Assembly: GCA_009781445.1 (NCBI GenBank)
Contig: WQYD01000001.1
Coordinates: forward strand, 73,126-137,125
Source of the DNA: Bacillota bacterium
Lineage (GTDB): Bacteria > Bacillota > Clostridia > Christensenellales > DTU072
Direction: 5' to 3'
DNA length: 64,000 nucleotides
How positions within the stretch are numbered: position 1 is the first letter of the stretch; each line of letters opens with the position of its first letter. Shown one piece after another: positions 1 through 64,000 of this stretch. The position numbers and the translations under genes are program-made. Below the pieces are notes generated by a model. It was given only the letters and a program-made list of their open reading frames with translations. It was not told where the DNA came from and searched no databases.

Positions 1-201
1 GGGCTTTCAATTAGTTCCAACCTTGTGTTTTATTTAAGACAGATTATCGCGTATGTTAAAAAGCGCAAAAATCAGCCGATAACCGAAAGCGGGCAACCCC
101 TTGCAGAGGAAACCGCAAACGAACCGATATTGCAAGAACCCACAAGCGTAGAACCTCTTGTTTCCGAAACCGTAGCCGATTTGGAAACCGAATCAAAGTA
201 G
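1..201 (+). CDS. 3' end of an unidentified CDS entering from upstream of the window
   Basis: Frame 1 is open from position 1 to TAG at 199-201. It translates to ...YLRQIIAYVKKRKNQPITESGQPLAEETANEPILQEPTSVEPLVSETVADLETESK. A hairpin terminator follows. No family recognised. Confidence 0.35.
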   Translation, partial: GLSISSNLVFYLRQIIAYVKKRKNQPITESGQPLAEETANEPILQEPTSVEPLVSETVADLETESK

Positions 202-244
202 CATTTATTTCTTTTGAAAGAGGACATTTTAAAATTGTTTAAAC

Positions 245-272
245 AAAAAATCCCCAAAGCGGGGATTTTTTT
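245..272 (+). terminator. Rho-independent terminator
   Basis: Stem AAAATCCCC (247-255) pairs with GGGGATTTT (261-269), loop AAAGC, followed by a T-run. It lies directly after the partial CDS. Confidence 0.7.
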
Positions 273-465
273 AAGACTGAAAACAAAGCCACCTATTTCT
301 TTGCGGTAGCAAAGGAAAAACAAAAAATCGCACTTTTTTGTTTTTCACCTATCGGATTTTAGGTTTTTAAACCGTGAATAAATCCGCGTTGAGGGGTGAA
401 TGTTGCCGATTTATCGGCAATAGAGGGGACGGGCGGTGAGTAATTACGAACATTCGTCCCCTCAA

Positions 466-503
466 CAGAACAAAAGAAAACTGTTTAGTTTTCTTTTGTT
501 CTG
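466..503 (-). terminator. Perfect 17-bp hairpin immediately 3' of the rubrerythrin gene
   Basis: CAGAACAAAAGAAAACT (466-482), loop GTTT, AGTTTTCTTTTGTTCTG (487-503). It sits 5 nt from the rubrerythrin stop codon. Confidence 0.65.
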
Positions 504-508
504 ATTGA

Positions 509-1330
509 TTATCTTGTGGAAGTGCTTGTGGGTTTACCGCCCATTTTCGGCACGGGTTTTACCGCAGGCTTTTTGGTAGCACTTGAGGCGGAAGGTTTGG
601 CGCTTGAAGTTTTGGGGCTTGAGGGTTTTGCGGTTGTGCTTTTTGCGCTTGAAGCGGTGGTTTTCATGCCCCCACTCTTTCCTGCGCTAACCTTGCTTGC
701 AGTCGCATTTTGGCTTACTGCAAGAGAAGCGGAAGGTTTGCTTAAAGCGTCTATCTTGAGTAACACCGCACCTTGCTTTGCGTGGCAAAGAGGGCAACAC
801 TTAAATGCCTCCATGGCTTTTTGCGCGTAACCGCAATCCGAACATTTCCAAACCACAGGTGTGGGGCGTGAGTACATTGTGTTGTTTTTCATTTGGGTGT
901 AAAGTTCGCTTAGTATCGCAATGTGTTGCTTTTCCACCTCTATTACATTGCGGTAAAGCCCTGCAATATCCTTAAATCCTTCCTGTTCTGCAACTCTTGC
1001 AAATTCGGGGTAAATCTTTGTGGCTTCGTCTGTTTCGTCCTCAGAGGCAAGGCGCAAATTTTCCATTAAATCCCACTTTTCCTTAAAAGGATAGCCTGCG
1101 TCTATGTGGATATTGGTTATCGTTTGCTTATCCGCAGTTTGAATAAAGGAATAAAACATACGGGCATGGTTGAATTCGTTATAGGCAATATCGTCTATAA
1201 TGTCTGCAAGGGCTTTAAAGCCTTGGCTTCTTGCGCCGTATTCCATAAATTCATAACGGGTGCGCGCTTGGCATTCGCCTGCGTAAGTTCTTGCAAGGTT
1301 TTTAAAGGTTTGGCTGTTTTTTAAATTCAT
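509..1330 (-). CDS. rbr: Rubrerythrin (diiron ferritin-like domain plus C-terminal rubredoxin-like CxxC...CxxC) with a ~78-aa low-complexity tail
   Basis: NLARTYAGECQARTRYEF, NEFNHARMF and EVEKQH match rubrerythrin diiron helices. WKCSDCGY...CCPLCHAKQ is the rubredoxin-type site. The tail is rich in Ser/Ala/Lys/Pro/Thr. Confidence 0.85.
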   Translation of the reverse strand: MNLKNSQTFKNLARTYAGECQARTRYEFMEYGARSQGFKALADIIDDIAYNEFNHARMFYSFIQTADKQTITNIHIDAGYPFKEKWDLMENLRLASEDETDEATKIYPEFARVAEQEGFKDIAGLYRNVIEVEKQHIAILSELYTQMKNNTMYSRPTPVVWKCSDCGYAQKAMEAFKCCPLCHAKQGAVLLKIDALSKPSASLAVSQNATASKVSAGKSGGMKTTASSAKSTTAKPSSPKTSSAKPSASSATKKPAVKPVPKMGGKPTSTSTR

Positions 1331-1527
1331 TATTATCTCCTAAATTTTTTGATTTGCTATGATTTTTACCAAAGATAAAAAGTTTATACGCTATGTTTTG
1401 AGTTTTTTGCATTGGTGGCATAAAATAAAAGCGATAAGGGTTTAATCATAAATTGAAACAAGAAAAAGGTTCTTGGTAACATATTTCAAATTTTGTCAAT
1501 ATTTTGAAATAAGAATATCAATGTTGC

Positions 1528-1556
1528 TTGCTTGTTTCAATTCCATTTGATATACT
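1528..1556 (+). promoter_or_regulatory. Candidate sigma-70-type promoter for the Fic gene
   Basis: TTGCTT (1528-1533), 17-nt spacer, TATACT (1551-1556), about 30 nt upstream of the AGGAG RBS and ATG 1588. Confidence 0.4.
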
Positions 1557-1587
1557 TTTTCTATAAAATAAAGGAGACTTAATCATA

Positions 1588-2718
1588 ATGAACAGAGCAG
1601 GTGGATATGTAACAGTTGCAGGATTGAGCTATAAGGCTTTTCAACCATCTAAATTACCACCTAAACCAGAGATTGTTGTAGACGATGAAATGGCAACACT
1701 ACTTGGCGAAGCAAATAGAGAATTAGGAAAACTGTACATGCTGGCAAACAAAATACCAGACATAAATATTTTCCTATCTTCTTATGTTAGGAAAGAAGCC
1801 TTAATGAGTTCTCAGATTGAAGGCACGCAGACTTCCCTTGTGGATGTTTTAGACCCAGATATTGATTCAAACAAAAATGCCGATGTTGAAGAAGTTGTTA
1901 ATTATACCAAAGCAATGAATTATGCTTGGGATAGAATGGAAGAATACCCATTATGCAATTCTCTATTAAAAGATACTCACAAGCTATTACTGCAAGGCAC
2001 TCGTGGAAAGGAAAAATTACCGGGTGAATTTCGCCGTTCGCAAAACTGGATTGGTTCGTTTGGTTTAAGTTTAACAGATGCTCGCTTTGTTCCGCCAACT
2101 GTTGAAAACATGATTGAGGCAATGAGCGATTTAGAAAAATTTATGAATAATGAAGAGCCGTATGACCACTTAATTAAAAGTGCGCTAATCCATTATCAAT
2201 TTGAAACAATCCACCCATTCTTAGACGGTAACGGGCGTTTGGGAAGAATGCTAATTGTTTTGTATCTAAAAAAAGAAAAGCTACTCAAGCACCCAGTTTT
2301 ATATATCTCATATTATCTTAAAAAGCACCGAACAGAATACTATGACCGCTTAGACGATGTGCGAAACAAAGGCAATTATGAGCAGTGGGTAAGGTTTTTC
2401 CTAAAAGGTGTAATAGCAACTTGCAAAGATAGCATTCAAACAATTGAAGATTTATCTTCTTTACGCGCAAAAAATATTGCAAAACTTCCTCAAACAAAAA
2501 ATGCAAAACTACTATTTGAATACATTGAGAAAAACCCCATTGTAGACATCAAAAAAACAGCAGACGAACTTAAAGTTGCGTACAACACAATTGCAACTGC
2601 AATTAGTAATTTTGTCAAATTAGGCATAATGAAAGAAATAACATCGGCAAAGCGTAACCGAGTTTTCTTTTACCATGAGTATATAGAAATTTTAAAGCGC
2701 GATACTGAGAATTTATAA
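1588..2718 (+). CDS. Fic family protein (AMPylase-type), with N-terminal inhibitory-helix motif and C-terminal wHTH-like region
   Basis: Canonical Fic motif HPFLDGNGRLGR. SSQIEG fits the [ST]xxxE[GN] autoinhibition motif. RBS AAAGGAG lies upstream. Confidence 0.9.
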   Translation: MNRAGGYVTVAGLSYKAFQPSKLPPKPEIVVDDEMATLLGEANRELGKLYMLANKIPDINIFLSSYVRKEALMSSQIEGTQTSLVDVLDPDIDSNKNADVEEVVNYTKAMNYAWDRMEEYPLCNSLLKDTHKLLLQGTRGKEKLPGEFRRSQNWIGSFGLSLTDARFVPPTVENMIEAMSDLEKFMNNEEPYDHLIKSALIHYQFETIHPFLDGNGRLGRMLIVLYLKKEKLLKHPVLYISYYLKKHRTEYYDRLDDVRNKGNYEQWVRFFLKGVIATCKDSIQTIEDLSSLRAKNIAKLPQTKNAKLLFEYIEKNPIVDIKKTADELKVAYNTIATAISNFVKLGIMKEITSAKRNRVFFYHEYIEILKRDTENL

Positions 2719-2847
2719 ATGAGAAAATATGAATATAGAAAAGCAAAGTATAAAATCATTCGTAACTAAACAAAGCGACTATTTTAAAATACCAGAGTTT
2801 ACAAGCGTTTATTTGCAGTTGTTAAGCGTTTGTGATATACTTTAGCC

Positions 2848-5064
2848 GTGGATACATTCAAAAAGGGTAAGTGGAATAAAGCAATAGATGTGCGTGACTT
2901 TATCGCACTTAACTTCACGCCGTATGACGGCGATGAGGGCTTTTTATGTGAGGCAAGCGAAAGGACGAAAGCGGTTCTTGCAAAAGCTGAGGAAAGTTTT
3001 GAAGCCGAACGCATGGCAGGCGGGGTTTTGGATATTGAAACAAAAAAGATTTCTTCCATTTTAAGTTGGAAAGCAGGATATATATATAAGGAAAAGGAAC
3101 TTATTTTCGGGCTTCAAACGGATAAACCGCTTAAGCGCGCCGTTAACCCTTTTGGCGGAATAAGAATGAGTGAAACCGCCTGCAAAGAATACGGATATGA
3201 ACTTGATAAAAGCGTGGTGGAAGCGTTTAAATTCAGAACCACGCATAATGACGGTGTTTTTAGAGTTTACAGTGACGAAATGAAAGCCGTGAGAAGTTCG
3301 GGGCTGATTACGGGCTTGCCCGATGCGTACGGCAGGGGCAGGATTATCGGGGATTACCGCCGTGTTGCCCTGTACGGAATGGATTATTTAATTGAACAAA
3401 AGATTAAGGATAAGGCAAAACTTCAAGCGGGCGCAATGAGCGAAGAAAGCATTAGGCTTATAGAGGAAATTCATAAACAGCTTTCATTTATGCAGGAATT
3501 AAAGGCAATGGCACTCACCTACGGGGACGATATTTCCTTGCCCGCAAAAACTGCGCGCGAAGCGGTGCAATGGCTGTATTATGCCTATTTGGGTTCCATA
3601 AAAGAACAAAACGGGGCAGCAAACTCAATAGGGCGCATTTCTACATTTCTTGACATATATATTGAAAGAGATATTAAAAACGGCATTTTAACCGAATCTC
3701 AAGCGCAAGAAATCATTGACGATTTCGTGATAAAGCTAAGAATGGTTAGGCATTTGAGAACGCACGCATATAATGATCTTTTTGCAGGCGATCCTGTGTG
3801 GGTAACCATGGCAGAAGCAGGCATGACAACTGATAACCGCCATATGGTTACTAAAACTGCGTACCGCGTGCTGAACACGCTTTACAATTTAAAGCCCTCG
3901 GCAGAACCCAATATCACCATTCTTTGGGCTGAGGGGCTACCTGAAAATTATAAACGGTTCACCGCAAAAGTAAGCATAGATACGGATAGCTTGCAGTACG
4001 AAAATGACGATATAATGCGAAAGGATTTCGGCGATGATTATGCCATTGCTTGCTGTGTTTCCGCTATGAAAGTGGGCAAACAAATGCAGTATTTCGGCGC
4101 AAGGTGCAATCTTCCCAAGGTTTTATTAACCGCGCTTAACGGCGGACGGGACGAGGTTAGCGGAAAGGCAGTCGCACCCAAGGGCAAGGCGTTTGACGAG
4201 GGTGAACTTGATTATGAAAGCGTGCTTAAAGCATACCTTTCTTACGCGTCATGGACGGCGAACTTGTATGTAAACACAATGAATGTGATTCATTTCATGC
4301 ACGATAAATATGCTTACGAACGCCTTATGATGAGTTTGCACGATACCAAGGTTGAAAGGCTTATGGCTTTCGGCGTTTCGGGGCTTAGCGTGGTGGCGGA
4401 TTCACTTTCCGCAATAAAGTACGCAAAAGTTTATGCAGTTAAGAATGAAAAAGGGCTGATTTCTGATTTTAAAATTGTGGGCGATTTCCCGAAATTTGGC
4501 AACGATGACGAACGCGCAGACGAAATTGCGAAGTTTTTAGTGGAAGATTTTTATAGTAAAATCAAAAAGGTTAAGGCTTACCGCGGTGCAAAACACACGC
4601 TTTCGGTGCTAACCATAACTTCAAATGTGGTGTACGGCAAAATGACGGGCGCAACCCCTTGTGGCAGAAAAGCAGGCGAAGCGTTTGCCCCTGGGGCAAA
4701 CCCAATGCACGGCAGAGATAAATGCGGTGCGCTTGCAAGCCTTAATTCGGTGGCAAAATTGCCGTACAAATGCTGTAAAGACGGGATTTCTAATACCTTT
4801 TCCGTAACCCCCGATGCCCTCGGCAAAACCGAAAATGATAGGAAAGATACCCTTGTAACCCTTTTAAACGGATATTTTGAAAGCGGTGCGCACCATTTAA
4901 ATGTGAATGTGCTTAACCGCGAAACTCTAATTGACGCCATGGAAAACCCTAAGAAATATCCGGGGCTAACAATCCGCGTTTCGGGCTACGCGGTTAATTT
5001 TAACAAACTTACCAAAGAACAGCAAGCCGAGGTTATTGAAAGAACCTTCCATAAACGCTTCTAA
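2848..5064 (+). CDS. pflB: Pyruvate formate-lyase (formate C-acetyltransferase)
   Basis: Collinear with E. coli PflB as I recall it: [36 protein letters not shown], catalytic Cys pair [10 protein letters not shown], glycyl-radical motif [12 protein letters not shown] start. Confidence 0.95.
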
Positions 5065-5993
5065 TGATTGGATACATTCATTCGCTTGAAACCATGGGAA
5101 CAGATGACGGCGGTAAAATCCGCACCGTTGTTTTCATGCAAGGGTGCAATTTGAGGTGCGTTTATTGCCATAATCCTGATTCGTGGAATTCAGCGCACAG
5201 CGCAGAATTAATTCAGAATTCAGAATTCAGAATTCAGAATGAAGGAAAGGAATCAGCGCACAGCGCACAGCGCACAGCGCACAATGAAGGAAAGGAATCA
5301 GCGCACAGCGCACAGCGCACAGCGCACAATGAAGGAAATATTAATAATAATTCCGCCCCTGCAACCTGCAACCTGCAACCTGCAACCTCAAAAGATTCCA
5401 CCCCTATGCCCTATGCCCTATGCCCTATGCCCTCAACGGAACTTGCAAAAAAGCTAATCCGCTTTAAACCTTATTTCAAAAACGGCGGGGGGGTTACTTT
5501 TAGTGGCGGTGAACCGTTGCTTCAGGCAGACTTTGTAAGGGAAACGGTGAGAATTTTAAAAGAAAACGGCATTCATGTGGCTTTGGACACGGCTTGTTCC
5601 GTTTTAAACGAAAGCGTCAAAGCCCTTTACGGCGCAGTTGATTTGGTTATTGCGGATTTAAAGTTTTTTAGTAATGAGGATTATATTACGCACGCGCACG
5701 CGGATATTTTTAATACCGTGATAGACACGCTTAATTATCTTAATAAAATAGGCAAGCCTGTAATCCTGCGCACGGTAATCGTTCAGGGCATTAACGATAA
5801 TGAGGAAAGCATTTTAAAATATAAGGAAATAGGGGATCGTTTTAAAAATATTATCCGCCACGAATTTAAACCTTTTCACACAATGGGCTTTTCTAAATAT
5901 AAAGAATTCGGAATCACTAATCCGCTTGAAAATAAAAGCGCGCTAAGTAGCGAAGTTTTGGAAAGGCTTGTTTCCGCGCAAAAAAGCGAATAG
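5064..5993 (+). CDS. pflA: Pyruvate formate-lyase activating enzyme (radical SAM), interrupted in frame by ~82 aa of repeat-element sequence
   Basis: CNLRCVYCHNPDSW (CX3CX2C) and GGGVTFSGGEPLLQ motifs. TAATG stop/start overlap with pflB. About 309 aa versus about 245 aa typical, and the excess maps to 5187-5433. Confidence 0.85.
   Translation: MIGYIHSLETMGTDDGGKIRTVVFMQGCNLRCVYCHNPDSWNSAHSAELIQNSEFRIQNEGKESAHSAQRTAHNEGKESAHSAQRTAHNEGNINNNSAPATCNLQPATSKDSTPMPYALCPMPSTELAKKLIRFKPYFKNGGGVTFSGGEPLLQADFVRETVRILKENGIHVALDTACSVLNESVKALYGAVDLVIADLKFFSNEDYITHAHADIFNTVIDTLNYLNKIGKPVILRTVIVQGINDNEESILKYKEIGDRFKNIIRHEFKPFHTMGFSKYKEFGITNPLENKSALSSEVLERLVSAQKSE
5187..5433. repeat. Intragenic, core-less mosaic of heptamer arrays and junction modules from the dispersed element family
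   Basis: (CAGAATT)x4-5, two copies of (CAGCGCA)x4 each ending in CAATGAAGGAA, AATTCCGCCC-(CTGCAAC)x4, ATTCCACC-(CCTATGC)x4. The same units and junctions occur in the intergenic elements. Confidence 0.9.
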
Positions 5994-6036
5994 GGTTAAA
6001 GAAAAGCGGAAAGGGCGGAAAAAGCACGGATAGTAG

Positions 6037-6070
6037 CAAAAAAGCGCAGGTATAACAACCTGCGCTTTTT
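6037..6070. terminator. Bidirectional hairpin terminator between convergent pflA and rpsI
   Basis: A-run, stem GCGCAGG (6044-6050) pairing with CCTGCGC (6059-6065), then a T-run. Confidence 0.7.
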
Positions 6071-6088
6071 GAATGGAAATCCTGTAAA

Positions 6089-6517
6089 TTACCTCTTGCT
6101 GTATTGAGGTGCTTTGCGTGCTTTGTGCAAGCCGTACTTTTTGCGTTCTTTCATGCGGGGATCACGCGTTAGGAAGCCTGCCGCTTTAAGCGCGGGGCGA
6201 AGAGTTGCGTCTGCTTGGCAAAGCGCCCTTGCCACACCGTGGCGGATTGCGCCTGCTTGCCCTGATGTTCCGCCACCCGATACATTAACAGCCATATCGT
6301 ATTTAGCAGTGTTGCCTGTGAGTTCCATGGGTTGGCGAACCACGAATTTAAGCGTGCCAAGTGTGAAATAATCGTTAATATCCCTCTTGTTAATGGTTAT
6401 CGCGCCTTCGCCCCCAGGGATTAGCCTAACCCTTGCGATTGCCTTTTTGCGCCTACCTGTACCCCAATACTGTACTTTCTTATTTACTTTTTTTGCTGTT
6501 TTTTTAACTGCCGGCAT
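6089..6517 (-). CDS. rpsI: 30S ribosomal protein S9
   Basis: [16 protein letters not shown]..., [19 protein letters not shown] and C-terminal [17 protein letters not shown] are typical S9. Confidence 0.95.
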
Positions 6518-6541
6518 TTCTCTACTCCTGTGCTATTTGAG

Positions 6542-6994
6542 TTATTTGAGTTTTAACTCTTCTGGTTTTTGTGCTTGGTGCTTGTGTTCCGCACCTGCGT
6601 ATGTGAATAATTTTGCGAACATATCTTTGCCCAATGTGTTCTTGGGAAGCATTCCCTTAACCGCGCGTTGAACCACGAATTCGGGCTTAGTTTTGATAAG
6701 CTTGCTGTAAGGAACTTGCTTTAAGCCACCCACATAGCCTGTGTGGTATGTGTAAAATTTCTGTTCCATTTTCTTACCCGTTAGAACAATCTTATCGCAG
6801 TTTACCACAATAACAAAGTCGCCCGCGTCAATGTTCGGTGTGAAAATCGGCTTATTTTTGCCTCTTAGTATTGAAGCAACAACTGTAGCCAAACGCCCGA
6901 GAACCATTCCCTCTGCGTCTACCACGAACCATTTTCTTTTGTAAGACCCGTCTTTTTCGTTAAAATCTGTGCCTTTTGGCATGTAAGTTTTCAT
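6542..6994 (-). CDS. rplM: 50S ribosomal protein L13
   Basis: KWFVVDAEGMVLGRLATVVASILRGKNKPIFTP... is typical L13. It lies upstream of rpsI, the conserved rplM-rpsI order. Confidence 0.95.
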   Translation of the reverse strand: MKTYMPKGTDFNEKDGSYKRKWFVVDAEGMVLGRLATVVASILRGKNKPIFTPNIDAGDFVIVVNCDKIVLTGKKMEQKFYTYHTGYVGGLKQVPYSKLIKTKPEFVVQRAVKGMLPKNTLGKDMFAKLFTYAGAEHKHQAQKPEELKLK

Positions 6995-7052
6995 ATAACC
7001 TCGTGTAATTCAGCCGTAGCCGAAAGCGCGCTTTTTAATCGCGCCTAATTAT

Positions 7053-7080
7053 AATATAATACGAACCAAACCTAAGTCAA
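7053..7080 (-). promoter_or_regulatory. Candidate promoter for rplM-rpsI, followed by a leader hairpin
   Basis: On the minus strand: TTGACT (7080-7075), 16-nt spacer, TATATT (7058-7053). The leader holds GCGCGATTAAAAAGCGCGC (about 7027-7045), which could be an L13-leader-type autoregulatory structure. Confidence 0.45.
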
Positions 7081-7247
7081 CTGTTTTACTTAATATTTTT
7101 GCCTATGCGTGCGTTAAGTGATTAAGGCAAGTTATCTAAAGCATTTCGGCGGTTAAAACAGTTTAATTTGTTTAATTTAGTTTACTTTTTATTAAAATTT
7201 ACATATACTTCTAATTGAAGCCTGCGTGCGGGCAAAGTGAGAGAATT

Positions 7248-8282
7248 ATGTCAACAATGCTAAAGGAAATTTTGGAAGCACCGGATGTGGTGCGTGAGGT
7301 TATCAGAGTAAACAAAGGCGTTTTACTCAGCATTTCCAAGGAATTTAAGGAAAGAGGGATAACTAATATCACCACCGTTGCACGCGGTACAAGCGATAAC
7401 GCTGCAACTTATTTTAAATATATTGCGGAAGCGGTGGGCGGATTTATGGTTTCCAAGTTTGCGCCGTCAGTCGCCACGATTTATGACACGGGCGTAAATT
7501 TAAAAAACAATATGGTGCTTGCCATTTCGCAATCGGGCATGAGTACGGATACGCTTACCGTGGTGGAAAAAGCCAAAAGAACAGGCGCGCTTATCGTGTG
7601 CATGACAAATAATGCAAATTCCCCCCTTGCAAAGCTATCTGATTACCATATAAATCTATCCGCGGGCGAGGAAGTTTCTGTGCCAGCAACAAAGACATTT
7701 ACCGCACAGCTTTCCGCACTTTACCTTCTGGCTAACAAATTATCCGATTCGTCTGCAAAAATGAACCTTTTGGAAATTCCTCATATCCTTGAGGATTTTA
7801 TTAAGAATAATTCGGGCGATTTAAGGGCTTTTGCCAAGCGTGTTAATTCAATTCAGAATTTTGTGGTGCTTTCACGCGGAATTATGCTTCCGATTGCCAC
7901 TGAGTTTTCGCTTAAGATTATGGAAACTTGTTACCGCTTTAACCGTCCGTTTTCCACCACGGACTTTGTTCACGGGCCCATATCTCTTGTGGAAGAGGGT
8001 TTTCCTGTTATCATGCTTGCCCCCGGTTCGGAATTTAGCCAAGAATATATCAATATGGCAACGCGCTTGAACCTTTTGGGCGCAAACATTATTGCTTTCA
8101 CAGATATTAAAGAGGTTGAAGAAATCGCAACCCAAGCGTTTACCATGCAACCCATGCGCGGTATGGAAACGCCCTTTGTGTACACTCTTGCAATTCAACT
8201 TTTCACATATTATTTCGCCGAATCTCTTGGAATCAATCCCGATAAGCCAAGAAGTTTAAATAAAGTAACGATTACGGTTTAA
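7248..8282 (+). CDS. Tandem-SIS-domain sugar-phosphate isomerase/deaminase (GlmS C-terminal-like / AgaS-type)
   Basis: VARGTSDNAATYFKY, AISQSGMSTDT and VPATKTFTAQL fit SIS domains of GlmS-like proteins, with no glutaminase domain. I place the start at ATG 7248 (upstream GTGAGAG), not the TTG at 7215. Confidence 0.7.
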   Translation: MSTMLKEILEAPDVVREVIRVNKGVLLSISKEFKERGITNITTVARGTSDNAATYFKYIAEAVGGFMVSKFAPSVATIYDTGVNLKNNMVLAISQSGMSTDTLTVVEKAKRTGALIVCMTNNANSPLAKLSDYHINLSAGEEVSVPATKTFTAQLSALYLLANKLSDSSAKMNLLEIPHILEDFIKNNSGDLRAFAKRVNSIQNFVVLSRGIMLPIATEFSLKIMETCYRFNRPFSTTDFVHGPISLVEEGFPVIMLAPGSEFSQEYINMATRLNLLGANIIAFTDIKEVEEIATQAFTMQPMRGMETPFVYTLAIQLFTYYFAESLGINPDKPRSLNKVTITV

Positions 8283-8398
8283 CGCATAATGCGGGGCGCA
8301 TTATGCGCAATTAAGAATTCAGAATGTAGAATTCAGAATTATGGATTAATTAACTAATGAGATTTAGAATCCACCATGTTTCTCGTTTCTCGTTTCAC
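8283..8398 (-). repeat. Palindromic heptamer-array element, copy A (core in reverse orientation)
   Basis: A 10-bp hairpin (8283-8307), an AATTCTG-type array read as GAATTCAGAAT (8309-8340), the core reverse-complement AATTATGGATTAATTAACTAATGAGATTTAGAATCCACC (8337-8375), then (TTTCTCG)-type array (8379-8398). Confidence 0.85.
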
Positions 8399-8527
8399 TT
8401 TTACAGCGCGCACCGCGCTATTTTTGTGCCAAAAATCCCTCAATTCGGTTGCCAAGGCAACAAAATTGTGGGTTTTTTATATTGGAAATATTTTCTGTTG
8501 CCATGCGTACAAACTTAAAGTAAAAAT

Positions 8528-8556
8528 TTGACTTTATTACTTAAATAATATATAAT
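8528..8556 (+). promoter_or_regulatory. Candidate sigma-70-type promoter for the ABC operon
   Basis: TTGACT (8528-8533), 17-nt spacer, TATAAT (8551-8556). Confidence 0.55.
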
Positions 8557-8666
8557 ATATATACTTACTAAGAGTTACCAAGCGGTTGAAGCCATGCTTA
8601 ACCGCGCGCGCCTGCCTTATTGCAGGGCATAAACTTACTGATAACGCGCTAAATGCGCCCACATAT

Positions 8667-9368
8667 ATGCTTAAAATTGATAATTTGTACAAGAAGTACC
8701 TCGGTAGCGAGCGTTTTTCCGTTGAAAACCTAAGTTTAGAGCTTAATAAGGGGGAAATCTTTGGTTTCCTTGGCAAAAACGGCGCAGGTAAATCCACCAC
8801 CATTAAATGCTTAACAGGAATTTTTCCGTTTAACTCAGGCACGATAACCATTTGCGGGCATGATATTTCAAGCGATCCTATAAATGCAAAATTAAATATG
8901 GGCTATGTGCCGGACGATCATTCGGTGTACGAAAAAATGACTGGGCGCGAATATGTTAATTACATAGCAGACATTTACCGCGTGAGTAAAGCGGACAGAG
9001 ATGCAAGGCTTAATCAATTTTTAGATAAATTTAACCTTCAAAGGGCGGTGGATTTGCAAATTAAATCCTATTCGCACGGTATGAAACAAAAAATCTGCAT
9101 AATCGGCGCGCTTATTCACAATCCGCGCCTTTGGGTTCTGGACGAACCTATGATGGGGCTTGATCCCCAATCCATGTCTGAAATCCTTAAAAAGATGCGC
9201 GAACACTGTGCGGAAGGCAACACGGTGTTCTTTTCAAGCCATAATCTTGATCTCGTGGCAAAAATCTGCCACCGCGCCGCAATCGTAAGTGACGGCAGGC
9301 TTCATTCCATAATAGACTTGAGCGTGGAAGAAAATCAAAAAACGCTTGAGGAAACATTATGGCAATAA
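8667..9368 (+). CDS. ABC transporter ATP-binding protein
   Basis: Walker A GKNGAGKST, signature YSHGMKQK, Walker B LWVLDEP. I prefer ATG 8667 (MLKIDNLYKKY, a typical ABC N-terminus) over the upstream TTG at 8586. No clear SD, so the start is uncertain. Confidence 0.8.
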   Translation: MLKIDNLYKKYLGSERFSVENLSLELNKGEIFGFLGKNGAGKSTTIKCLTGIFPFNSGTITICGHDISSDPINAKLNMGYVPDDHSVYEKMTGREYVNYIADIYRVSKADRDARLNQFLDKFNLQRAVDLQIKSYSHGMKQKICIIGALIHNPRLWVLDEPMMGLDPQSMSEILKKMREHCAEGNTVFFSSHNLDLVAKICHRAAIVSDGRLHSIIDLSVEENQKTLEETLWQ

Positions 9369-9373
9369 CTTAA

Positions 9374-9554
9374 CAGCGCACAACGCACAGCGCACAGCGC
9401 ACAATGGTGGATTCTAAATCTCATTATTTAGTTAATTAAACCACAATTCGTACTTTGTACTTTGTACTTCGTACCTAAATAAATAATTCCTTCACTGTGC
9501 GCTGTGCGTTGTGCGCTGTGCGCTGATAAAATTCACAATTCGTACCTCGTACTT
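9374..9554 (+). repeat. Palindromic heptamer-array element, copy B
   Basis: Left arm (CAGCGCA)x4 at 9374-9403, core 9406-9448, (CGTACTT)-type array 9449-9475, junction AATAATTCCTTCA, inverted arm (TGTGCGC)x4 at 9495-9525. Near-identical to copy G. Confidence 0.9.
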
Positions 9555-9562
9555 AAAAAATT

Positions 9563-11173
9563 ATGCACACCATAAAAACCCTACTCGGTTTAGAGTTTAA
9601 ATCAAAATTCGGCTCAAGTGGCTTAAAGGATAAAAAGGCGGTTATCCGCCTTGTGGTGTCGCTTGCGTTTTTTGCACTTGTGATTTATTTTCTTTATGCG
9701 GGCGCGAAGCTGATTTTTGGAATGTTTGATGTGGCAGGAATGGCACGCCAAGCGTTGACGCTTATTTTTACTTTGCTGTTTATTCTGTTTTGCGTGATGG
9801 GCGTGTCTAACACAATCAAGGTGCTTTATTACAAGGGCGATAACCTTATACTAATGCGCTTCCCCGTTACGGACGGTGAGGTGTTTATATCCAAAACGCT
9901 TTTCCTTTTAATTTCACAAACCGCAATCACAATCGGTTCGGTTGTGCCTATGCTTTTGGCTTACGGCGTAACGGTGGGTGTGGATTCATTTTTTTACGCT
10001 ATGATTCCTGCGGTTATTTTCTTTTTAATTGCCATACCTTATTTCATTTCTAATGTGCTTGCAATTCCCTTCATGCACCTAACTAACAGAATCAGAAACC
10101 GCTTTGGTTTAATTATTGCTATGCTTGCCGTGTTTATTGCGGGAATGTTTGCGTGCTATATGCTTATTTTTTCAAGCATAGTTACCTTCTTAAACGATAG
10201 CAGTTTAACGATTTTTTCGGGTGAAGTGGTGGACATGATTAAGGGCATGACTTACTATTTTATCCCCACAAAATATTTTGCGGATTTGCTTTTGAAGCAA
10301 GAAGTGTATTTTGCGATGCCCGCGCTTATCGGACTCACGGGTGCGCTTGGCGCAGGAACAGTGGCAGTGATAACCAAAATGTACTCTAAAACACTTTTAA
10401 AAAATGTGGAAATTGAGGGAAGCGCGTTTAAAAAAATCACGGTTAATAAACCGCGCCCCGTGTTCGTGGCGTTGCTTAAAAAGGAATTTATTCAAATTTT
10501 CCGTTCTGTAAATTACAGCTTTCAATATTTCGTGCTTGCCTGCGCAATGCCAGTAATGGTGTATTTTTGCAATGATATCGTTACCGCAATCGCAAAGCAA
10601 TCTGTGGGCGAACAGGCGGCAATGGGAATCTCAATTCTTGTTATGCTTATCTTTGCCACGGTTATCACCAGCTTTTCGGCAACTTCCGTAACAAGAGAGG
10701 GCAATAATTTTTACCAAACAAAAGTGCTTCCTGTGCCTATCCGAACTCAACTTCTTTCTAAGTTCGTGATATACGCAATCGTATCGTTTTCAGCCACGCT
10801 AATCTGCGTTACCGCACTTGCAATTGCAGGGTATATAAGCGCGCTTAACGCACTTTGGTTATTTGGAATCACCGAATCTCTTGCGCTTGCAATGACGCTG
10901 AGATCAATGAAGTACGACATTAAAAAGCCGAATTTTAACATGGTGGGCGAAGGCGAACTTGTAAGCAATAACACTAACACGGGGCTTGCTATGGGGTTTG
11001 GTTTTTTGGTTGCAATCGTTATGGGGCTTACCTCAATATTCGCCGCGTACTTCCTTACGCAAACATATATGTATCTTATTTGTTCGGGCTTGGCAGTGTT
11101 AATTATCGCTTACTGCCTGTTAACTTTTTTCTACAAAGTTACCAAAAGATACAACGCTATTGTACACAGATAA
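9563..11173 (+). CDS. Polytopic membrane protein, putative permease partner of the ABC ATPase
   Basis: 536 aa with about 12 hydrophobic segments. Adjacent to the ATPase and overlaps the next gene. Resembles 'putative ABC exporter' type permeases (recollection only). Confidence 0.6.
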   Translation: MHTIKTLLGLEFKSKFGSSGLKDKKAVIRLVVSLAFFALVIYFLYAGAKLIFGMFDVAGMARQALTLIFTLLFILFCVMGVSNTIKVLYYKGDNLILMRFPVTDGEVFISKTLFLLISQTAITIGSVVPMLLAYGVTVGVDSFFYAMIPAVIFFLIAIPYFISNVLAIPFMHLTNRIRNRFGLIIAMLAVFIAGMFACYMLIFSSIVTFLNDSSLTIFSGEVVDMIKGMTYYFIPTKYFADLLLKQEVYFAMPALIGLTGALGAGTVAVITKMYSKTLLKNVEIEGSAFKKITVNKPRPVFVALLKKEFIQIFRSVNYSFQYFVLACAMPVMVYFCNDIVTAIAKQSVGEQAAMGISILVMLIFATVITSFSATSVTREGNNFYQTKVLPVPIRTQLLSKFVIYAIVSFSATLICVTALAIAGYISALNALWLFGITESLALAMTLRSMKYDIKKPNFNMVGEGELVSNNTNTGLAMGFGFLVAIVMGLTSIFAAYFLTQTYMYLICSGLAVLIIAYCLLTFFYKVTKRYNAIVHR

Positions 11174-11183
11174 AAGGATCGCA

Positions 11184-13745
11184 ATGAAAAAATTCTTAAT
11201 ATCCGTAATCTTCATAATCCCAATAATAATCGTGCTTACCCTTAACGCGGCAGGCACGCTGATTTCGCGCACTTCCCCTGTGAACGCAAGAGATTTAAAA
11301 ATCTATGATGCTTCGGGAAGGGAACTTACCGCAAATTCAGTTATCACTGTAAGCACATTTGAAGAGTTTAGAATCCGTGTGGAAATCCTTCCTGCAATCT
11401 CTTACGATAGAGATATTACATATGTTCATGACGATATAGACGATAGCGGTGAGGTGAAATTGGTGCGCCAAGGTAACACGCATTGGTACAGCGTGGAAGC
11501 CATTGAATCAGGCACGGCAAGGCTACTTATATCGCCTTCGTCTAACACCAATATAAGGCGCGCTTTGAATATAATTGTGCGCAGTACCGTTATCCGCGAA
11601 ATGAGAGTTTTTGACGGCAACGGCGCACGCGTGGAAACACTTTCGCTTAACGGCGGATCGTTCGTGTACGGCGATATTCACCCCGCCGATGCGCTTGACG
11701 GCGAACAGTGGTGGGAAAGCGCGAACCCCTCTGTGGTAACCGTTTCAAGGAACGGATTCTTAACCCCTCAAAGAAACGGCGAAACAACTGTGTTTTTGAA
11801 AGCGTGGGATAAAGAGGGCAATTTGCATGAGGAAGCAATAAGGGTTTCTTCGTGGGACGCGCTTGTTAAAACTAATGTTGTTTACGCTTCGCAAGAGGTT
11901 AGCGAAGAGTGGATAAGGGCTAATATTTTGGTAAATCAAAACGCTACCGTAAGCGGTGGCGGAAACAAGTTCACAGTAACCCACGGCACGCGCAGTGAGG
12001 TGATAAACATATATGAATGCGGTGAAAACGACATTGAATTTAGTGAACACGAAAACCTTTTATACACTAACAACGGGGCGCATTACATAGGTGTGAGATA
12101 TAAGGATATGCTAAGAGAGGACGCGCCTGATTTCACGCTTACTATAGCGGAAGACGAAGATAAGGATAGCCCAAAACCAATAAGCCTTTTAGGTGTGCGG
12201 GACGGGCAATACCGCATTCAAACCAACGCCCACGGCAGTGCGGTAATTGAGGCGGAAAGCGGTGGCGAAAAAATTTCAACCACTATCACCGTCCGTGAAA
12301 AACCGCTTGCATTTAACCTATTGTATAACAGCGAAGATTACCGCCTTGGCATAAGGCAAACGCGGGATTTCGCGCTTAATTTTTATAACAATAAAGAGGG
12401 CGGTGAACCCGATATAGAGGATTTAATTAGCACGATTCAGTTTGGCGCAACTGTGCTTGGTTCGGAAGAAGGCGGTACGGATTTCTTGTGGGAATCCTCA
12501 GATAAAGACGCGTTAAACATATGTGAAAACGCAAAAATTGAGTTTAAAAAGGCAGGGCTGGGCAAGAGTATAACCGTTACGGCATTCGTGCAAGTTTATA
12601 ATTATTTGGCGCAAGTCCGCCGTAGCTTCACATTCAATATATATGAAGAAGAGAACGCAGTTAACTGCTACACATATGAAGAAGTGCGCTTGGCTTACGA
12701 ACACGGCTTCGTGCCTGTGGTGCAAAACGATATACAGCTTCTTGATAGATTAAACGGAACCACAAGCATAATCGGAAACGGCTTCTTGCTTGACGGCAGA
12801 GGATTAGACGGCGGTAGAATTATTGAATACAGGCAAGGAAATCTTGCTATACCCGAAAAGGATATATTCGTTATAGACATTGTGGGCGAGGGTGCGGATC
12901 ATGATTCTTATGACGAAAACAGCCCTGCGGGATTAAGGTTTGTGGATATAAAAACCGCTAAGATTTTTATTACAAATGTGATACTTCAATACCTCAGCGA
13001 AGGGGTAGTTCTTGAGGAAAATCTATATGCGGAAATTGAGGGTTCTATAATCGGCGATTGCGCGCTTACCGCATTTAACATAAGAAGTAAAGCCACTGAA
13101 GACGATACGCTTGTGTTCACAAATGTGATCCTCAAAACCACAGGCGGGCCCTCAATGGTATCAAGCCCCGTTGGGTTTGACGCAGGCGTTTTTAAAAATC
13201 AATACCTGCCCAAAATGTACATAAACGGATTCATGGATATATATAATTGGGTTACGCCTGAGCAACTGCAATCACTTATCGGCAAGCTTGGCGAAGGCGC
13301 GATTTCTGATCTTACAGACGGTGTGCCTGCGCTTGATGCAACTAAGCTTTTTGAGTATTTGGCAGAGTTTTTAACAAGGCTACTTCTGCGCCCTGAAAAT
13401 GCAAGCCTCTTTTATTACGATGTGAGGACAGGGCAAAACTATGTGAACCTTGGTTCGTTCTTTATTGGCTTGTACGGAATAGCCGATGCTTCCCAAGTTG
13501 TGATAGAGGATAAATCTCTAACCCTTTTACCTATCACAGTTCCGCGTTCTGAACTTAGAGTCTCACCTGTAGTTTTTGCGGCGAACGCGGCAGTGCAACT
13601 TGCGTCTAAAATGGAAGCGGACTTAATGCGCCCAAGCTATATCTTAACTTACAACATGGCAGATGCCCCGCCTAAGAACCGCCCCGGTGATCCTATCCCC
13701 CAAAATGAAGAAACATTTAACAAGCTAACAAGCGTGTACAGATAG
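11184..13745 (+). CDS. Exported or membrane-anchored protein with Ig-like (Big_2-like) repeats and a probable parallel beta-helix region
   Basis: N-terminal TM/signal (MKKFLISVIFIIPIIIVLTL). Big_2-like segment (VTVSRNGFLTPQRNGETTVFLKAWD). IIGNGFLLDGRGLDGG and repetitive V/I-x-N strands suggest a beta-helix. Start ATG 11184 lies within the overlap with the permease gene. Confidence 0.5.
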   Translation: MKKFLISVIFIIPIIIVLTLNAAGTLISRTSPVNARDLKIYDASGRELTANSVITVSTFEEFRIRVEILPAISYDRDITYVHDDIDDSGEVKLVRQGNTHWYSVEAIESGTARLLISPSSNTNIRRALNIIVRSTVIREMRVFDGNGARVETLSLNGGSFVYGDIHPADALDGEQWWESANPSVVTVSRNGFLTPQRNGETTVFLKAWDKEGNLHEEAIRVSSWDALVKTNVVYASQEVSEEWIRANILVNQNATVSGGGNKFTVTHGTRSEVINIYECGENDIEFSEHENLLYTNNGAHYIGVRYKDMLREDAPDFTLTIAEDEDKDSPKPISLLGVRDGQYRIQTNAHGSAVIEAESGGEKISTTITVREKPLAFNLLYNSEDYRLGIRQTRDFALNFYNNKEGGEPDIEDLISTIQFGATVLGSEEGGTDFLWESSDKDALNICENAKIEFKKAGLGKSITVTAFVQVYNYLAQVRRSFTFNIYEEENAVNCYTYEEVRLAYEHGFVPVVQNDIQLLDRLNGTTSIIGNGFLLDGRGLDGGRIIEYRQGNLAIPEKDIFVIDIVGEGADHDSYDENSPAGLRFVDIKTAKIFITNVILQYLSEGVVLEENLYAEIEGSIIGDCALTAFNIRSKATEDDTLVFTNVILKTTGGPSMVSSPVGFDAGVFKNQYLPKMYINGFMDIYNWVTPEQLQSLIGKLGEGAISDLTDGVPALDATKLFEYLAEFLTRLLLRPENASLFYYDVRTGQNYVNLGSFFIGLYGIADASQVVIEDKSLTLLPITVPRSELRVSPVVFAANAAVQLASKMEADLMRPSYILTYNMADAPPKNRPGDPIPQNEETFNKLTSVYR

Positions 13746-13800
13746 CGCGCAACTTGGGAATAATAGAAGGAAATTAAACTCACAGGAAACATAAAAACAT

Positions 13801-14496
13801 ATGATTGCAATAGTATCCGCACTTGAAATGGAATTAGAACCCTTCGTAAATGTACTTGAGGAAGCACAGGTAACTTACATTTCCGGCTTGCGTTTTCTGA
13901 TAGGAAAAATTAAGGGGGTTAAAGTTGTTCTCTCGCTTTTGGGCATAGGTAAGGTGAATTCCGCTTACGGCACAGGCGTACTTGTGTCAAACTTTGATCT
14001 AAATTTAATTCTGTTTTCAGGTGTGTCCGCAGGGCTTAAAAATGTGAAAGAACTTGAAACCGTTATCGCGCTTTCGTGTGTGCTTCACGATTGCGATGCC
14101 ACCGCAGGGGGGTATCCGCGTGGGTATGTTTTCGGGCTTAACACCGTGAATATGGATTGTTCAAGCGAAGCGGTGACAATTTTTAAAAAGGCTTTGCCAA
14201 GCGCAAAGTTGGGCGTTATTGCAAGCGGTGATAAATTTATTGCAAGCAAAGAAGATGCGGATTTTTTAGAAAAAACCTTTAACGCAATTGCCGTGGATAT
14301 GGAATCCGCTTCCGTGGCACAGGCGTCTGAAATAGCAAAAATTCCCTTTGTAGCAATCCGCACGGCATCGGATAGCGGGCGCGGTTCTGCTTTCGGGGAT
14401 TACAAAAAGAACGCGCCCACCGCCTCAAAACTTTCCGCAAAAGCAGTGCTTGAAGCATTAGCCGAACTCGGCGCACACTTTAAAAAACATATGTAA
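13801..14496 (+). CDS. mtnN: 5'-methylthioadenosine/S-adenosylhomocysteine nucleosidase
   Basis: IAIVSALEMELEPF, GIGKVNSAY, FSGVSAGL and VDMESASVAQ are typical Pfs/MtnN motifs. Confidence 0.85.
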   Translation: MIAIVSALEMELEPFVNVLEEAQVTYISGLRFLIGKIKGVKVVLSLLGIGKVNSAYGTGVLVSNFDLNLILFSGVSAGLKNVKELETVIALSCVLHDCDATAGGYPRGYVFGLNTVNMDCSSEAVTIFKKALPSAKLGVIASGDKFIASKEDADFLEKTFNAIAVDMESASVAQASEIAKIPFVAIRTASDSGRGSAFGDYKKNAPTASKLSAKAVLEALAELGAHFKKHM

Positions 14497-14498
14497 TT

Positions 14499-16373
14499 AT
14501 GATATTCAGAAAGAGTAAACACGCAAAAACATATAACATTCTGTACACCTTGTTCAAGGATCTCGTTGCTTGTTCGGGGGCGTATCTTTCCGCATATTTT
14601 GTGGGCAGAAACGGCGTGCCGTTTGATTTTCAAGCGCAGGCAATTTTAATGAGTGTGGCGGTTGTTGCCACAATGTTCTTCTTGTTCTTATTCAGGTGTT
14701 ACAGAGTTGTGTGGCGTTACGCGGGCGCACCCGAAATGGTTAATGTTATAGGTGCGCATGTGCTTAGCTATGTGGTACTCGTTGCCGTGCAGGTGGCAGG
14801 CGGATTAGATGTGTCTATCGCGGTGCTAACTCTTTACGCATTCTTTAGCTTAAGTTTCACAGGGGTAATGCGTTTTAACAAAACCGTGATTGCGGCACTT
14901 GCAAGAAAGTTCGGCGATAAGAGGCTTGTGCCTGTGGAAAATGTGATTATTTATGGCGCGGGTTACACGGGCGCAATGCTTACGAAAAGGTTTTTTGAAA
15001 ACCCTCAGGACGGATATAACCCTGTGGCGATTCTTGACGATGATCCAAAAAAGAAATCCGAAGCTATATCGGGCGTGCGCATTGTGGGCGGTAGAGAATC
15101 AATCCGCGATGCAATGAGGATTTATAAAGCCTCAACTATAATTATTGCAATCACAAATATGACGCGCCCTGAGCTAACCACGCTTTATGCGGAATGCTTG
15201 AAGCACGATGCCCGCGTGAAGGTGGTTAATAATATTTCCGCCATTGAGGAAAAACTTAGCACGGAAGCCGTTTCGCTTAAGAGTATTAACATTGAGGATT
15301 TGCTTAGAAGGCGCGAGAGGGAAACTAATGAGGAACTTTTAAAAAGCCTCATTGAAGATAAGATTGTTATGGTTACGGGGGGCGCAGGTTCAATCGGAAG
15401 TGAACTTTGCCGTCAAGCGTTAAAAAATAACTGCAAGCACCTTGTGATTTTTGATCACCATGAAAACGGTATGTTTGAAATTAACGAGGAACTTAAGAAA
15501 AATTATCCCGCGCTTGAACCTAAGAATTATCCGTACTCTCTTGTGGTGGGTTCGGTTAAGGATAGAAATAAGTTAAGAAAAGTTATGGAACATTTTAAGC
15601 CCGAAATCGTGTTTCATGCGGCGGCGTATAAGCATGTGCCTATGATGGAAATCAATGCGGACGAAGCGGTGAAAAATAATATTTTCGGCACTCGTAATGT
15701 GATTGAACAATGCGAAGAAAGCCTCGTGAAAAAATTCATTTTAATATCCACAGATAAGGCTGTTAACCCAGCGAACATTATGGGCGCAAGCAAAAGAATG
15801 GCAGAACTTTTGGTGGAAGCAAAATCAATGGATAAGAATTCTAAAACCACTTATTCGGCGGTGAGGTTCGGAAATGTGCTTGGTTCGTCTGGCAGTGTTA
15901 TCCCCACATTTGTAAAGCAGATAAATCAGGGCGGGCCTGTTACTGTCACGCATGAGGAAATGCAAAGATATTTTATGACGATTCCCGAAGCCGTTAAACT
16001 TGTTATGCAGGCAGGGGGCTTGGCGGACGGCGGTGAAGTTTTTGTGCTTGACATGGGTGAGCCTGTGTATATAAAACACCTTGCTGAGGATCTGATTAAA
16101 CTTTCGGGGCTTAAACCGCATAAAGATATAGAGATAGTGTATTCGGGGCTGAGGCCGGGTGAAAAACTTTTTGAGGAACTTAAGTTTGACGATGAAGATG
16201 TATCTAAAACTTCACACGGCGAAATCTTTGCTTACAAACTTGAAACAGTGGATATTAAAAAGCTGACTTCCGTTCTAACCCGCCTTGAAAAGGCATCTGA
16301 AAATCCTATTGATACTACCGAAGCTGAAAATTTAATATTTGAAATTGTACCCGATACTTATAGAAATAAGTAA
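14499..16373 (+). CDS. Membrane-anchored nucleotide-sugar 4,6-dehydratase/epimerase (CapD/PglF/WbpM-like polysaccharide biosynthesis protein)
   Basis: Four N-terminal TM segments, Rossmann motif VTGGAGSIGSEL, AAAYKHVP (YxxxK), STDKAVNPANIMGASKR. Confidence 0.85.
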   Translation: MIFRKSKHAKTYNILYTLFKDLVACSGAYLSAYFVGRNGVPFDFQAQAILMSVAVVATMFFLFLFRCYRVVWRYAGAPEMVNVIGAHVLSYVVLVAVQVAGGLDVSIAVLTLYAFFSLSFTGVMRFNKTVIAALARKFGDKRLVPVENVIIYGAGYTGAMLTKRFFENPQDGYNPVAILDDDPKKKSEAISGVRIVGGRESIRDAMRIYKASTIIIAITNMTRPELTTLYAECLKHDARVKVVNNISAIEEKLSTEAVSLKSINIEDLLRRRERETNEELLKSLIEDKIVMVTGGAGSIGSELCRQALKNNCKHLVIFDHHENGMFEINEELKKNYPALEPKNYPYSLVVGSVKDRNKLRKVMEHFKPEIVFHAAAYKHVPMMEINADEAVKNNIFGTRNVIEQCEESLVKKFILISTDKAVNPANIMGASKRMAELLVEAKSMDKNSKTTYSAVRFGNVLGSSGSVIPTFVKQINQGGPVTVTHEEMQRYFMTIPEAVKLVMQAGGLADGGEVFVLDMGEPVYIKHLAEDLIKLSGLKPHKDIEIVYSGLRPGEKLFEELKFDDEDVSKTSHGEIFAYKLETVDIKKLTSVLTRLEKASENPIDTTEAENLIFEIVPDTYRNK

Positions 16374-16397
16374 AATGGAATATTAGGAACAAATAAA

Positions 16398-17696
16398 ATG
16401 AAATATTTCGGAACAGACGGAATCCGCGGATTAAATGAAATTTTTACCGAAGGCTTCCTTAAAAAAATCGCAAGCGCAACCGTAAAGCTGTTTGGCAAAA
16501 ACAGCCCTATTGCCATTGCAAGAGATACGAGGGTAAGCGGAAGATTCATTGAAGAAACCCTTGCAAGGTTCTTAACGGACTATGGGGCAAATGTAATTTT
16601 GCTTGATATAACGGCAACGCCCGTGTGTGCTTATGCCACCAAGGTGCTTAAATGCAGTGCGGGAATAATGATTTCTGCTTCGCACAATCCACCCGAATAT
16701 AACGGCATTAAATTCTTTGGCGGTAACGGCGCAAAACTTCCCAGTGAAGCAGAACTTGAAAGGCTGATTGATTGTGAGGAAGAAATTATAAGTGAGAAAG
16801 GTGAAATTTCCCACGCAGACGCTGATACCTTATATATTGAATACATTCTTGAAAAACTTGGCGAAGATAAACCGCTTGAGGGCTTAAAAGTTTTGCTTGA
16901 TACGGCTAACGGCGCGTGCGCTTTTGTTGCCCCAAGGTTATTTAACGCGCTTGGCGCAACCGTAACCGTAATTGCTAATGATACCTCAGGGTTATGGATT
17001 AACGAAAATTGCGGTGCAACCCATTGGGAAAATTTAGTGTCCGCCATGGACGAAGGGGATTACGACATAGGATTTACCTATGACGGTGACGGTGATCGCG
17101 TTATGGCGGTTAAGTGCGGAAAGGTGTTTGACGGCGATCATATTATATTCGTTCTTGCAAAGCACCTTAAAATGAACAAAAAAGAGGAAGTAGGCACAGT
17201 AGTAGGCACTGTTATGACTAACTACGGGGCAGAAAAAGCCTTCAAGCAAATAGGGGTAAACTTTTTGCGTGCTAAAGTTGGCGATAAATATGTTTACCAA
17301 GAAATGTGCAAACTAAATTCGGAGATAGGCGGGGAAGCAAGCGGGCATATTATTTTAAGAAAATACCAAGAAACAGGGGACGGCTTGCTTGCTTCGGCTG
17401 TTGTGGCACTTACGGATAAAGAAAGCGATATTCTTATGCTTGACGATATTAAAGAGTATCCACAAATATCCAAAGATATTATGACTACGCCACAAAAGGT
17501 AATAAAGTTTAACGAAAGCGAAGAAATTGCAAAATACTTAGAAGAAATTAAGGATAAAATTAACGGCAGGGCGGTGGTGCGCGCTTCGGGAACAGAACCA
17601 AGGATAAGAATAATGGTGGAAACCGCCTGCGAAAGCGAAGCGGAAAAAACTGCGCTTGAAATTAGAAACCGCATATTAAAAGAAATTGAGGATTAA
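16398..17696 (+). CDS. glmM: Phosphoglucosamine mutase
   Basis: MKYFGTDGIRG, active-site SASHNPPEYNGIKFF, metal site FTYDGDGDRV, GEASGH. Confidence 0.9.
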   Translation: MKYFGTDGIRGLNEIFTEGFLKKIASATVKLFGKNSPIAIARDTRVSGRFIEETLARFLTDYGANVILLDITATPVCAYATKVLKCSAGIMISASHNPPEYNGIKFFGGNGAKLPSEAELERLIDCEEEIISEKGEISHADADTLYIEYILEKLGEDKPLEGLKVLLDTANGACAFVAPRLFNALGATVTVIANDTSGLWINENCGATHWENLVSAMDEGDYDIGFTYDGDGDRVMAVKCGKVFDGDHIIFVLAKHLKMNKKEEVGTVVGTVMTNYGAEKAFKQIGVNFLRAKVGDKYVYQEMCKLNSEIGGEASGHIILRKYQETGDGLLASAVVALTDKESDILMLDDIKEYPQISKDIMTTPQKVIKFNESEEIAKYLEEIKDKINGRAVVRASGTEPRIRIMVETACESEAEKTALEIRNRILKEIED

Positions 17697-17697
17697 C

Positions 17698-18522
17698 ATG
17701 AAAACTATATATTTAGTAGCCACGGATACCAAATACGCCAAAATGTACGCATACGGCAGTACATTTAATGATTTAATCGGGCAGGAAGTTTGCGGATTTA
17801 AGTTTTTTGACGCCCAAAAAACAGACAAAAAAGGCACGCTAATTGATAGCTACGCTTCGGCTGTTGAGGCGCAAAACGCTATAAGGCACGCAATACTTGA
17901 AAAGCACTTTAATAACGGTGTTTTGATTCAAGATCCTTCTTCCTGCCATATTGAAAAAGATGTGGAAATCGGCGCGGATACGGTGATTTATCCTATGAAT
18001 TACCTAAGAGGTAACACAAAACTGGGCAAAAATGTTACCGTTTTTTCCTATTGCGATATAACCGATACTGAAATCGGCGATAACACCGATATCCGTTCTT
18101 CGTTCAGCTTAGGCGCGAAAATAGGCAATTTTTGCACCGTAGGCCCTTTCGCTACGCTAAGAACAGGGGTAAAAGTGGGGGATAGGTGCAGAGTGGGGGA
18201 CTATGTGGAAATTAAAAATTCTACCCTTGAAAACGATGTGAAAGCGGCGCATTTGGCATATATCGGTGATTCATATGTGGGCGAAGGCACAAATGTGGGT
18301 TGCGGAACGGTGTTTGCGAACTATGACGGCTATCAAAAAAGAAGCGTCCATGTGGGCAAAAATGTGTTTATAGGCTGTAATTCAAACCTCGTTGCCCCCT
18401 TAACCGTGGAAGACGGCGCGTTTATCGCGGCGGGAAGCACAGTAACCCAAGATGTTCCGGGGGATTCGCTTTGCATTGCCCGCGCAAAGCAGGTTATCAA
18501 AACCGAATGGAAAAGAAAGTAA
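17698..18522 (+). CDS. GlmU-like left-handed beta-helix acetyltransferase domain protein, lacking the N-terminal uridyltransferase domain
   Basis: Residues ~65-274 are collinear with the C-terminal half of E. coli GlmU as I recall it (GVLIQDP..., AHLAYIGDSYVGEGTNVGCGTVFANYDGYQKRSVHVGKNVFIGCNSNLVAPLTV). There is no LAAGxGTRM-type nucleotidyltransferase motif. Confidence 0.7.
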   Translation: MKTIYLVATDTKYAKMYAYGSTFNDLIGQEVCGFKFFDAQKTDKKGTLIDSYASAVEAQNAIRHAILEKHFNNGVLIQDPSSCHIEKDVEIGADTVIYPMNYLRGNTKLGKNVTVFSYCDITDTEIGDNTDIRSSFSLGAKIGNFCTVGPFATLRTGVKVGDRCRVGDYVEIKNSTLENDVKAAHLAYIGDSYVGEGTNVGCGTVFANYDGYQKRSVHVGKNVFIGCNSNLVAPLTVEDGAFIAAGSTVTQDVPGDSLCIARAKQVIKTEWKRK

Positions 18523-18603
18523 GCGAAACGCAATAAATCCCTGCGTGGTTTCTTGCATTCTAAACATTTCAGTATAAATTTAGTAAATATTCACCTTAAT
18601 GTA

Positions 18604-18633
18604 TTGCATATGTATGTGCGCGTTATATATAAT
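18604..18633 (+). promoter_or_regulatory. Candidate promoter for the 12.4-kb surface-protein gene
   Basis: TTGCAT (18604-18609), 18-nt spacer, TATAAT (18628-18633). The leader carries GC-rich CGCGCGTG motifs. Confidence 0.5.
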
Positions 18634-18682
18634 TATATAGTCGCGCGTGTGCGGAAGTTAAAAACGCGCGTGCAAGGTGAGT

Positions 18683-21600
18683 ATGAGTTCAAGGTTCACA
18701 CCTAACAGTAAAAGATACATAGGCTTTTTGATAGTTCTTGCAGTGGCGGTAATTGCAATCGTTTCCGCGTTGCTTATCATGCCTGTGGTTTTGGATTATT
18801 ATAATCAGCAAATTCCCGGATATGACGCAAATGCCATTGATCCTAACCGCAAGGATATTGAAGCGATAGTTCTTTTAAATAACGGGCGCATAGGCGTTTT
18901 GGCGGATTTATCCCAAGTTAAAGTTGAAATTCATTATAGCAACGGCGAAGTTGAAACAAGAAGTTTAACCGATTTAACGGTTATGGGGCTAAACACAAGC
19001 AAGCCGGGGGAAATTGACAATGTGGTTCTTAGCTTCGGCGGATTCACGCAAACCGTCCCTGTGGTTATCACCCCTGTAACCCTAAGGTTAACTTATGTCC
19101 CCGCAGGCCCAGGGGGAAGGGTGGAAGGCCCTGCCGTGCAAGATGTGCAATCAGGCGAAAACGCGCTTACCGTGCGCGCCGTGCCAGACGAAGGATACGA
19201 ATTTTCCCACTGGTCAGACGGAAGAAGAACCGCCACAAGAACGGATTTCGGGGTTTCTAAATCCGAGGACTTTACGGCTACATTTGTTAAAAAACGCTAT
19301 CTTGTAATTTTTAGATACCCAGACGGCACAAGCCCGAGGGAACAATGGGTTTTCCACGGCGATCCTGCCACCATGATTCCCGATATCGGCAGGCGCGAAA
19401 TGCAACTTTACGGGCATAGGTTTACGCATTGGAATGTAAGCAATGAAGAAATCAATTCCGTTACGCGGGATTTAATTATTATCCCAAGCTATGAAAGATA
19501 CGCAACTAATGTAAGCCTTCAAATTACAGAAGGCATTGAGGGGCTTCCTCTTGCCACAGGCGAAATTATGCCGTTTTACCCAAAAGGGGTTGAGGCGGAT
19601 TTAAGGCTTTTGCCTAACCCTTACAGAACTTTTGCAGGGTGGGAAGTTAAGGACGCGAATAATGAATGGATTTCGTTACCCATGCAAACACAGAACTTCG
19701 GCGTTGTGGTTTCTTCGGTTACCGCAGGGGGCGAACATAGCAGGCTTGCGCTTTCATTCAGAACAATAATTCATTCTAACGGGCAGTATTCAGTGATGTT
19801 CACCACCCCTGGAAAGCAGTTCGGCAGTAGCGAACCCGAACCCGAAATGTACATTGAAAGCCTTGAACTTCGTGCAAATTTAATTTACGACACAAGCGAA
19901 CTTGTTTTCACAAGCAACAATTTACCTATCCACACAAACATAATTTCGGCAGGTGTTCCGCTTATCCGCCTCTTTAGCCAAACTATAGTGGCAGATCCTT
20001 TGGTTATTTTTGACGCAATTAAACCTAACCCCGTGGAAGGCTTTGAATTTAAAGGTTGGTTTATGGCAGGTTCGGAAGCGGACGCAAGCGGAAACCCAAG
20101 GCTTATCACAAATGCCACCACATTTATCCGCCCCACAGAACTTATTGCGCATTTTGAAAAATTAAGATACAATCTTACTTTCCTAAACGAAAACAGCGAA
20201 GTTATCCGCACCGTGGAATTTAGGTATGACGATGTTCTTTCCGCGGAAGGCACATTCCCCAATTTCACCCCCGCAAAGGAAAACCATGTGTTCATAGGTT
20301 GGTTCGTGGTAGGCACGAACATTGTGGTTAATAAGGAATATAGGATTCACAGCAATATCACGGCTTATCCGCGCTTTGTGGTGGATAGAAGAGATTTAAC
20401 GGTGCAGATTAACGGCAGGGGAACAGCTTCCTTAAGTGAGGACGGCGGTGCGTTTGCTTCCGTTATCGGAATCCGCGCGCTTGATGTTACCAAACCTTAT
20501 TTATTGAGGGCAACCGCAGACGGCGGATTTGTAATCGCTTATTACATTATTGAAAGTTCAGACGGCGTCCGCCGTGTTGATATAGGCGCAACACAGCATG
20601 AAATTGCTTTGCCCGAAACAGGCGAAATCATTCTTTCGGATTACAAAATTACGCTGTTCTTCCGTTCGGCAGAACACAAGCTAATTATCTTTAACGGTTC
20701 TACACCTGCCGATTCAGGGCTTATTGAATGGCAGATTTCCGAAAACAACACAGGGCATAGCGAAAATGTGAATGTGGAAATAACCGTGCAAGATTCCGCT
20801 TCACGAAACATTTGGATTTCCGCTAAAACAGGATATTTTATAAGAAGCATTACCGTGGGCGGTGTGCCTGTAAGCAACCTGCCCCAACGCGCACCGCGGT
20901 TTACCCTTGTAATGGAAATGATTACAGGCGAAGTGGTTATAAATGTTACTTACGAATTGATTGAATTCTTTTCCTTTATAGAACAGCCCGCAATGATAGG
21001 CGGTAGGCACGGCGGTACGATTACTGAGAACACCTTAAACCCCTATAATGTAAACAAAAACCCGATTTTCACAATTGTTGCAAACGAAGGCTTTTTCATT
21101 AAGCACATATTTATTAACGGCATAAATGTAAACTTGTTTTCACCTGCCTCTCAAACCAATCTTTCCAATATATTTATTAAGGGCGAACAAGTGGAACTTT
21201 CCACGCTGTTTGCAGGGGCAGACGAAAGGATAACAAGCCTGAGGCTTGAAGCACTTAATTTGGTGGCAAACTTTAGGATTACGGCGGAATTTGCCGAAAT
21301 TTACTATTTTGTTAATGTGGAAACAGTGGGCGTTGGTTCATTTTCACAAACAAGTGCGGTGGCAGGATTCGGGCAAAGCGTGTTTATCACCGCTTACACT
21401 ACAGACGATTTTTATGTGCATTCCTATAAAATCGCGGAAGAATTTGAGGTTGTGCTGGACTTCATGTCTGCAACCGAAACAATTTCTGTGAACGGAATCA
21501 CAAACGATATTACCGTTAGGGTTGAATTTAGATTGCGCCAATTTAGCGTAAATTTTGAAAGAGCGCCTAACTCATTTGTTTCGCACGGCGGTGGCGGACG

Positions 21601-24600
21601 CATTTCCTTGGGTTCAGACGGTATTTCTTACACATTTTCCCCCGGTCAAAATGTGCTTTTAACCGTGTACGCACTCACAGGCTTTTACATATCTTCAATA
21701 GAAATTGCAGAACTTGGCGCGCCAAGCGGAAGGCTTGAATTTGTGCTTCATAATTCCACAGAACACACGCTTACGATTAACAATCTAAGAAAAAGCTACA
21801 CCGTAAGGGTTACCGCTTCCCCTCTTAACTTTGAGGTTAAATTGGGCTTCTCAGGTTCAGTAAACGCAGTTTCGGGCGATATTCCCAAAACGGTGCTTTA
21901 CGGCACGGAATGGGAAGTGGTATTCTTGCTTGAAGCAAACAGGCGCATTCTTGCCGAAAGCGTGGAAGTGCGCAACTTTAACAATCAGCTATTACCCACA
22001 ACCACTATTCCCGAAATTTTGGGTAGCATTTTAACCACCGTGTCCATTACCCCTGCGGGTGGCGGTTTAAGGCAATTCAGGGTAACGGTGGATAGGATTA
22101 CCGAAGATGTGGAAATCTTTATACCTATAGGTTACGAAGAACCGATTGGGGACGATATGATTTTAACCATGGGCGCAAAGTTCGGCAGTATTAGAGTGGC
22201 GTACACAAATCCAGACGGTTCAATCCTAAACTATTTCGGTTCAACTTCGCCCTCAAGCGGTAACGAAGAAACAGGTAGCGGAACGGTTACCATGGGTAGC
22301 AGAATCACATTTTACTTTTCGCCCCAAGATATTAACCTTTTTTCGCTTAAATATTTCACCGTAAACGGTGTGCGCGTTCAGCCCGATCACCACACTTACA
22401 CCATTGAAAATGTGAGATCGTCAATCCATGTTTATGTCGTGTTTGAACAGGATTTATTCATTATAGGAATAACCTCTTTAGGCAGAGGGGTGGTAAGCGC
22501 GAATAAGGACGCATTTGAACAGAACGATGCGAATCTTGAATTAAGAATCGCCCCCGGGGCAGGGCAAAGGCTTGTTTCCCTTTTTATTAACGATATCAAT
22601 TATGATTCCATTGTGGAAAGCACCAACCAAGGCGTTATCACTCACAGGTTGCCTTCGGTGATTCTTGTGGCAAACATTTCCGTGCATGCAGTGTTTGAAC
22701 CTATCACCTTGAGTTTCCTAATTACTCTTGTTCACCCTCAGGATATTATTGCAGGGGGAATCCCCCACCCTGATTATACTTCGGGGGTGCTGTCCCAAAG
22801 GGCGTACGGGGACGGCTACCGCATTCCGCTTGAAGCTATAGACGGCTACCACATTGAAAGCATAATTGTGGACGGAAGAAGCGTTGATTCAAGGATGCTG
22901 GATCAGTTCGTAATGGACGGAAGAACTTATAGAATCACTTACGGCATACTTTCGGGCATTGTGTACGAAAACACAAATATCGTGGTAACATTTGCGCCCA
23001 ACAGATATTCCGTTAGCCTTATTCAAACGCAGGGCGGAAGAACGCAAGTTGCCTTAGAGGACGGCGCGCCCACAAGCAATTCAGATTTGCAGGTTCTTGC
23101 AAACGGCAGGTTGCTTTTAATGATGCAAGCAAATTTAGGGTGGCACATAAGCAAGGTGTTTATCAATTACGGTGCGGGCGAAGTTGAACTGCCCGATTCC
23201 GAATGGAAGGCAGACGATGTTAACCCGAATAATAACGCGCTTGTAAACCGTTGGTTAAGCGGTATAGATGCAAGGATTGTTATCCGCGTGGTTTATGCCA
23301 TAAATGTGTATTCGGTATCCTATACTATCAGCAACAGTAGCCCTAACTTTAGAAACATTGATACTAACGCTTCCGATTTCGGGCTTTTTGAGATATTCGG
23401 CTTGCCAAGGTTTAGCGAAAGCAGTGATAGGCTCACAGGGGTTTATAGAAATATTAGCTACGGGCAAAATCTTCGCTTCGTGGCACGCCCAGTTATTCTA
23501 AGGGGTTACCATGTAAGCCTATTTAGAATAAACTGGATTGATCCCGAACTTGGGCATCAATCCGAAACAAGAACATTCTCTGCCACAAACCAAATGATTT
23601 ATAACGGCGTTAGGGCAGATTTAGTTATTGAAATTGAATTCACAAGAGATTTATTTGAGTTTAGCGCAGGCGCGATTCCGCAAGCGTTCGGTTCACCCTT
23701 TGCATTCAACGGTTCGGTTAGCATAGCTTTAACTAACCCTATGAACGGCGCACCTGCCGAAGCCGTGGGCGGAAAGCAAGAATTCGGCATTGCGTACAAT
23801 GTGGTGCTTAACGCAGGCACAGGCTATACTCTTAGCGCATTGTTTGTGAACGGCGCAGACAGGACTTCCACCGTAAGGCAGAACAGAGTTAGCGCGGAAA
23901 TCCGTTCTGATTTAAATTTAGAGGCGTTTTTCAGAATATCAACCTATACAATAACGCTTAACGCTAATCAGGGTGAGGACGGCGAAACAACCCTTTACTT
24001 AGATAGCACCAAAGTTCTTGAACGCGTTTACGAAAACGGCGAATGGATTATGAAGTGGGCAGGTGGCGATGCCGATCGCATTGTTACCGCTTCGGGCTTT
24101 GTGGAAAGAATAGGCAATTCCGCCACGCAGGTGCGCGCTTCGCACAATGCAAATTTAAGGTTGCAAGCAGATCCCGATTCCGCTAACGGCTACAGAACGG
24201 AAAACTTTAGCATAAACGGAATTGGCTTACAGCTAACAGATTCCCAAAGAAACCAGCGGTATCAGCATAATTTTATTGCTACTTCGGCAGTGCCGTTTAG
24301 CATTACTTACCGTATGCGCACATTTGAAGTTACCCTTGTGTACAGCCAGCAAGCACTTTCTGCGGGCATTCAAGGTGGCAGTTATTCAGTGGATTTCGGC
24401 GGTACAGTGGTAATTGAAAATGTAATAACGGAATATGGATATTACCTTTCCCCTGGGGATATAAGGGTTTCGGTTAATAACGGAATTATACTTCCAAACC
24501 TTGAATTTTTTGGCGCGTGGGCAGGGCTTGGCTTTGATATCAGGAATGTGGAAAGCGCAGTGCGCATTGAGTTTTTACACAGGCGCACGGCTTATAACAT

Positions 24601-27600
24601 TTCATTTGACGGTGATTATAAATCCGAACACTCAGTGCAGGCAGGGGCTAAAGCAAATGCAATTTCAGGCGCGGTGTTAACCTCAAGCGGTAGTACGACA
24701 GGCAGGTGGTTTACCGAAGTTTCGGCTTCACACCCGATAACTCAAAATTCCGTGTCATGGAACGGTTCGGTAATTTACGGCTCAGATATTAGCGGTTCGC
24801 ACCGCGGTGCTTGGTTCGGCGATTCGCTTAATATTTACTTAATTCCCGTAACAGGTTATGAAATTTCCTCTGTAAGCGTAATTATTAGAAACGCTTTCGG
24901 GCAGGGTGATTCGGTGGTGGTTAGTGCCACTTACGCCACAATCGGGGGCGATCAGCGCATATCTTATGACACGGCAAACCGCTACTATGTTATTCCTGTA
25001 ATCGGCGGTGTTTCGGGCAATATTGAGGTAGCAGTAACTTACCGTGTTAAAACTTACGATGTTACGGTGCTACCTATAAGCGGTGGCGAAATATCGTTCT
25101 TCGGTGATATTCAAACCAGTGATTCGGGGCAGTTGTTCATTCAGCACCACGCAAGGTTTAACATTGTGGTGCGTGCGCAGTACGGCAGGCACTTAAGTTT
25201 GCTAACCGTGAACGGTGCGCGCGTGGCAAGCGTTTATTCTATTATTGATCCAAGTTTCGTGTACGAATACCACACATTTGATTTGGCAGGATTGCTTGAA
25301 CCTTATATATCCGAAGCGTTTTTGCATGAATTATCCACGCTTACAATCCAAGCGCAATTTGGCTTTAATTCCTTTGATGTGGAATTCAGCGTGAACGGAA
25401 ACAGGGGCGGTGATTCCACATTGCAACCCTTTGTTCCCAATAGCACAATTGCGTTTAATGTGAACGGCACGCCGAACCGCGTAACGCAAACCCCGTCTGA
25501 AGGGTATAGGATTACCGCTATTTCAATCACAAACGCGCTTGGCGATATCCTTTACACCCCCTCTGCGGACGAAATTAGCGCAACCTTTATAAATCTTTTT
25601 GCCTCTGGCAAGCTGATTGATCTTTTGGATTTCCATTCGCAAACTAACAGAACGGTGTTTATAAGTTACACCACTCAAATAATCAGCTACACAAGCCACT
25701 TTGAAACATGGCTTTATAGGGAAGGCTTAGCCCCTGTTAGCACGCCTTTTGCCGATATTTTCACCCTAACGGCGGAATTTGGCGGTAATCAATCCGCTTC
25801 GGGGCTTTCTCACAATTATTTTACCCCTGTAACTTTAACTTTTGCGTTCACCAACCAAGAAGCTTACGATAATTATTATTTCGCAGGTTTCATGGAAGAA
25901 ATTGAGGGCGTTTGGGTTTATGTGAGAGGCGGACTTAACGGCATTAACTTGCCTATGGCAGACGGCACTATGCTAACTTACACGGTATCCCGCCAATTTG
26001 TGGCAAATTCTCAAAGCGGTGTGCTAACTAACAGAAAATTCCGTGCAGTTGTATTCCAAGTTTACAATGTGGATATTGAAGTTCACCCGGAATACAAGTT
26101 TGCAATGGGTAGCTTTGCTAACAATACTATAAGGTATACCCAATATTCAAATGTGGCGGTAAGGGCATCGTACAATGCGGGTTCTGCGCCAGATATAACA
26201 GACGGCTTGAACAGCGAACTCATTAACCTCATAAACAGCGATATTAACATTAACGGAAGATATTCGTACAGGGTTTTAAGCGGTGCAAGGCTTAACATTT
26301 CCGCACAAGATTCGTACACAGGTTCAAACCGAAGCGATGCCAACCCCTCACTTTATTTCGTTGAATATAAAAACGATTTAATCAGCAATTCGCAAACCCT
26401 CATTCCCAATAGGTTAGACGCAGGCACAATAGTGGGCGGTGTTAACAGGGGAATCACAGGGGATTCACTTATCCATGTGTACTTTGCTAACACAATGAAC
26501 TTTAGCTTCCGCTTGGAAAGCGTGGGCGCGGTTGCCAACCCCGGTGAGGGCGGTACGGTTAGCGTGAACGGTTCGTCTGTTTCGGCAAGCCAAAGGGTTA
26601 TGGTTAACACTGTTGCCACCATAACCGTGCAAGCAAGAGATAATTATAGGTTTGACGATATTTTATTCCACGAATTCCTGCCTAACGCAGGGGCAGACGG
26701 GTTCAGACGCCCCACAAATAACTGGATAAGCCTATCCCAAATGCCCAATTGGGAAAGATATGTGCGCTTTGAATACCATTATGAGGACGGCACTTCTTCA
26801 AGCGGGGATAAAGATCCGATTGCGAATAAGATTGTAAACAGGGTTGTAATCACCGTGTTTGCGTCTGAAAATATGGAATTCACCGTGCGTTTTTGGAAGC
26901 GCATAAGCGTTCAAAGCAGTGTCGTGCTGTTCTCAGATAATGAAGGCAACCTGCCGTGGGAAGGGAACAAGCCTCACTTTACTGAGTCCCCTGCAAACGG
27001 AAACTACGATTTTGACAGTGAAATAGCGTTCAGGCTTCCTTATTTGGAATTGGTGCAAACAAGCACATGGGATGTAAGATACCAATTTGTGGGCTACACC
27101 GTGAACGGAATTAACACATTCCGCCACCTTGGCGGTGGTTTCCCCCAACCGCAAGAGTACACGGCTTTGTTAAGGCTTACGGATCAAGGTGCGTTTGCAA
27201 TACCTATTGCCAGCTTGGACGGCAAATTTGTGGTTGATGTTAAAGCGGTTTTCGTACCTATTTTAAATATAACGCTTGAAAACAGCTATCCCAATCCTCA
27301 TTATGATTCAAATCCCCAATTTGACGCTTACTTTAACCCCGGCATGATTCAGCTTGCCGTGCCTAATTACACCATGAGTTGGCTTGGCTACCTGCCGTTA
27401 AGAAGATCGGTTTCAGCCCAAACCCAACCAGTTACCAACCTGCTTGATCGCCACAACAACACCGCGTTTAGCTTCCAAGTTCCCTCACGGATTAACAGGC
27501 TTGATCCCAATGTAACCTCTTCACTAAGCCCTTATAATATTTGGAACGATAATGTGCTAACCCTTTCATGGCTTGATGTAAACGGGCCTGAGGCAGGAAA

Positions 27601-30600
27601 GTACAGCACAATATTCTGGGAATATTATGAACCTAATCAGGACGGCACAGGCGGTGAATGGAAGCGGTTACCGGGGCTTTCCACCCGTCCGTCTTACACA
27701 ATCACCGTTTCGGAACTTCTAAAACTTTCGTACTTTAACCGTGCAAACGAAAGCGCGTTTTACGAAGAAGATTTGCCTATGTGGAATTCCGCCAATAGCT
27801 ATATCGGTGCCGGATCTTTCGCAACGCTTAGGCTTCGCGCAAGGTTTAACCGCGTGGAAAGAATAGATGTTGTGCCGTGGTCTGCTTTATCCCAATCAGG
27901 CGTATATATTGAGGGGGCAGACGGGCCTACACCTCAAATAACCGAAAACGGAAGATCGTGGGGCAATTTTGATTTCAATTCCACAATAACCGTGCGCCCT
28001 GTGCCTAACGGATTGAGATTTGACTATTGGACGGTGTTTAACCCAAGCACGCAAACCTATGAAGAAGTTACTTATGACGGGGCTATCACAGGTTCACACT
28101 TTTACCGAATTGATAGGGTAAGCAATGTGCTTACCGTGCGAATGGCGGAATCTTATCTATTTGCCCCGCGCTACACAAGGATTTATAATGCCACAATCAC
28201 GGCGCAAAACCTATCGGCAAACAGCGATAGCATCTTCCACAGAAACTATACCCCCGGAATTCTATTCTTCGGCTTTGGCAAAACAATGGAATTAAGCAAC
28301 TGGAATTTGAATGCGCCCCCTCAGCCCCAAGCGTCTGTTTCGCGCCAAATTGAGGTGGGTGATTGGGTTTGCTTTAAGCTTGATAACCCCCATTCGGAAA
28401 GCACATTCGGTTCAAAGGTTCACGGCACAATCGCAGGCACATACACAAGATTTTTAAGCGTTTACTATCTTAACGAAGCAAACCAAAGGGTAACAATTAA
28501 CCCTCATCCAAGTTATAACCACTCAGATATTTATCAACAAGTTTTTGTGGTGCAGGTTACTCAAAGAATGACTGTGTACTTTGAATTTAAATCGTTCACC
28601 TCTATTGAAATCACAAACCTATATCACGGAGACGGTTCTAACCAAAAATCCGTGCTTTTCTTGCCCGAAAGGTTGCGCACGGCAACGGGGCTTTCGGAAC
28701 AAATAAATGTGAGTGGCACATCTGTCCTTATAGAAAATGTACCTATTGAAAGGGATTCCGCGCCTTCTAACTATTCGGGAACTTTCATAAATAAGCTTAA
28801 CGGAATGTTTACCGGCTTCTCAGGATCTCAAACCATTGAATTCCGCGGAGGTTACGGATTGTTCCTTTCAGAAGTTCCTGCTTTAAGCGCAAGAACTTAC
28901 GGATTCTTTGCTTTCGGCAGTGTGTCGGAAGCAAGCGCAATTTCAAGGCGCGCCTATCCTTTCCAAGATTCACACCTTACTCAAGCAGGTATGGGAACGC
29001 CTCAAAGCCCTTTCAGAATAAGTTCCGTTAGCCATTTAGACAGCATGGAATTTATTTACACAATTAACAACCGCACCTTTTCCACCACGGGCGGTGCAAG
29101 CGGAAGAATGCACTTTATTCTAACGGCAAGCTTTACCTTAAGCCCCAGCGGAGCGTTGTTTCAATCAAGGGGCTTGTTCTGCGATTCTGTGGAGGCAGGG
29201 GGAGATGGGTTTAACGGAGTTTTCATGGGAAATAACCAAACCCTCACTTTGGGCGCAATGAGTGCTAACGCGCTAACTAACGATCGCGGGGTGGGCATAT
29301 TCGCGCGCCTTGGTGCTAACGGGCAAATAAGAGATTTGGTTATTCAGCGTTCGGCAACTAACATTTCGCTTGGCGGGAATAACAATGTGGGGCTACTTGT
29401 GGCAAGAGCGGTCGGCACAAGCGGAAATATCGCTTCAATCAGCAATATCCGCATAGGCGATACCGTGGGTATCATTCAAGGAAACGGTTCAAATGTGGGC
29501 GGGCTTGTGGGCTTCGCTGAGCATTGTACGATTACAGGTGTTCAAGTAACGAATGTAACGGTTAGAAACAGCAGTACCGCAGGCTTTGGAACAGGCGGTA
29601 TCGTAGGCACGCTTTCCACAGGCGCGAGATTGGTAGATTCATTTAAAACTATCTTAAGCACCGCACAAAATGTGGAATCGCAAGGTAGCCATGTGGGTGG
29701 CGCAGTGGGCAGAACAACGGGTACAGCGGGCGAAGCAATGCTAAGAGTTACCGTTAACTATTTCACAAGCAATAACTCAACAGGCGCAAGCATAGGCACT
29801 TTAAGTTCAAGCGTGGTGGGCGGTGTTATTGGGCTTAACGGTGTGGGCAGAACCATATCTCAAGTTTATGCCACAGGTTCGTTCACAATAAATTCACGCG
29901 CAAGCACAGGCATAACAGGTAATAGCGCACCCACTATGACACAAAATGCAGAAGGAAACCTAACTACCGTGTTCGGCGCAGGAGGCATTGCGGGCGAAAA
30001 CAGGGGAACAATAACCTATGCAGGGCTTGGCATAAGCCTTGGCTTCGGACAAACATGGAATACCTCAAACGAAGGCACAAACGGGCTTCACACCGTGAGA
30101 ATCAATTCAAATTATGCAGGCGGTATAGTGGGGGTTAACAGGGCTAACGCAAGGTTGGAATATTCTAACACAGGTAACCACCGCTTCTTCACTAACTTTG
30201 GCGGGCTAACAAGCGTAGGCGGGGCTTACGGCGCGCATGTGGCTATAAACCAAGGCACAGTTATCTACGCGCACACGGTTTCTGCTTATAATAACCAAAT
30301 AATTGAAACCACCGCGGATTCGGGTGCTTATACCACAGGCGCATTGCCGAATGACTATCTTTTCACTTTAGTAAGATCGCTTCCTATGGGCGGAAATAAC
30401 GGCACTTGGTATCCTTTCTATAATGTCGTTCCCAATAGTTCAAACAGAGGAACGCATGTGGCACACACGCAGGAAACAGGCGCAATTTACTTCGGCGGTG
30501 TGGCAGGCTTTAACTCAGGCGGGTTAGTTTCAAACAGTTCAATTAGGGGTAAGCTTCAAATCTCACGCACATCGGGTAGCAACGGCACTAATTACACATT

Positions 30601-31078
30601 CCATGGCGGTATAGTGGGCATGGGCGGTACGGTTTCGGGTTGCGTGCTTAACGGCGTTGTTACTATAACCCATATGTCTGTTAACGCCGATGCCAACCCC
30701 TCGCCGGTGCCTCAATTCGTGCGTGTGGGCAATTTCGCAGGCAGGGACGCAAGCGTTCAGAGTTCAGGCGGAACGGTTAACTTCCACGCTATCAGAATCT
30801 ACCATGCCTCAGGCACAGTCAGAACGCAAGGTTCCAACGGAACCTTCCTAATCGGTGGCGCCACGAACGATTCTGGCTTTAGAACCGCAATAATTAACGA
30901 ATTAACAAACTTCCAAAATATCGGTGGCACAGGCACAGGTTCAAACGCAAGAGACATTCGCACCACTGCCTCATTGCCGACTGGCGCAAGTGGTTGGGCG
31001 GGTCATCTAACAGAAGGCTGGTATAACGGACACAGATACACCGGATTCTTTAGGCAGATTGCGGTTCCCAACGCATAA
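18683..31078 (+). CDS. Giant (~4,131 aa) N-terminally anchored surface protein: InlB-B-repeat (Listeria-Bacteroides repeat) array plus C-terminal GLUG-motif region
   Basis: N-terminal TM (IGFLIVLAVAVIAIVSALLIM). Canonical repeats GYEFSHWSDG, GHRFTHWNV, FAGWEV, FEFKGWF, HVFIGWF. Dozens of divergent modules read G[YF]x[IV]xS[IV]x[IV]NG. At about 29200-30700 the G-[LIV]-x-G repeats (NVGGLVGF, GTGGIVGT, VVGGVIGL, GAGGIAGE, YAGGIVGV, FHGGIVGM) look like GLUG. ATG 18683 is preceded by AAGGTGAG. Confidence 0.8.
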   Translation: MSSRFTPNSKRYIGFLIVLAVAVIAIVSALLIMPVVLDYYNQQIPGYDANAIDPNRKDIEAIVLLNNGRIGVLADLSQVKVEIHYSNGEVETRSLTDLTVMGLNTSKPGEIDNVVLSFGGFTQTVPVVITPVTLRLTYVPAGPGGRVEGPAVQDVQSGENALTVRAVPDEGYEFSHWSDGRRTATRTDFGVSKSEDFTATFVKKRYLVIFRYPDGTSPREQWVFHGDPATMIPDIGRREMQLYGHRFTHWNVSNEEINSVTRDLIIIPSYERYATNVSLQITEGIEGLPLATGEIMPFYPKGVEADLRLLPNPYRTFAGWEVKDANNEWISLPMQTQNFGVVVSSVTAGGEHSRLALSFRTIIHSNGQYSVMFTTPGKQFGSSEPEPEMYIESLELRANLIYDTSELVFTSNNLPIHTNIISAGVPLIRLFSQTIVADPLVIFDAIKPNPVEGFEFKGWFMAGSEADASGNPRLITNATTFIRPTELIAHFEKLRYNLTFLNENSEVIRTVEFRYDDVLSAEGTFPNFTPAKENHVFIGWFVVGTNIVVNKEYRIHSNITAYPRFVVDRRDLTVQINGRGTASLSEDGGAFASVIGIRALDVTKPYLLRATADGGFVIAYYIIESSDGVRRVDIGATQHEIALPETGEIILSDYKITLFFRSAEHKLIIFNGSTPADSGLIEWQISENNTGHSENVNVEITVQDSASRNIWISAKTGYFIRSITVGGVPVSNLPQRAPRFTLVMEMITGEVVINVTYELIEFFSFIEQPAMIGGRHGGTITENTLNPYNVNKNPIFTIVANEGFFIKHIFINGINVNLFSPASQTNLSNIFIKGEQVELSTLFAGADERITSLRLEALNLVANFRITAEFAEIYYFVNVETVGVGSFSQTSAVAGFGQSVFITAYTTDDFYVHSYKIAEEFEVVLDFMSATETISVNGITNDITVRVEFRLRQFSVNFERAPNSFVSHGGGGRISLGSDGISYTFSPGQNVLLTVYALTGFYISSIEIAELGAPSGRLEFVLHNSTEHTLTINNLRKSYTVRVTASPLNFEVKLGFSGSVNAVSGDIPKTVLYGTEWEVVFLLEANRRILAESVEVRNFNNQLLPTTTIPEILGSILTTVSITPAGGGLRQFRVTVDRITEDVEIFIPIGYEEPIGDDMILTMGAKFGSIRVAYTNPDGSILNYFGSTSPSSGNEETGSGTVTMGSRITFYFSPQDINLFSLKYFTVNGVRVQPDHHTYTIENVRSSIHVYVVFEQDLFIIGITSLGRGVVSANKDAFEQNDANLELRIAPGAGQRLVSLFINDINYDSIVESTNQGVITHRLPSVILVANISVHAVFEPITLSFLITLVHPQDIIAGGIPHPDYTSGVLSQRAYGDGYRIPLEAIDGYHIESIIVDGRSVDSRMLDQFVMDGRTYRITYGILSGIVYENTNIVVTFAPNRYSVSLIQTQGGRTQVALEDGAPTSNSDLQVLANGRLLLMMQANLGWHISKVFINYGAGEVELPDSEWKADDVNPNNNALVNRWLSGIDARIVIRVVYAINVYSVSYTISNSSPNFRNIDTNASDFGLFEIFGLPRFSESSDRLTGVYRNISYGQNLRFVARPVILRGYHVSLFRINWIDPELGHQSETRTFSATNQMIYNGVRADLVIEIEFTRDLFEFSAGAIPQAFGSPFAFNGSVSIALTNPMNGAPAEAVGGKQEFGIAYNVVLNAGTGYTLSALFVNGADRTSTVRQNRVSAEIRSDLNLEAFFRISTYTITLNANQGEDGETTLYLDSTKVLERVYENGEWIMKWAGGDADRIVTASGFVERIGNSATQVRASHNANLRLQADPDSANGYRTENFSINGIGLQLTDSQRNQRYQHNFIATSAVPFSITYRMRTFEVTLVYSQQALSAGIQGGSYSVDFGGTVVIENVITEYGYYLSPGDIRVSVNNGIILPNLEFFGAWAGLGFDIRNVESAVRIEFLHRRTAYNISFDGDYKSEHSVQAGAKANAISGAVLTSSGSTTGRWFTEVSASHPITQNSVSWNGSVIYGSDISGSHRGAWFGDSLNIYLIPVTGYEISSVSVIIRNAFGQGDSVVVSATYATIGGDQRISYDTANRYYVIPVIGGVSGNIEVAVTYRVKTYDVTVLPISGGEISFFGDIQTSDSGQLFIQHHARFNIVVRAQYGRHLSLLTVNGARVASVYSIIDPSFVYEYHTFDLAGLLEPYISEAFLHELSTLTIQAQFGFNSFDVEFSVNGNRGGDSTLQPFVPNSTIAFNVNGTPNRVTQTPSEGYRITAISITNALGDILYTPSADEISATFINLFASGKLIDLLDFHSQTNRTVFISYTTQIISYTSHFETWLYREGLAPVSTPFADIFTLTAEFGGNQSASGLSHNYFTPVTLTFAFTNQEAYDNYYFAGFMEEIEGVWVYVRGGLNGINLPMADGTMLTYTVSRQFVANSQSGVLTNRKFRAVVFQVYNVDIEVHPEYKFAMGSFANNTIRYTQYSNVAVRASYNAGSAPDITDGLNSELINLINSDININGRYSYRVLSGARLNISAQDSYTGSNRSDANPSLYFVEYKNDLISNSQTLIPNRLDAGTIVGGVNRGITGDSLIHVYFANTMNFSFRLESVGAVANPGEGGTVSVNGSSVSASQRVMVNTVATITVQARDNYRFDDILFHEFLPNAGADGFRRPTNNWISLSQMPNWERYVRFEYHYEDGTSSSGDKDPIANKIVNRVVITVFASENMEFTVRFWKRISVQSSVVLFSDNEGNLPWEGNKPHFTESPANGNYDFDSEIAFRLPYLELVQTSTWDVRYQFVGYTVNGINTFRHLGGGFPQPQEYTALLRLTDQGAFAIPIASLDGKFVVDVKAVFVPILNITLENSYPNPHYDSNPQFDAYFNPGMIQLAVPNYTMSWLGYLPLRRSVSAQTQPVTNLLDRHNNTAFSFQVPSRINRLDPNVTSSLSPYNIWNDNVLTLSWLDVNGPEAGKYSTIFWEYYEPNQDGTGGEWKRLPGLSTRPSYTITVSELLKLSYFNRANESAFYEEDLPMWNSANSYIGAGSFATLRLRARFNRVERIDVVPWSALSQSGVYIEGADGPTPQITENGRSWGNFDFNSTITVRPVPNGLRFDYWTVFNPSTQTYEEVTYDGAITGSHFYRIDRVSNVLTVRMAESYLFAPRYTRIYNATITAQNLSANSDSIFHRNYTPGILFFGFGKTMELSNWNLNAPPQPQASVSRQIEVGDWVCFKLDNPHSESTFGSKVHGTIAGTYTRFLSVYYLNEANQRVTINPHPSYNHSDIYQQVFVVQVTQRMTVYFEFKSFTSIEITNLYHGDGSNQKSVLFLPERLRTATGLSEQINVSGTSVLIENVPIERDSAPSNYSGTFINKLNGMFTGFSGSQTIEFRGGYGLFLSEVPALSARTYGFFAFGSVSEASAISRRAYPFQDSHLTQAGMGTPQSPFRISSVSHLDSMEFIYTINNRTFSTTGGASGRMHFILTASFTLSPSGALFQSRGLFCDSVEAGGDGFNGVFMGNNQTLTLGAMSANALTNDRGVGIFARLGANGQIRDLVIQRSATNISLGGNNNVGLLVARAVGTSGNIASISNIRIGDTVGIIQGNGSNVGGLVGFAEHCTITGVQVTNVTVRNSSTAGFGTGGIVGTLSTGARLVDSFKTILSTAQNVESQGSHVGGAVGRTTGTAGEAMLRVTVNYFTSNNSTGASIGTLSSSVVGGVIGLNGVGRTISQVYATGSFTINSRASTGITGNSAPTMTQNAEGNLTTVFGAGGIAGENRGTITYAGLGISLGFGQTWNTSNEGTNGLHTVRINSNYAGGIVGVNRANARLEYSNTGNHRFFTNFGGLTSVGGAYGAHVAINQGTVIYAHTVSAYNNQIIETTADSGAYTTGALPNDYLFTLVRSLPMGGNNGTWYPFYNVVPNSSNRGTHVAHTQETGAIYFGGVAGFNSGGLVSNSSIRGKLQISRTSGSNGTNYTFHGGIVGMGGTVSGCVLNGVVTITHMSVNADANPSPVPQFVRVGNFAGRDASVQSSGGTVNFHAIRIYHASGTVRTQGSNGTFLIGGATNDSGFRTAIINELTNFQNIGGTGTGSNARDIRTTASLPTGASGWAGHLTEGWYNGHRYTGFFRQIAVPNA

Positions 31079-31095
31079 GTCCTTGCGAGGTTGAA

Positions 31096-31593
31096 ATGAA
31101 ATTATATCACGGTAGCAATATGATTGTTAATGCGCCAGAAATAAGAAAGCCCGCGCATTCGCTTGATTTTGGCGGAGGCTTTTATACCACGCATAATTTT
31201 GAGCAGGCATCGGAATTTGCCAAAAAGGTGGTTCTGCGTGCGGATAAACTTGGGCTTCCAATCGGTACACCTATAGTTTGCGAATATGAGTTTGATTTAA
31301 AAACCGCCGAGAAAACGCTTAAAATCCTAAAGTTTGAAAAGCCCGATGCAAAGTGGCTGGAGTTTGTGGTAAAAAACCGCAAGTCAGCTAATTTGCAAGA
31401 TAATTACGATTTAATTATCGGGCCTGTGGCTAATGACGATGTGTATGAAACAATTAGGTATTTTGAGCGCGGGGTATACGATATTTCTGCAACCATTAAG
31501 AAGCTAAAGGTTAAGAGGCTTTTCTCACAAACGCTTTTTAAAACAGACTTGGCACTTGCGCTACTTAAGTTTGTTAAAAGCACGATAGTTTAA
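31096..31593 (+). CDS. DUF3990-like protein
   Basis: MKLYHGSNM...DFGGGFYTT...QA N-terminal signature as I recall for DUF3990. About 165 aa. Followed by two small DUF3791-like ORFs, the usual partner arrangement. Confidence 0.6.
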   Translation: MKLYHGSNMIVNAPEIRKPAHSLDFGGGFYTTHNFEQASEFAKKVVLRADKLGLPIGTPIVCEYEFDLKTAEKTLKILKFEKPDAKWLEFVVKNRKSANLQDNYDLIIGPVANDDVYETIRYFERGVYDISATIKKLKVKRLFSQTLFKTDLALALLKFVKSTIV

Positions 31594-31605
31594 GGAAGAA
31601 TAAAT

Positions 31606-31845
31606 ATGAGCATAAAAGAAGTGCCGATACCTTTGGATTTAATAAGCACCGAACTAATTCAGCTTTTAATAGAGGAGCGCGGACTTTCGCAAGAAAAAGC
31701 CATAGAAACGCTTTATAATTCAAAGCTGTACTTTTTGATTGAGGACGCGGAAACAGGGGTTTGGCATTACAGCACCACAATGCTGTTTGCAATCCTTTGC
31801 GAGGAAATAGACACAGGGCATTTAACCCTGCCCGAGGAACAATAG
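31606..31845 (+). CDS. Small helical protein, DUF3791-like (divergent)
   Basis: 79 aa, tightly packed between the DUF3990-like and DUF3791-like ORFs. Weak resemblance to the downstream paralog. Confidence 0.45.
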   Translation: MSIKEVPIPLDLISTELIQLLIEERGLSQEKAIETLYNSKLYFLIEDAETGVWHYSTTMLFAILCEEIDTGHLTLPEEQ

Positions 31846-31846
31846 C

Positions 31847-32053
31847 ATGACTAAGGAACTAAGGTATTTAATTTTTGCCATAGAGGAACATAAAAAAGCG
31901 TACAATCTCAGCGGAAAAGAGGTTTACGAGGTTTTTACGAAATATGATTTCTTTTCTTACATTGTGGAACTTTATGAATTGCTTCACATTCAAGGGCAAC
32001 AGTATTTGTTTAATGAGCTTGAAAAATACCGAGTGGGGCAAACCGCGCGGTAA
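31847..32053 (+). CDS. DUF3791-like protein
   Basis: 68 aa. LIFAIEEHKKAYNLSGKEVYEVF...YELLHIQGQQYL fits my recollection of the DUF3791 pattern (Y-x-x-LH-x-Q). Confidence 0.55.
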   Translation: MTKELRYLIFAIEEHKKAYNLSGKEVYEVFTKYDFFSYIVELYELLHIQGQQYLFNELEKYRVGQTAR

Positions 32054-32135
32054 TCAAATTTCGCCGTGGCAAGAACTAAGGCAAAACAACAAATATTTTT
32101 CAAAATAATTTTTTAAAAATAATATATAAAAATAA

Positions 32136-32164
32136 TTGACACCCCCCCTTATAACTGATATTAT
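32136..32164 (+). promoter_or_regulatory. Candidate sigma-70-type promoter for potABCD
   Basis: TTGACA (32136-32141), 17-nt spacer, TATTAT (32159-32164). Confidence 0.6.
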
Positions 32165-32242
32165 CGTATCATAATTATCGTGCGCGCATATACGCGCGCC
32201 GCGCGTGCAAGTCGCGAAAATTAAAAATCCTTAAAGGGAGGT

Positions 32243-33745
32243 TTGGTTTTGGTGGCAGAACAGCAAAAGAAGCACAGGGTTGCAAGAAAGCAATCAGATA
32301 ATATTATTGAAATCCGTAATGTATCCAAAAGTTACGGAACTAAGCCGGTGGTAAAGAATATCAGCCTCAATATTAAGAGGGGTGAGTTCGTTACACTTTT
32401 AGGCCCTTCGGGCTGTGGCAAAACCACCACGCTAAGAATGATAGCAGGGCTTGAACTGCCCACGGCAGGCAAGATTTTTATCGGCGGTAAGGAAGTAACC
32501 GAAATCCCCCCCCACAAACGCCCCGTTAACACAGTTTTCCAAAAGTACGCACTATTTCCGCATTTAAATGTTTTTAAAAACATTGCTTTCGGCTTAAAAC
32601 TTAAAAAGATTTTGGGTGAAGTTGTTACCGATAAAAAGGGCGTTTCTTATCAAACTTTCAGAAAGTACACAAAGCAAGAAATTGAAAAAAAAGTAAATGA
32701 CGCTTTAAAAATGGTTGATCTTGAGGACTACGGGCATAGGCATGTTAACAGCCTTTCAGGCGGACAGCAACAGCGCGTTGCCATTGCACGCGCGCTTGTG
32801 AATGAACCTGAAGTTCTTCTTCTTGACGAACCGCTTGGCGCGCTTGATTTAAAAATGCGCAAAGATATGCAACTTGAGCTTAAAAATATGCATAAGCAAA
32901 TAGGCATAACTTTTGTGTATGTAACGCATGATCAAGAGGAAGCCCTAACCATGTCGGACACCATTGTTATCATGCGGGACGGTGAAATTCAGCAAATTGC
33001 TTCGCCCCAAAAGGTTTATGACGAACCTGCAAATGCTTTCGTGGCAGACTTTATCGGTGAATCAAATATCTTTAGCGGTGTAATGCTAAAAGATTTAAAA
33101 GTTGAGTTTATGGATACCGTTTTTGAGTGTGTGGATACCGGATTCAAGAAAAATGAACCTGTGGATGTTTTAATCCGCCCCGAAGATATTTATATTTTAC
33201 CAAGTGATAGCCCCAAAGCGCATATCCATGCAAAGGTTGCATCATCCGTCTTTAAAGGCGATCATTATGAAAACGCCTGCATGGTGGGTGAATATGAAAT
33301 CTTGGTTCATGATAATGTTCAGTGCGATATCGGCGAAGAAGTGGGGCTTTATATAAAACCCTCTGATTTGCATATTATGAGGAAATCACGCATAATTAAC
33401 GAGATTGACACAGAAATGTGGGATAACAATATTGTGGAAATTTGCGAGGGCAAATTCCCCTGCAATGCAGATTTCCCCTCAGGCACAAAAGTTAAAGTTA
33501 AAATTGATTTTGACGATTTAGTGATTCATGATGACGAGGAAGACGGGATTATCGGCGGTGTAGTAGTTTCAAGCATTTACAAGGGTAGCTATTATCAATG
33601 CGTGGTGCGTGCGGATAATTACTACAGCTTTTTTATAGACACAGATGACGATTGGCTGAAAGGCGATCGCGTGGGCTTATCCGTTTCAAAAGATAAGATT
33701 ATTGTGGAAAGGTTGGCGGAGGCTGATAATGAACAAGGCGGTTAA
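32243..33745 (+). CDS. potA: Spermidine/putrescine-type ABC importer ATPase with extended C-terminal regulatory region
   Basis: GPSGCGKTT, VNTVFQKYALFPHLNV, LSGGQQQRVAIARAL, LLLDEPLGALD. About 500 aa versus about 370 typical. The C-terminus looks like two TOBE-like beta modules. The start is uncertain (TTG 32243/32249 or GTG 32252 after GGGAGG). Confidence 0.8.
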   Translation: MVLVAEQQKKHRVARKQSDNIIEIRNVSKSYGTKPVVKNISLNIKRGEFVTLLGPSGCGKTTTLRMIAGLELPTAGKIFIGGKEVTEIPPHKRPVNTVFQKYALFPHLNVFKNIAFGLKLKKILGEVVTDKKGVSYQTFRKYTKQEIEKKVNDALKMVDLEDYGHRHVNSLSGGQQQRVAIARALVNEPEVLLLDEPLGALDLKMRKDMQLELKNMHKQIGITFVYVTHDQEEALTMSDTIVIMRDGEIQQIASPQKVYDEPANAFVADFIGESNIFSGVMLKDLKVEFMDTVFECVDTGFKKNEPVDVLIRPEDIYILPSDSPKAHIHAKVASSVFKGDHYENACMVGEYEILVHDNVQCDIGEEVGLYIKPSDLHIMRKSRIINEIDTEMWDNNIVEICEGKFPCNADFPSGTKVKVKIDFDDLVIHDDEEDGIIGGVVVSSIYKGSYYQCVVRADNYYSFFIDTDDDWLKGDRVGLSVSKDKIIVERLAEADNEQGG

Positions 33746-34550
33746 CTTTTTTAACTCACAATTTAAGAAAGTTAAGAACTTTAGGATAACGCGCAAAGTG
33801 TTTTCCTATCCGTATATCCTGTTCATGTTGCTTTTTGTGGTTATACCCCTTGTAATGATTCTTGCCAACGCATTTATGGCAGGCGGTAGCTTCACATTTC
33901 AAAATTTTGCCGATTTCTTTTCAAGCCCGAGCGGTTTGCTTGTGCTTCTTGAATCCATGCTTGTGGGGCTTTTTACGGTGGTAATCTGCCTTGCAATCGG
34001 CTTTCCTGTGGCATATTTTATTGCAAAATACACCAAATCAGGCACTCTCGTTTTGCTGTTCATTTTGCCCATGTGGGTTAATTTCCTTATCAGGACGCTT
34101 TCCACAAAGGCATTATTTGATCTTATGGGAATTCAGCTTGGGCTTGGCACGGTGATATTCGGCATGGTTTATAACTTTTTGCCTTTCATGATTTTGCCTA
34201 TTCACACCACGCTTACCAACCTTGATAAGCACTTCGCCGAGGCGGCGGGGGATTTGGGCGCAAGCGAAATGCAGGTATTTTTAAAGGTTATCGTTCCGCT
34301 TTCCTTGCCGGGGGTGGTTAGCGGTATAACCATGGTGTTTATCCCCACAATTTCCACATTTGCAATAAGTTCGCTTTTATCTAACGGCATGGTGTTCTTA
34401 TTCGGTGATTCTATTTACACAAAATTCAACCAAGGGCTTTACGGTGTGGGCAGTGTAATGAGTTTGATTATGTTTGCTTTTGTTCTTGTGTCTAATATGT
34501 TTATGAACAAGTTTAACAAAGCGCAAACGGCAGGGAGGCAACTATGGTAA
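33729..34550 (+). CDS. potB: ABC polyamine-type permease
   Basis: Six-TM binding-protein-dependent permease with an EAA-loop-like AEAAGDLGASEMQVFLKVIVP. ATG 33729 follows GGCGGAGG. Confidence 0.8.
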   Translation: MNKAVNFFNSQFKKVKNFRITRKVFSYPYILFMLLFVVIPLVMILANAFMAGGSFTFQNFADFFSSPSGLLVLLESMLVGLFTVVICLAIGFPVAYFIAKYTKSGTLVLLFILPMWVNFLIRTLSTKALFDLMGIQLGLGTVIFGMVYNFLPFMILPIHTTLTNLDKHFAEAAGDLGASEMQVFLKVIVPLSLPGVVSGITMVFIPTISTFAISSLLSNGMVFLFGDSIYTKFNQGLYGVGSVMSLIMFAFVLVSNMFMNKFNKAQTAGRQLW

Positions 34551-35386
34551 AAAAAGTGCTTGCTAACTGCTATCTTTATGTGATTCTTGCTTTAATGTAC
34601 TTGCCGATTATGGTGGTAATTGTGTTCAGCTTTTCAAATTCCACGCTGTTCCGCTTCCCTAACGGCTTCACCCTTGGTGCGTACCAATCCATATTCACAA
34701 GCCCCAATACCCCTGCGCTAATGTCTGCGCTTAAGAACACATTTTTAATTGCAATAATAGCTTCCGTTGTTGCCACACTGCTTGGCACAATTTCGGCAAT
34801 AGGCATTTTTAACTTAAAAAGGCGGGTTCGCAGGGTGGTGGAAAGTGTGAACCAAATGCCTATCATAAATTCCGAAATCGTAATGGCGGTATCCCTAATG
34901 GTGTTCTTTGCGCTACCGTTCCTTTCTTTTATGAACGGATATGTAAAATTGATTATCGCGCATATCACATTTTGCACCCCTTATGTTATCCTTTCCGTAA
35001 TGCCCCGCCTTATGCAAATGGATCCCAATATTTACGAAGCCGCCCTTGATCTTGGCGCAAGCCAAACCAAGGCACTTTTTAAGGTTATTATTCCCATGCT
35101 TGTCCCGGGGATAATATCAGGATTCGTAATGGCTTTCACATTATCAATAGACGATTTTATTATAACGCAGTTAAACAAAACTGAGGGAATCCAAACCCTT
35201 TCCACCTATCTTTATGAGGACGCGCGCATAAAATCCCTATCACCCTTTTGGTTTGCGGTTTTCTCAATAATGTTTGTGGTGGTTCTGTTTATCCTGCTTT
35301 CCATAAACTTCTATAATGCTAAAAAACTTGGAAACGAACCTAAGAACAAGGTTAAGCACACAGTGCGAAACCCTTCGGGAAGATAA
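34544..35386 (+). CDS. potC: ABC polyamine-type permease
   Basis: EAA loop YEAALDLGASQTKALFKVIIP. Overlaps the potB stop. Confidence 0.8.
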   Translation: MVKKVLANCYLYVILALMYLPIMVVIVFSFSNSTLFRFPNGFTLGAYQSIFTSPNTPALMSALKNTFLIAIIASVVATLLGTISAIGIFNLKRRVRRVVESVNQMPIINSEIVMAVSLMVFFALPFLSFMNGYVKLIIAHITFCTPYVILSVMPRLMQMDPNIYEAALDLGASQTKALFKVIIPMLVPGIISGFVMAFTLSIDDFIITQLNKTEGIQTLSTYLYEDARIKSLSPFWFAVFSIMFVVVLFILLSINFYNAKKLGNEPKNKVKHTVRNPSGR

Positions 35387-35533
35387 GGGAAACGAGAAAC
35401 GAGAAACGAGAAACGAGAAACACGGCGGAATCTAAATCTCATTATGAAACGAGAAACGAGAAACGAGAAACATGGTGGAATCTAAATCTCATTGTATATT
35501 AAATCCATAATTCTGAATTCTTAATTCTAAATT
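35387..35533 (+). repeat. Palindromic heptamer-array element, copy D (duplicated left half)
   Basis: (GAAACGA)x5 plus truncated core GGCGGAATCTAAATCTCATTAT (35424-35445), then (GAAACGA)x3-4 plus core 35474-35512 and an AATTCTG-type array. Starts 1 nt after the potC stop. Confidence 0.9.
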
Positions 35534-35556
35534 AAACAAAAAAAGGAGTAATAAAA

Positions 35557-37308
35557 ATGTTCAAAAAAATCTTCGCAATTTTAATTATTGCAACCATGCT
35601 TGCAGGCGGTATCTTTATGCTTGCGTCTTGTTCAGACAGTGGCGACAAACTTGTAGTGTACAACTGGGCGGATTATATCTACAGCGAAAGGGAACTCAAG
35701 AGGGATTTTGAAGCGTATTATCTTCAGCGGTTTGGCAAACGAATAACCGTGGAATATAACACTTACGAAACCAATGAGGAACTTTTAACCAAAATGGAAA
35801 AAGGCGGTACACGAATTGATATTGCTTGCCCGAGTGAGTACGGCGTGCAAAGGCTTATTCAGGACGGAAGGCTTCAACAGATTGATTTTTCACAGCTTGC
35901 ACTTGACGAAGACGAAATGCATTATAAGGCTATCATGCCCGCCATAACCAATAGGATTAACGCCACATTCGCGGATAATGATTTTGATATGTTTGACTAT
36001 ATGACGCCTTATATGTGGGGAACGCTTGGCATTCTTTATAACGCAGACGCTATTAAGAATTTAACCGAAGAGGAAGAACTTGGTTGGAAACTGCTTTGGA
36101 ACGCAACAGGCAGAAGCAACCTTAATAAAAAGATTCTAATGAAGGACAGCGTTCGTGACGCTTATGCCGTGGCAGTGTTTTACGCAAAAGAAATCGGCAG
36201 GCTTAACGGCACAAAATATGAAAATCTTTCACCCGCACAGCTTATTAACACGGTAAGTGATGAACTTCTTGATATTGTGGAAAAAGTTTGGAAAGAACAA
36301 AGCAATGTTGTTTTCGGTTACGAAGTTGATCTTGGTAAGGACGAAATGCAACGCGGTTCTGCGTTCGTAAACCTTGCTTGGAGCGGTGATGCGCTTTATG
36401 CAATGAGTTTAAACGATAAACTTGATTACCTTATTCCTGATAACACAAACCTTTGGTTTGACGGTTGGGTTATCCCCAAAGATTCAGGCAATTCTCACGC
36501 CGCCCACGCGTTTATTAACTTCTTGAATAAGCCCGATATCGCCATGAAGAATATGGAAGAAATCGGTTACACAAGCGCAGTAGCCGTGGATACTTTAGAG
36601 GCTTACCTCACCACAGGCAATAACCTCACAAAGCACTTTGAGGATCGCGAGGAAATGGAAGATTTCTTTAATTTATTTATCCGCTATCCTCTTAATGAAG
36701 GCGGTGAATTTGCAGAGGGCTACGCAGTTATGATGGATTTCTCGCCCGAATTCCGCGAAAAAGTGCTACTTAGGTGGCAAAGCGTTAAGCCAAGGCAACT
36801 TAATACCCTTGCCATTGTTCTTGGCAGTGTGGGTGGTGCATTGGCACTTGGAATAGTGTTATTTATCCTTATTAAAAAATTCGGCGGTAAAAAGAAGAGG
36901 ATAATAGTTTCCCCCATAGATCCCGATTCAGACGACAACGATTTAGTACCCAATGACGATGAAACCTATGAAGAGTTCTTGGCAAATATTGGTGACGCGG
37001 TGGAAGTTACAGATTCCGATTTAGCCGAAAGCGAAGACAACAGCGCAAATAACGATTCAGAACCAATGGCAACAACAGATACGGCTGACGCAGTTGAAAT
37101 CGTAATTGAATCCGAAGTAGCAGAAACGGCAGAAGTAGCAGAAACGGCAGAAGTAGCCAAGCCAAAGGCAGTAGCCCCCAAAGCAACAACCCCAAAAACC
37201 ACAACCGCCAAAACCACTGCCCCCAAAGCAACCGCACCCAAGGCAACTGCCCCCAAAGCGGTAGCACCTAAAGCCACCGCCCCAAAGGCAACCCCTAAAG
37301 CAAAATAA
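35557..37308 (+). CDS. potD: Polyamine-binding lipoprotein (PotD-like) with an extra C-terminal TM helix and repeat-rich tail
   Basis: Lipobox LASC. KLVVYNWADYI is typical of the PotD family. TM LAIVLGSVGGALALGIVLFILI is followed by KKFGGKKKR, an acidic stretch, (AETAEV)x2-3 and (APKAT)-type repeats. Confidence 0.8.
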   Translation: MFKKIFAILIIATMLAGGIFMLASCSDSGDKLVVYNWADYIYSERELKRDFEAYYLQRFGKRITVEYNTYETNEELLTKMEKGGTRIDIACPSEYGVQRLIQDGRLQQIDFSQLALDEDEMHYKAIMPAITNRINATFADNDFDMFDYMTPYMWGTLGILYNADAIKNLTEEEELGWKLLWNATGRSNLNKKILMKDSVRDAYAVAVFYAKEIGRLNGTKYENLSPAQLINTVSDELLDIVEKVWKEQSNVVFGYEVDLGKDEMQRGSAFVNLAWSGDALYAMSLNDKLDYLIPDNTNLWFDGWVIPKDSGNSHAAHAFINFLNKPDIAMKNMEEIGYTSAVAVDTLEAYLTTGNNLTKHFEDREEMEDFFNLFIRYPLNEGGEFAEGYAVMMDFSPEFREKVLLRWQSVKPRQLNTLAIVLGSVGGALALGIVLFILIKKFGGKKKRIIVSPIDPDSDDNDLVPNDDETYEEFLANIGDAVEVTDSDLAESEDNSANNDSEPMATTDTADAVEIVIESEVAETAEVAETAEVAKPKAVAPKATTPKTTTAKTTAPKATAPKATAPKAVAPKATAPKATPKAK

Positions 37309-37328
37309 TTAAAACTAAACCAATTTGT

Positions 37329-37365
37329 AAAAGCCACCCTGTGAAATTTATAGGGTGGCTTTTTG
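37329..37365. terminator. Bidirectional hairpin terminator between potD and the toxin gene
   Basis: AGCCACCCT (37332-37340) pairs with AGGGTGGCT (37352-37360), flanked by an A-run and a T-run. Confidence 0.75.
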
Positions 37366-37390
37366 CTAACTTTTCGCAACTTTTCAACGA

Positions 37391-37663
37391 TTATTCGCCA
37401 AACAAGTCCGAATGCGTTCCCGTTCTTTCAAAAAACACCATATCTTGCGTTGCTTTGTAAATTAACAGCCAATCAGGTTCAATATGTAAATCCCTATAAC
37501 CCTTGTAGCTACCTTTTAGCGGGTGATCAAGATATTTTTTGTGTATCGGCTCACCTGCTTGCAAAATTAATATTACTTCTTTTAGCTTGCCCAAGTCCTT
37601 ACCGCGCTTGCTCATTTGCTTGTAGTCATGCTTAAAGGCAGAAGTATATACTGCTGTTTTCAT
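37391..37663 (-). CDS. yafQ: Type II toxin, YafQ/RelE-family mRNA interferase
   Basis: 90 aa. FKHDYKQMSKRGKDL...DHPLKGSYKGYRDLHIEPDWLLIYK...TGTHSDLF is the classic YafQ pattern. Confidence 0.85.
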   Translation of the reverse strand: MKTAVYTSAFKHDYKQMSKRGKDLGKLKEVILILQAGEPIHKKYLDHPLKGSYKGYRDLHIEPDWLLIYKATQDMVFFERTGTHSDLFGE

Positions 37664-37950
37664 TCGCTTGCACCGTCCTCTTCAAGCCATTTATCCATAT
37701 CTTCCACATTAAAAGTTTTAAGCGGAATTTTGCCCGAAATCATATCTTCGGTTTCCTCAATTGCAGATAAGGTAACGGCATTAGGATTTTTTGCTCTTAT
37801 TGTGAAAGGAATCTCACCGCGGTTAACAACCTGCGCAAAAAACATTGTAACAGCGTCCGATGTGGTAATTCCCATTTCGCCGAATAAAGTTTCAACCCTG
37901 TCTTTCAGTGTGGGTTCAATCCTTATGCTCATGAATTGACTTTTTGCCAT
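37660..37950 (-). CDS. dinJ: Type II antitoxin, DinJ/RelB family
   Basis: MSIRIEPTLKDRVETLFGEMGITTSDAVTMFFAQVV is a ribbon-helix-helix DinJ/RelB pattern. 4-nt overlap with the toxin gene. Confidence 0.85.
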   Translation of the reverse strand: MAKSQFMSIRIEPTLKDRVETLFGEMGITTSDAVTMFFAQVVNRGEIPFTIRAKNPNAVTLSAIEETEDMISGKIPLKTFNVEDMDKWLEEDGASE

Positions 37951-37975
37951 AAATGCACCTCATTTAAATAGTATT

Positions 37976-38006
37976 CACATTGTAACACATTTGATACACA
38001 TTGTAA
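37976..38006 (-). promoter_or_regulatory. Direct repeats upstream of dinJ, a candidate operator
   Basis: CACATTGTAA occurs at 37976-37985 and 37997-38006, a 21-bp period, 26 nt upstream of the dinJ start. Confidence 0.35.
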
Positions 38007-38165
38007 AGTAGTTTTGTAATTCTTTATTTAGTTTGCGCCAAAAAACATTCCGCCACCGCACCTCTTTGCTTGCGCCTTTTGGGTTGTAAATATTTAAAAG
38101 CTATGATATAATAATCGTATGTGCCGTTAAGGCATTAATATATATATTAAAAATGCGGAGTTAAC

Positions 38166-41156
38166 ATGGAACTAAAGGATAATTTAAAGTTTTACTTTTC
38201 AGGATTAACACAAAAGTTGCGCCCTGTGGAAAGCAGGATGTATCAAAAAATCGGCACGCTTAAAGCTGAATTTGCTTACACAGACGAGCCAGTGCTTTAT
38301 GAGGAAAGAGAATCGTTGAAATTTTCGCCCATAAAAGCAGGGGATAAATGGAGTACGAAGCAGTACGGTTGCGCGTGGTTTAGGTTTAGGGGGGTTATTC
38401 CCGAATGCGCCAAAGGGCAAAAAGTTGCTTTCTTAATCAGCCTTGGGGGCGAGGGGCTAACTTACGGCGATAACGGCATTCCTGTGCAGGGCGTTACTGA
38501 AAAATTAAGTTTTATGTCTGCATTCTCTTATTCAAAGGGCAAAAAACTTGTGGAATTTAAAAGCGAAGCAGACGGGGGCGAAGTTATAGATTTTTGGCTT
38601 GACGCTGGTTATAACCTCTTTTTAAAGCCCACCATTCCCGTACCGCCTGCAAGGTTGATTCAAGCGGATATCGTGATAGTTAATGACGAAATTAAGGCAC
38701 TTAATTATGATTTACTTGCGCTTTCATATTTTCAATTTGCTTTGCCAAAGGGCAGTGCAAGGAAACTAAGCGTGGCTTCGGCGATAAAATCCGCACTTTC
38801 AGTGGCAAAGCCTTACACGGCGGAAAGCGTGGCAAAAGCGCGCGCCATTCTTAAAGCGGAATATGAAAACGGCGAAGACAGCCCTTACACCGTGTTTGCC
38901 ACGGGGCATGCCCACCTTGATCTTGCTTGGCTTTGGCCAATCCGCGAAACAAGAAGAAAGGCAGTTAGAACTTTCACAAACGCGCTTAGAAACATTGAAA
39001 GATATGACGGCTTTGTTTTCGGTGCAAGCCAACCCCAACAATTTGAATGGATTGAGGAAGATCAACCCGAAATTTTTGAAGAATTAAAATCCGCAATAGC
39101 CTCAGGCGCGATTGAACCGCAGGGCGGAATGTGGGTTGAATGCGACACCAATGTATCGGGCGGTGAAGCACTTGTGCGCCAATTTATGTACGGCAAACGG
39201 TATTGGAAAGAAAAATTTAATAAAGATGTTACGATTTGCCACATACCCGATGTTTTCGGATATAACGGCAACCTTCCGCAAATCATGAAGAAAACAGGCG
39301 TAAACTATTTTATGACTTGCAAGCTATCATGGAACGAACATAATAAATTCCCTTACCACAGCTTTATTTGGCAGGGCATAGACGATTCTTCCGTTCTCGC
39401 CCACCTTCCCCCCGAAGGATATAACAGTGATCTTGATTCCCATGCGGTTCTTAAGGCACTCAATGAATATAAGGAAAAAGATGTTACGGATTGTTACACA
39501 ATTCTTTACGGCATGGGGGACGGTGGCGGTGGCCCAGGGGAAACTCACTTGGAATTTGCAAAGCGCGGTAATATTTTAAAGGGCGCGCCCAAAGTGGAAA
39601 TGGCACCCACCACGGAAACATTTAAGAGGCTTGAAAAGTTTAGGGATAAATTGAACGAATATAAAGGCGAACTTTATTTTGAAAAGCACCAAGGAACTTA
39701 CACCACGCAGGCAAAAACCAAGAATTTCAACAGGCGTCTTGAATTCATGCTTCATAACACGGAATTCCTTTTCGTTGCCACAGGTGCGGAATATCCCAAG
39801 GCGGAAATTGAAAAGATTTGGAAAGAAGTTTTGCTTTATCAATTCCACGATATTTTACCGGGATCTTCAATCGCGCGTGTTTACGAAGAAGCGGAAGCGC
39901 GTTATCAAAAACTTGAAAATGAGTTAACCGCGCTTCAAACCAAAGCACTTGCGGGCTTGGTTAAAGAAAATAACCTTACCGCAATAAATTTCACAAGCTA
40001 TAATGTAAATGAAATCGTGAATGTGAACGGCAAGCATTACACGGCAAGCCTAAAACCCTATTCCGCAGGCAAACTTCAAGAATTTGAGGGTGATTTAAAG
40101 GTGAAAGCAGGCGAAAACTTTATTGAAAATGAGTTTTTAATTGCAAAATTCGGCAAAAACGGCGAAATTGTAAGCCTTATTGAAAAAGAATCGGGCAAAG
40201 AGTTCGCAGGCGAATTTCTTAATAGCCTCAATGTTCATTATGATAAAAAACTTTTCTATAACGCATGGGACATTGATATCAATTACACGAAGTACGCACC
40301 TAAAAAGTTCAAACTCATTGATTTTGAGGTAGACGAAGTTAAGGGTGTGCGTAAAAACTTCTATTCGTATAACAAATCCGAAATCGTGCAAACGGTGGAA
40401 ATCGGGGCGGGCAAACCTTTCGTGGAATTTACCACCACAGTTAATTGGCAAGAAACCCACAAAATGCTTCGTGCGGAATTTAAGCCCGCAGTGTTCAGCG
40501 ATACCGTTTCCTGCGATATTCAATTCGGAAACTTAAAGCGTTCCACTAAGGACGAAACGAGTATTGAAAAAGCCCAATTTGAAATCTGCGCCCACAAATG
40601 GATTGATGTTTCGGATAACGGGTTCGGCGTTTCTGTGCTATCTGATTCCAAATACGGTTGGCGCGTTAAAAACGGCTTAATCTCATTAAACTTACTTCGT
40701 GGCACAATGCACCCTGCGGTTGATGCGGATAAAGGCGTGCAAACTTTCCGTTACGCGGTTTACCCCCACAAGGGCGGATTCAACGAGGCGGAAACCGCAA
40801 GGCATTCCTACCTATTTAATAATCCGCTTTTAATTTCTGAAAACGGTGCAGAGTTTAGTTCGGTTGCGTCCACAGACAAAACTAATATCTCAATAGAAAC
40901 AATTAAGCCCGCCGAAAGCGGAAAAGGCATTGTGATAAGGCTTTACGAGGACGCAGGTATCAAAACCGAAACGGCACTCACAGTTCTAAAGCAGTACACA
41001 AATGCGCAGGAAACGGATATGCTTGAAAATGTAATCGGCAAGTGCGATATTAAGAAGCTAAGTTTTGAACCTTATGAAATTAAAACAATTCTTCTTACGG
41101 CAGGGGGCAAACAGCAAGCACCTGCCACCGAAGCGAGCGCGACTGAAACGGAATAA
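38166..41156 (+). CDS. Glycoside hydrolase family 38 alpha-mannosidase
   Basis: GHAHLDLAWLWP, the GH38 N-terminal metal site, plus FHDILPGSSI, in a ~1,000-aa cytoplasmic-type architecture. Confidence 0.85.
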   Translation: MELKDNLKFYFSGLTQKLRPVESRMYQKIGTLKAEFAYTDEPVLYEERESLKFSPIKAGDKWSTKQYGCAWFRFRGVIPECAKGQKVAFLISLGGEGLTYGDNGIPVQGVTEKLSFMSAFSYSKGKKLVEFKSEADGGEVIDFWLDAGYNLFLKPTIPVPPARLIQADIVIVNDEIKALNYDLLALSYFQFALPKGSARKLSVASAIKSALSVAKPYTAESVAKARAILKAEYENGEDSPYTVFATGHAHLDLAWLWPIRETRRKAVRTFTNALRNIERYDGFVFGASQPQQFEWIEEDQPEIFEELKSAIASGAIEPQGGMWVECDTNVSGGEALVRQFMYGKRYWKEKFNKDVTICHIPDVFGYNGNLPQIMKKTGVNYFMTCKLSWNEHNKFPYHSFIWQGIDDSSVLAHLPPEGYNSDLDSHAVLKALNEYKEKDVTDCYTILYGMGDGGGGPGETHLEFAKRGNILKGAPKVEMAPTTETFKRLEKFRDKLNEYKGELYFEKHQGTYTTQAKTKNFNRRLEFMLHNTEFLFVATGAEYPKAEIEKIWKEVLLYQFHDILPGSSIARVYEEAEARYQKLENELTALQTKALAGLVKENNLTAINFTSYNVNEIVNVNGKHYTASLKPYSAGKLQEFEGDLKVKAGENFIENEFLIAKFGKNGEIVSLIEKESGKEFAGEFLNSLNVHYDKKLFYNAWDIDINYTKYAPKKFKLIDFEVDEVKGVRKNFYSYNKSEIVQTVEIGAGKPFVEFTTTVNWQETHKMLRAEFKPAVFSDTVSCDIQFGNLKRSTKDETSIEKAQFEICAHKWIDVSDNGFGVSVLSDSKYGWRVKNGLISLNLLRGTMHPAVDADKGVQTFRYAVYPHKGGFNEAETARHSYLFNNPLLISENGAEFSSVASTDKTNISIETIKPAESGKGIVIRLYEDAGIKTETALTVLKQYTNAQETDMLENVIGKCDIKKLSFEPYEIKTILLTAGGKQQAPATEASATETE

Positions 41157-41178
41157 GTCTATAAACGCGGGGTAGATT

Positions 41179-41670
41179 ATGATATTAAAAATTAAAAGAG
41201 ATTTACACAGTTTAAAAGAAGAGGCTTTTCCTGTGCAGAATGCAGAGGGGGATATTGTTGCCGTTCTTGTGCCTGTTACGCAAGGGTATTATATAACCAA
41301 CCGCGTGGGGGAACAAATAGCGCAAATAACCTTTTACGATAAAAACGCAAAACTTTGCATAGCTAACACCACAGGGAAGGACATAACTACCACAAGCATT
41401 GCAAGCCTTGGAAATAATAGATTCGGATTTAAGGATTCAGTTTCCGAACAGGATAAATCCTTTGCCTTAGATATCCCCAAAAGGTTTTTAGACGAACTTT
41501 CTTTTTGGGGTGATCCCTTAGTACCGTCTTATGACATTTATTCGGATAAAACCGTTTCCGCTTCCGTAACGGCAAGCGAAGGCGACACAATATCAATAAA
41601 AATCGCCCGCGATGCTAACTTTTTAAGAATGTTAATGATTGTGTTGGCAGTTGATTATTTTAGGGCATAG
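41179..41670 (+). CDS. Small protein, possibly tubby C-terminal-like (LURP-one/YxjI-type)
   Basis: 163 aa with an alternating beta-strand pattern and a hydrophobic C-terminal helix (FLRMLMIVLAVDYF). The assignment is weak. The stop codon TAG lies inside a GGGCATA array. Confidence 0.35.
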   Translation: MILKIKRDLHSLKEEAFPVQNAEGDIVAVLVPVTQGYYITNRVGEQIAQITFYDKNAKLCIANTTGKDITTTSIASLGNNRFGFKDSVSEQDKSFALDIPKRFLDELSFWGDPLVPSYDIYSDKTVSASVTASEGDTISIKIARDANFLRMLMIVLAVDYFRA

Positions 41671-41862
41671 GGCATAGGCCATAGGGCATAGGTAAAAATA
41701 AAAACACCTCTCTGTGTCTGAGGGGTGTTTTTGTTAGAAGAGAGTTAAAAATTAAGAATAAAAGGTGAAAAGTTATGGAATCTAAAATCTTACTCAAGAA
41801 AAATGCATAACAAAATAATTCCACCCCTATGCCCTATGCCCTATGCCCTATGCCCTATGGCC
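41662..41862 (+). repeat. Palindromic heptamer-array element, copy E (degenerate core, embedded terminator-like hairpin)
   Basis: Left arm (GGGCATA)x4 at 41662-41692, hairpin at about 41704-41729 plus T-run, degenerate core TATGGAATCTAAAATCT (41774-41790), AATTCCACCC plus (CTATGCC)x5 to 41862. Confidence 0.85.
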
Positions 41863-42417
41863 TCAATTAAGCGTGCGCATAAGCAAATCAATATCTTTAT
41901 TCGCAATATAATCAATCAGCGCGTCCGCAAGTTTTGTTAGCACGGGCGCGTAGTTTTCCATGTCGTCTTTTGGTATCGGGCTTAGCACGAAATCTTTTTT
42001 GGGTGAGGCGGAATCGCCCATTCCTATGCGTATTCGTTTAATACTTTCCGTGCCAAGGACGGAAACCACGCTTTTCATGCCGTTGTGCGTGCCACCGCTT
42101 CCAAATGCCCTTGCACGCAGTGTAAAGCGGGGAATCTCAAAATCGTCATAAAGTACGAAAATATCGTCTGGGGTTGCGCCGTACTTGGCGCATAGGCTTT
42201 TAACCGCATTTCCCGATAAATTCATAAAGGTTGTGGGCTTTGCAATCACAATTTTTTCACCGTTTCGCTGAAGCACAGTAACAAGTGATTGGCAATCGTA
42301 CTTCTTAATCTCTTTATTTAGCTTTTTTGCAAGCAAATCCACGGCAAGAAAGCCAAGGTTATGAAAGGTGTTTTCGTATAATTTTCCGGGGTTACCAAGC
42401 CCCACTATTAGTACCAT
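41863..42417 (-). CDS. pth: Peptidyl-tRNA hydrolase
   Basis: LIVGLGNPG..Y..T.HN.GF and GTHNGMKS motifs. Confidence 0.95.
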   Translation of the reverse strand: MVLIVGLGNPGKLYENTFHNLGFLAVDLLAKKLNKEIKKYDCQSLVTVLQRNGEKIVIAKPTTFMNLSGNAVKSLCAKYGATPDDIFVLYDDFEIPRFTLRARAFGSGGTHNGMKSVVSVLGTESIKRIRIGMGDSASPKKDFVLSPIPKDDMENYAPVLTKLADALIDYIANKDIDLLMRTLN

Positions 42418-42425
42418 AATTCCCC

Positions 42426-42911
42426 TTATTTGGTAGCTATAGCTACCGATTTAGTGCTTTTTCGTTTCGCTTTAAAGAAATCGGAAAGCACTAAAGCACA
42501 CTCATTTTCTAAAATTCCGCCCGTAGCCTCAACCTTGTGGTTAAATTTAAATTCGCCTTCGTTAAAAAGGTTTAGCACCGAACCGCACGCGCCTGATTTA
42601 GGTTCATACGCACCAAAAAACACACGGCTTACCCTTGCGTTTATCATTGCGCCCGCGCACATTGGGCAGGGTTCTAAAGTAACATATAAATCGCAATCTT
42701 CCAACCACCAATTTTTAAGTTTTTTGCTTGCTTTTGATATTGCTTCAATCTCTGCATGGCGCGTGGCATTGTTTGTTTTTTCCTTGCGGTTATGGGCTTT
42801 TGCAATTATTTTATCACCTTTTACCACTACACAACCCACGGGAACTTCGCCCTTTTTAGAGGCTTTTTTGGCAAGTTTTAGCGCAATTTGCATATAATCT
42901 TCAGGTTTCAT
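42426..42911 (-). CDS. tadA: tRNA-specific adenosine deaminase
   Basis: HAEIEAI and PCPMCAGA zinc motifs. About 160 aa. Confidence 0.9.
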   Translation of the reverse strand: MKPEDYMQIALKLAKKASKKGEVPVGCVVVKGDKIIAKAHNRKEKTNNATRHAEIEAISKASKKLKNWWLEDCDLYVTLEPCPMCAGAMINARVSRVFFGAYEPKSGACGSVLNLFNEGEFKFNHKVEATGGILENECALVLSDFFKAKRKSTKSVAIATK

Positions 42912-42926
42912 AGCTATTTACAATTA

Positions 42927-42974
42927 TCGTTTCACTTTTATCGTTTCATGTTTATCGTTTCATGTTTCTCGTTT
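42927..42974 (-). repeat. Degenerate GAAACGA-type heptamer array (copy F) overlapping the 3' end of the peptidase gene
   Basis: TCGTTTCACTTTTATCGTTTCATGTTTATCGTTTCATGTTTCTCGTTT. It encodes the last ~10 residues (NEKHETINMKR) and the stop of the CDS. Confidence 0.7.
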
Positions 42975-43789
42975 AACAGGTTGCAAAGCAAATCCCAAGA
43001 ACCTTTATGCGCGTTATATATCGGTTCAAGTTCGCTTTCTTCTATAGGGTGGGGCAGTAAATCACTGCCCACTTCCACGGTTAGCCCCAAGCGGTTAGTT
43101 TCCTGCACAAAGTAGTCCTTTAATCCGCCTGCCGAATTCGGCGTTTCTTTGGGGGTATAACCCAAGTAATTTGCAAAGGTTTTTGCCTTATTTTCGTGCT
43201 TTTCATGGCTTCTAAAGCCGTAATAAACCTCTTCGCCTTTGCTGTGGTAAGCTACAACCGCGTCATAATTTCCGTGGCGCATAAGCCTCACAACGGCGCG
43301 CGTTTCAGGTTCGGACTCAGGGCATTTCCCCACGAATCCGCTTGGCGCAGGGTAAGCAAGATTTCCCTCACCCTCGCCCCAACCTGCGTTAAAATTAAGG
43401 TTAATATCCACCGCATTTATATTCGCTTTCCAAAGCGAAAAGTTACTGCTTTTGTTAATTTCTCTAAGGAAATTTTTGCGTTTTTCACAGATAGGAACGC
43501 CGTTTAAGCCGTTTCTACTAAGCATAACCCCGTCTATATTAAGCATAGGCACAAGGTGCAACGATAGGCTACCACCGTACTTATTATAATCCTTAAACAG
43601 CTTTAAAGCAAGCGGTGCGGTAATAAATTCACGCGCGTGAACCGCCCCCACAATCAGCACCCTTCGCGCGCACGGTGCGGGGGCATACGAAAGCATTGGG
43701 ATAGGGAAGTTAAGAACGGTTTTGCCGATAATTTTCGGCACGGAAATAGAGTGAAGGCTTTTAATGAAATCGCGGTAAATGAAGGGCAT
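42938..43789 (-). CDS. M14-family zinc carboxypeptidase (gamma-D-glutamyl-meso-DAP peptidase-like)
   Basis: VGAVHAREFIT (HxxE), AVVAYHSKGE and LTVEVG motifs. I prefer ATG 43789 (MPFIYRDF). The longer ORF to 43849 reads through the CAGCGCA array (MCAVRCAL). Confidence 0.7.
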   Translation of the reverse strand: MPFIYRDFIKSLHSISVPKIIGKTVLNFPIPMLSYAPAPCARRVLIVGAVHAREFITAPLALKLFKDYNKYGGSLSLHLVPMLNIDGVMLSRNGLNGVPICEKRKNFLREINKSSNFSLWKANINAVDINLNFNAGWGEGEGNLAYPAPSGFVGKCPESEPETRAVVRLMRHGNYDAVVAYHSKGEEVYYGFRSHEKHENKAKTFANYLGYTPKETPNSAGGLKDYFVQETNRLGLTVEVGSDLLPHPIEESELEPIYNAHKGSWDLLCNLLNEKHETINMKR

Positions 43790-43825
43790 TAAATAGTATA
43801 TGCGGGAAAAACATGAAGTGTTTTT

Positions 43826-43968
43826 CAGCGCACAGCGCACAGCGCACAATGGTGGATTCTAAATATCATTATTAGTTATTTAATCCATAATTCGTACTTT
43901 GTACTTTGTACTTCGTACTTAATAAATAATTCCTTCATTGTGCGCTGTGCGTTGTGCGCTGTGCGCTG
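43826..43968 (+). repeat. Palindromic heptamer-array element, copy G
   Basis: (CAGCGCA)x3 at 43826-43848, core 43851-43892, (CGTACTT)-type array, AATAATTCCTTCAT, then (TGTGCGC)x4 to 43968. Near-identical to copy B. Confidence 0.9.
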
Positions 43969-43972
43969 AAAA

Positions 43973-45046
<1,074 letters not shown>

Positions 45047-45222
45047 AAATTGTTTTCCAAAAGTAATCTTTGCCCCTGCTAAGAAGCATTAGGATATATC
45101 TACAGTACAACAATTTTTTGGGTTCGTCAACCCCCAAAAGCACAAATATGAGGTTTACTGCATATGTTAATACCCTTTTTGGGCAGTAAACGAAAAAACT
45201 TTTTCCAGTTTTAAAAAAGATA

Positions 45223-45251
45223 TTGACAAATTTTACAAGGGAACGTATGAT
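45223..45251 (+). promoter_or_regulatory. Candidate sigma-70-type promoter for the 45383-59199 operon
   Basis: TTGACA (45223-45228), 17-nt spacer, TATGAT (45246-45251). A leader of about 125 nt with GC-rich palindromic segments follows. Confidence 0.55.
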
Positions 45252-45382
45252 TTATAGTATCTTTACTAATACATATTGGCGCGATATCATTTAGCCTCAC
45301 ATATGCGCGCGTCATTATGTTTTTGGGCGGGATACCACATAAGTTCGCAGTGCGCCATGCACGGCGGGGGGAGATTTATATT

Positions 45383-48300
45383 ATGAAGAAAAGCGTTTCA
45401 TTTTCAAAAGTAGCAAAGGTTTTGGTTTTTGCACTTCTTGCTTTAATGATACTTGGTTTATGTTTGGCACAAGCCTTCAGCCCAGCAGGCGCAATGACGG
45501 CAAACGCCTCAACACCCGATGCCGTGTTCCGCTTGCAAGCAGACAGCACATTTACCCTTGGTTCAGGGGATTTTGTTCTTGAAGTTTGGATTGATAACAC
45601 CAGCCCCATAGGGTTCAGCATATTTCAGCTTGCCTTAAACTTTGACACTACAGTACTTACTCATGTAAGTACGGTAATGAACACCACTCTCTGCTGGTGT
45701 ACCAACCCAGATACCTGCGAGGAACTTGAGCATTCCGATCTCTATAAGCCCGCTATAGCCGGAGCTAATCAGGGGGAAGGGGATAACCCCGAAGACGGAT
45801 ATCTCTTGTTCGGTATGACTGGCCTAGGTTCTTCCAGCAGGATGGATATTCTCGCAGGCGGCGGCTCGGTTATGATTGCCACCATAACATTCACGGTTAA
45901 TCCAAGTGTAACCCACGGTTCGCAGGTTACAATTTGGGCAGGGACAACAGAACACATACCCGACAATAACTTTATAGAGCGTGCGCCCACAACGAGGTAT
46001 GAGCCAATGAGCCACACACACTTCAGTAACAAAGAAGGTCACGAAGTTGCCCCGCTTACCGTAACTTTTGAAGACGGTTCACCTGCGCTTGATAATCTTG
46101 CAGGCAGTGTAAGCATTTCGGGTACTACCGCATTCGGTGCAACCTTAACAGCAATAACAACCGCACTTGTATCCGATCCCGCAGGCACAACGCCCGAAGG
46201 CTTTACTTATCAATGGAATAGAGGCGCAAACCCCATTACGGGCGCAACGCAATCCACATATGTTCCCACACTTCAAGATATAGGTCAACAATTAACCGTT
46301 TCTGTTCAGGCGTCTAACCTCACGGGAACAGTTACTTCCGCCCCAACCACCGTTGTTACAAAGGCTGAACCTATTATTAGTTGGCCCACAAATCTAACTG
46401 CGAACTTCGGGCAAATGCTTTCAAATGTTTCCTTACCCGGTAACGGCACAAGTTCTATTTTAGGAAGCTTTTCGTGGGTACTAACCCCCGGCACCACAAG
46501 CGTGGGCAATGCAGGTTCACCCACATTTGAATTGAGGTTTACGCCCGATGCAACATTTTTGGCAACTTACGAAACAATCACAGAATTTGTAACCGTTACC
46601 GTTAACAAAATCAACGGCACAGGCACACCCACAGCAAACCTTGCAGGTTGGACACTTCCTGCCACAGGCGGTTCGCCTTCAGTTTCGGTTCAACGCTCAC
46701 CCGAACAAACTTCTGCAACCGCAATTTTTGAATATCAACTTAACGGCGCAGGTGCTTGGGTAAGCGTGCAACCTTCAACCGCAGGCACTCACAGCGTTAG
46801 GGCAAGGTGGGAAGAATCCACAAATTATCTTGCACACGAAACCGCAGTTGCCTCTTTCACAATTTTAGCACAGCCCGCTATCAGCGGTGTTCCCACAATT
46901 TCGGGAACGCATACTTTCCTTCAGACTTTAACAGCAAACACAACTGCGCTTGTATCAAGCCCCGCAGGCACACCACTCGGCACGCTTTCATATCAATGGC
47001 TTCGTGGCGGTGTTGAAATAGACGGCGCAATATCTTCCACATATGTTATTAATAACGCGCAGGACGCGGGCGCGATAATTAATGTAAGGGTAACCGCGTC
47101 AAACCTTACAGGCAGTGTTACTTCTGCAAACGCAACCGCGGTTGCAAAAGCTACCCCTACGCCCGCATGGCCTTCAGGCTTAACGGCAACTTTCGGGCAA
47201 ACTCTTGCTAATGTAAATTTACCTACAGTTGCAGGCGGAACTTTTAGCTGGACAAGTGGCACAGGTACTTCTGTGGGCGCGGTAGGCGCGCAAAGCCACA
47301 ATGTAACCTTTACCCCTGAGAACACAACCACACATGAAATTGTTTCTCAAAATGTTACCGTGACGGTTTCCGCTATAAGCATAGCAAACGCGGTTCTTGA
47401 TATTGATGCCCCCGTTGGCGGTGAAACCCCGTCCACGGTTGTTACTGCAACGCCTATTACGCCCGTGGGCTTTACTATCGGCACTGTTGTATGGACGCCT
47501 ACGCACGGCACTTTTATCGGCGGTACTGCTTACACGGTAACCATAACGCTTACGGCAGAACCTAATTACATTTTCCCCGCAGGCTTCTCAGCCACAATTT
47601 CGGGTTCTTCAGCCACAGTTAGCGGCGCACCTGGCGCAAGCGTAACCGTATCTCGCACATTTGCACCCACAGGCGCGCCCGAACTTAGCGGAACAGTTAC
47701 CATAAGCGGTAACGAAGTTTTCGGTCAAACTTTAACCGCAAACACAAGCGCACTCGTTTCTGATCCCGAAGGCACGGCACTCGGCACACTTACATATCAA
47801 TGGCTAAGAAACGGCTCGCTTATCGGCGGCGCAAACAATGCAACATATGTTCTCGGTGCTTTAGATGTGGGGCAAGCCATATCCGTAAGAGTTTATTCGG
47901 CTAATTGTGACGGCGAGGTTACTTCAGCCCCCACAGGCGCAATTGATAAGGCTGCGGGCGCGGTTGTGATTCTTCCTGCCGTTACCATACGCACTGCAAC
48001 ACGAATAGCATTCGCTTCTCTGCCAATTGCCCCCACAGGGCAAACCGTTGAAGTTGGGTATAACTTAACAAACACACCCCCTGCGTCAAATAGTTCAGTT
48101 TGGCAAGCAAACCGTGACTTTCAAACAGGGTTAGATCCAAACACAACTTATTACTTCTTTATCCGTTCGGCTGAAAGCGCAACCCACCATGAGTATGTAT
48201 CAAGCGGGGTAGCAGAAGCCACGGCAAAAGCAACGCTTACAGGCGTACCCACAATAACAGGAACGCCTACTTTTGGTAACACTTTAACCGCAGGCGCAGG

Positions 48301-51300
48301 CACGCTTGCCTCTACCCCCGTTATTCCCGAATTAGGCGCGCTTTCATATGAATGGCTAAGAGGCGACACCGTTATTGCAGGCGCAAACAGCGCAACATAC
48401 ACCCTTGTTGCCGAAGATGTGGGGCAACAAATAAGAGTTAGAATTTCTACCGCAAATTGTGACGGTTCAGTGGCTTCTTTACCCACCACGGCGGTAGCAA
48501 GAACCACAGGCGCAACGCTTACCGCCCCTTCTATAGATTCACACACCGCAAGCACAGTTACATTGATTGCGCACGCAAGCCTTGCCACAGGGCAGGATTT
48601 AATGTATGCCGTTAGCACTTCGTCCACGGCACCCGCCGCAAACGCAACAGGGCTGAACGCATGGCAATCCTCGCTTTCGTTCACAGGCTTAAACGCAAAC
48701 ACAAATTATTACTTCTTTGTTAGCGCGCTTCAATCTGATACTCACGCGCGTTCCGTATCAACAGGTACACTTCAAAGAACAGGCAGGGCAACGCTTGCAG
48801 GCGAAGTTGTGATAACAGGCAACACATACTTTGGGCAAATCCTTACCGCTAATGTGGACGGGCTTGAATCAGATCCGATCGGCGCAACATTTGGCGCATT
48901 TACATATGTTTGGAAGCGTGGCGAAACCACAGTAGGTGGCAATAGCCCCAACTACACACTTGTGCAGGCGGATATCGGGCAAACGCTAACCGTTACGGTA
49001 ACTTCTGCAAATTGTGACGGCTTTGTGGTGTCCTCACCCACCGCTGAGATTGCAAAAGCACCGCAAAATGCGCCTAACGCCCCTCAGCTACTTATGTCCT
49101 CAGACACCTCTATTACCCTTGTGGCTATAAGCGGTGCAGAGTACAGCATTGATAACGGTGCAAATTGGCAATCGTCTGCAATTTTCGCAGGTTTAACCGC
49201 AGGTGAAACTTATACCTTTGTGGCGCGTTTGGCAGAAACCGATACGCACCTTGCAAGCCCTAACAGTAGTTCAAGTGCAGATATTGTTGCACAGGTTCAT
49301 AAAACCGAATCTTCAGGCAAAGGCGAATTTAGAATTGTTCCAACTAAGCCCGTTCACAAGCTTGGCTCTGGCAACCTTGTAATTGAAATTTGGATTGAAA
49401 ACAATTCAAGCCCATTTGTGCCTGTAACCCAATATCAAATCCCTCTTATTTTTGACGCTACCGTTCTAACCCATGTAAGCACCGTAATGGTAGACCACGG
49501 CGGTAGCGGCGACTATATGCCAAGTATTTTAGGCAACGACCCTGCGAACGGTATGCTTGTTTTCGGAAGGACAGCAGGCGGTTCAGAAGCTACAGGAATA
49601 TCTGCCCCCTCATTCCTCATTGCCACTATCACTTTCACCGTGAATTCAGGTGTAAATGACGGCGATTTAACCGTGATTTTCTCGGATTCGTATGTGGCTT
49701 TTGCCAACGCGTTTGTTGGACATAATTTCACGGGGTATTTCCACCACCATTCAAATTTAGGCGACACAATCGCACCTGCCTCAATATCTTTCGTAGATGT
49801 GCTTTGCCCTGATTGTAATGACGAAGATTGCTGTGATTGCGATAGCGGAAACTGCGAAGAATGCGTATGCAGAGATTGCGACACCTGCCAAACACATGAT
49901 TCCTGCGCTTGCGTGGCTTGCGTGTGCGGTGCTTGCGCAACCTGCAATGACGCTTGCGCTCACGCTTGCAAATTATGTGCAGACGAGGATTGTTGCGTAT
50001 GCGATACCGTTAACTGCGCAATATGCCCCTGTGACGATTGCACCGTTTGCCAAACACATGATTCCTGCCTATGCGTGGCTTGCGTATGCGGTGCGTGTGC
50101 AATCTGCAATGACGCTTGCGCCCATATCTGCAAATTCTGTGCAGACGAGGATTGCTGTGATTGCGATAGCGGAAACTGCGTAATCTGCGTATGTGACGAT
50201 TGCACCGTTTGCCAAACACATGATTCATGCCTATGCGTAGCTTGCGTGTGCGGTGCGTGCGCAACTTGTAATGACGCTTGCGGACACACCTGCAAATTAT
50301 GTGCAGACGCGCTTTGTTGCGTATGCGATACTATAAACTGCAAAGAATGCGTATGTGATGATTGTACCGTTTGCCAAACACATGATTCATGCGCTTGCGT
50401 GGCTTGCGTGTGCGGTGCTTGTGCAACCTGCAACGATGCTTGCACTCATACCTGCAAATTCTGTGCAGACGCGCTTTGTTGCGTATGCGATGATGAAAAT
50501 TGCGATTTCTGCGCTTGCGGTGATTGCTTAACGCACGATCCTTGCGATTGTGATTGCAACGAATGCGGTGACGAAAAGTGCTGTGAATGTGATAGCGGAA
50601 ATTGTGATCTTTGCGAAAATGATATTTGTTGCCTAACGCATGACGGATTCTGCGCTTGCGAGGGTTGCCCGAATTGCAGTAACCCTGAATTGTGCGAAGT
50701 TTGTGACGAATGCGGAAATACCGAATGCGAATGCGTTTGTTGCGCCGAATGCGGAAAAGAAGTTTGCATTTGCTGTGCGTGCCGTGTAGATTTTGACGGA
50801 AGAGATTGCAAATTTACGGAAACCGCCTGCAAAGAACGCACCTGCTTCGGCTGTGAATGCAACGAAATCCTAATTGCAAAAGACACAGGAAACATATTTG
50901 AATTTATATATTTCCATGAAGGGGACATTACTGGCGAGTTTGAAAACATTTGCTACTGTTGTGACGAGTTGTATTTCGGAGCAGATTTGTACGAGATAAT
51001 TGATAGGAGCAAATATGTTTATGATCAAAACAGAGAGGTGTTCCTTATCAATGTTGCAGGCTATGAGGAAATAATTTTCATACTAAAACAGTTCACAAAC
51101 TATTTAGAGAACCCAGATCGTATCAGACTGCTAGATAGGCAAAAAAATGTGATTGATGCTTCCGAATACGACAGCAGATTTATTGGCACAGGCATGACGA
51201 TTCAGCTTCTTGATAGAGATGACGACACAATCGTTATAGACGAAGTAATCGTTGTTATCAAGGGCGATGTAAACGGCGATGGAGTTTTGAATATTTCCGA

Positions 51301-51694
51301 TGGTGCGGCGATAGTTTCACACATGAGTGTTGCAAATATTTTATCGGGGGCTTTTAGAATTTCAGCCGATGTTAATAGCGATGGCGTAATAAATATCGCC
51401 GATAGAGCGGCCGTCATATCGCACATGAGCCTCGCAAGAGATTTGTTCGCAGGTATGAGAGTCGCCGATGACGAAACAAGCGAACCCGAACCCGATGAAC
51501 CCGATGAGCCGTTGCCTGTTGCACCTATAACAGATGCTGAAAACTTGGCAGTAGGCACCTATGAAGAAGCAAGCGCAAGCGGAAAGGCTAATGCAATCAA
51601 TTCAAAAATGCTTGCAAATATCCTTATGCTAACAAGTTTAATGGGCTTGTGCGTTTATCAAAGCAAACACAGAAAAAGAGAACAAAACAAATAA
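45383..51694 (+). CDS. Giant (~2,103 aa) surface protein: signal peptide, two cohesin-like modules, Ig/FN3-like repeats, Cys-rich tandem-repeat region, dockerin, C-terminal TM anchor
   Basis: Signal peptide MKKSVSFSKVAKVLVFALLALMILGLCLAQA. Cohesin-like segments at about 45521-46075 and 49321-49800 (GSGDFVLEVWIDN...FQLALNFDTTVLTHVS...IATITFTVN). A ~95-aa repeat reads ISGxxxFGxTLTA...TYQWLRxG..IxGA...TY. FN3-like NTxYYFFVRA repeats. Dockerin GDVNGDGVLNISD...ADVNSDGVINIAD (51263-51430). TM plus KHRKREQNK at the C-terminus. ATG 45383 follows GGGGGGAG. Confidence 0.75.
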   Translation: MKKSVSFSKVAKVLVFALLALMILGLCLAQAFSPAGAMTANASTPDAVFRLQADSTFTLGSGDFVLEVWIDNTSPIGFSIFQLALNFDTTVLTHVSTVMNTTLCWCTNPDTCEELEHSDLYKPAIAGANQGEGDNPEDGYLLFGMTGLGSSSRMDILAGGGSVMIATITFTVNPSVTHGSQVTIWAGTTEHIPDNNFIERAPTTRYEPMSHTHFSNKEGHEVAPLTVTFEDGSPALDNLAGSVSISGTTAFGATLTAITTALVSDPAGTTPEGFTYQWNRGANPITGATQSTYVPTLQDIGQQLTVSVQASNLTGTVTSAPTTVVTKAEPIISWPTNLTANFGQMLSNVSLPGNGTSSILGSFSWVLTPGTTSVGNAGSPTFELRFTPDATFLATYETITEFVTVTVNKINGTGTPTANLAGWTLPATGGSPSVSVQRSPEQTSATAIFEYQLNGAGAWVSVQPSTAGTHSVRARWEESTNYLAHETAVASFTILAQPAISGVPTISGTHTFLQTLTANTTALVSSPAGTPLGTLSYQWLRGGVEIDGAISSTYVINNAQDAGAIINVRVTASNLTGSVTSANATAVAKATPTPAWPSGLTATFGQTLANVNLPTVAGGTFSWTSGTGTSVGAVGAQSHNVTFTPENTTTHEIVSQNVTVTVSAISIANAVLDIDAPVGGETPSTVVTATPITPVGFTIGTVVWTPTHGTFIGGTAYTVTITLTAEPNYIFPAGFSATISGSSATVSGAPGASVTVSRTFAPTGAPELSGTVTISGNEVFGQTLTANTSALVSDPEGTALGTLTYQWLRNGSLIGGANNATYVLGALDVGQAISVRVYSANCDGEVTSAPTGAIDKAAGAVVILPAVTIRTATRIAFASLPIAPTGQTVEVGYNLTNTPPASNSSVWQANRDFQTGLDPNTTYYFFIRSAESATHHEYVSSGVAEATAKATLTGVPTITGTPTFGNTLTAGAGTLASTPVIPELGALSYEWLRGDTVIAGANSATYTLVAEDVGQQIRVRISTANCDGSVASLPTTAVARTTGATLTAPSIDSHTASTVTLIAHASLATGQDLMYAVSTSSTAPAANATGLNAWQSSLSFTGLNANTNYYFFVSALQSDTHARSVSTGTLQRTGRATLAGEVVITGNTYFGQILTANVDGLESDPIGATFGAFTYVWKRGETTVGGNSPNYTLVQADIGQTLTVTVTSANCDGFVVSSPTAEIAKAPQNAPNAPQLLMSSDTSITLVAISGAEYSIDNGANWQSSAIFAGLTAGETYTFVARLAETDTHLASPNSSSSADIVAQVHKTESSGKGEFRIVPTKPVHKLGSGNLVIEIWIENNSSPFVPVTQYQIPLIFDATVLTHVSTVMVDHGGSGDYMPSILGNDPANGMLVFGRTAGGSEATGISAPSFLIATITFTVNSGVNDGDLTVIFSDSYVAFANAFVGHNFTGYFHHHSNLGDTIAPASISFVDVLCPDCNDEDCCDCDSGNCEECVCRDCDTCQTHDSCACVACVCGACATCNDACAHACKLCADEDCCVCDTVNCAICPCDDCTVCQTHDSCLCVACVCGACAICNDACAHICKFCADEDCCDCDSGNCVICVCDDCTVCQTHDSCLCVACVCGACATCNDACGHTCKLCADALCCVCDTINCKECVCDDCTVCQTHDSCACVACVCGACATCNDACTHTCKFCADALCCVCDDENCDFCACGDCLTHDPCDCDCNECGDEKCCECDSGNCDLCENDICCLTHDGFCACEGCPNCSNPELCEVCDECGNTECECVCCAECGKEVCICCACRVDFDGRDCKFTETACKERTCFGCECNEILIAKDTGNIFEFIYFHEGDITGEFENICYCCDELYFGADLYEIIDRSKYVYDQNREVFLINVAGYEEIIFILKQFTNYLENPDRIRLLDRQKNVIDASEYDSRFIGTGMTIQLLDRDDDTIVIDEVIVVIKGDVNGDGVLNISDGAAIVSHMSVANILSGAFRISADVNSDGVINIADRAAVISHMSLARDLFAGMRVADDETSEPEPDEPDEPLPVAPITDAENLAVGTYEEASASGKANAINSKMLANILMLTSLMGLCVYQSKHRKREQNK
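49805..50530 (+). repeat. Tandem 162-bp (54-aa) coding repeats, 4 full units plus a diverging 5th, encoding the Cys-rich module
   Basis: Units start at 49805, 49967, 50129, 50291 and 50453, each opening with TGC and the last four with TGCAAATT[AC]TGTGCAGAC. All are in frame. Consensus: CKxCADEDCCxCDxxNCxxCxCDDCTVCQTHDSCxCVACVCGACAxCNDACxHx. Confidence 0.9.
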
Positions 51695-51750
51695 ATCACT
51701 AAGAGAACAAACCAAACAAAAATTCAAGATTATTCTTTGGAGGAATATTT

Positions 51751-54700
51751 ATGAAAAACGGAGTATCATTTACAAAAAGTAGCGCAAGAATGCTTTTGAT
51801 TGCGTTATTCGCGTTCGCGCTTATCGGGCTTTGTGTCGCAATGGCACTTGCGCCTATCTCGCTTGCGCCGACAACGCAAAACGGCACGCAACTTGAGTAC
51901 GCGGAAGCATCTTCGGGTGGCGGTATGATTAGGTATGTCACGCCTAGCACTCACGCGTTAGGTTCAGGCAATGTAAGCATAGATGTATTTCTTGACAACA
52001 CCTCTGGGATTAATATCCAAGACGCAGAAGTTTTTATGCAGTTCAACACAAGCCACTTTACTTATGTTAGGACAGACATGCACGATCCAACGGGTTTCTG
52101 CGAAACATATCCTATTGGCGTAGGACAAAACCTTTCTGTTGGTAGAGTTCATTTTTATTCCACAGGATCAAATAACCAAGCGCGCCAGATTTCTGGAACA
52201 AACATTAAATATGCCACGGTTGTTTTGGCTGTTCGTTCAGAAGTGACAAATGGAACTGTAACCACCATTCAATCGCCTGCCCTTCCAAACAAGTCCGTTT
52301 TGCTTAGAACATCAACTGGCGGGGGTGACTATGAACACTTTAACACCGAATTAGCTTCAGACAATATCGCTTCAGTAAATATTACTTTTGAAGCTGCGCC
52401 TGAGGCGATTAACACGGTTGCGATTACTGGTGTTGTTGCGCCTGCGATTCTTGCAACCCCAAGTACAACTGCGACAAGCGGACACCCAACGCAATACAGC
52501 ATTGGCACTGTTTCTTGGAACGGAAACCCTGCAATGTTCTTAGGTAGCACGCAATACACAGTGTCGGTGGTGGTTAATGCGCTTCCGGGCTATGTTTTCC
52601 CTGCTTCAAACACAGGAATTACAAGGACAGTTAACGGAAATTCCGCAAATATTACTGGCACAGGAACAGCGTCAAAGACGATAACTTATCAATTCTCTGC
52701 CACTGCGGCACCCACGGTTACGGGCATTGCGGTTCAAACGCAACCCGCGCTTACATACACGCACGGGCAAAACCTTAACTTAAGTGCGCTTGTGGCAAGG
52801 CTTTCACACAATGACGGAACTAATAAAGATGTTTCGTTTGCAAACTTTGCTTCTAACAGCCCCGCAATAACCACAAGCATTGCAAACAGCACAGCACTTT
52901 CACGCACCGCGCATAACGGGCAGACTATAACCGTTTCCACATTAACATTTAACGCAACCACAAACGCACTAACAGTTAACAGGGCTACGGGCGCAACTCT
53001 TACCGCCCCCTCTGTTGCAAGCCAAACAGCTGACAGCGTAACGCTTAACGCACACGGCGCGATAAGCACAACGCAAACGCTAAATTACGGCTGGTCAACG
53101 ACAAATACCGTGGGAAGCGTGGCAAATTGGCAAGCAGGGCTTACATTTGGCAGTTTGTCCACAGGCACAACATATTACTTCTTTGTGCGTGCGCTTGAGA
53201 ATGACACTCACGCTTTAAGCAACTCAGGAAGCACACCGGTTAACCTAAGCAAATCCGCAGGCGCAAGCCTAACCGCGCCCACAGTGGCAAGCTTTACCGC
53301 AAATCAAGTGGTGCTTACCGCACACAGCCCAGTAGCCACACTTCAAACGCTTAATTACGGACGCAACACAACTAATTCTACCGCAAGCGCAACATGGCAA
53401 GAAGGTACAACATTTACAGGCTTAACACCGAACACTGATTACTACTTCTTTGTGAGGGCTAATGATTCTGCCACGCACAATGTAAGCCATTCAGCAGGAA
53501 CATTACAAAAAACCGCTATGGCAACGCTTGGCGGACAACCCACAATCACAGGCGGAAGCACTGCAACATTTGGCACAGCACTTACAGCAGTTACAACGGG
53601 CCTAACCGCAACCCCCTCAATACCTGCACTCGGCGCGGTAACTTACCAATGGCTAAGAAACGGCACAACGAACATTGGCACAAACAGCGCAAGCTATACG
53701 CCTGTTGCCGCGGATGTGGGTCAAACAATATCAGTAAGAGTTACCACTGCTAACACCACAGGCACTGCTACTTCTATCGCAACGGCTACCGTGTTAAGGG
53801 CAACCCAAACAATTTCTATCAGCAGTTCAAATGCTTACACCTATAACCCAAGCACACCTTACGCTATCACAAGCACAAGCGGTGCAGGCACAGGCGCGAT
53901 TACATATACAGTAGTGGCAGGCGGTACAGGCGCAGGCACGATAGCAGGTTCTACCCTCACGGTAACCAAAGCAGGCACAATATTCATTATGGCAAGCAAA
54001 GCGCAATGCGCCACGCACCTTACTGCAACTTTGGCTTCTAACTTTATATTAACCGTGTCTAAAGCAACGGTTGCACCCGGTGCGCCCACTAACGGCGGTT
54101 CAACGGCAACCACAGTAACACTTACCCCCCCTGCGAACCCCTTAAGCCGTACGCTTAATTACGGTTGGTCTACCACAAATAGCGCAGAAAGCGTAACAAA
54201 TTGGCAAGCAAGCCCCGAATTTAGCGGATTAAGTGCAGGAACAGTGTACTTCTTCTCACGCTTCATGGAAAACGATCTCTATAATCAGGCAAACAGCACA
54301 ACTTCGCTTCAAGTTGACTTCGGCAAAGAAGCGGGCGCAACATTAACCAAGCCTGCAATCAGCAGTGTTTCCAAAACTGAAATTACGCTTACCGCACACG
54401 GTGCAATAACCACAGGGCAAGATCTTCGTTATGGCGTAAGCACCACAAACAGTGCTTCAAGCGCAACATGGCAAGCAGGCACAACATTCTCAGAATTAAC
54501 GGCAAACACAGAGTATTTCTTCTTTGTGAGGGCTTTGGGTTCTGATTCGCACAGCGAAAGCACTTCTGCAAGCACTGCACAAAAAACGCAAGTTGCACTT
54601 GTGATTAACAGCGCAACCGCATGGGAAATGGGTACTGATTACACAATTACCACAACAGGCGGAAACGGCAACAGCACAGTTACATTTGCAATAGTGGGCG

Positions 54701-55233
54701 GAACAGGTGAAGGCACAATCGCGGGCAATAAACTTACAATAACCGCGATAGGCACAATAATCCTAAAAGCAACGCAAGGCGCAGAAGGCATTTATGTTGC
54801 CACTGAATCCGAAGACTTCATTCTTAACGCAACAGAACGCCAACTAAATGTTTCATTTAACAACGGTGGCCCAAACAAGGACGGCAAGGTTATCGCAACC
54901 GATAAAGTAGCCCCCGGTGCAACGGCACAAACGCGCGTGGTTACAAGAAGAGGTTACACATTCGTATCTTGGGAACTAAACGAAAAGGCATATGACTTTA
55001 ATTCAGCAGTAGAACAAGATATAACCCTAACAGCCACATGGTCAAGAAATTGGGGAACATTCACAGTTGCAGAAACCGATTTCGCACTTTGGGATTGGCT
55101 TGGCTTCGTGATCGGCGGATTTGTGGCAGGTATGATGGCAAGGCTTGCATACTATTTCTACAACAGCCGTAAGAGAATTAAAGCAAGAAACGACAAAGTT
55201 GAAGAAATGGCGAGGGAACAAAGCAATGATTGA
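51751..55233 (+). CDS. Paralogous 1,160-aa surface protein: signal peptide, cohesin-like module, FN3/Ig-like repeats, one InlB-B-type repeat, C-terminal TM anchor
   Basis: The N-terminus MKNGVSFTKSSARMLLIALFAFALIGLCVAMA parallels the upstream gene. Cohesin-like GSGNVSIDVFLDNTSGINIQDAEVFMQFNTSHFTYV. Repeated TxYYFFVRA modules. RGYTFVSWELN. TM GFVIGGFVAGMMARLAYYFY plus a basic tail. Confidence 0.7.
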   Translation: MKNGVSFTKSSARMLLIALFAFALIGLCVAMALAPISLAPTTQNGTQLEYAEASSGGGMIRYVTPSTHALGSGNVSIDVFLDNTSGINIQDAEVFMQFNTSHFTYVRTDMHDPTGFCETYPIGVGQNLSVGRVHFYSTGSNNQARQISGTNIKYATVVLAVRSEVTNGTVTTIQSPALPNKSVLLRTSTGGGDYEHFNTELASDNIASVNITFEAAPEAINTVAITGVVAPAILATPSTTATSGHPTQYSIGTVSWNGNPAMFLGSTQYTVSVVVNALPGYVFPASNTGITRTVNGNSANITGTGTASKTITYQFSATAAPTVTGIAVQTQPALTYTHGQNLNLSALVARLSHNDGTNKDVSFANFASNSPAITTSIANSTALSRTAHNGQTITVSTLTFNATTNALTVNRATGATLTAPSVASQTADSVTLNAHGAISTTQTLNYGWSTTNTVGSVANWQAGLTFGSLSTGTTYYFFVRALENDTHALSNSGSTPVNLSKSAGASLTAPTVASFTANQVVLTAHSPVATLQTLNYGRNTTNSTASATWQEGTTFTGLTPNTDYYFFVRANDSATHNVSHSAGTLQKTAMATLGGQPTITGGSTATFGTALTAVTTGLTATPSIPALGAVTYQWLRNGTTNIGTNSASYTPVAADVGQTISVRVTTANTTGTATSIATATVLRATQTISISSSNAYTYNPSTPYAITSTSGAGTGAITYTVVAGGTGAGTIAGSTLTVTKAGTIFIMASKAQCATHLTATLASNFILTVSKATVAPGAPTNGGSTATTVTLTPPANPLSRTLNYGWSTTNSAESVTNWQASPEFSGLSAGTVYFFSRFMENDLYNQANSTTSLQVDFGKEAGATLTKPAISSVSKTEITLTAHGAITTGQDLRYGVSTTNSASSATWQAGTTFSELTANTEYFFFVRALGSDSHSESTSASTAQKTQVALVINSATAWEMGTDYTITTTGGNGNSTVTFAIVGGTGEGTIAGNKLTITAIGTIILKATQGAEGIYVATESEDFILNATERQLNVSFNNGGPNKDGKVIATDKVAPGATAQTRVVTRRGYTFVSWELNEKAYDFNSAVEQDITLTATWSRNWGTFTVAETDFALWDWLGFVIGGFVAGMMARLAYYFYNSRKRIKARNDKVEEMAREQSND

Positions 55234-55408
55234 CACTAACACGGTAATACTGCTTGCGCTTGGTGCGTTTCTGCTTGGATTTATAATCAGAGTTATGATT
55301 CCAAAGCGAAAGAAGCAAGCCAAGGCAACCCTCAGCACAAACACAAACACAAAATCACTTAACGAACAAAATAAAAATATAAGCGAAAACGGAGGTTCCG
55401 CATTATGA
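55226..55408 (+). CDS. Small single-pass membrane protein (60 aa)
   Basis: ATG 55226 follows GAGGGA and overlaps the end of the upstream gene. TM VILLALGAFLLGFIIRVMI plus KRKKQAK. Its stop overlaps the next start (ATGA at 55405-55408). Confidence 0.45.
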   Translation: MIDTNTVILLALGAFLLGFIIRVMIPKRKKQAKATLSTNTNTKSLNEQNKNISENGGSAL

Positions 55409-58400
55409 GAATTTTAATTTCACTCGCAATAATAATTGCTTGCTTCTTGCTCGGTGTGCTTGTTATGCACATCATACTATGGTTACTTGAAAGGGCAAAG
55501 GAAAGAAGATTGCTTCAATCACTTCTTCCGAAGGATTTCCAAGTTACCTTTGTGCTTAATGACGGCTCTGGGGTATCAATACCCGTAACCGTGAAAGCAG
55601 ATGCTTATGCGGATAAATATGCACCCACAGCCACAAAGGCAGGAAGCAAATTTGCGCACTGGTATTTAGACGGAACACCCGAAACGGTTGCCTATAATAT
55701 GAAAACGAAAACCAAGAAGGATTTAACGCTTCAAGCGTACTTCACGGTTAACCGCCACATTGTTTCGGTGCAAGACGGTTCGTTCTTCATAGACGGGCTT
55801 GCCACGCTGGACGGTAAGGCACAAATGGGGCAACGCATTGATTTGGTTTCGGCTGGCGCACCTGAGGGCTATGTGTTCTCAAAATTCGCAAGTGATGACG
55901 CCGTTATCCTTGCCACGCAATCAGGCGGTGCATTCTTTATGATGCCCGATAAGCCCGTTCGCGTGAGAACTGCGTTCACGGCTATTCCCAAGGCGGAAGA
56001 ACCCAAGGTGGAAGTACCTGCACCCGTTATTGTGCAAGCACCTGCACCCGTGGTTGTTGAAGAACCCAAAGTTGTGGTTCTTAAAGGATTCTTGCTTCGT
56101 GAAGATGTGTTTGAACATGTGGAAAATATGGGGCTTAATATCAGCAGATTCCCTATCCGTCCCGATGCGAAGAACAACGGCCGTTACACAGGTATGCCCG
56201 ATTATCTATTGGTTAACAATGAGGTATTCTCGCACATTAACGCTTACGAAGAAATCGTGTTTAACATTGCACTAAGGTTAAGCCCTGAATCTGCGCGCTT
56301 GCATTCAATTTACCACAATCTTCACCATATGGCTTACCCTCTCGGCGGTGATTGGTATAACCTTGCGGTAGATAAAACATTTAACCAAAAGAAAGAAGTG
56401 TTTGTGATTATAGACGATTCTTACGATTATGTTATCAGCCTCAAGAAGAGTAAAGAACTTGCTGATTTAGAGGCAAACAGGGCAATGAGGGCGCAAGCGG
56501 AATGTGATTTAAGGCAAGCCGTTAGCGTGGCAGTTGATAAGGAAAGAAGGGAATACGATAAACTTGAAATTGAAAGATTGCAAGGCGCACTTGCCGAAGC
56601 AAGCATTCCCGCAAGAAGAACTTCTTGTTCGGCGTCCAATCCTAACCCAAGCGTGTTCTTAATGCAACAACCTATGCAAGTAAGGGAAACCTATGCAAAT
56701 ATGGGTTGCCCCATGATTAGCAACGGCTGTGCAAGGGCTTCGCAATTCCGTTGCCTCGCCACAACCGCATTTTGCCAACCTGCAACCGTTTGCAACACAA
56801 GCAACGATTGCCCTATGTATAGGGACGCGTGCAAATTGCGCAAACAGCTTGAAATGCAAACCTCAGCGCAAAATGACGCAAAGGACGCAAAGTATGAATT
56901 GCGCAAGGAAGTGGAAGTTCTTCGCAACCAAGTGCAAAAATACAATGAAACCTTTGAGGCAAACGAAGCGTTAACAAAAGAAGTTGCAAGGCTTCACGAT
57001 CAAATTGCTTACCAAATTGCGAAAGAAGAAGATGCAAAGCAAGCAATTGAAGAACTTAAGCAAGAAATAGCCAATCTTGAGGCATTAGGCGAACAAAACG
57101 GTGCGCTTAATGAGGAAATTGCAACTCTTAAAGAAGAACTTGCCACACAGGAAGAGGCTTTTGCCACAAACGCAGAAGAACTAAAGAAAGAAATTGAAGC
57201 GTTGCAACGCGAAATTGAGAACTTGCTTCAAGCATTGGCAGAAGAAGGAATCCGTCCGCTAACAATGGACGAACTTCGTGAAGAAATTGAAAGGCTTAGG
57301 GCATTAATTAACGCGCAAGCCGAAGTTCAAAAGCAAGCAGGCGAAATTATTACAAACCTTCGTGCCGAAATGAATAAACTTAAAGCCTGCCCACTCGTTT
57401 CTGAGGACGGCAAGGTGAATGAAGAAGTTCAAAACGAAATCGCAGGGCTTCGTGAACAAATCGCACAGCAAACGGCAACTCAAGAATCCGCACGCAAACT
57501 TAACGAAGAACTTTCAAAGCAAATTGAAAGACTACTTAAGCAACTTGGCTTAAGTGAGGACGCGGAAAACGATGCTTTACGCGCTGAAATTGAAGCACTT
57601 AAAGCACAGCTTGGCGAACAAGGCGAAGAAGCCCGCGAAAATGCTGAAATCGCAGAACTTCTTAATGAAATTGAAAACCTTTACGAACAAGTTTGTGATA
57701 AGGAAGAAGAACAAGCTATAGCGGTTCTCACAGAGGATGCAGTTAAGCAGGCACAAGCCGAACTTCAAGAAAAAATTGATGCACTTCAAAACGAAGTAGA
57801 CGCGCTTAAAGCTAAGGCAGAAGGCGAAGTGGCACTTCTTGAAAATTCAAAAATTGAAGAACTTATTGCAGAAAACGAAAATCTTAAGAACCAACTCGTT
57901 TCCCAAGCGGATCAAGCTAACGAGGCTTTGCGCCTTGAAGTGCTAAGCGCGGCGCAAGAAGAAGCTAACATTGCTATAGACGCTTTGAAAGCGGAAATCG
58001 CAACACTTCAAGAAGAACTTGATAGGCTTCGCGCGCAACTTGGCGAATACGAAACTGGCAACGAAGTAAGCGAAGTTCTTCGTGGCGAAATAGACGGTTT
58101 GCGCACAGTGATTGAAACTCTTAACACTCAGCTTGATATTGTTAATGCTGATAAAGATCAAGCGTTAAAGGAAATTGAAGCACTGAAAGAACAAATTCAA
58201 GATGCCAAGGATACCGCAGATAGCGAAAACGAAGAATTGCGCCAAGAAATTGAACAGCTTCAAGAACAAATTGAGGACGGGGCAATCCAAAAGGTTATGA
58301 CGCTTTCACGCCAAGATATTCTTGATCATTGTTCAGAAATGTGCAACGATCCTCGTTTCCCTGTTGCACCGAGAAACCTTGAGCAAACAGACGAACTTCC

Positions 58401-59199
58401 CGATTTCTTACTATGCGGTGAAAGATCATTCGCCCTTATGTTTGAACATAATGACTTAGTGTTCAGGTTCATTCTTCGTATGGACGCAGACACAGCAAGG
58501 AATTACAGCGAAAAACATGTTATTGAACGCGCACCCGCACCCTCAAGCGGTGAATGGTTTAGCGTACTTGTAGACGGTTCGTTTGCAAGCAAGCAAGAAG
58601 TTTACGCGCTTCTTGAAGCAAGCTACTTCTTTACATACTATAAGTTCGTTCGCCAAAGCGATGACGGCGGAACAGCGAAAGACGAGCAAGAATTCATTGA
58701 ATTTGAAATCAAGCGCGCCGCACCGGATATTGATGCTTGTTCAGCAATAGCAGAACAAGAATATCAATCCGCACTTGAACGCTACAAGGCAAGAACATAT
58801 TCTAACTTTATCTTAAAGCGCAAAGATATCACAGCATATATGCGCGGATTGGGTAATCCTGAAATAAGCGCGGTGGATCGCCCCAAGCAACCGCAATTAC
58901 CTGCCTCAATCAAGCTAAACGGTAAAACATTTGCAATGCTTTATGCTATTGATGACGGCGTTCTTATGATAGTTCGCTTATCCCCAGCAGATGCCAAGGC
59001 GCTTGCGGAAAACCACCCCGAAATTTGCCGTGCAAGTTTCCCCAAGGGTTCACACTGGTACCACTTACCGATAGACGGTGCGTTCAAGAGCAGAGAAGCT
59101 GTGTACAGCGTTCTTGATTCCGCCCGCGAATTCGTGAATCAAAAAGAACAAGGCAAAACCGCAGCGCAAAAGGCAATGACGATTAAACGCCCCGAATAA
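55405..59199 (+). CDS. Membrane-anchored 1,264-aa protein: N-terminal TM, InlB-B-like repeat region, three YjbR/MmcQ-like domains and a ~500-aa coiled coil
   Basis: TM ISLAIIIACFLLGVLVMHIILWLL is followed by ERAKERR. KFAHWYLDG is an InlB-B-type repeat. A Glu/Ala/Leu/Lys/Gln heptad-rich region spans about 56870-58290. Three segments share the pattern PD(Y/F)LL..(F)..(F/Y)......LRLSP(E/A)(D)A......H......P.G..WY.L..DG.F....EV....D.SY. Confidence 0.65.
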   Translation: MRILISLAIIIACFLLGVLVMHIILWLLERAKERRLLQSLLPKDFQVTFVLNDGSGVSIPVTVKADAYADKYAPTATKAGSKFAHWYLDGTPETVAYNMKTKTKKDLTLQAYFTVNRHIVSVQDGSFFIDGLATLDGKAQMGQRIDLVSAGAPEGYVFSKFASDDAVILATQSGGAFFMMPDKPVRVRTAFTAIPKAEEPKVEVPAPVIVQAPAPVVVEEPKVVVLKGFLLREDVFEHVENMGLNISRFPIRPDAKNNGRYTGMPDYLLVNNEVFSHINAYEEIVFNIALRLSPESARLHSIYHNLHHMAYPLGGDWYNLAVDKTFNQKKEVFVIIDDSYDYVISLKKSKELADLEANRAMRAQAECDLRQAVSVAVDKERREYDKLEIERLQGALAEASIPARRTSCSASNPNPSVFLMQQPMQVRETYANMGCPMISNGCARASQFRCLATTAFCQPATVCNTSNDCPMYRDACKLRKQLEMQTSAQNDAKDAKYELRKEVEVLRNQVQKYNETFEANEALTKEVARLHDQIAYQIAKEEDAKQAIEELKQEIANLEALGEQNGALNEEIATLKEELATQEEAFATNAEELKKEIEALQREIENLLQALAEEGIRPLTMDELREEIERLRALINAQAEVQKQAGEIITNLRAEMNKLKACPLVSEDGKVNEEVQNEIAGLREQIAQQTATQESARKLNEELSKQIERLLKQLGLSEDAENDALRAEIEALKAQLGEQGEEARENAEIAELLNEIENLYEQVCDKEEEQAIAVLTEDAVKQAQAELQEKIDALQNEVDALKAKAEGEVALLENSKIEELIAENENLKNQLVSQADQANEALRLEVLSAAQEEANIAIDALKAEIATLQEELDRLRAQLGEYETGNEVSEVLRGEIDGLRTVIETLNTQLDIVNADKDQALKEIEALKEQIQDAKDTADSENEELRQEIEQLQEQIEDGAIQKVMTLSRQDILDHCSEMCNDPRFPVAPRNLEQTDELPDFLLCGERSFALMFEHNDLVFRFILRMDADTARNYSEKHVIERAPAPSSGEWFSVLVDGSFASKQEVYALLEASYFFTYYKFVRQSDDGGTAKDEQEFIEFEIKRAAPDIDACSAIAEQEYQSALERYKARTYSNFILKRKDITAYMRGLGNPEISAVDRPKQPQLPASIKLNGKTFAMLYAIDDGVLMIVRLSPADAKALAENHPEICRASFPKGSHWYHLPIDGAFKSREAVYSVLDSAREFVNQKEQGKTAAQKAMTIKRPE

Positions 59200-59207
59200 G
59201 TTAAATT

Positions 59208-59238
59208 AAAAAAGCCACCTGAAAGGGTGGCTTTTTTA
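59208..59238 (+). terminator. Rho-independent terminator of the surface-protein operon
   Basis: A-run, AGCCACC (59212-59218) pairing with GGTGGCT (59226-59232), then TTTTTT. Confidence 0.8.
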
Positions 59239-59239
59239 A

Positions 59240-59424
59240 AGGGCATAGGGCATAGGGGTGGAATCTAAATCTCATTATTAATAGTGAAACGAGAAACATG
59301 AAACGAGAAACATGGTGGAATCTAAATCTCATTATTAATTAATCCACAATTCTGCATTCTGAATTCTTAATTCTGAATTAAAAAATTCCACCCCTATGCC
59401 CTAAACCCTATGCCCTATGCCCTC
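59240..59424 (+). repeat. Palindromic heptamer-array element, copy H (composite with two cores)
   Basis: (GGGCATA)x2, truncated core 59257-59283, GAAACGA-type array, full core 59314-59351, AATTCTG-type array, AAAAAATTCCACCC, then (CTATGCC)-type inverted arm to 59424. Confidence 0.9.
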
Positions 59425-59454
59425 AAAAAAGCACCGCTTTCGCGGTGCTTTTTT
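59425..59454 (-). terminator. Hairpin terminator for yaaT, bidirectional in form
   Basis: AAAAAA, GCACCGC (59431-59437), TTTC, GCGGTGC (59442-59448), TTTTTT. Confidence 0.8.
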
Positions 59455-60283
59455 AGTCGTCTTCGCTTTGCTTTTGCTTCGCGCCTACCTTATCAAGGGG
59501 GTAGGTTTTAAATTCGTAAGAACCGTCTTTCCCTTCTATTTTCACTTTAACTTGTTGCTTTAAAATGTCGTGCGAGATTACTATGCCCATGCCGTCTGGC
59601 GTATCTGCCTTGGAATTAATCTTGGGCATTTTTTTGAACATTTCTTGATAGTAAGGGTGTTCGTAACGCAAACAACACATAAGTTTTCCGCAACAACCGC
59701 TAATTTTTTGGGGGGATAGGGAAAGCCCTTGCAGTTTTGCCATTTTAATTGTTACCTTATCGTAATCATTCAAATGCGTTATGCAACAGCAGGGGCGTCC
59801 GCAACTGCCAAGCGCACCGCGCAGTTTAATTTCGTCTCTTTCATAAATTTGCCTAAGTTCAATGCGCACACGGAAAACATTTGCTAAATCCTTAACCAAA
59901 TCTCTAAAATCAACCCTGCCGTCTGCGGTAAAATGAATTATCACTTTACTGCGATCAAGGGTATATTCCGCATCGGCAACTTTCATTGAAAGCCCGTGTT
60001 CTAAGCATTTTTCAGTGGCAGAGGCAATAAGTTCGCCTCTTTCAGAAAGGTTTTTTTCGTGGCGCGCATCGTCTGCGGGGGTTGCTTTGCGCAAAACGGG
60101 CTTTAAGGGTGGCACGATTTCCTTATCGGAAACTTCTTTGTTTGCAAACGCAACTTTGCCGTACTCAATTCCGCGTGAGGTTTCCACCACCGCGTGATCT
60201 GAATCGGTAAAATCTATGCCGATAGGATCAAAGTAATAAACCTTTGAACCTGTTCTAAATTTAATTCCAACAACTATTGCCAT
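59453..60283 (-). CDS. ricT: PSP1-domain protein YaaT/RicT
   Basis: VVGIKFRTGSKVYYFDP, Cys cluster GSCGRPCCC...GCCGKLMCCLRYE. Located downstream of holB as in Bacillus. Confidence 0.9.
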   Translation of the reverse strand: MAIVVGIKFRTGSKVYYFDPIGIDFTDSDHAVVETSRGIEYGKVAFANKEVSDKEIVPPLKPVLRKATPADDARHEKNLSERGELIASATEKCLEHGLSMKVADAEYTLDRSKVIIHFTADGRVDFRDLVKDLANVFRVRIELRQIYERDEIKLRGALGSCGRPCCCITHLNDYDKVTIKMAKLQGLSLSPQKISGCCGKLMCCLRYEHPYYQEMFKKMPKINSKADTPDGMGIVISHDILKQQVKVKIEGKDGSYEFKTYPLDKVGAKQKQSEDD

Positions 60284-60331
60284 ATTTCCTCACTTTAAGG
60301 AATCCGCTTTCCTTTGCGTTTTGCGGAAGTT

Positions 60332-61159
60332 TTATATGTTCCTTAACTTATATTTTGATTCAAGAATTTCAAACAGCAACCCCTCGCCCACGGTTAGGGG
60401 GGAAATGTTTGATTGAAGTTTTTGCCTTGCTTTCGCACAGGATAAAAGCGACATTGCCACCGAAGCGGAAGAAAAGCCGTTTGCAAGCACATTGATATCA
60501 TATTCCCTTTCGCATATCAGCTTAAGGTTTGCGCGGGAAGCTATTTTTAATATATCACCGAGAACCACTTCCAAGAAATCAAGAAACAACGAAATGTTTT
60601 CTTTTTCAAAGGCAGGCGATTTTATAAACGAAGCTATATCCGAAGATTTTTTGCAATTAGAAAGCATATTAAACGCTTCATTTAGCATTTCTTGCGCGTT
60701 TGGTTCAAGAAGTTTTTTTTCGTAATCCTCTTTTAAATTGCTTGCGATATAAATCTTTTCCGCGCGCGAAAGAATCGTTTTAAGCATTCTGCCGTCTGAT
60801 TTAGCAAGCAAAACAATCACGCAACCTTTGGGCGGTTCTTCATAAATTTTTAAAAGTTTATTTTGAACTTGAGGGCTTAATGTGTGCGCGTTATCAATAA
60901 AATAAATCTTAGTGTCGCTTTCGTAACCCTTAATATAGGTATCGTCTATTAGTTTTTCGGAATCCTTAACCGTGAATTTAGAGTTTTGATTAAGAAACTT
61001 TATGTCTTGGTGGTTATCGGATAAAACCTTTTTGCAAACAAGGCATTCACCGCAACCGCCGTTTTTGCACAGGATATCCACGGCAAAGCTATAAGCCTTT
61101 TCGCGCCTTAAAATATCGTCCTCACAGAATATAATGTAAGCGTGAGAGTCCATTTTCAT
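60332..61159 (-). CDS. holB: DNA polymerase III delta' subunit
   Basis: HAYIIF, zinc module CGECLVCKK, NKLLKIYEEPP, TILSRAEKIY. The P-loop is degenerate. Lies between tmk and yaaT as in Bacillus. Confidence 0.8.
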   Translation of the reverse strand: MKMDSHAYIIFCEDDILRREKAYSFAVDILCKNGGCGECLVCKKVLSDNHQDIKFLNQNSKFTVKDSEKLIDDTYIKGYESDTKIYFIDNAHTLSPQVQNKLLKIYEEPPKGCVIVLLAKSDGRMLKTILSRAEKIYIASNLKEDYEKKLLEPNAQEMLNEAFNMLSNCKKSSDIASFIKSPAFEKENISLFLDFLEVVLGDILKIASRANLKLICEREYDINVLANGFSSASVAMSLLSCAKARQKLQSNISPLTVGEGLLFEILESKYKLRNI

Positions 61160-61791
61160 TTAACCGCACCCCTTTCTCTAAGCGCGCTTAAAATCTTTTC
61201 AAATGTTTCATTTTTATTATTGCAAGGCACAATCTCAACAATGCTTTTATCGTTTTGGGCAAGTTCCTTAAAGCCTTGGTACACAAGGGAATGAAAGCTG
61301 TCAGCTTCCTGTTCCATTCTATCACCGCTTACGGTTGTACCGCTTTGCTTGCGCCATGAGTTAAGCGGATTCATATCCAAAAAAATAGTTATATCGGGCA
61401 TTCTGTTTAAAGCAAATTTGTTTATTTCTAAAACTGTGCTTAGCCCTAATCCGCGTGCCTTGCCCTGATAGGCAAGCGAACTTGCGATAAACCTATCCGT
61501 TATCACGGTTTTGCCCTCGTTAAGCAGGGGCAGGATTTTGCTGAAAAAATGATCTGCACGCGCTGTGGCAAAAAGATAGGCTTCCACAAGCGGTGGCACA
61601 GTTTCGCCCTCGTTAAGCAAAAGCCCCCTGATTTTTTCGGCAAGTTCAGTACCCCCCGGTTCTCTTGTGAACACGGCGGATTGGTTGGTTTTTTGCATAT
61701 ATTCTTTTAAAAGGGCAAGCTGGGTGGATTTACCTACCCCCTCACAGCCCTCAAGGGCAATAAAAATACCTTGTTTTTCTGAATTTGCCAT
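61156..61791 (-). CDS. tmk: Thymidylate kinase
   Basis: FIALEGCEGVGKSTQ P-loop, TREPGGT, DRFIASSLAYQG. Confidence 0.95.
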   Translation of the reverse strand: MANSEKQGIFIALEGCEGVGKSTQLALLKEYMQKTNQSAVFTREPGGTELAEKIRGLLLNEGETVPPLVEAYLFATARADHFFSKILPLLNEGKTVITDRFIASSLAYQGKARGLGLSTVLEINKFALNRMPDITIFLDMNPLNSWRKQSGTTVSGDRMEQEADSFHSLVYQGFKELAQNDKSIVEIVPCNNKNETFEKILSALRERGAVK

Positions 61792-61796
61792 ACTCT

Positions 61797-63065
61797 TTAT
61801 TTTACCACAAAAATCTTATTAAAACAAAGCCCGAATAAATTATCTTTATTTTCATGAATAAAATCCGCCGTTTCCTTGGTGATAATATCACCGCCGAAGA
61901 TAAAAGGCACCCCTGGGGGATATAATCCGATTTCATTTATCGCCACGCGCCCGATTGAATCACTAATATCCTTAGCCTCAAATTCCGCACGGCAAGCGCT
62001 TAAATCAAGGCGTTTTACCTCTTCGGATAAACTTCCAAAATCCTTAATTATTCCTTCATTCTGAATTCTGAATTCTGAATTCTGAATTGGTTTTGAATTC
62101 TTAATTATTTTAAACACTTTTCCTAAGTGTTTAAAATTAAACGGCGTAACTATAAACACGATTAAATCTCTATAAACCGCCTCGGCGAAAATTCCTTTTT
62201 CCTCAAGATATTTGGCGGTTTCTTTTGCGTTTTTACATTTTATCACAAGGCGGGAAAAGTCGTCTGTTTTTAAAATTTCAAAATCTTTTAAGCCCTCTAA
62301 GTTTTTACCAAACTTATCAAGCGCGGTTTTAATCTTTAAATAATACTTTTCGCCGTTTTTATAAAAATCCTCTGAGGCGCGTTCTAAAGATAGCATAACA
62401 GGATATTGGGGGCTTGTGGAATGGATTTCATTCAGCGCGTTATGCACGGCAGGCGCGAACTTATCTTTAAAGTGAAGCATTGCACCGCCTGTAAGCACGG
62501 GAAGTGTCTTGTGGGCGGAATGCACCGCAATATCAGCGTAGCTTACGGCAGAATCAGGCAAAAGGCTTGAAAAAGCAAAATGCGCCCCGTGGGATTCGTC
62601 CACAATAACCGTAAGGCTTCCCCTTAATAAAAAATCGGCAGATTCGGAAAATGCAAGATTTCCGAAGTAATCGGGCGAAGTCAAGAATAACACGGTTGCC
62701 CCTGTTTCTTCCAAAGCCTTATTGATATTATCTAAATCTTTTACATAAAAAGCCTTAATCCCGTAAAGCCTTACCGCAGAAAACGCAGATTTGTGGCAAT
62801 TTCCTGCAATAAGCACGGTTTTATCCCTTACCGTATAAAGGGCAATATGAACCGCCGTTGTGCCACCGCCCGTAATGTAAACCGAATTCTCTGCGCCGTA
62901 AATTTCACTAATCCGCTTTTCACTTTTCAAAATCACACCTTGCGGATTCAAAAGATTATCCGAAAAGATAAGTTCAGTAATATCCTCATTATTAAGAACC
63001 CCGCTGTGGGCGGGGGTGTGGAATGAAATGTGGTTTTTGTGTTTTTTAATAGATTTTGAAAGCAT
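61797..63065 (-). CDS. Orn/Lys/Arg decarboxylase-family PLP enzyme (YaaO-like), with an in-frame heptamer-array insertion
   Basis: FHTPAHSG, the PLP-lysine motif SAHKTLPVLTGGAM, and a position upstream of tmk matching B. subtilis yaaO. I prefer ATG 63065. The ORF extension to 63122 is element-derived. Confidence 0.75.
   Translation of the reverse strand: MLSKSIKKHKNHISFHTPAHSGVLNNEDITELIFSDNLLNPQGVILKSEKRISEIYGAENSVYITGGGTTAVHIALYTVRDKTVLIAGNCHKSAFSAVRLYGIKAFYVKDLDNINKALEETGATVLFLTSPDYFGNLAFSESADFLLRGSLTVIVDESHGAHFAFSSLLPDSAVSYADIAVHSAHKTLPVLTGGAMLHFKDKFAPAVHNALNEIHSTSPQYPVMLSLERASEDFYKNGEKYYLKIKTALDKFGKNLEGLKDFEILKTDDFSRLVIKCKNAKETAKYLEEKGIFAEAVYRDLIVFIVTPFNFKHLGKVFKIIKNSKPIQNSEFRIQNEGIIKDFGSLSEEVKRLDLSACRAEFEAKDISDSIGRVAINEIGLYPPGVPFIFGGDIITKETADFIHENKDNLFGLCFNKIFVVK
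62046..62106. repeat. Intragenic heptamer array (CAGAATT)x4 plus ATGAAGGAA junction, read on the coding (minus) strand
   Basis: Plus strand: AATTATTCCTTCATT(CTGAATT)x4GGTTTTGAATTCTTAATT. It encodes ...PIQNSEFRIQNEGII..., the same peptide as in pflA. Confidence 0.9.
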
Positions 63066-63073
63066 ATTGATTA

Positions 63074-63177
63074 GGGTGCAGGTTGCAGGTTGCAGGATAC
63101 AGGGTTGGATTCTAAATATCATTATTAGTTAATTAATCCATAATTCTGAATTCTGAATTCTGAATTCTGAATTAATC
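63074..63177 (+). repeat. Palindromic heptamer-array element, copy J
   Basis: (GGTTGCA)x3 at 63074-63096, core GGTTGGATTCTAAATATCATTATTAGTTAATTAATCCATAATT at 63103-63145, then (CTGAATT)x4 to 63177. It fills the whole lysS-decarboxylase intergenic gap. Confidence 0.9.
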
Positions 63178-64000
63178 CTAATCCCTTGTCCCTTGCCCCT
63201 TTTCTGGTTTCATAGTTGGGAAAAGCAGAACATCTCTAATTGAAGCGGAATCGGTTAAAAGCATAACCATTCTGTCTATCCCTATTCCCAAGCCACCTGC
63301 GGGGGGCATACCATATTCAAGGGCGGTAACATAATCTTCGTCCATCATTTGCGCTTCGTCATCGCCTGCCTCGCGTGCTTTGGCTTGCTTTTCAAAGCGT
63401 TCGCGTTGATCGGCAGGATCATTCAGTTCGCTGAAAGCGTTGCCCATTTCGCGCCCGTAAATAAAAAATTCAAACCTTTCCGTAAGCCTCTTATCACTGT
63501 TTTTCTTTTTGGCAAGAGGGGAAACTTCCACAGGATAATCAATAACAAAGGTGGGTTCAATCAAATGCTGTTCCACTTTAACCTCAAAAAGTTTGTAAAG
63601 TGCTTCGCCCCATGTGGTTTTTTTATTGAGTTCCACACCTGCGTTTTTTGCACCTTCGTGGATTTTATCCATGTTCTTTGTTTTCATGAAATCCACGCCT
63701 GTGTGCTGTTTTACAAGTGAAGCCATAGAAACCCTTTTCCATTTGCCCGATAAATCAATTTCAGTGCCTTGGTAGTTAATCTTTCTTGTGCCAAGCACGG
63801 TGTCCAAGCAGTATTTAAACAGTTCTTCGGTTATATCCATCATGTCGTTATAATCTGCGTACGCTTCGTATAATTCCATGGCTGTGAATTCGGGATTGTG
63901 CTTAATACTCATGCCCTCGTTTCTAAAAAGCCTGCCCATTTCGTAAACCTTTAAAAAACCGCCCACAAGCAAGCGTTTTAAGTAAAGTTCAGGCGCGATT
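63178..64000 (-). CDS. lysS: Lysyl-tRNA synthetase (class II), 5'-truncated by the window edge
   Basis: The frame stays open to position 64000 (...[29 protein letters not shown]). Motif 3 is [14 protein letters not shown]. The 'M' at 63972 in the ORF track is an internal Leu (TTG). Confidence 0.9.

Follow-up and report, generated by a model that had tools for sequence, protein, structure and literature searches.

Why should the gene for a pyruvate formate-lyase (PFL) activating enzyme contain some 80 extra codons written in tandem heptamers, and what is this DNA doing there? The gene, pflA, lies within a 64,000 nt stretch of DNA from an uncultured member of the Clostridia, which was analysed as a whole and is referred to here as the window. 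The substrate of PflA is encoded directly upstream by pflB, which is intact and retains both the RVSGY and ACCVS motifs. The ATG of pflA overlaps the TAA of pflB by 1 nt, and the two genes are probably translationally coupled.

The predicted protein has the features of a PFL-AE-type radical-SAM activase of glycyl radical enzymes (GREs), as judged from its motifs, its modelled fold and its pflB neighbour. The three cysteines of the CX3CX2C cluster motif (C28, C32 and C35) are invariant across the PflA alignment, residues 141-151 form the GGE-type SAM-binding motif GGGVTFSGGEP, and none of the 24 columns that are invariant in the family alignment has changed. The nearest sequences are 55-57% identical, and no relative above 57% identity was found among 5.8 billion clustered proteins or in a scan of GTDB genomes, a collection from which the source genome is absent. 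The ~6,000 homologues of PflA span 218-252 aa, compared with 309 aa here, giving a net gain of ~75 residues. An alignment with orthologues, as proposed in the earlier note on this DNA, was carried out with 35 sequences and confirmed an insertion of that net size: W41 and R133 are separated by 91 residues, against ~16 in homologues, and the long loop is found in this PflA alone. Residues 3-47 and 54-232 of Escherichia coli PflA align with residues 2-46 and 126-302 of the query, placing the insert between CX3CX2C/CHNPDSW and RFKPYF..GGGVTFSGGEP. The proposal that pflA carries additional in-frame codons after the cluster motif was therefore correct, the ORF being intact, and the figure of ~20 residues given for the E. 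coli protein was close enough to the homologues.

To define the insert, we compared it with the rest of the window by BLAST and resolved its arrays with Tandem Repeats Finder (Table 1). Matches of 93-100% identity covered positions 5189-5435 almost completely and corresponded to arrays and junctions at 8309, 9373, 35387, 41661, 43826, 59238, 62044 and 63073. The suggestion that the insert is built from a dispersed family of heptamer arrays was thus upheld for nearly every base. Its start had been placed at 5187, which stands; its end, given as 5433 (~247 bp, ~82 codons), lies 2 nt further downstream because the conserved outer end of the element, CCTCA, reaches 5435. The AATTCAG array (5210-5240, 4.4 units), the CAGCGCA arrays (5254-5283 and 5299-5328), the CCTGCAA and CCCTATG arrays (5358-5388 and 5402-5433) and the 45-nt tandem duplication (5238-5338) are all perfect. 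The stretch containing the AATTCAG array matches 62088-62051 with 38/38 identity, and the CCCTATG array with its right end matches 41818-41856 with 39/39 identity. A search for the AT-rich core of the family in the insert found none, as had been noted, and no inverted repeats were detected; the insert folds weakly (z = -3.5).

Table 1. Coordinates in the window of pflB, pflA, the modules of the pflA insert and other copies of the repeat family
Feature	Position	Strand	Basis or remark
pflB, pyruvate formate-lyase, 738 aa	2848..5064	+	Pfam PF02901 (PFL-like), PF01228 (Gly_radical)
pflA, putative PFL-activating radical-SAM enzyme, 309 aa	5064..5993	+	Open ORF, alignment, model
Element-derived stretch N42..S124, 249 nt, 83 codons	5187..5435	+	BLAST, Tandem Repeats Finder
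Left terminal module TTCAGCGCACAGCGCA, 2-unit CAGCGCA array	5189..5204	+	Conserved left end of the sub-family found within genes
GAATT, AATTCAG array, junction AATGAAGGAA	5205..5247	+	Encodes LIQNSEFRIQNEG
Two tandem 45-nt units: AGGAAT, CAGCGCA x4.3 (30 nt), CAATGAAGGAA	5248..5337	+	Each encodes KESAHSAQRTAHNEG
AT-rich linker ATATTAATAATAATTCCGCC	5338..5357	+	Truncated stop-free remnant of element tail or core
CCTGCAA array (5358-5388, 4.4 units), junction CAAAAGATTCCAC	5358..5401	+	Perfect array, Tandem Repeats Finder
CCCTATG array (5402-5433, 4.6 units), right end CCTCA	5402..5435	+	Encodes PMPYALCPMPS
AATTCAG array and AATGAAGGAA, second in-frame copy in the window	62046..62090	-	Inside Orn/Lys/Arg decarboxylase ORF 61797..63122
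Full element: CAGCGCA array, core hairpin, GTACTTT array, inverted CAGCGCA array	9373..9525	+	Intergenic representative
Full intergenic element	43826..43968	+	Architecture as in 9373-9525
AATTCAG-type array, core, AAACGAG array	8309..8398	-	Intergenic
Two array-plus-tail units (GAAACGA), AATTCTG-type array	35387..35533	+	Intergenic
Inverted AGGGCAT/CCCTATG arrays	41661..41863	+	Intergenic
Composite with two cores	59238..59423	+	Intergenic
Copy between decarboxylase and class II aminoacyl-tRNA synthetase genes	63073..63201	+	Intergenic

Between genes, the same family takes a different form. Its heptamers include AATTCAG, CAGCGCA, AACCTGC, AGGGCAT, AAACGAG and AAAGTAC, amongst others, and its basic unit is an array of ~4.4 heptamers to which a conserved tail is attached. 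Copies between genes have the complete AT-rich tail or core together with inverted terminal arrays, which the intragenic copies lack, and they fold as hairpins; the representative at 9373 forms a long hairpin with z = -11.3. The core occurs eight times in the 64 kb window, where 0.01 occurrences would be expected by chance, and stop codons interrupt 76 of the 78 frames of 13 intergenic copies. Two of these copies touch neighbouring genes: the right end CCTCA of the copy at 41661 provides the stop codon of the minus-strand pth gene, and the synthetase ORF takes its final residues and its stop codon from the TCCCTTG array of the copy at 63073.

No Rfam family matched anywhere in the window at gathering thresholds, and viral contigs scanned with the core and with the array-junction pattern gave no matches. 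A scan of JGI metagenomes with the core returned one 4.2 kb contig (Ga0123356_10043608) bearing a single copy and no genes in common with the window. Our literature search retrieved no description of this heptamer-array family. Pfam showed no transposase among ~26 of the larger, though not the giant, ORFs of the window.

The pflA insert is not the only copy to lie in frame within a gene. Eight further in-frame copies were identified in the same genome, in AddA (four copies), AddB, NFACT/RqcH (two copies) and the decarboxylase, bringing the total to at least nine in six genes within ~96 kb. It should be noted that the ~96 kb comprise four stretches from one MAG, two of which were fetched because they hold in-frame copies. 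Those in AddA, AddB and NFACT were recovered by exhaustive HMMER search with the insert peptide. The peptide encoded by the copy within the decarboxylase, IQNSEFRIQNEG, also occurs unchanged within the pflA insert, and all eight copies share the module order, orientation and reading frame of that insert, without a single stop codon. The intragenic order runs from a short CAGCGCA array through an AATTCAG array, a junction, a CAGCGCA array, a second junction and one or more CCTnnGC arrays to the CCTCA end. AddA insert 1 is 80% identical to the pflA insert at the protein level, shares its 45-nt duplication, and is a net insertion relative to Bacillus subtilis AddA (3U44; residues 4-75 correspond to 10-85, and 144-733 to 93-681). 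Since both the order of its modules and the duplication match those in pflA, stepwise local build-up within pflA was rejected. The term 'mosaic', used in the earlier note, calls for amendment, as the insert is one member of a recurring element whose modules keep a fixed order. The sequences flanking seven intragenic copies, whose element boundaries are not sharply defined, showed no consistent target-site duplication. A set of SAQRTAH-repeat proteins (P0245 and P0247-P0249), consisting of long pure CAGCGCA-type arrays without junctions, was not counted as part of the family.

The arrays carried by genes are nearly perfect and their junctions have diverged. The CAGCGCA arrays within genes are exactly 30 nt long in nine of ten cases, including all eight full-length arrays, compared with 23-58 nt for those between genes. 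This constancy is a signature of selection against changes in unit number.

Repeats of this kind can mislead assemblers, and we asked whether a mis-join or collapse had created the insert. The modules recur across the genome, the assembly could have miscounted the 45-nt unit, and two Logan contigs from run SRR10512954, built at k=31, break within the arrays. These contigs correspond to window positions 399-5236 and 5408-8357 with no mismatches, each was recorded in two samples, and because they end inside the first and last arrays they reproduce both junctions between gene and element. An ENA MEGAHIT contig is identical to the window over 6,930 nt, so that the source and ENA assemblies agree across 6.9 kb, although the three assemblies may draw on identical or partly shared reads. 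No module exceeds 46 nt and the 45-nt tandem tract spans 101 nt, both below the k=141 implied by the ENA contig name. Moreover, the insert joins two halves of one gene in frame, and AddA insert 1 provides independent evidence of the same order and duplication. An assembly artefact, which the earlier note had named as grounds for refutation, is consequently very improbable, the junctions agreeing in all three assemblies.

The site of insertion has a precedent in related enzymes. In other GRE activases, a Cys-rich, ferredoxin-like insert of ~60-85 aa occupies the same alignment columns, and a ferredoxin-like auxiliary domain at this position has been described, in general terms, for most GRE activases (PMC13450708). 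The resemblance lies in the point of insertion, between CX3CX2C and the GGE strand, and in the similar length; that domain is conserved, rich in cysteine and cluster-binding, whereas the pflA insert is repeat-derived, of low complexity and predicted to be disordered. An AlphaFold 2 model, the structural check put forward in the earlier note, gave pLDDT values >90 for the core and <50 for residues 44-99. It aligned to 3cb8/3c8f with a target-normalized TM-score of 0.87-0.88 (0.88 to 3CB8; E=4e-21), which suggests that the core keeps the partial TIM-barrel of E. coli PFL-AE. The insert falls in a loop predicted to be disordered, a reading with which low pLDDT is compatible and of which it is not proof.

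Given this location, the insert might have been exapted for docking or regulation, or as a flexible spacer, in some sense standing in for the ferredoxin-like domain. The near-perfection of the gene-borne arrays, despite diverged junctions, fits such a role. The insert contains two cysteines only, with no CX2CX2CX3C motif, the model predicts no structure for it, the same peptide occurs in unrelated enzymes, and no conservation extends beyond this one genome. We therefore regard exaptation as improbable.

The open reading frame itself requires explanation. The frame in use contains no stops across the insert and the third frame contains six; in shuffles that kept the base composition of the insert, a given frame was open in 2.7% of trials. 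A second open frame (ORF 5239-5457) had also been reported across the insert; it is open from 5239 only, and one TAA precedes that position. In the orientation found in pflA the heptamer arrays are stop-free in all three frames, and the insert, as had been noted of its arrays, sits in the only orientation that is free of stops. An intein, an intron and translational bypass were ruled out: the frame is open, there are no splicing motifs and there is no significant structure.

Because the arrays are stop-free in every frame, openness comes more cheaply to this element than to random DNA, and the insertion might have inactivated pflA, with the frame surviving only as a by-product of the modules. 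The insertion is large, lies next to the Fe-S site and starts six residues after the last cluster cysteine; it brings in two cysteines and could disturb cluster, SAM or PFL binding. The absence of any PflA relative closer than those noted above also limits how well constraint can be gauged. Nevertheless, the 185 residues downstream hold every invariant position at 50-57% identity to homologues, the insert is 3n in length, and its junctions avoid the TGA and TAA found in the other frames. pflB is intact and apparently coupled, other members of the wider enzyme family naturally accommodate insertions at this site, and eight more open copies in conserved genes would be improbable without selection. 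Loss of function is thus unlikely, though it is the least improbable of the alternatives for pflA alone.

We also considered whether pflA is a slipped-strand contingency locus, as the earlier note proposed, in which gain or loss of heptamers would toggle PFL activation within the population. The unit of 7 nt is not a multiple of three, and in simulation a change of one unit in any of the six arrays shifted the frame as anticipated, truncating PflA at 46-136 aa, without its SAM-binding half, whilst a change of three units kept the frame. Many paired changes, with the loss upstream of the gain, restored it, because most of the insert is open in the second frame too. The differing lengths of intergenic arrays of the same heptamers indicate that slippage occurs over evolutionary time. 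However, the full arrays of the insert contain 4.3-4.6 units (the left end has two) and reach at most 32 nt, short of hypermutable length. As far as is known, switches based on simple sequence repeats (SSRs) use much longer tracts, the 7-bp repeats of Haemophilus influenzae hmw1A numbering well over ten copies. No unit-number variant was seen among the three identical assemblies, and ~15 billion proteins yielded no alternative PflA allele and no C-terminal PflA fragment.

The wider distribution of the element also speaks against a switch. Arrays of near-invariant length, including the constant 30 nt, occur in AddA, AddB, NFACT and the decarboxylase, pointing to selection against change, and the presence of the element in frame in these genes makes it a property of the family and not a PFL-specific device. 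The host genes are housekeeping genes and do not encode surface or restriction-modification functions. The insert resembles SSR contingency loci (hmw1A, the LOS tetranucleotides) in that a repeat of non-3n unit lies in or near a gene and a change in unit number would alter expression; those loci are long, demonstrably polymorphic and associated with surface or modification genes, in contrast to ~4 units, invariant in the available data, in genes of metabolism and repair. A contingency role is formally possible, since one unit more or less truncates the protein, but it is unsupported, and we consider it slightly less credible even than exaptation.

The explanation that we favour, and hold to be probable, is that the insert is one copy of a coding-compatible dispersed repeat, similar to the Rickettsia palindromic elements (RPEs), which is tolerated by the enzyme and kept open by purifying selection. 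At least five further housekeeping genes carry the same element in frame, which gives it the appearance of tolerated selfish DNA. The intragenic sub-family would have lost the stop-bearing part of the tail, leaving a non-palindromic element of fixed module order that is read in one stop-free frame. A copy would have landed in the surface loop after CX3CX2C/CHNPDSW, apparently replacing ~6-8 native residues, and pflA would be transcribed and translated through it. Model and conservation suggest that the product would still activate PFL while bearing a hydrophilic, disordered loop of ~80 residues. Purifying selection on PflA would then keep the element stop-free, 3n in length and constant in its arrays. 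Copying between genes may have involved transposition in trans, recombination or gene conversion, and frameshifting by unit slippage would be a latent liability of the element and not its function.

A bolder proposal, which we advance tentatively and think somewhat doubtful, is that the copies read in frame constitute a separate, gene-specialized 'protein-invading' sub-family that is still spreading actively, is RPE-like and evolved independently. Because the element is built from 7-nt arrays, every colonized gene would on this proposal be a latent frameshift switch. If true, the colonized genes (PflA, AddAB, RqcH and others) would represent a dispersed source of reversible loss-of-function variants.

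How does the element compare with known systems? RPEs (Ogata et al. 2000, 2002) number 728 in Rickettsia felis, where 85 lie inside ORFs (PMC1166351), and according to reviews they fuse in frame with genes unusually often (PMC10969869). Invoking them as a precedent, as the earlier note did, was apt given in-frame copies in unrelated genes. Both are small non-autonomous repeats that occur between genes and, in one fixed frame, within unrelated housekeeping genes, whose proteins acquire an extra peptide segment and are spared. RPEs are palindromic, ~100-150 bp long and found in the Alphaproteobacteria, whereas the present element consists of 7-nt arrays and junctions; the pflA insert lacks an inverted repeat, and only its intergenic relatives form hairpins. 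The element thus works like an RPE and is not classed as one, a comparison made by description, Rfam having returned no match.

Small mobile repeats such as ERIC, BOX, the Coxiella QMITE and cyanobacterial MITEs occasionally fuse in frame with host ORFs, and BOX elements share a modular architecture (boxA-boxB(n)-boxC). The intergenic copies described here have inverted ends and fold as hairpins. The terminal 'inverted repeats' are heptamer arrays that differ in sequence between copies, and in-frame copies are frequent, albeit in partly preselected stretches. The BIMEs and REP mosaics of enterobacteria likewise combine a few short module types and conserved linkers in variable number and orientation, but they lie outside genes and are built of REP palindromes instead of tandem heptamers. 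The STRR heptamers of heterocystous cyanobacteria are specific sequences such as CCCCAGT; the heptamers found here are different, and the host is Bacillota/Clostridia-like. Short arrays of 7-nt units are also found in Beggiatoaceae, in the form of TAACTGA repeats (PMC4679880). Both groups form arrays of 2-6 copies, mainly intergenic, in which orientation-dependent stops limit overlap with coding sequence; they use one or a few heptamers, have no grammar of tails and junctions, and belong to other phyla. Systematic in-frame copies of these heptamers in housekeeping genes were not described in the literature searched.

These results carry a warning for annotation, as such inserts split Pfam domains, break short-k assemblies and generate spurious overlapping ORFs, here 5239..5457 (+) and 5234..5401 (-). 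If unit slippage were frequent, the family would constitute a new kind of genome-wide mutational switch. Rickettsia provides the best-known case of small selfish repeats colonizing housekeeping genes in frame, which has been regarded as somewhat peculiar. Here, a structurally different, heptamer-based element does likewise in a free-living or gut-type lineage of Clostridia. It would offer a second natural system in which to study how proteins tolerate disordered insertions of 15-80 residues and how new protein segments may be seeded, with pflA as a well-defined natural test case for the permissive loop of the glycyl-radical activases.

The pflA ORF comprises 309 codons, and its ATG overlaps the TAA of pflB, an intact 738-aa pyruvate formate-lyase gene. 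Two segments of PflA aligned with the E. coli PFL-activating enzyme, residues 2–46 with 3–47 and residues 126–302 with 54–232. Its homologues (~6,000) are 218–252 aa in length, the nearest only 55–57% identical. The alignment with orthologues proposed in the earlier note, here of 35 sequences, showed ~16 residues from the W of CHNPD(S/T)W to the R of R(F/Y)KPYF in every homologue, versus 91 in PflA. All 24 invariant family positions were kept in PflA, including C28/C32/C35 and GGGVTFSGGEP.

The insert (N42 to S124) consists of perfect 7-nt arrays, CAGCGCA x2, AATTCAG x4.4, CAGCGCA x4.3 (twice), CCTGCAA x4.4 and CCCTATG x4.6, with short junctions between them and a perfect 45-nt tandem duplication. 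When the insert was compared by BLAST with the remainder of the window, elements at eight further sites matched 5189–5435 almost base for base through their arrays and junctions. The AT-rich core of the family, present in eight copies in the window versus 0.01 expected by chance, is absent from the pflA insert. The anatomy described in the earlier note was therefore correct, and the right edge alone was shifted, to 5435, where the conserved element end CCTCA finishes. The stop-free arrays of the element are a trap for gene callers, and here they alone give rise to two spurious overlapping ORFs.

Around pflA, an ENA MEGAHIT contig (77 kb) and the window share 6,930 identical nt. Two Logan contigs of run SRR10512954, each found in the records of two samples, match 399–5236 and 5408–8357 with 0 mismatches, and end within the first AATTCAG array and the last CCCTATG array. 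This third assembler reproduces both gene/element junctions, and breaks exactly where 31-mers cease being unique. The earlier note had considered that the insert might be an assembly chimera; with the junctions the same in three assemblies, which may share reads, a chimera rejoining both halves of pflA in frame is very unlikely. The pflA insert is real and beyond chance.

Seven intergenic composite elements lie in the window, and further copies are present on flanking DNA. They are built as a heptamer array of 3–8 units with a conserved tail behind it, (C)AATGGTGGA(A/T)TCTAAAT(C/A)TCATTATT, and the array-plus-tail unit is often repeated with differing heptamers. At least 10 heptamers are used, including AATTCAG, CAGCGCA, AACCTGC, AGGGCAT, AAACGAG, AAAGTAC, AAGGGAC, ACGACTT and AGGCAAC. 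In many intergenic copies the first array recurs, inverted, as the closing module, and long hairpins are predicted for these (9368–9530, z = -11.3). Stops occur in 76 of the 78 reading frames of intergenic copies. Some copies have an array-like layout, in which a ~25-nt conserved tail (GGTGGAATCTAAATCTCATTATT) alternates with ~25–35-nt stretches, each another tandem heptamer. Elements also touch gene ends: the TGA stop of pth, a minus-strand gene, lies in a CCTCA element end (41861–41865), ORF 41179..41670 terminates within the TAGGGCA array of an element (41661–41670), and a class II aminoacyl-tRNA synthetase ORF takes its final residues (..KGQGTRD*) from a TCCCTTG array (63178–63201).

When 1.84 billion representative proteins were searched exhaustively by HMMER for the insert peptide of 83 residues, it was found in three other proteins, all of the source metagenome-assembled genome (MAG). 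A helicase-nuclease of the AddA/UvrD type (1,314 aa) carries four separate inserts, a partial AddB-type PD-(D/E)XK nuclease carries one, and an NFACT/RqcH protein carries two. The AddA and AddB genes are located beyond the window but on its 137-kb contig. Compared with B. subtilis AddA (3U44), insert 1 of AddA is a net gain of sequence. The window has a second, fragmentary in-frame copy in an Orn/Lys/Arg decarboxylase ORF, between the major and C-terminal domains, which comprises an AATTCAG array plus AATGAAGGAA; its peptide, IQNSEFRIQNEG, recurs unchanged in the pflA insert, and 38 nt of it match pflA 5210–5247 exactly. The mechanical start of this ORF, at 63122, falls within an upstream element, and the true start is probably the methionine of MLSKSIKK.

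Element copies, associated genes and other features (window positions unless a locus is named)
Feature	Position	Strand	Remark
Rubrerythrin gene	509..1330	-	
Fic/DOC-domain gene	1588-2718		adjoining, upstream of pflB
Small ORF	2729-2845		38 aa; adjoining, upstream of pflB
pflB	2848..5064		
pflA	5064..5993	+	
pflA insert	5187..5435		
Spurious ORF	5239-5457	+	72 aa
Spurious ORF	5234-5401	-	55 aa
Decarboxylase ORF	61797..63122		
Decarboxylase copy	62046..62090	-	
AddB (1 copy) and AddA (4 copies) inserts	L087 998-1215, 2383-2574, 4330-4503, 5161-5319, 5641-5796		L087, source MAG (ENA ERZ27264051 k141_2440476)
NFACT/RqcH inserts (2 copies)	L088 4594-4745, 5216-5335		L088, source MAG
Intergenic composite elements	8309, 9373, 35387, 41661, 43826, 59238, 63073		
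Tail/variable-spacer layouts	35387-35496; L083 reverse complement local 5000-5170; L087 8085-8350		L083 site 9.5 kb upstream of window start
Giant ORF	45317..51694		2,125 aa
162/324-nt tandem repeat	49820-50491		in 2,125-aa ORF; 4 and 2 copies, 82-84% matches
Other giant ORFs	18677..31078; 51751..55233; 55405..59199		first, 4,133 aa
ORF with serine run	43973..45046	-	357 aa
(TAC)11 microsatellite	44164-44197		perfect
14-nt tandem repeat (TTATCGTTTCATGT)	42924-42975		3.6 copies; between deaminase-like ORF 42426..42911 (-) and M14 peptidase gene

DNA alignment of the intragenic copies revealed a fixed module order, TCAGCGCACAGCGCA - GnATTAATTCAG(AATTCAG)3AATGAAGGAAAGGAn - TCAGCGCA(CAGCGCA)3CAATGAAGGAnATATTAATAAAnATTCCGCC - (CCTnnGC)4 - CCTCA. 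The canonical intragenic element is ~155 nt and encodes roughly (D/N)SAHSAExIQNSEFRIQNEGK(E/D)SAHSAQRTAHNEG..K(D/E)S(T/A)PMPYALCPMPS. The pflA copy is this element with one extra CAGCGCA-array unit, a 45-nt duplication also found in AddA insert 1, and a second terminal array. All nine intragenic copies, from a single MAG, share one orientation and one frame, the sole frame without stops. The start of the intergenic tail, CAATGGTGGAA, recurs in variant form as the intragenic junction CAATGAAGGAA, and the full intergenic tail, in the frame used, would bring in a TAA (...GGA ATC TAA); the intragenic sub-family is thus a derived form in which the stop-bearing part of the tail is lost. The earlier note had regarded the insert as a mosaic. 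Its modules are indeed those of the dispersed family, but assembly within pflA is rejected since the same fixed order recurs in the other copies, and the insert belongs to a recurrent, coding-compatible element.

It had also been proposed that pflA is a slipped-strand contingency locus, in which heptamer gain or loss switches PFL activation. The frameshift logic is formally right: in simulation, a change of ±1 unit in any of the six arrays truncated PflA at 46–136 aa, ±3 units kept the frame, and many -1/+1 pairs restored it, owing to a second open frame that spans 5239–5457. However, the tracts are short (≤4.6 units), three assemblies show no variant, a truncated or alternative PflA was not found among ~15 billion proteins, and the same arrays are also found in recombination-repair, ribosome-rescue and amino-acid-metabolism genes. 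Furthermore, 9 of 10 intragenic CAGCGCA arrays, all eight full-length ones among them, have a length of exactly 30 nt; their intergenic counterparts span 23–58 nt. Slippage evidently occurs over evolutionary time and is evidently selected against within genes, and a contingency role for pflA is unsupported and highly improbable.

An AlphaFold2 model of PflA, built with the family alignment, has a confident radical-SAM core (204 residues with pLDDT ≥90) that superposes on E. coli PFL-AE (3CB8/3C8F) with a TM of 0.88. Confidence was low in the insert (residues 44–99, pLDDT <50; residues 100–120, ~60). The modelling suggested in the earlier note thus predicts an intact core from which the insert looks like a disordered excursion. 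Three other glycyl-radical activases from the genome scan (loci L017, L018 and L069) carry a Cys-rich ferredoxin-like domain in exactly the alignment columns of the insert. Such a domain is present in most GRE activases, and absent from PFL-AE and the class III RNR activase (PMC13450708, review). Because other GRE activases carry their domain there, this position of the fold is known to accommodate 60–85 extra residues, and the insertion point in PflA is not arbitrary. Given this permissive position and the intact, translationally coupled pflB, we infer that a functional, loop-bearing activase is the most likely state of PflA.

The host is an uncultured Bacillota/Clostridia lineage whose L13 is at most 74% identical to anything known, the best named matches being Christensenellales-like. 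The 162/324-nt tandem repeat of the window translates into a Cys-rich repeat within a giant protein, and the (TAC)11 microsatellite accounts for 11 consecutive serines in a product without a Pfam match.

The Rickettsia palindromic element is a repeat whose dispersed copies lie, in a single frame, in many unrelated genes (PMC10969869, PMC1166351). The element described here shares these properties, and the analogy drawn in the earlier note is apt, and stronger than was then apparent. This is functionally the closest precedent, but identity with that element is rejected: the intragenic form is non-palindromic and made of tandem heptamers, and the host is Clostridia-like. Like BOX and BIME elements the family is modular, and like MITEs it has intergenic copies that form hairpins; neither a target-site duplication nor a transposase was seen in the ~96 kb of genome examined. 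Cyanobacteria and Beggiatoaceae are known to contain heptamer arrays too (PMC4679880), but in the descriptions consulted these lack this junction grammar, and gene colonization is not reported for them. The family was not found in Rfam or viral contigs, and no description was found in the literature. Outside the source MAG, the element core was found on one public metagenome contig alone, from JGI (L082, Ga0123356_10043608). The single copy there (3851–3933) is 93% identical to window 8309–8388 and adjoins a (GA)16 tract; the contig has no genes in common with the window. In-frame selfish repeats are a known kind of phenomenon, of which this element is a newly found variant, notable for its unusual heptamer-array construction and the density of colonized housekeeping genes.

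Follow-up and report, generated by a model that had tools for sequence, protein, structure and literature searches.

A 54-aa cysteine-rich repeat, carried by a giant predicted surface protein and by one other protein, MCL2630193.1, is on the strength of its sequence a new, previously undescribed family. The array lies at positions 49805-50863 (plus strand) of the window, the whole 64-kb stretch of DNA analysed here, and runs for 353 codons without a stop inside a single open reading frame (45383, or 45317, to 51694). An earlier note on this DNA had put the region at about 30% cysteine over some 353 aa, and a direct count agrees (109 cysteines, or 30.9%, in one ORF); no other frame across the 64-kb window holds a comparable cysteine stretch in a real ORF. 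The features of the gene are collected in Table 1.

Table 1. Features of the giant surface protein gene, in window coordinates.
Feature	Position	Strand	Remarks
Giant surface protein gene	45383..51694	+	product 2103 aa from ATG 45383; 2125 aa from in-frame upstream ATG 45317
Signal peptide, Sec-type, MKKSVSFSKVAKVLVFALLALMILGLCLAQA followed by F	45383..45475	+	putative cleavage site
Cohesin-like module 1	45500..46102	+	shares 39% identity with module 2; 3 Cys in a 15-aa insert
Stalk of Ig-like (AIR9/SCAB-Ig type) and FN3-like repeats	46103..49288	+	Pfam PF23197, PF16709
Cohesin-like module 2	49289..49804	+	directly 5' of the Cys array; Pfam Cohesin and Foldseek
Four canonical 54-aa Cys-rich units	49805-49966, 49967-50128, 50129-50290, 50291-50452	+	17 Cys and 2 His each
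Degenerate part of the array	50453..50863	+	half unit, short unit, one or two degenerate units
Half unit, 34 aa	50453-50554	+	11 Cys and 1 His
Short unit, 37 aa	50555-50665	+	11 Cys and 1 His
One or two degenerate units	50666-50863	+	unit HMM
Module of ~130 aa between array and dockerin	50864..51259	+	no family assigned
Type I dockerin	51260..51424	+	Pfam PF00404, E 8.6e-9, 35.9 bits (cut-off 22.9)
Acidic Pro-rich linker, hydrophobic segment MLANILMLTSLMGLCVY (51608-51658), basic tail QSKHRKREQNK	51425..51691	+	read from sequence

Each canonical unit places cysteine at positions 1, 4, 9, 10, 12, 17, 20, 22, 25, 28, 34, 36, 39, 41, 44, 47, and 51 and histidine at 31 and 53, with a preference for Asp6, Gly/Asp8, Asp/Glu13, and Asn16, and the cysteines of the array are spaced as CxxC (48 instances), CxC (27), and CC (9). 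Tandem Repeats Finder reports a period of 162 nt (4.0 copies, 49838-50491, score 840) and a super-period of 324 nt (2.0 copies, score 948), the latter following from the pairing of the units as 1/3 and 2/4 in an A-B-A-B pattern. The four units with 17 cysteines each that the earlier note described are there, but they are not near-identical, as it had them: compared pairwise, they are 73-85% identical as DNA and 72-83% as protein. Likewise, the degenerate sequence that it saw downstream is present, but what it took for a diverging fifth unit and a further ~110 aa is resolved by an HMM built from the four canonical units into a half unit, a short unit, and one or two degenerate units (matches of 54, 64, 50, and 14 bits), giving seven or eight units in the protein. 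Aromatic residues are almost absent (7 of 353 are F, W, or Y), so the array has no hydrophobic core, and it is strongly acidic, with 69 Asp and Glu against 13 Lys and Arg (pI 4.05). An AF2 model of two apo units, from a 17-row alignment, has a pLDDT of 39.8, a low confidence that may simply reflect the shallow alignment.

Recent expansion or concerted evolution, which had been read from a supposedly high nucleotide identity between units, does not fit the pattern of differences. Between 15% and 27% of bases differ, mostly at third codon positions (44/61/98 differences by codon position). All 17 cysteine columns are invariant across the four units, six of them varying between TGC and TGT, and 13 of the 36 columns with an invariant amino acid show synonymous variation. 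The identity of 73-85%, the invariant cysteine columns, and the dominance of third-position changes together indicate that the array is old and maintained by purifying selection.

One true relative of the array emerged from the kind of homologue search that the earlier note had proposed, here with HMMER, run index-free over 1.84 billion representative proteins. MCL2630193.1 (hypothetical protein FWD49_01555, partial) is an uncharacterised 6953-aa protein of a Firmicutes MAG whose last 2247 aa are 29.9% cysteine and contain ~35-45 units by the unit HMM. The two arrays align by BLASTP at E 9e-47, and shuffle z-scores of 13.5-16.7, or 9.2 with cysteine positions fixed, indicate a likeness that far exceeds a composition effect. 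Both are ~30% cysteine and lie towards the C-terminus of a giant secreted repeat protein, both keep the 17 cysteines, His31, His53, and the four preferred positions, which combine into the skeleton CxxCxDxGCCxC[DE]xxNCxxCxCxxCxxCxxH[DE]xCxCxxCxCxxCxxCxxxCxH, and they have an identical 12-mer, CCDCDSGNCVIC. The relative differs in the variable length of its units (50-90 aa), in the size of its array, in the richness of that array in Trp, Tyr, and Phe (11% aromatic), in an N-terminal 4700 aa unrelated to the window protein, and in having no recorded cohesin or dockerin, its C-terminus being cut off by the contig end. Column 47 of the units is cysteine in 77% and histidine in 19%, and column 31 is histidine in 88% and cysteine in 6%; the exchange at column 47 comes from a single alignment column in ~30 units of one protein. 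The number of cysteines per unit is odd in six of six units in the window and odd in 17 versus even in nine in MCL2630193.1, and the window array's total of 109 is odd as well. When the N-terminal part of MCL2630193.1 was the query, three proteins were returned, none of them cysteine-rich.

Standard searches treat this sequence poorly. Bias correction lowers the match to MCL2630193.1 to 39.6 bits, and a word-indexed protein search with the cysteine region returned nothing, missing even its own protein as well as MCL2630193.1; since local phmmer recovers the own protein at 702 bits, the empty result reflects a weakness of the tool. The word-indexed search with residues 3301-4720 of MCL2630193.1 likewise misses MCL2630193.1. 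As the earlier note had supposed, the array is unlike known domains: in Pfam-A, hmmscan found no family for the 353-aa region at E <= 10 (and so no metallothionein, VSP, or Fer4), NCBIfam gave none, and a search of PDB sequences gave no match, the best being a CadC-type repressor at E 0.25. The literature searched holds no description of such a cysteine-rich module.

Several candidate relatives were rejected. Distant database matches of the whole protein all align to the stalk repeats; they were reached via the Ig-like repeats alone, and none exceeds 10 cysteines per 100 aa. One group of proteins, ~2250 aa long with 10 cysteines per 100 aa, has ordinary CxxC...CxxC zinc-ribbon-like repeats of a different motif, and a separate cysteine-rich repeat protein (P0124) matches marginally (E 3.5e-4) and differs in motif. 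A pattern of cysteine codons alone, run on genome contigs, mostly found (TGC)n-type microsatellites and antisense frames among the matches listed, and more specific patterns, run on viral and metagenome contigs, brought no clear family member. L211 (Ga0123354_10370255), with a signal or TM segment and then CxxCxEDECCxCD motifs, falls short of significance against the unit HMM when default bias correction is on, and stays a candidate only.

The protein around the array has the layout of a modular surface protein, much as the earlier note had proposed in placing the array between a cohesin-like module and a dockerin, with a signal peptide and a C-terminal anchor at the ends. The database entry P0001 begins at Met 45383; a ribosome-binding site, GGGGGGAG, lies 9 nt 5' of this ATG, and a promoter-like TTGACA-17-TATGAT at 45223-45251. 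The predicted Sec signal scores as the protein's most hydrophobic window (KD 2.74); Lys residues precede it and AQA follows. Cohesin-like module 2 scores below threshold against Pfam Cohesin (E 0.007, 17 bits, cut-off 24.1), and a profile search of PDB sequences with it found no cohesin; its AF2 model (pLDDT 57.9, pTM 0.59), compared with the PDB by Foldseek, has cohesins as nearly all of its top matches (E 5.6e-3, TM 0.5-0.59). The dockerin (aa 1982-2036 of the 2125-aa reading) has both Ca-binding DxNxDG loops, DVNGDGVLNISD and DVNSDGVINIAD. For the ~130-aa module before it, neither Pfam nor NCBIfam has a covering family, the NCBIfam rows for this piece being far under their cut-offs and placed in the dockerin, and BLASTP found no match among the retrieved proteins. 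The C-terminal hydrophobic segment with its basic tail is a probable membrane anchor, and no LPXTG-type motif is visible at this end.

The window encodes pyruvate formate-lyase, its activase, and rubrerythrin, which mark the host as an anaerobe, as the earlier note had thought probable; the host is of Firmicutes type. Neighbouring genes are for housekeeping, sugar metabolism, ABC transporters, and other giant surface proteins, and offer no hint of what the array does. In the aerobic Firmicutes surveyed by Daniels et al. (PMC2823432), exported proteins largely exclude cysteine and nothing points to a system for forming disulfides; outside the array, the window protein obeys this rule (11 cysteines in 1750 aa, 0.6%).

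Our leading reading, a tentative one that we prefer to a disulfide knot, is that the array forms a metal-thiolate-stabilised, wall-proximal stalk or a metal sink. The protein would be exported unfolded by Sec, and outside the membrane its thiolates and imidazoles (in CxxC, CxC, CC, and CxxH) would wrap thiophilic metals, for which Zn, Fe, Ni, Cu, or Cd are candidates in an anoxic habitat. The 19 Cys and His ligands of a unit could make ~4-5 tetrahedral sites or hold 6-7 ions in metallothionein-type clusters, which would yield a compact rod, presumably rigid, cross-linked by metal and resistant to proteases, with the last cohesin-like module on one side and the X-dockerin-anchor end on the other; its distance of ~280 residues from the membrane anchor is what suggests a wall-proximal position. 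As a by-product or co-function, it may act as an extracellular sink able to take up much thiophilic metal, having ~119 Cys and His ligands in the window protein and ~770 in MCL2630193.1.

The metal-ligand array that the earlier note thought plausible gains from two features of the units, the interchange of histidine and cysteine and the lack of an even bias in cysteine number, in the window and in MCL2630193.1 alike. Swaps at columns 47 and 31 would be tolerable at metal sites and would break a disulfide, which points to metal. The dominance of CxxC, CxC, and CC spacings, as in metallothioneins, and the few aromatics with no hydrophobic core are consistent with this, as is an anaerobic host in a phylum whose exported proteins largely exclude cysteine (PMC2823432, aerobic species). 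AF2 also fails to fold the apo sequence, as expected if the fold needs a cofactor, although this is a weak point. Against the metal reading, no metal-binding family matches the array, the window has no adjacent metal transporter, chaperone, or regulator, and the aromatic content of the MCL2630193.1 array is unlike that of metallothioneins. The acidity of the array combined with thiolate charges would make a very negative polymer unless further cations were bound. The exchange of cysteine and histidine, moreover, comes from one alignment column in ~30 units of a single protein, and disulfides between units would escape the parity argument.

The alternative with the next best prospects, though an unlikely one, is a disulfide-knotted rigid spacer, in which a dense disulfide ladder, partly between units, would form after export and give a stiff, protease-resistant rod without metal. 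Dense-cysteine extracellular repeats of eukaryotes are usually disulfide-bonded, and the predicted extracytoplasmic location, the linker-like position between modules, and the conserved cysteine positions of the array would all suit such a spacer. The same units, however, have cysteine counts that are odd or lack an even bias, with an odd total, and exchange cysteine for histidine at columns 47 and 31. A host of strict-anaerobe type in a reducing habitat also argues against it, as do the absence of any thiol-disulfide oxidoreductase gene from the window and, in aerobic species, the avoidance of cysteine by Firmicutes exports together with the lack of any trace of disulfide-forming machinery (PMC2823432).

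Rather improbable is a sacrificial or redox-active polythiol shield, whose surface thiols would use up O2-derived oxidants, quinones, or other electrophiles and so keep them from the membrane, with any binding of metals incidental. For an oxygen-sensitive organism, 109 thiols near the membrane anchor could serve this end, and cysteine-rich surface proteins of anaerobic protists offer a possible analogy; a paper on oxygen-induced gene expression in Spironucleus uses the term 'cysteine-rich' 16 times (PMC6397501). A plain thiol buffer, however, would need no strict spacing of 17 cysteines and two histidines across two very different proteins, and the window encodes no reductase partner nearby.

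Still less probable, and speculative, is a surface metal-thiolate or iron-sulfur 'wire' or redox capacitor, in which closely spaced redox-active metal or thiol centres would form a chain leading out from the membrane across the wall of a strict anaerobe and serve in extracellular electron transfer, in the detoxification of oxygen, or in attachment to minerals; if true, this would be a protein-based way of passing electrons out of the cell with no relation to multihaem cytochromes or conductive pili. An iron-sulfur array in the narrower sense, with extracellular [4Fe-4S] or [2Fe-2S] clusters in the units relaying electrons along the stalk, is very unlikely. Cys41-44-47-51 of each of the four canonical units has the spacing CxxCxxCxxxC of the ferredoxin motif CxxCxxCxxxCP, and an anoxic habitat rich in iron and sulfide is plausible. 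The units, however, contain no Pro, and the motif is not kept in MCL2630193.1, where column 49 is often absent and Cys47 often His. The signal peptide is of Sec type without a twin arginine, and the cofactor therefore could not be loaded in the cytoplasm, so that Sec export of the array and insertion of clusters in the cytoplasm do not go together easily. Nor is there a Fer4 match at E <= 10 or an electron-transfer gene adjacent in the window.

Enzymatic cross-linking, in which a maturase would turn the cysteines into thioether or other links to Asp, Thr, and Asn, as in ranthipeptides or QhpC, is scarcely credible: the composition in Cys, Asp, Thr, and Asn resembles that of acceptor-rich precursors, but a 2100-aa Sec substrate would need modification before export, the sole radical-SAM gene of the window is the pyruvate formate-lyase activase, beside its enzyme, and we know of no precedent for such a protein.

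An artefact, either a misassembled or collapsed repeat or a cysteine frame that is the by-product of an opposite-strand gene or of non-coding repeat DNA, is close to refuted: other open frames overlap (minus strand 49960-50445 and 50446-50949, and another plus frame), public genomes hold many poly-cysteine 'ORFs' from antisense frames or microsatellites, and the Logan unitig breaks in unit 4, but one 2100-aa ORF joins the cysteine frame to recognised modules on either side, third-position variation dominates in that frame, and the amino-acid skeleton is conserved in a second protein. Misassembly, which the earlier note had named as a threat to its reading, is not indicated, and the assembly is sound. 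The longest exact repeat within the array is 35 nt, and the same 2125-aa product is recorded on two assemblies, on a 137-kb contig and on a 77-kb contig in ENA, 10.4 kb of which, aligned to the window, is 100% identical. A Logan contig from a separate run (SRR10512954), starting inside unit 4, is also 100% identical over window positions 50392-59269.

A conserved 31%-cysteine module of 353 aa (2247 aa in MCL2630193.1), predicted to lie outside the membrane, contradicts the cysteine avoidance of Firmicutes exports (PMC2823432), and the chemistry that it implies, whether metal-thiolate, redox, or cross-link, has so far not been attributed to Gram-positive surface proteins. If metal-binding, the array would be a natural counterpart of the engineered surface display of metallothioneins for metal capture, and it could hold tens to hundreds of ions per protein, a property that would matter for how available metals are, and how they are detoxified, in the communities of guts or sediments. 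A redox-active array would offer a new way of handling electrons outside the cell. Either way, it represents a new repeat family outside the present domain databases, and one easily missed, because bias correction lowers the score of the homologue and word-indexed searching misses both proteins.

Among known systems, cellulosome-type scaffoldins and cohesin-dockerin surface proteins of Clostridia and Ruminococcus resemble the window protein in the architecture that flanks the array, where cohesin-like modules are combined with an X-like module, a type I dockerin, and an anchor to the surface. The linkers between scaffoldin modules are Pro/Thr-rich, and the literature searched has no cysteine-rich array at the linker position of cohesin-dockerin proteins. 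EGF, furin-like, and myxococcal cysteine-rich repeats are expected to have even cysteine numbers per unit, unlike the odd-numbered units here, which match none of these families. The VSPs of Giardia have ~11-12% cysteine and a conserved C-terminal TM region ending in CRGKA; neither CRGKA nor GGCY occurs in the translation of the window protein, whose array has no Pfam match. Like the array, Giardia VSPs and related high-cysteine membrane proteins of anaerobic protists form a cysteine-rich, CXXC-dense extracellular coat on a gut anaerobe, and VSPs bind Zn sub-stoichiometrically, but they are eukaryotic and have the motifs CxxCHxxCxxC and GGCY (PMC2996952). Metallothioneins (eukaryotic MT, bacterial SmtA/BmtA) are closer in composition: 15-35% cysteine in CxC, CxxC, and CC with few aromatics also describes the window array, at ~30% cysteine, and both lack a hydrophobic core, the array being probably disordered without metal. 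Metallothioneins, however, are small (<10 kDa) and cytosolic, whereas the array is a tandem stretch in an exported 2100-aa protein, very acidic and with two conserved histidines per unit, and it has no family match at E <= 10 and no PDB match. The array, as judged from these comparisons, is thus metallothionein-like in composition and not a member of the family.

The array, 353 residues without a stop inside a single long reading frame (see table), contains 109 cysteines (30.9%), in agreement with the earlier note's estimate of about 30%; the other 1750 aa of the same protein contain 11 (0.6%), and nowhere else in the window, read in all six frames, does a real ORF contain a Cys-rich stretch of this sort. 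Its other residues include 47 Asp, 33 Ala, 23 Val, 22 Glu, 22 Thr, and 10 His, with only seven aromatics, and it is strongly acidic (69 Asp+Glu vs 13 Lys+Arg, pI 4.05). Tandem Repeats Finder recovers the 162-nt period already described (4.0 copies, score 840) together with a 324-nt super-period (2.0 copies, score 948). The four in-register 54-aa units carry 17 Cys apiece, as previously counted, plus 2 His, and the likeness of units 1/3 and of units 2/4 gives an A-B-A-B pattern. A profile made from the four canonical units (the unit HMM) splits the tail, described earlier as degenerate, into a 34-aa half unit and a 37-aa short unit, each with 11 Cys + 1 His, and one or two weaker units. Cysteines are spaced as CxxC (48 occurrences), CxC (27), and CC (9).

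The units had been described as near-identical and attributed to recent expansion or concerted evolution; they are not near-identical, with identities of 73-85% at the nucleotide and 72-83% at the amino-acid level, and the attribution is not supported. The four units agree at every one of the 17 Cys columns, 6 of which alternate between TGC and TGT; of the 36 columns with an invariant amino acid, 13 vary synonymously; pairwise differences number 44/61/98 at the first, second, and third codon positions; and the variable columns (18/18) are spacers between Cys or His. Purifying selection therefore acts on the Cys frame, and the opposite-strand open frames over the array are a by-product of codon composition. 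The longest exact repeat within the array is 35 nt, so the array can be resolved with ordinary short reads. Two records carry the 2125-aa product, from a 137-kb contig and from a 77-kb ENA contig that is 100% identical to the window over the aligned 10.4 kb, and a Logan contig of a different run matches the window with 100% identity over 50392-59269, beginning within unit 4 as expected of a unitig ending in a repeat. The assembly is sound, and an artefact is the least probable of the readings weighed.

Features of the window that are discussed in the text
Feature	Position	Strand	Remarks
Heptamer tandem array	41661-41692		one of inverted pair
Heptamer tandem array	41825-41863		one of inverted pair
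Short tandem array	42924-42974		14-mer
Short tandem array	43939-43968		7-mer
Promoter-like sequence	45223-45251		TTGACA-17-TATGAT
Mechanical ORF start	45317		ATG; 2125 aa; used in one public annotation
Probable true start	45383		ATG; 2103 aa; used in another public annotation
Long ORF	45317..51694		contains the array
Insert in cohesin-like module 1	45700-45745		15 aa, 3 Cys
Cys-rich array	49805-50863	+	353 aa
Giant surface-protein ORF	18677-31078	+	4133 aa, GTG start
Large surface protein	51751-55233		
Large surface protein	55405-59199		

The true start of the host protein is probably the second of the two annotated ATGs; a strong ribosome-binding site, GGGGGGAG, lies just before it, and this start puts the signal peptide at the extreme N-terminus. 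The signal peptide, Sec-type and without a twin arginine, is followed by cohesin-like module 1 (39% identical to module 2), about 1060 aa of Ig-like (AIR9/SCAB-Ig) and FN3-like repeats, cohesin-like module 2, the array, about 130 aa without a family match in Pfam or NCBIfam, a type I dockerin (35.9 bits vs a cut-off of 22.9), an acidic Pro-rich linker, a 17-aa hydrophobic segment, and a basic tail. The signal peptide of the earlier note is present, and its C-terminal membrane anchor would be the hydrophobic segment; in this module order the array sits toward the anchored end, some 280 residues before the putative anchor. The dockerin flank is confirmed; the cohesin-like flank, module 2, is a possible cohesin that scores under the Pfam cut-off (17 bits), and the top Foldseek hits of its AF2 model (pLDDT 57.9, pTM 0.59) in the PDB are nearly all cohesins (E 5.6e-3, TM 0.5-0.59). 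Module 1 has a Cys-containing insert, NTTLCWCTNPDTCEE, missing in module 2.

With three further large surface proteins, the window is unusually rich in huge proteins of this kind; the sole recognizable Pfam domain of the largest is Flg_new_2. The remaining genes serve housekeeping and sugar metabolism, and pyruvate formate-lyase, its activase, and rubrerythrin point to an anaerobe, as had been supposed. A gene survey of the window found no metal-handling, thiol-oxidoreductase, or peptide-maturase genes adjoining the array gene. Elsewhere, inverted arrays of TAGGGCA (4.6 copies, 41661-41692) and its reverse complement (5.6 copies, 41825-41863) flank a terminator-like intergenic hairpin, AAAAACACCTCTCTGTGTCTGAGGGGTGTTTTT, between a gene ending at 41670 and a peptidyl-tRNA hydrolase gene.

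The array has no meaningful match in Pfam (E <= 10), NCBIfam (E <= 1), or PDB sequences (E <= 10). A word-indexed protein search missed even the source protein, which phmmer finds at 702 bits, so that its negative result is void; the same search misses proteins queried by late internal parts (source protein aa 1497-1849; aa 3301-4720 of P0123, described below), and its negatives for regions late in giant proteins are unreliable. Searching 1.84 billion cluster representatives with index-free HMMER brought up two proteins, of which P0124, a Cys/Asn/Gly repeat protein unrelated to the array, was ruled out. The other, P0123 (MCL2630193.1, 'hypothetical protein FWD49_01555, partial [Firmicutes bacterium]', 6953 aa), is the one related Cys-repeat protein from the homologue searches that had been proposed; its final 2247 aa contain 672 Cys (29.9%) and 98 His. 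The two arrays align by BLASTP at E 9e-47 (about 36% identity, many overlapping alignments), share an identical 12-mer, CCDCDSGNCVIC, and give Smith-Waterman z-scores of 13.5-16.7 over composition-preserving shuffles and 9.2 with Cys positions fixed; the likeness is therefore due to homology and not to composition. Since P0123 shows no relationship to the window protein over its N-terminal 4700 aa, the module is a mobile one, a repeat that two distinct giant proteins employ.

Scanning genome, viral, and metagenome contigs for the pattern gave no secure further family members among the matches listed; members are very scarce in public data, and short ones are probably hidden by the HMMER bias correction. 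A partial gene at L211:1-400 (-), on the 1.25-kb metagenome contig Ga0123354_10370255, encodes a signal/TM segment followed directly by Cys-rich CxxCxEDECCxCD motifs and adjoins a signal-peptidase-like gene; its score against the unit HMM falls short of significance, and it counts only as a candidate small relative. Proteins of ~320-360 aa with ~50 Cys and the motif CKKCTRKCDACEERGCKECVEFACCDCDYNMCYECRNNEVDCGCYGECYSCG, on large phage-like contigs (L122, L129, L171, L184 in IMG/VR; L194, L203, L204, L214, L218, L230 in metagenomes), form a distinct family that has the seed pattern alone in common with the window unit. Another dense Cys/Asp/Glu array, with blocks such as PPPPPCGCEDCDCCDCCDCEPCDCCDCCVCESCDCCDCEEEECC, occurs in 880-941-aa ORFs at L136, L164, and L190 (IMG/VR 3300009826_000158; 3300002501_000059, _000087).

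Across 32 well-aligned units of the window protein and P0123, Cys stands in 88-100% of units at each of positions 1, 4, 9, 10, 12, 17, 20, 22, 25, 28, 34, 36, 39, 41, 44, and 51. Position 47 is Cys (77%) or His (19%) and position 31 His (88%) or Cys (6%); in those units that have it, position 53 is always His; positions 6 (Asp 66%), 8 (Gly/Asp 85%), 13 (Asp/Glu 90%), and 16 (Asn 52%) are also biased. Distances between successive ligand residues are 1-5 throughout the unit. The Cys count is odd in 6/6 window units and, in P0123, odd in 17 and even in 9.

Our leading, still tentative, reading of these patterns is that the array is a metal-folded, wall-proximal stalk doubling as an extracellular metal sink. 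After Sec export it would fold around thiophilic metal ions, each unit taking up perhaps 4-5 in mononuclear sites or 6-7 in clusters; the 12 ligands of the 11 Cys + 1 His half units would be enough for three tetrahedral sites. The product would be a compact, metal-cross-linked stalk near the wall and a large sink for metals. The extreme acidity, unlike that of metallothioneins, the richness of P0123 in aromatic residues, and the lack of a usable AF2 model for the array (pLDDT 39.8) weaken this reading. In its favor, Cys/His interchange, Cys counts without even-number bias, metallothionein-like spacing, the lack of a hydrophobic core, and a Firmicutes-type anaerobic host suit metal ligands better than disulfide partners, as does the rule that the Firmicutes analyzed, all aerobic, keep Cys out of their exported proteins and give no hint of a system for making disulfides (PMC2823432). 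A disulfide-knotted spacer is rather unlikely. A sacrificial or redox-active polythiol shield, with a parallel in Giardia VSPs and their sub-stoichiometric zinc binding (PMC2996952), is given a low probability. An extracellular Fe-S array would suit the CxxCxxCxxxC spacing of the window array, but Sec export and the lack of conservation of that spacing in P0123 make it very improbable, and a substrate for enzymatic cross-linking is less likely still. The array is not a ferredoxin-type domain.

Compared with known systems, the array most resembles metallothioneins in composition and spacing, and to that extent the earlier comparison stands; membership does not, as the array has no family match, is neither small nor cytosolic, and combines conserved His with a very acidic composition. 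Giardia VSPs likewise form the CXXC-rich coat of an anaerobe, but the array has none of their signatures. Its flanks belong with cohesin-dockerin proteins, and literature searches turned up no bacterial surface protein with a Cys-rich array, whether in that setting or another. The earlier observation is upheld with corrections, and its interpretation in part. A conserved extracellular module of 30% Cys is unexpected in a Firmicutes-type anaerobe; it is a new repeat family, whose composition is of a known kind and whose context is without precedent.

Follow-up and report, generated by a model that had tools for sequence, protein, structure and literature searches.

A heptamer-repeat module in frame within a YaaO-like decarboxylase gene of an uncultured termite-gut bacterium, probably a tolerated selfish insertion

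Heptamer repeats and in-frame selfish elements described so far

The closest described counterparts of the repeat reported here are the dispersed elements of Geobacter metallireducens, namely Gmet_H401-449, with four GGGACCG units, and the class-3 pairs Gmet_I301-308, with five MTYCTGA units (Aklujkar et al. 2009, PMC2700814). These arrays of four to five tandem heptamers are about 31 nt long, occur in dozens of dispersed copies, some of them within genes (PMC2700814), and adjoin a GGAAA, GTGGAATC, ATTCC or TTTCTCC box; inverted pairs lie about 100 nt apart. They are lineage-specific, being absent from G. sulfurreducens (PMC2700814), and were read by their authors as sites for a regulator or for IHF/HU, or as RNAs, and not as selfish DNA. 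The window analysed here, a 64,000-nt stretch from a termite-gut, Clostridia-like bacterium, contains a repeat family that resembles them in all of these dimensions of array and dispersal, and the Geobacter class-3 unit ATTCTGA is the same heptamer as that of the arrays in a decarboxylase gene and in pflA described below. In contrast to the Geobacter elements, the termite-gut family resides in another host phylum with a different GC content, has many more heptamer types per box, is far denser and carries a longer 24-nt box plus linker. What is shared with published elements is limited to the short unit ATTCTGA and the core of the box. By unit, copy number, dispersal and box polarity the decarboxylase array falls into the four-unit heptanucleotide class (STRR/LSSR; Gmet_H4/I3 type).

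The TAACTGA repeats of marine Beggiatoaceae, cyanobacteria and Bacteroidetes form sets of 2-6 heptamers (MacGregor 2015, PMC4679880). They too are mostly intergenic and next to gene ends, and their unit also ends in CTGA; the intragenic copies occur only in the stop-free orientation and mostly at protein peripheries, and a role in translation was proposed for repeats upstream of start codons (PMC4679880). Unlike the family in the window, they have a single heptamer type, and no box or composite hairpin architecture was described for them. Further related examples are the GGGNATC heptamers of Xanthomonas and Nostoc and the cyanobacterial STRR; their preference for four units was ascribed to G-quadruplex formation (Rehm et al. 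2015, PMC4692102). We rejected that explanation for the present arrays and consider it unlikely as a general cause, because the four-unit preference is also seen in AATTCAG, GAAACGA and GTACTTT, which cannot form G-quadruplexes. The small dispersed repeats (SDRs) of Nostoc, 21-27 nt long and the subject of work by Elhai et al. in 2008, are said to be mobile, nested and sometimes embedded in tandem heptamers, and as such would resemble the 24-nt box between arrays of the termite-gut family.

Rickettsia palindromic elements (RPEs) are selfish, non-autonomous and hairpin-forming, and lie in frame inside conserved genes (Delihas 2011, PMC3184786). The decarboxylase copy is likewise in frame, free of stops, absent from orthologues and located in a loop; it is a 39-nt half-module, whereas RPEs measure 105-146 nt, are not tandem heptamers and occur in Rickettsia only. 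At 39-57 nt and built of heptamers, it lies outside the families RPE-1 to RPE-8, and the resemblance is a functional one only. RPE insertions are reportedly tolerated in surface or loop regions, a finding attributed to Ogata et al. in 2000. Loci of the NeuO/HMW1A type also contain heptamer tandem repeats that affect reading frame or expression, but their arrays are long, demonstrably polymorphic and located in surface or virulence genes, whereas the termite-gut array is short, of fixed length, found in housekeeping genes and a member of a dispersed family.

The array in the decarboxylase gene and its counterpart in pflA

The product of the host gene matches Pfam OKR_DC_1 (E 3.7e-27) and OKR_DC_1_C, as well as PDB entry 2x3l (E 4e-30), and has 1135 homologues, the best at 47% identity. 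The gene order is lysS, OKR_DC_1 decarboxylase, tmk, holB, PSP1/yaaT. While the program-made ORF extends to 63122 through stop-free array sequence, homologues align with their N-termini at the second Met. Conserved motifs lie in frame on both sides of the insert: PLP-lysine (H185-K186) on one, and the C-terminal YPPGVP on the other.

On the minus strand, 62109 to 62040 reads AATAATTAAGAATTCAAAACC-(AATTCAG)x4-AATGAAGGAATAATTAAG, and 62051-62088 corresponds to (AATTCAG)x4.4 followed by AATGAAGGAA; for 62058-62088 Tandem Repeats Finder gave a period of 7, 4.4 copies and 100% matches. The preliminary description had written the repeat as (CAGAATT)x4 and reported the same module in pflA. The repeat is as described, although, counted in the CAGAATT register, only three units are complete; CAGAATG follows them, so that the fourth unit overlaps with the junction's ATG. 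The sharing was confirmed, with the longest exact stretch common to both genes being the 38 nt AATTCAGAATTCAGAATTCAGAATTCAGAATGAAGGAA, at 62088..62051 (-) and 5210-5247 (+), which continues for 7 bases past the array, down to 62051. The peptides are also as given there: both copies read ...IQNSEFRIQNEG..., within ...KNSKPIQNSEFRIQNEGIIKDF... in the decarboxylase ORF (61797-63122, minus strand) and ...ELIQNSEFRIQNEGKES... in the pflA ORF (5064-5993, plus strand). The 14-mer CAGAATTCAGAATT, with no more than one mismatch, occurs 13 times in the window, against 0.04 expected from shuffles, and none of 100 shuffles reached 13.

The minimal insert is 62050-62088, that is, 39 nt or 13 codons. Adjacent to it, 62089..62109 holds degenerate AATTAAG and AATTCAA units, AATTAAG being a frequent variant unit among degenerate intergenic copies; within this segment AATAATTAAG is a 10-nt direct repeat of 62040-62049, and the distal ATTGGTTTT is also present in L004 at 2196-2211. 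The candidate insert sizes are 39, 45 or 57 nt, every one a multiple of 3. The direct repeat AATAATTAAG brackets the 57-nt version, yet it resembles the element's own linker. The copy is a solo one, with a GGAAT box but no inverted partner, without MITE-type terminal inverted repeats and without a significant fold (z = -1.5).

The view that the array is an insertion was examined by comparison with homologues. None of the 5-mers of NSEFRIQ was found among 119 decarboxylase homologues, and the spacing between the invariant N310 and G372 is 61 residues in the window protein, 11 over the median of 50, a linker as long being present in only 3 of 74 homologues. The 39 nt of the minimal insert are consistent with this excess of 11 residues. 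The array encodes residues 327-338 of the 422-aa protein; in the AlphaFold2 model (mean pLDDT 86) pLDDT falls below 50 in a single stretch, residues 328-345, where the repeat peptide lies. The peptide is thus predicted to sit in a variable, disordered linker between the major and C-terminal domains. Judged from these alignments, an in-frame insertion, as proposed, is supported over an ancestral segment. No empty-site allele or close relative was found in the databases searched (best homologue 47% identical), and for this reason we infer that an insertion took place, where exactly it ends on each side, and whether a target was duplicated.

The gene pflA encodes the radical-SAM PFL activase and directly follows pflB. 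Its module belongs to a composite immediately behind the CX3CX2C cluster motif, in which three modules run forward (one of AATTCAG followed by two of CAGCGCA) and two run in reverse (CCTGCAA, CCCTATG). In E. coli PflA (PDB 3c8f), residues 3-47 align to query residues 2-46 and residues 54-232 to 126-302.

From the orientation shared by the two copies, selection on translatability had been proposed. The underlying stop-codon arithmetic is correct by codon analysis: AATTCAG reads NSEFRIQ and is open, whereas CTGAATT gives LNSEF*I. As 7 and 3 have no common factor, all three frames of an array of 21 nt or more draw on one set of seven codons, so that the reverse orientation always meets TGA and the forward orientation always yields the same peptide. 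The shared orientation and peptide are therefore forced, and for the NEG junction to be common to both copies they need only have fallen into the same one of two open frames, a coincidence of about 1 in 2. Since an intact gene can carry the open orientation only, the proposal stands as a survivorship filter, but with two copies it does not extend beyond purifying selection. The same argument from stop codons and orientation has already been made for the TAACTGA repeats (PMC4679880).

Architecture and dispersal of the repeat family

The 73 kb examined contain about 30 arrays, among which at least nine heptamers are represented. Exact arrays of period 7 number 20, and there are none of periods 5, 8, 10 or 11. 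The median array has 4.3 copies, 18 of the 30 have 4.2-4.8, and nearly all are about 31 nt long, degenerate arrays being as long as intact ones. That mutated arrays are equally long, and that a k=141 assembly is in agreement, rules out k-mer collapse as the source of this uniformity. Relative to a GGAWT box, the arrays of any one heptamer type in the window always point the same way. The 24-nt box occurs 7 times against 0 expected, and the AATGAAGGAAT junction also follows CAGCGCA arrays at 5283, 5328, 9486(-) and 43929(-). The preliminary description had suggested that arrays are copied together with the junction as one unit. The fixed polarity bears this out, as does the finding of the (AATTCAG)n-AATGA[A/T]GGAAT module in two unrelated metagenome contigs; whole 150-nt composites are copied as well, E3 and E7 being 93% identical and sharing a diagnostic variant unit.

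About 25% of the intergenic DNA belongs to the family, whose density per kb is about 54-fold lower inside genes. Intergenic copies often lie 0-4 nt from stop codons; E4 begins 2 nt and E3 4 nt past one. E8 is placed between two convergent terminator hairpins, 59206-59239 and 59425-59454, the second of which was read directly from the sequence. At 41661..41863 the left array supplies the TAG stop of the ORF 41179-41670, and the right array abuts the pth stop. E3 folds as a long hairpin (dG -45.1 kcal/mol, z = -9.6), and with 31-nt terminal inverted repeats and a small, non-coding body (about 150 nt) both E3 and E7 fit the description of a MITE; no target-site duplication is evident at either. 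The coordinates of these features are collected in Table 1.

Table 1. Coordinates of the decarboxylase gene, its insert and related repeat features in the window
Feature	Position	Strand	Basis or composition
YaaO-like PLP-dependent Orn/Lys/Arg-decarboxylase-family protein, 422 aa from ATG at 63065	61797..63065	-	Pfam, homologues, PDB
Heptamer array (AATTCAG)x4.4, perfect, sole stop-free orientation	62058..62088	-	TRF and codon analysis; encodes IQNSEFRIQN
Junction, short GGAAT box AATGAAGGAATAATTAAG	62040..62057	-	Sequence comparison
Possible older or outer part of insert, AATAATTAAG-AATTCAAAACC	62089..62109	-	Direct sequence reading; boundary uncertain
Sister module copy in pflA, 38 nt identical	5210..5247	+	Sequence comparison
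In-frame composite inserted in pflA, of about 250 nt or about 79 aa	5187..5436	+	PDB 3c8f alignment, arrays, translation
Composite E2, intergenic	8309..8396	-	GAAACGA-box-AATTCTG unit, opposite orientation
Composite E3, MITE-like	9373..9525	+	31-nt terminal inverted repeats of (CAGCGCA)x4.4
Composite E4, intergenic	35389..35533	+	(GAAACGA)x4.7, box, (GAAACGA)x3.7, box and linker, degenerate (AATTCTG)x3.6
Inverted TAGGGCA and CCCTATG arrays around intergenic region	41661..41863	+	Arrays
Composite E7, sister of E3, between two minus-strand genes	43826..43968	+	93% identity, shared GCGTT variant unit
Composite E8, intergenic	59240..59423	+	Outer inverted AGGGCAT/CCCTATG, inner GAAACGA and AATTCTG arrays
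Composite E10, intergenic, between yaaO-like start and lysS stop	63073..63201	+	(TGCAGGT)n, 24-nt box and linker, (AATTCTG)x4.6, (TCCCTTG)n

In the source termite-gut metagenome, arrays of this family are found at hundreds of contig ends, and 294-473 of its contigs lie on two test stretches of 0.8-1.6 kb. Summed depth over arrays is 2,000-31,000, against about 9x for the genome, with many of those contigs at 7-9x, like the genome itself. One Gram-negative contig of 57% GC and another contig of 37% GC also show the module architecture. A search with the exact module through GTDB, each species being represented by one genome, gave 0 matches, and the source genome and its near relatives are thus not among the GTDB representatives; the 21-nt core of the box gave one isolated match there, in Flavobacterium, which we take to be due to chance. 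Neither box nor module had a match among IMG/VR viral contigs (0 each), which gives no indication of a phage vector. The 73 kb examined encode neither a transposase nor any other candidate enzyme, no tRNAs were found, a search for RNA sequencing runs containing the locus gave none, and inspection of the box by eye gave no convincing match to the IHF consensus.

Rfam produced no match at gathering score over the whole window; at E <= 1, only weak terminator-like noise was obtained over E8. The CRISPR-DR53 matches (E 0.2 and 0.8) are far below the 45-bit gathering score and fall on terminator hairpins. A CRISPR array was considered at L005 15650-15830, where a 23-nt box alternates with segments of 25-32 nt, but the segments are heptamer arrays, there are only three units and there are no cas genes. 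An intein or intron was also considered and rejected.

Origin of the decarboxylase copy and its wider meaning

The decarboxylase copy is probably a further case of a known, mechanistically unexplained kind of element, present as a tolerated selfish insertion, and we regard this explanation as a whole, a solo dispersed module in frame in a disordered linker, as likely. The segment is a solo copy of a module of about 4.4 heptamers (about 31 nt) with a purine-rich GGAWT box at one end, massively amplified in this uncultured bacterium. Modules of at least nine different heptamer types share the box and are joined head-to-head into hairpin-forming MITE-like composites, and they are copied as whole units, most copies lying in intergenic DNA. 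The decarboxylase copy (at least 39 nt, 13 codons) would instead have landed in the variable disordered interdomain linker, where it could survive because its length is a multiple of three, AATTCAG is stop-free and the junction frame is open. About 11-13 residues would thereby have been added to the loop and the enzyme, by prediction, left intact. The module presumably arrived by copy-and-paste, which could involve transposition in trans, template switching or ectopic conversion at box-like microhomology, and the insertion appears to be recent because the array is perfect. On the assumption of neutrality, it would be neutral or slightly deleterious and not useful; nothing here suggests a function for this copy.

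We consider it unlikely that the segment is instead a functional cis element acting within the gene, with array and box bound by a nucleoid or regulatory protein or serving as RNA, or that its 13 residues improve the linker. The array length of about 31.5 bp, equal to three helical turns, and the array-to-box polarity are conserved, the same architecture recurs in the 57%-GC Gram-negative and the 37%-GC contig, and the Geobacter elements have been interpreted as global-regulator or IHF/HU sites, or as regulatory RNAs (PMC2700814), all of which would suit such a role. However, elements occur in both orientations relative to flanking genes, one of them lies between convergent terminators, outside any transcript, and the family is 54-fold depleted inside genes. 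In addition, the peptide is predicted to be disordered, and no Rfam family matches. The uniform 31-nt length and the cross-phylum architecture nevertheless hint at a constraint or function beyond a purely selfish model.

More improbable still is a contingency locus, at which gain or loss of one unit shifts the frame and so silences the decarboxylase gene, and likewise pflA, in the manner of E. coli K1 NeuO. By arithmetic, a change of one unit (7 nt, not a multiple of three) does break the reading frame, the array is perfect, and phase variation by heptanucleotides in coding regions is documented (PMC13001214, PMC8262952). Phase-variable loci are characterized by a long array, usually of well over 5 units, which as a rule sits close to the 5' end of a gene for surface, virulence or modification functions. 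The decarboxylase array has only 4.4 units, the hosts are housekeeping genes, and the array is located in the middle of the gene or towards its 3' end. Lengths fixed at 4.2-4.8 units even in mutated arrays argue against active slippage, and no length variant was present in the contigs of two runs, although consensus contigs hide minor variants.

A local origin, by slippage of a pre-existing AATTCAG-like sequence with convergent resemblance to pflA, could draw on the degenerate AATTAAG and AATTCAA units immediately upstream (62089-62109), but this reading is very improbable and already close to refuted: of the 38 identical nt, 7 are junction bases outside the repeat, this junction is also found behind other heptamers, the array has the length that is normal for the family, and homologues have nothing similar at this position. 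Nor is the segment an assembly artefact. Wrong threading into the gene of a repeat common to hundreds of loci is barely conceivable even though 31-mers of the array are common to hundreds of contigs and k=31 contigs break there, since both flanks belong to one gene, still in frame, two Logan k=31 contigs enter the array, one from each unique flank, and run 18-23 nt into it, and a MEGAHIT k141 contig (ENA) spans the array and is identical over all 12,845 + 11,330 compared bases. These contigs, found through the neighbouring genes of the decarboxylase, all come from the same termite-gut metagenome samples and support the assembly, not constancy at the population level.

The wider value of the tolerated insertion lies in the family and not in the decarboxylase copy. 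The length of four and a half units, the polarity of the box and the ATTCTGA unit recur in distant phyla. Since they do so in heptamers unable to form G-quadruplexes, the sole explanation published for "four units" is undermined, and the origin of bacterial heptamer repeats becomes a testable question. It is possible, though we hold it only tentatively and think it doubtful, that the array-GGAWT modules constitute a superfamily of minute mobile elements that extends across phyla and owes its synthesis or movement to one widespread enzyme. If so, the fixed length of 4.4 units would reflect mechanism, such as the length of templated synthesis or a footprint of three helical turns, and not G-quadruplexes, and in-frame copies in essential enzymes would be by-products, the 79-aa block by the radical-SAM motif of pflA being the extreme case.

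For annotation, stop-free arrays inflate ORFs, as in the yaaO-like gene, called as 441 aa rather than 422 aa; genuine enzymes also acquire low-complexity peptides from them, and adjacent genes a stop codon or a C-terminal tail. Heptamer arrays should therefore be recognised by pipelines applied to termite-gut and similar MAGs. For this uncultured Bacillota lineage, the decarboxylase gene would provide a clean example of selfish repeat DNA tolerated in housekeeping genes, here within a disordered linker.

The repeat in the yaaO-like gene and its host protein

The yaaO-like ORF at 61797-63122 (minus strand) matches the PLP-dependent decarboxylase domain OKR_DC_1 and lies in a Bacillus-like gene order, lysS, yaaO-like, tmk, holB and PSP1/yaaT; in B. 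subtilis, yaaO likewise adjoins tmk. Read directly on the minus strand, 62109 to 62040 is AATAATTAAG AATTCAAAACC (AATTCAG)x4 AATGAAGGAAT AATTAAG. The preliminary description had reported the same in-frame repeat here and in pflA, and this is borne out: the longest common exact stretch is 38 nt (62088 to 62051, minus; 5210-5247, plus) and both translations agree with those given there. With at most one mismatch, the 14-mer CAGAATTCAGAATT occurs 13 times in the window, against 0.04 expected from shuffles. The larger pflA composite includes a perfect 45-nt (15-codon) tandem duplication (NEGKESAHSAQRTAH x2) and immediately follows the CX3CX2C radical-SAM cluster motif, where E. coli PflA has ~6 residues.

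A search of 5.8 billion proteins gave no homologue of the yaaO-like protein closer than 47% identity, and this best one is encoded in a syntenic contig. We tested for an insertion by aligning 120 family members; to either side of the insert, both the PLP-lysine motif and the C-terminal YPPGVP motif keep their frame and are conserved. Every 5-mer of NSEFRIQ is absent from all homologues in this alignment, which included the window protein. The spacing from the invariant N310 to the near-invariant G372 is 61 residues in the window protein versus a median of 50 (mostly 46-54), and is equally long in just 3 of 74 homologues. Such a longer linker and unmatched peptide argue against an ancestral segment of the decarboxylase family. 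A 39-nt insert (62050-62088, 13 codons) would fit the 11-residue excess; inserts of 45 or 57 nt, both multiples of three, may also account for it, and the 57-nt version is bounded by the 10-nt direct repeat AATAATTAAG.

In the AlphaFold2 model (mean pLDDT 86, pTM 0.87), residues 328-345 are the sole stretch with pLDDT below 50. As this stretch covers the repeat-encoded peptide (residues 327-338, immediately after helix 311-323), the insert is predicted to sit in a disordered inter-domain linker that varies across the family. At the other end of the protein, the alignment to homologues begins at the second Met, which makes the protein 422 aa long, and the 441-aa call is an annotation artefact caused by repeats.

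Features of the repeat family, other repeats and one long ORF, in window coordinates unless a contig is named
Feature	Position (strand)	Description
pflA composite	5187-5436 (+), in pflA 5064-5993 (+)	in-frame, ~79 aa, five heptamer arrays
E3	9373-9525	31-nt terminal inverted repeats of heptamers; 93% identity to E7 over ~150 nt
E7	43826-43968	31-nt terminal inverted repeats of heptamers; diagnostic GCGTT variant unit common with E3
yaaO-like array	62058-62088	period 7, 4.4 copies, 100% matches (Tandem Repeats Finder)
yaaO-like 5' extension	63066-63122 (-)	19 codons (MIFRIQPCILQPATCTLIN) from stop-free array sequence, added in the mechanical ORF and the ENA 441-aa call
lysS 3' end	63178-63201 (-)	(CAAGGGA)x2.9 encodes LysS C-terminus (...EKGQGTRD*) and stop
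TAGGGCA array	41661-41692	provides TAG stop of ORF 41179-41670
CCCTATG array	41825-41863	inverted, x5.6; ends ~3 nt from stop of peptidyl-tRNA hydrolase (41863-42417, minus)
GAAACGA/GAAACAT-type array	42924-42975	degenerate, period 7/14; overlaps 3' end and stop of M14 carboxypeptidase (42938-43849, minus)
L005 arrays	15650-15830, ~4.3 kb left of window start	23-nt box AATAATGAGATTTAGATTCCACC alternating with CCTGTTG x3.4, TCGTAAG x3.6 and CCCTATG x4.6; CRISPR-like
L003 module	780-960	AT-rich (CAGAATT)n-ATGAAGGAAT in GC-rich Gram-negative contig, downstream of exbB/exbD; inverted TGTCTAC/TGACTTC array preceded by TTTCCCTCCTCC
L004 array	2172-2211	(ATTCTGA)n and distal flank ATTGGTTTT, common with window 62080-62098
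Cysteine-rich tandem repeat	49820-50491 (+), in ORF 45317-51694	162 nt x4 (324 nt x2), 82-84% matches
Trinucleotide run	44164-44197, in ORF 43973-45046 (-)	perfect (TAC)x11.3
Long ORF	18677-31078	4133 aa

Modules copied as units

The window holds 20 exact period-7 arrays and none of period 5, 8, 10 or 11; with degenerate arrays and another 9.5 kb of contig sequence counted in, the total is ~30. Their units include AATTCAG, CAGCGCA, CCTGCAA, CCCTATG, GAAACGA, GTACTTT, TCCCTTG, CCTGTTG and TCGTAAG. Copy number is uniform (median 4.3; 4.2-4.8 in 18 of 30; maximum 5.6). We rejected k-mer collapse as the cause, since mutated arrays are equally long and the k=141 assembly agrees, and the same four-unit preference in AT-rich heptamers incapable of forming G-quadruplexes argues against G4 as its general cause.

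A purine-rich box with core GGAWT has a fixed polarity relative to every array type. The full box, ATGGTGGAATCTAAATCTCATTAT, occurs seven times (none expected), and the short form AATGAAGGAA(T/A) comes after AATTCAG and CAGCGCA arrays alike. Composites consist of modules placed head-to-head, with a small hairpin (GGTGGAAT...ATTCCACC) at the join; the predicted folding energy of E3 is -45 kcal/mol (z = -9.6). Four others, E2, E4, E8 and E10, have in common a unit made up of an exchangeable left array, the box with its linker, and (AATTCTG)n. This common unit and the close similarity of E3 to E7 argue that whole units were copied, not made locus by locus. The earlier proposal that the array moves together with its junction is well supported, by the fixed box polarity, the E3/E7 pair, the swappable units and the shared short box. 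Two metagenome contigs unrelated to each other, L003 (57% GC, adjoining exbB/exbD) and L004 (37% GC), strengthen it further: they carry (AATTCAG)n-AATGA[A/T]GGAAT in one and the same layout of array, box, spacer, box and array. The distal flank common to L004 and the yaaO-like copy suggests that AAAACC may belong to the module's outer end.

The CRISPR-like appearance of the L005 arrays was discounted, as cas genes are absent nearby and the "spacers" are of low complexity. Among the other repeats, the cysteine-rich one belongs to a 2125-aa dockerin-bearing protein; the (TAC) run would encode a homopolymeric amino-acid run in a 357-aa product for which no Pfam match was found.

Position, orientation and reading frame

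The family makes up ~25% of the intergenic DNA of the window, and inside genes its density per kb is 54-fold lower. Several copies begin 0-4 nt from stop codons or provide the stop; the one at lysS has replaced or extended the native LysS C-terminus. Copies lie either way relative to neighbouring genes and one lies between two convergent terminator hairpins, which speaks for an element acting as DNA rather than for an mRNA signal. Of the contigs in the source metagenome, 294-473 map to the two short stretches tested; the depth summed over arrays is 2,000-31,000 versus ~9x for the genome, many such contigs being at the genome's own depth. No transposase was found in the 73 kb examined.

An AATTCAG array reads NSEFRIQ and is stop-free, while a CTGAATT array has TGA in all frames. 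Since 7 and 3 have no common factor, an array of 21 nt or longer uses the same seven codons whatever the frame, so that an intact gene can carry the forward orientation only and will then always encode the same peptide. The shared NEG reflects the same pick of two open junction frames, roughly a 1 in 2 chance; among the 16,384 possible heptamers, 69% are open in any one orientation. Selection on translatability, as argued in the preliminary description, is therefore real as a filter but amounts to simple survivorship; what that description observed is confirmed, and its interpretation is supported in part, joint copying being the part that holds. The 54-fold depletion is better evidence for such selection than the shared orientation. 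The stop-codon reasoning has already been published for TAACTGA repeats (PMC4679880).

Known relatives and origin of the insert

Heptamer elements of this kind are already known. The closest published match is in Geobacter metallireducens, with eight inverted pairs of ~five MTYCTGA units (PMC2700814). The supplementary alignments show ATTCTGA units with TTTCTCC or ATTCC before them, and GGGACCG arrays are followed by GGAAA or GTGGAATC (PMC2700814). The ATTCTGA unit is that of the yaaO-like array, and the L003 architecture is the same as that of the window and of Geobacter. Small repeats fused in frame with genes have been reviewed (PMC3184786); no later paper explaining the origin of heptamer arrays was found in the literature searched.

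Most probably, a non-autonomous repeat copy landed in the disordered linker and was tolerated. We infer the route by which copies move: box-like host sequence adjoins both intragenic sites, TCGTGGAAT bordering the pflA copy and AATAATTAAG the yaaO-like copy, which would make template switching, or ectopic conversion through microhomology, as plausible as transposition. That the array is a functional cis-site or encodes a useful peptide is unlikely. A phase-variation switch is somewhat less likely still, the short, fixed length of the array and the type of host gene both speaking against it. In-situ slippage is very improbable. Misassembly is the least credible reading: the MEGAHIT k141 contig (ENA) is identical to the window base for base across all overlap and Logan k=31 contigs run into the array from each unique flank, so the segment is really in the gene, all supporting assemblies being derived from the same termite-gut metagenome samples.

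The contig of the 47%-identical relative (L001) has the same order greA, lysS, yaaO-like, tmk, holB and PSP1. It contains a single weak heptamer array in 10 kb, so the repeat family has undergone a lineage-specific expansion.
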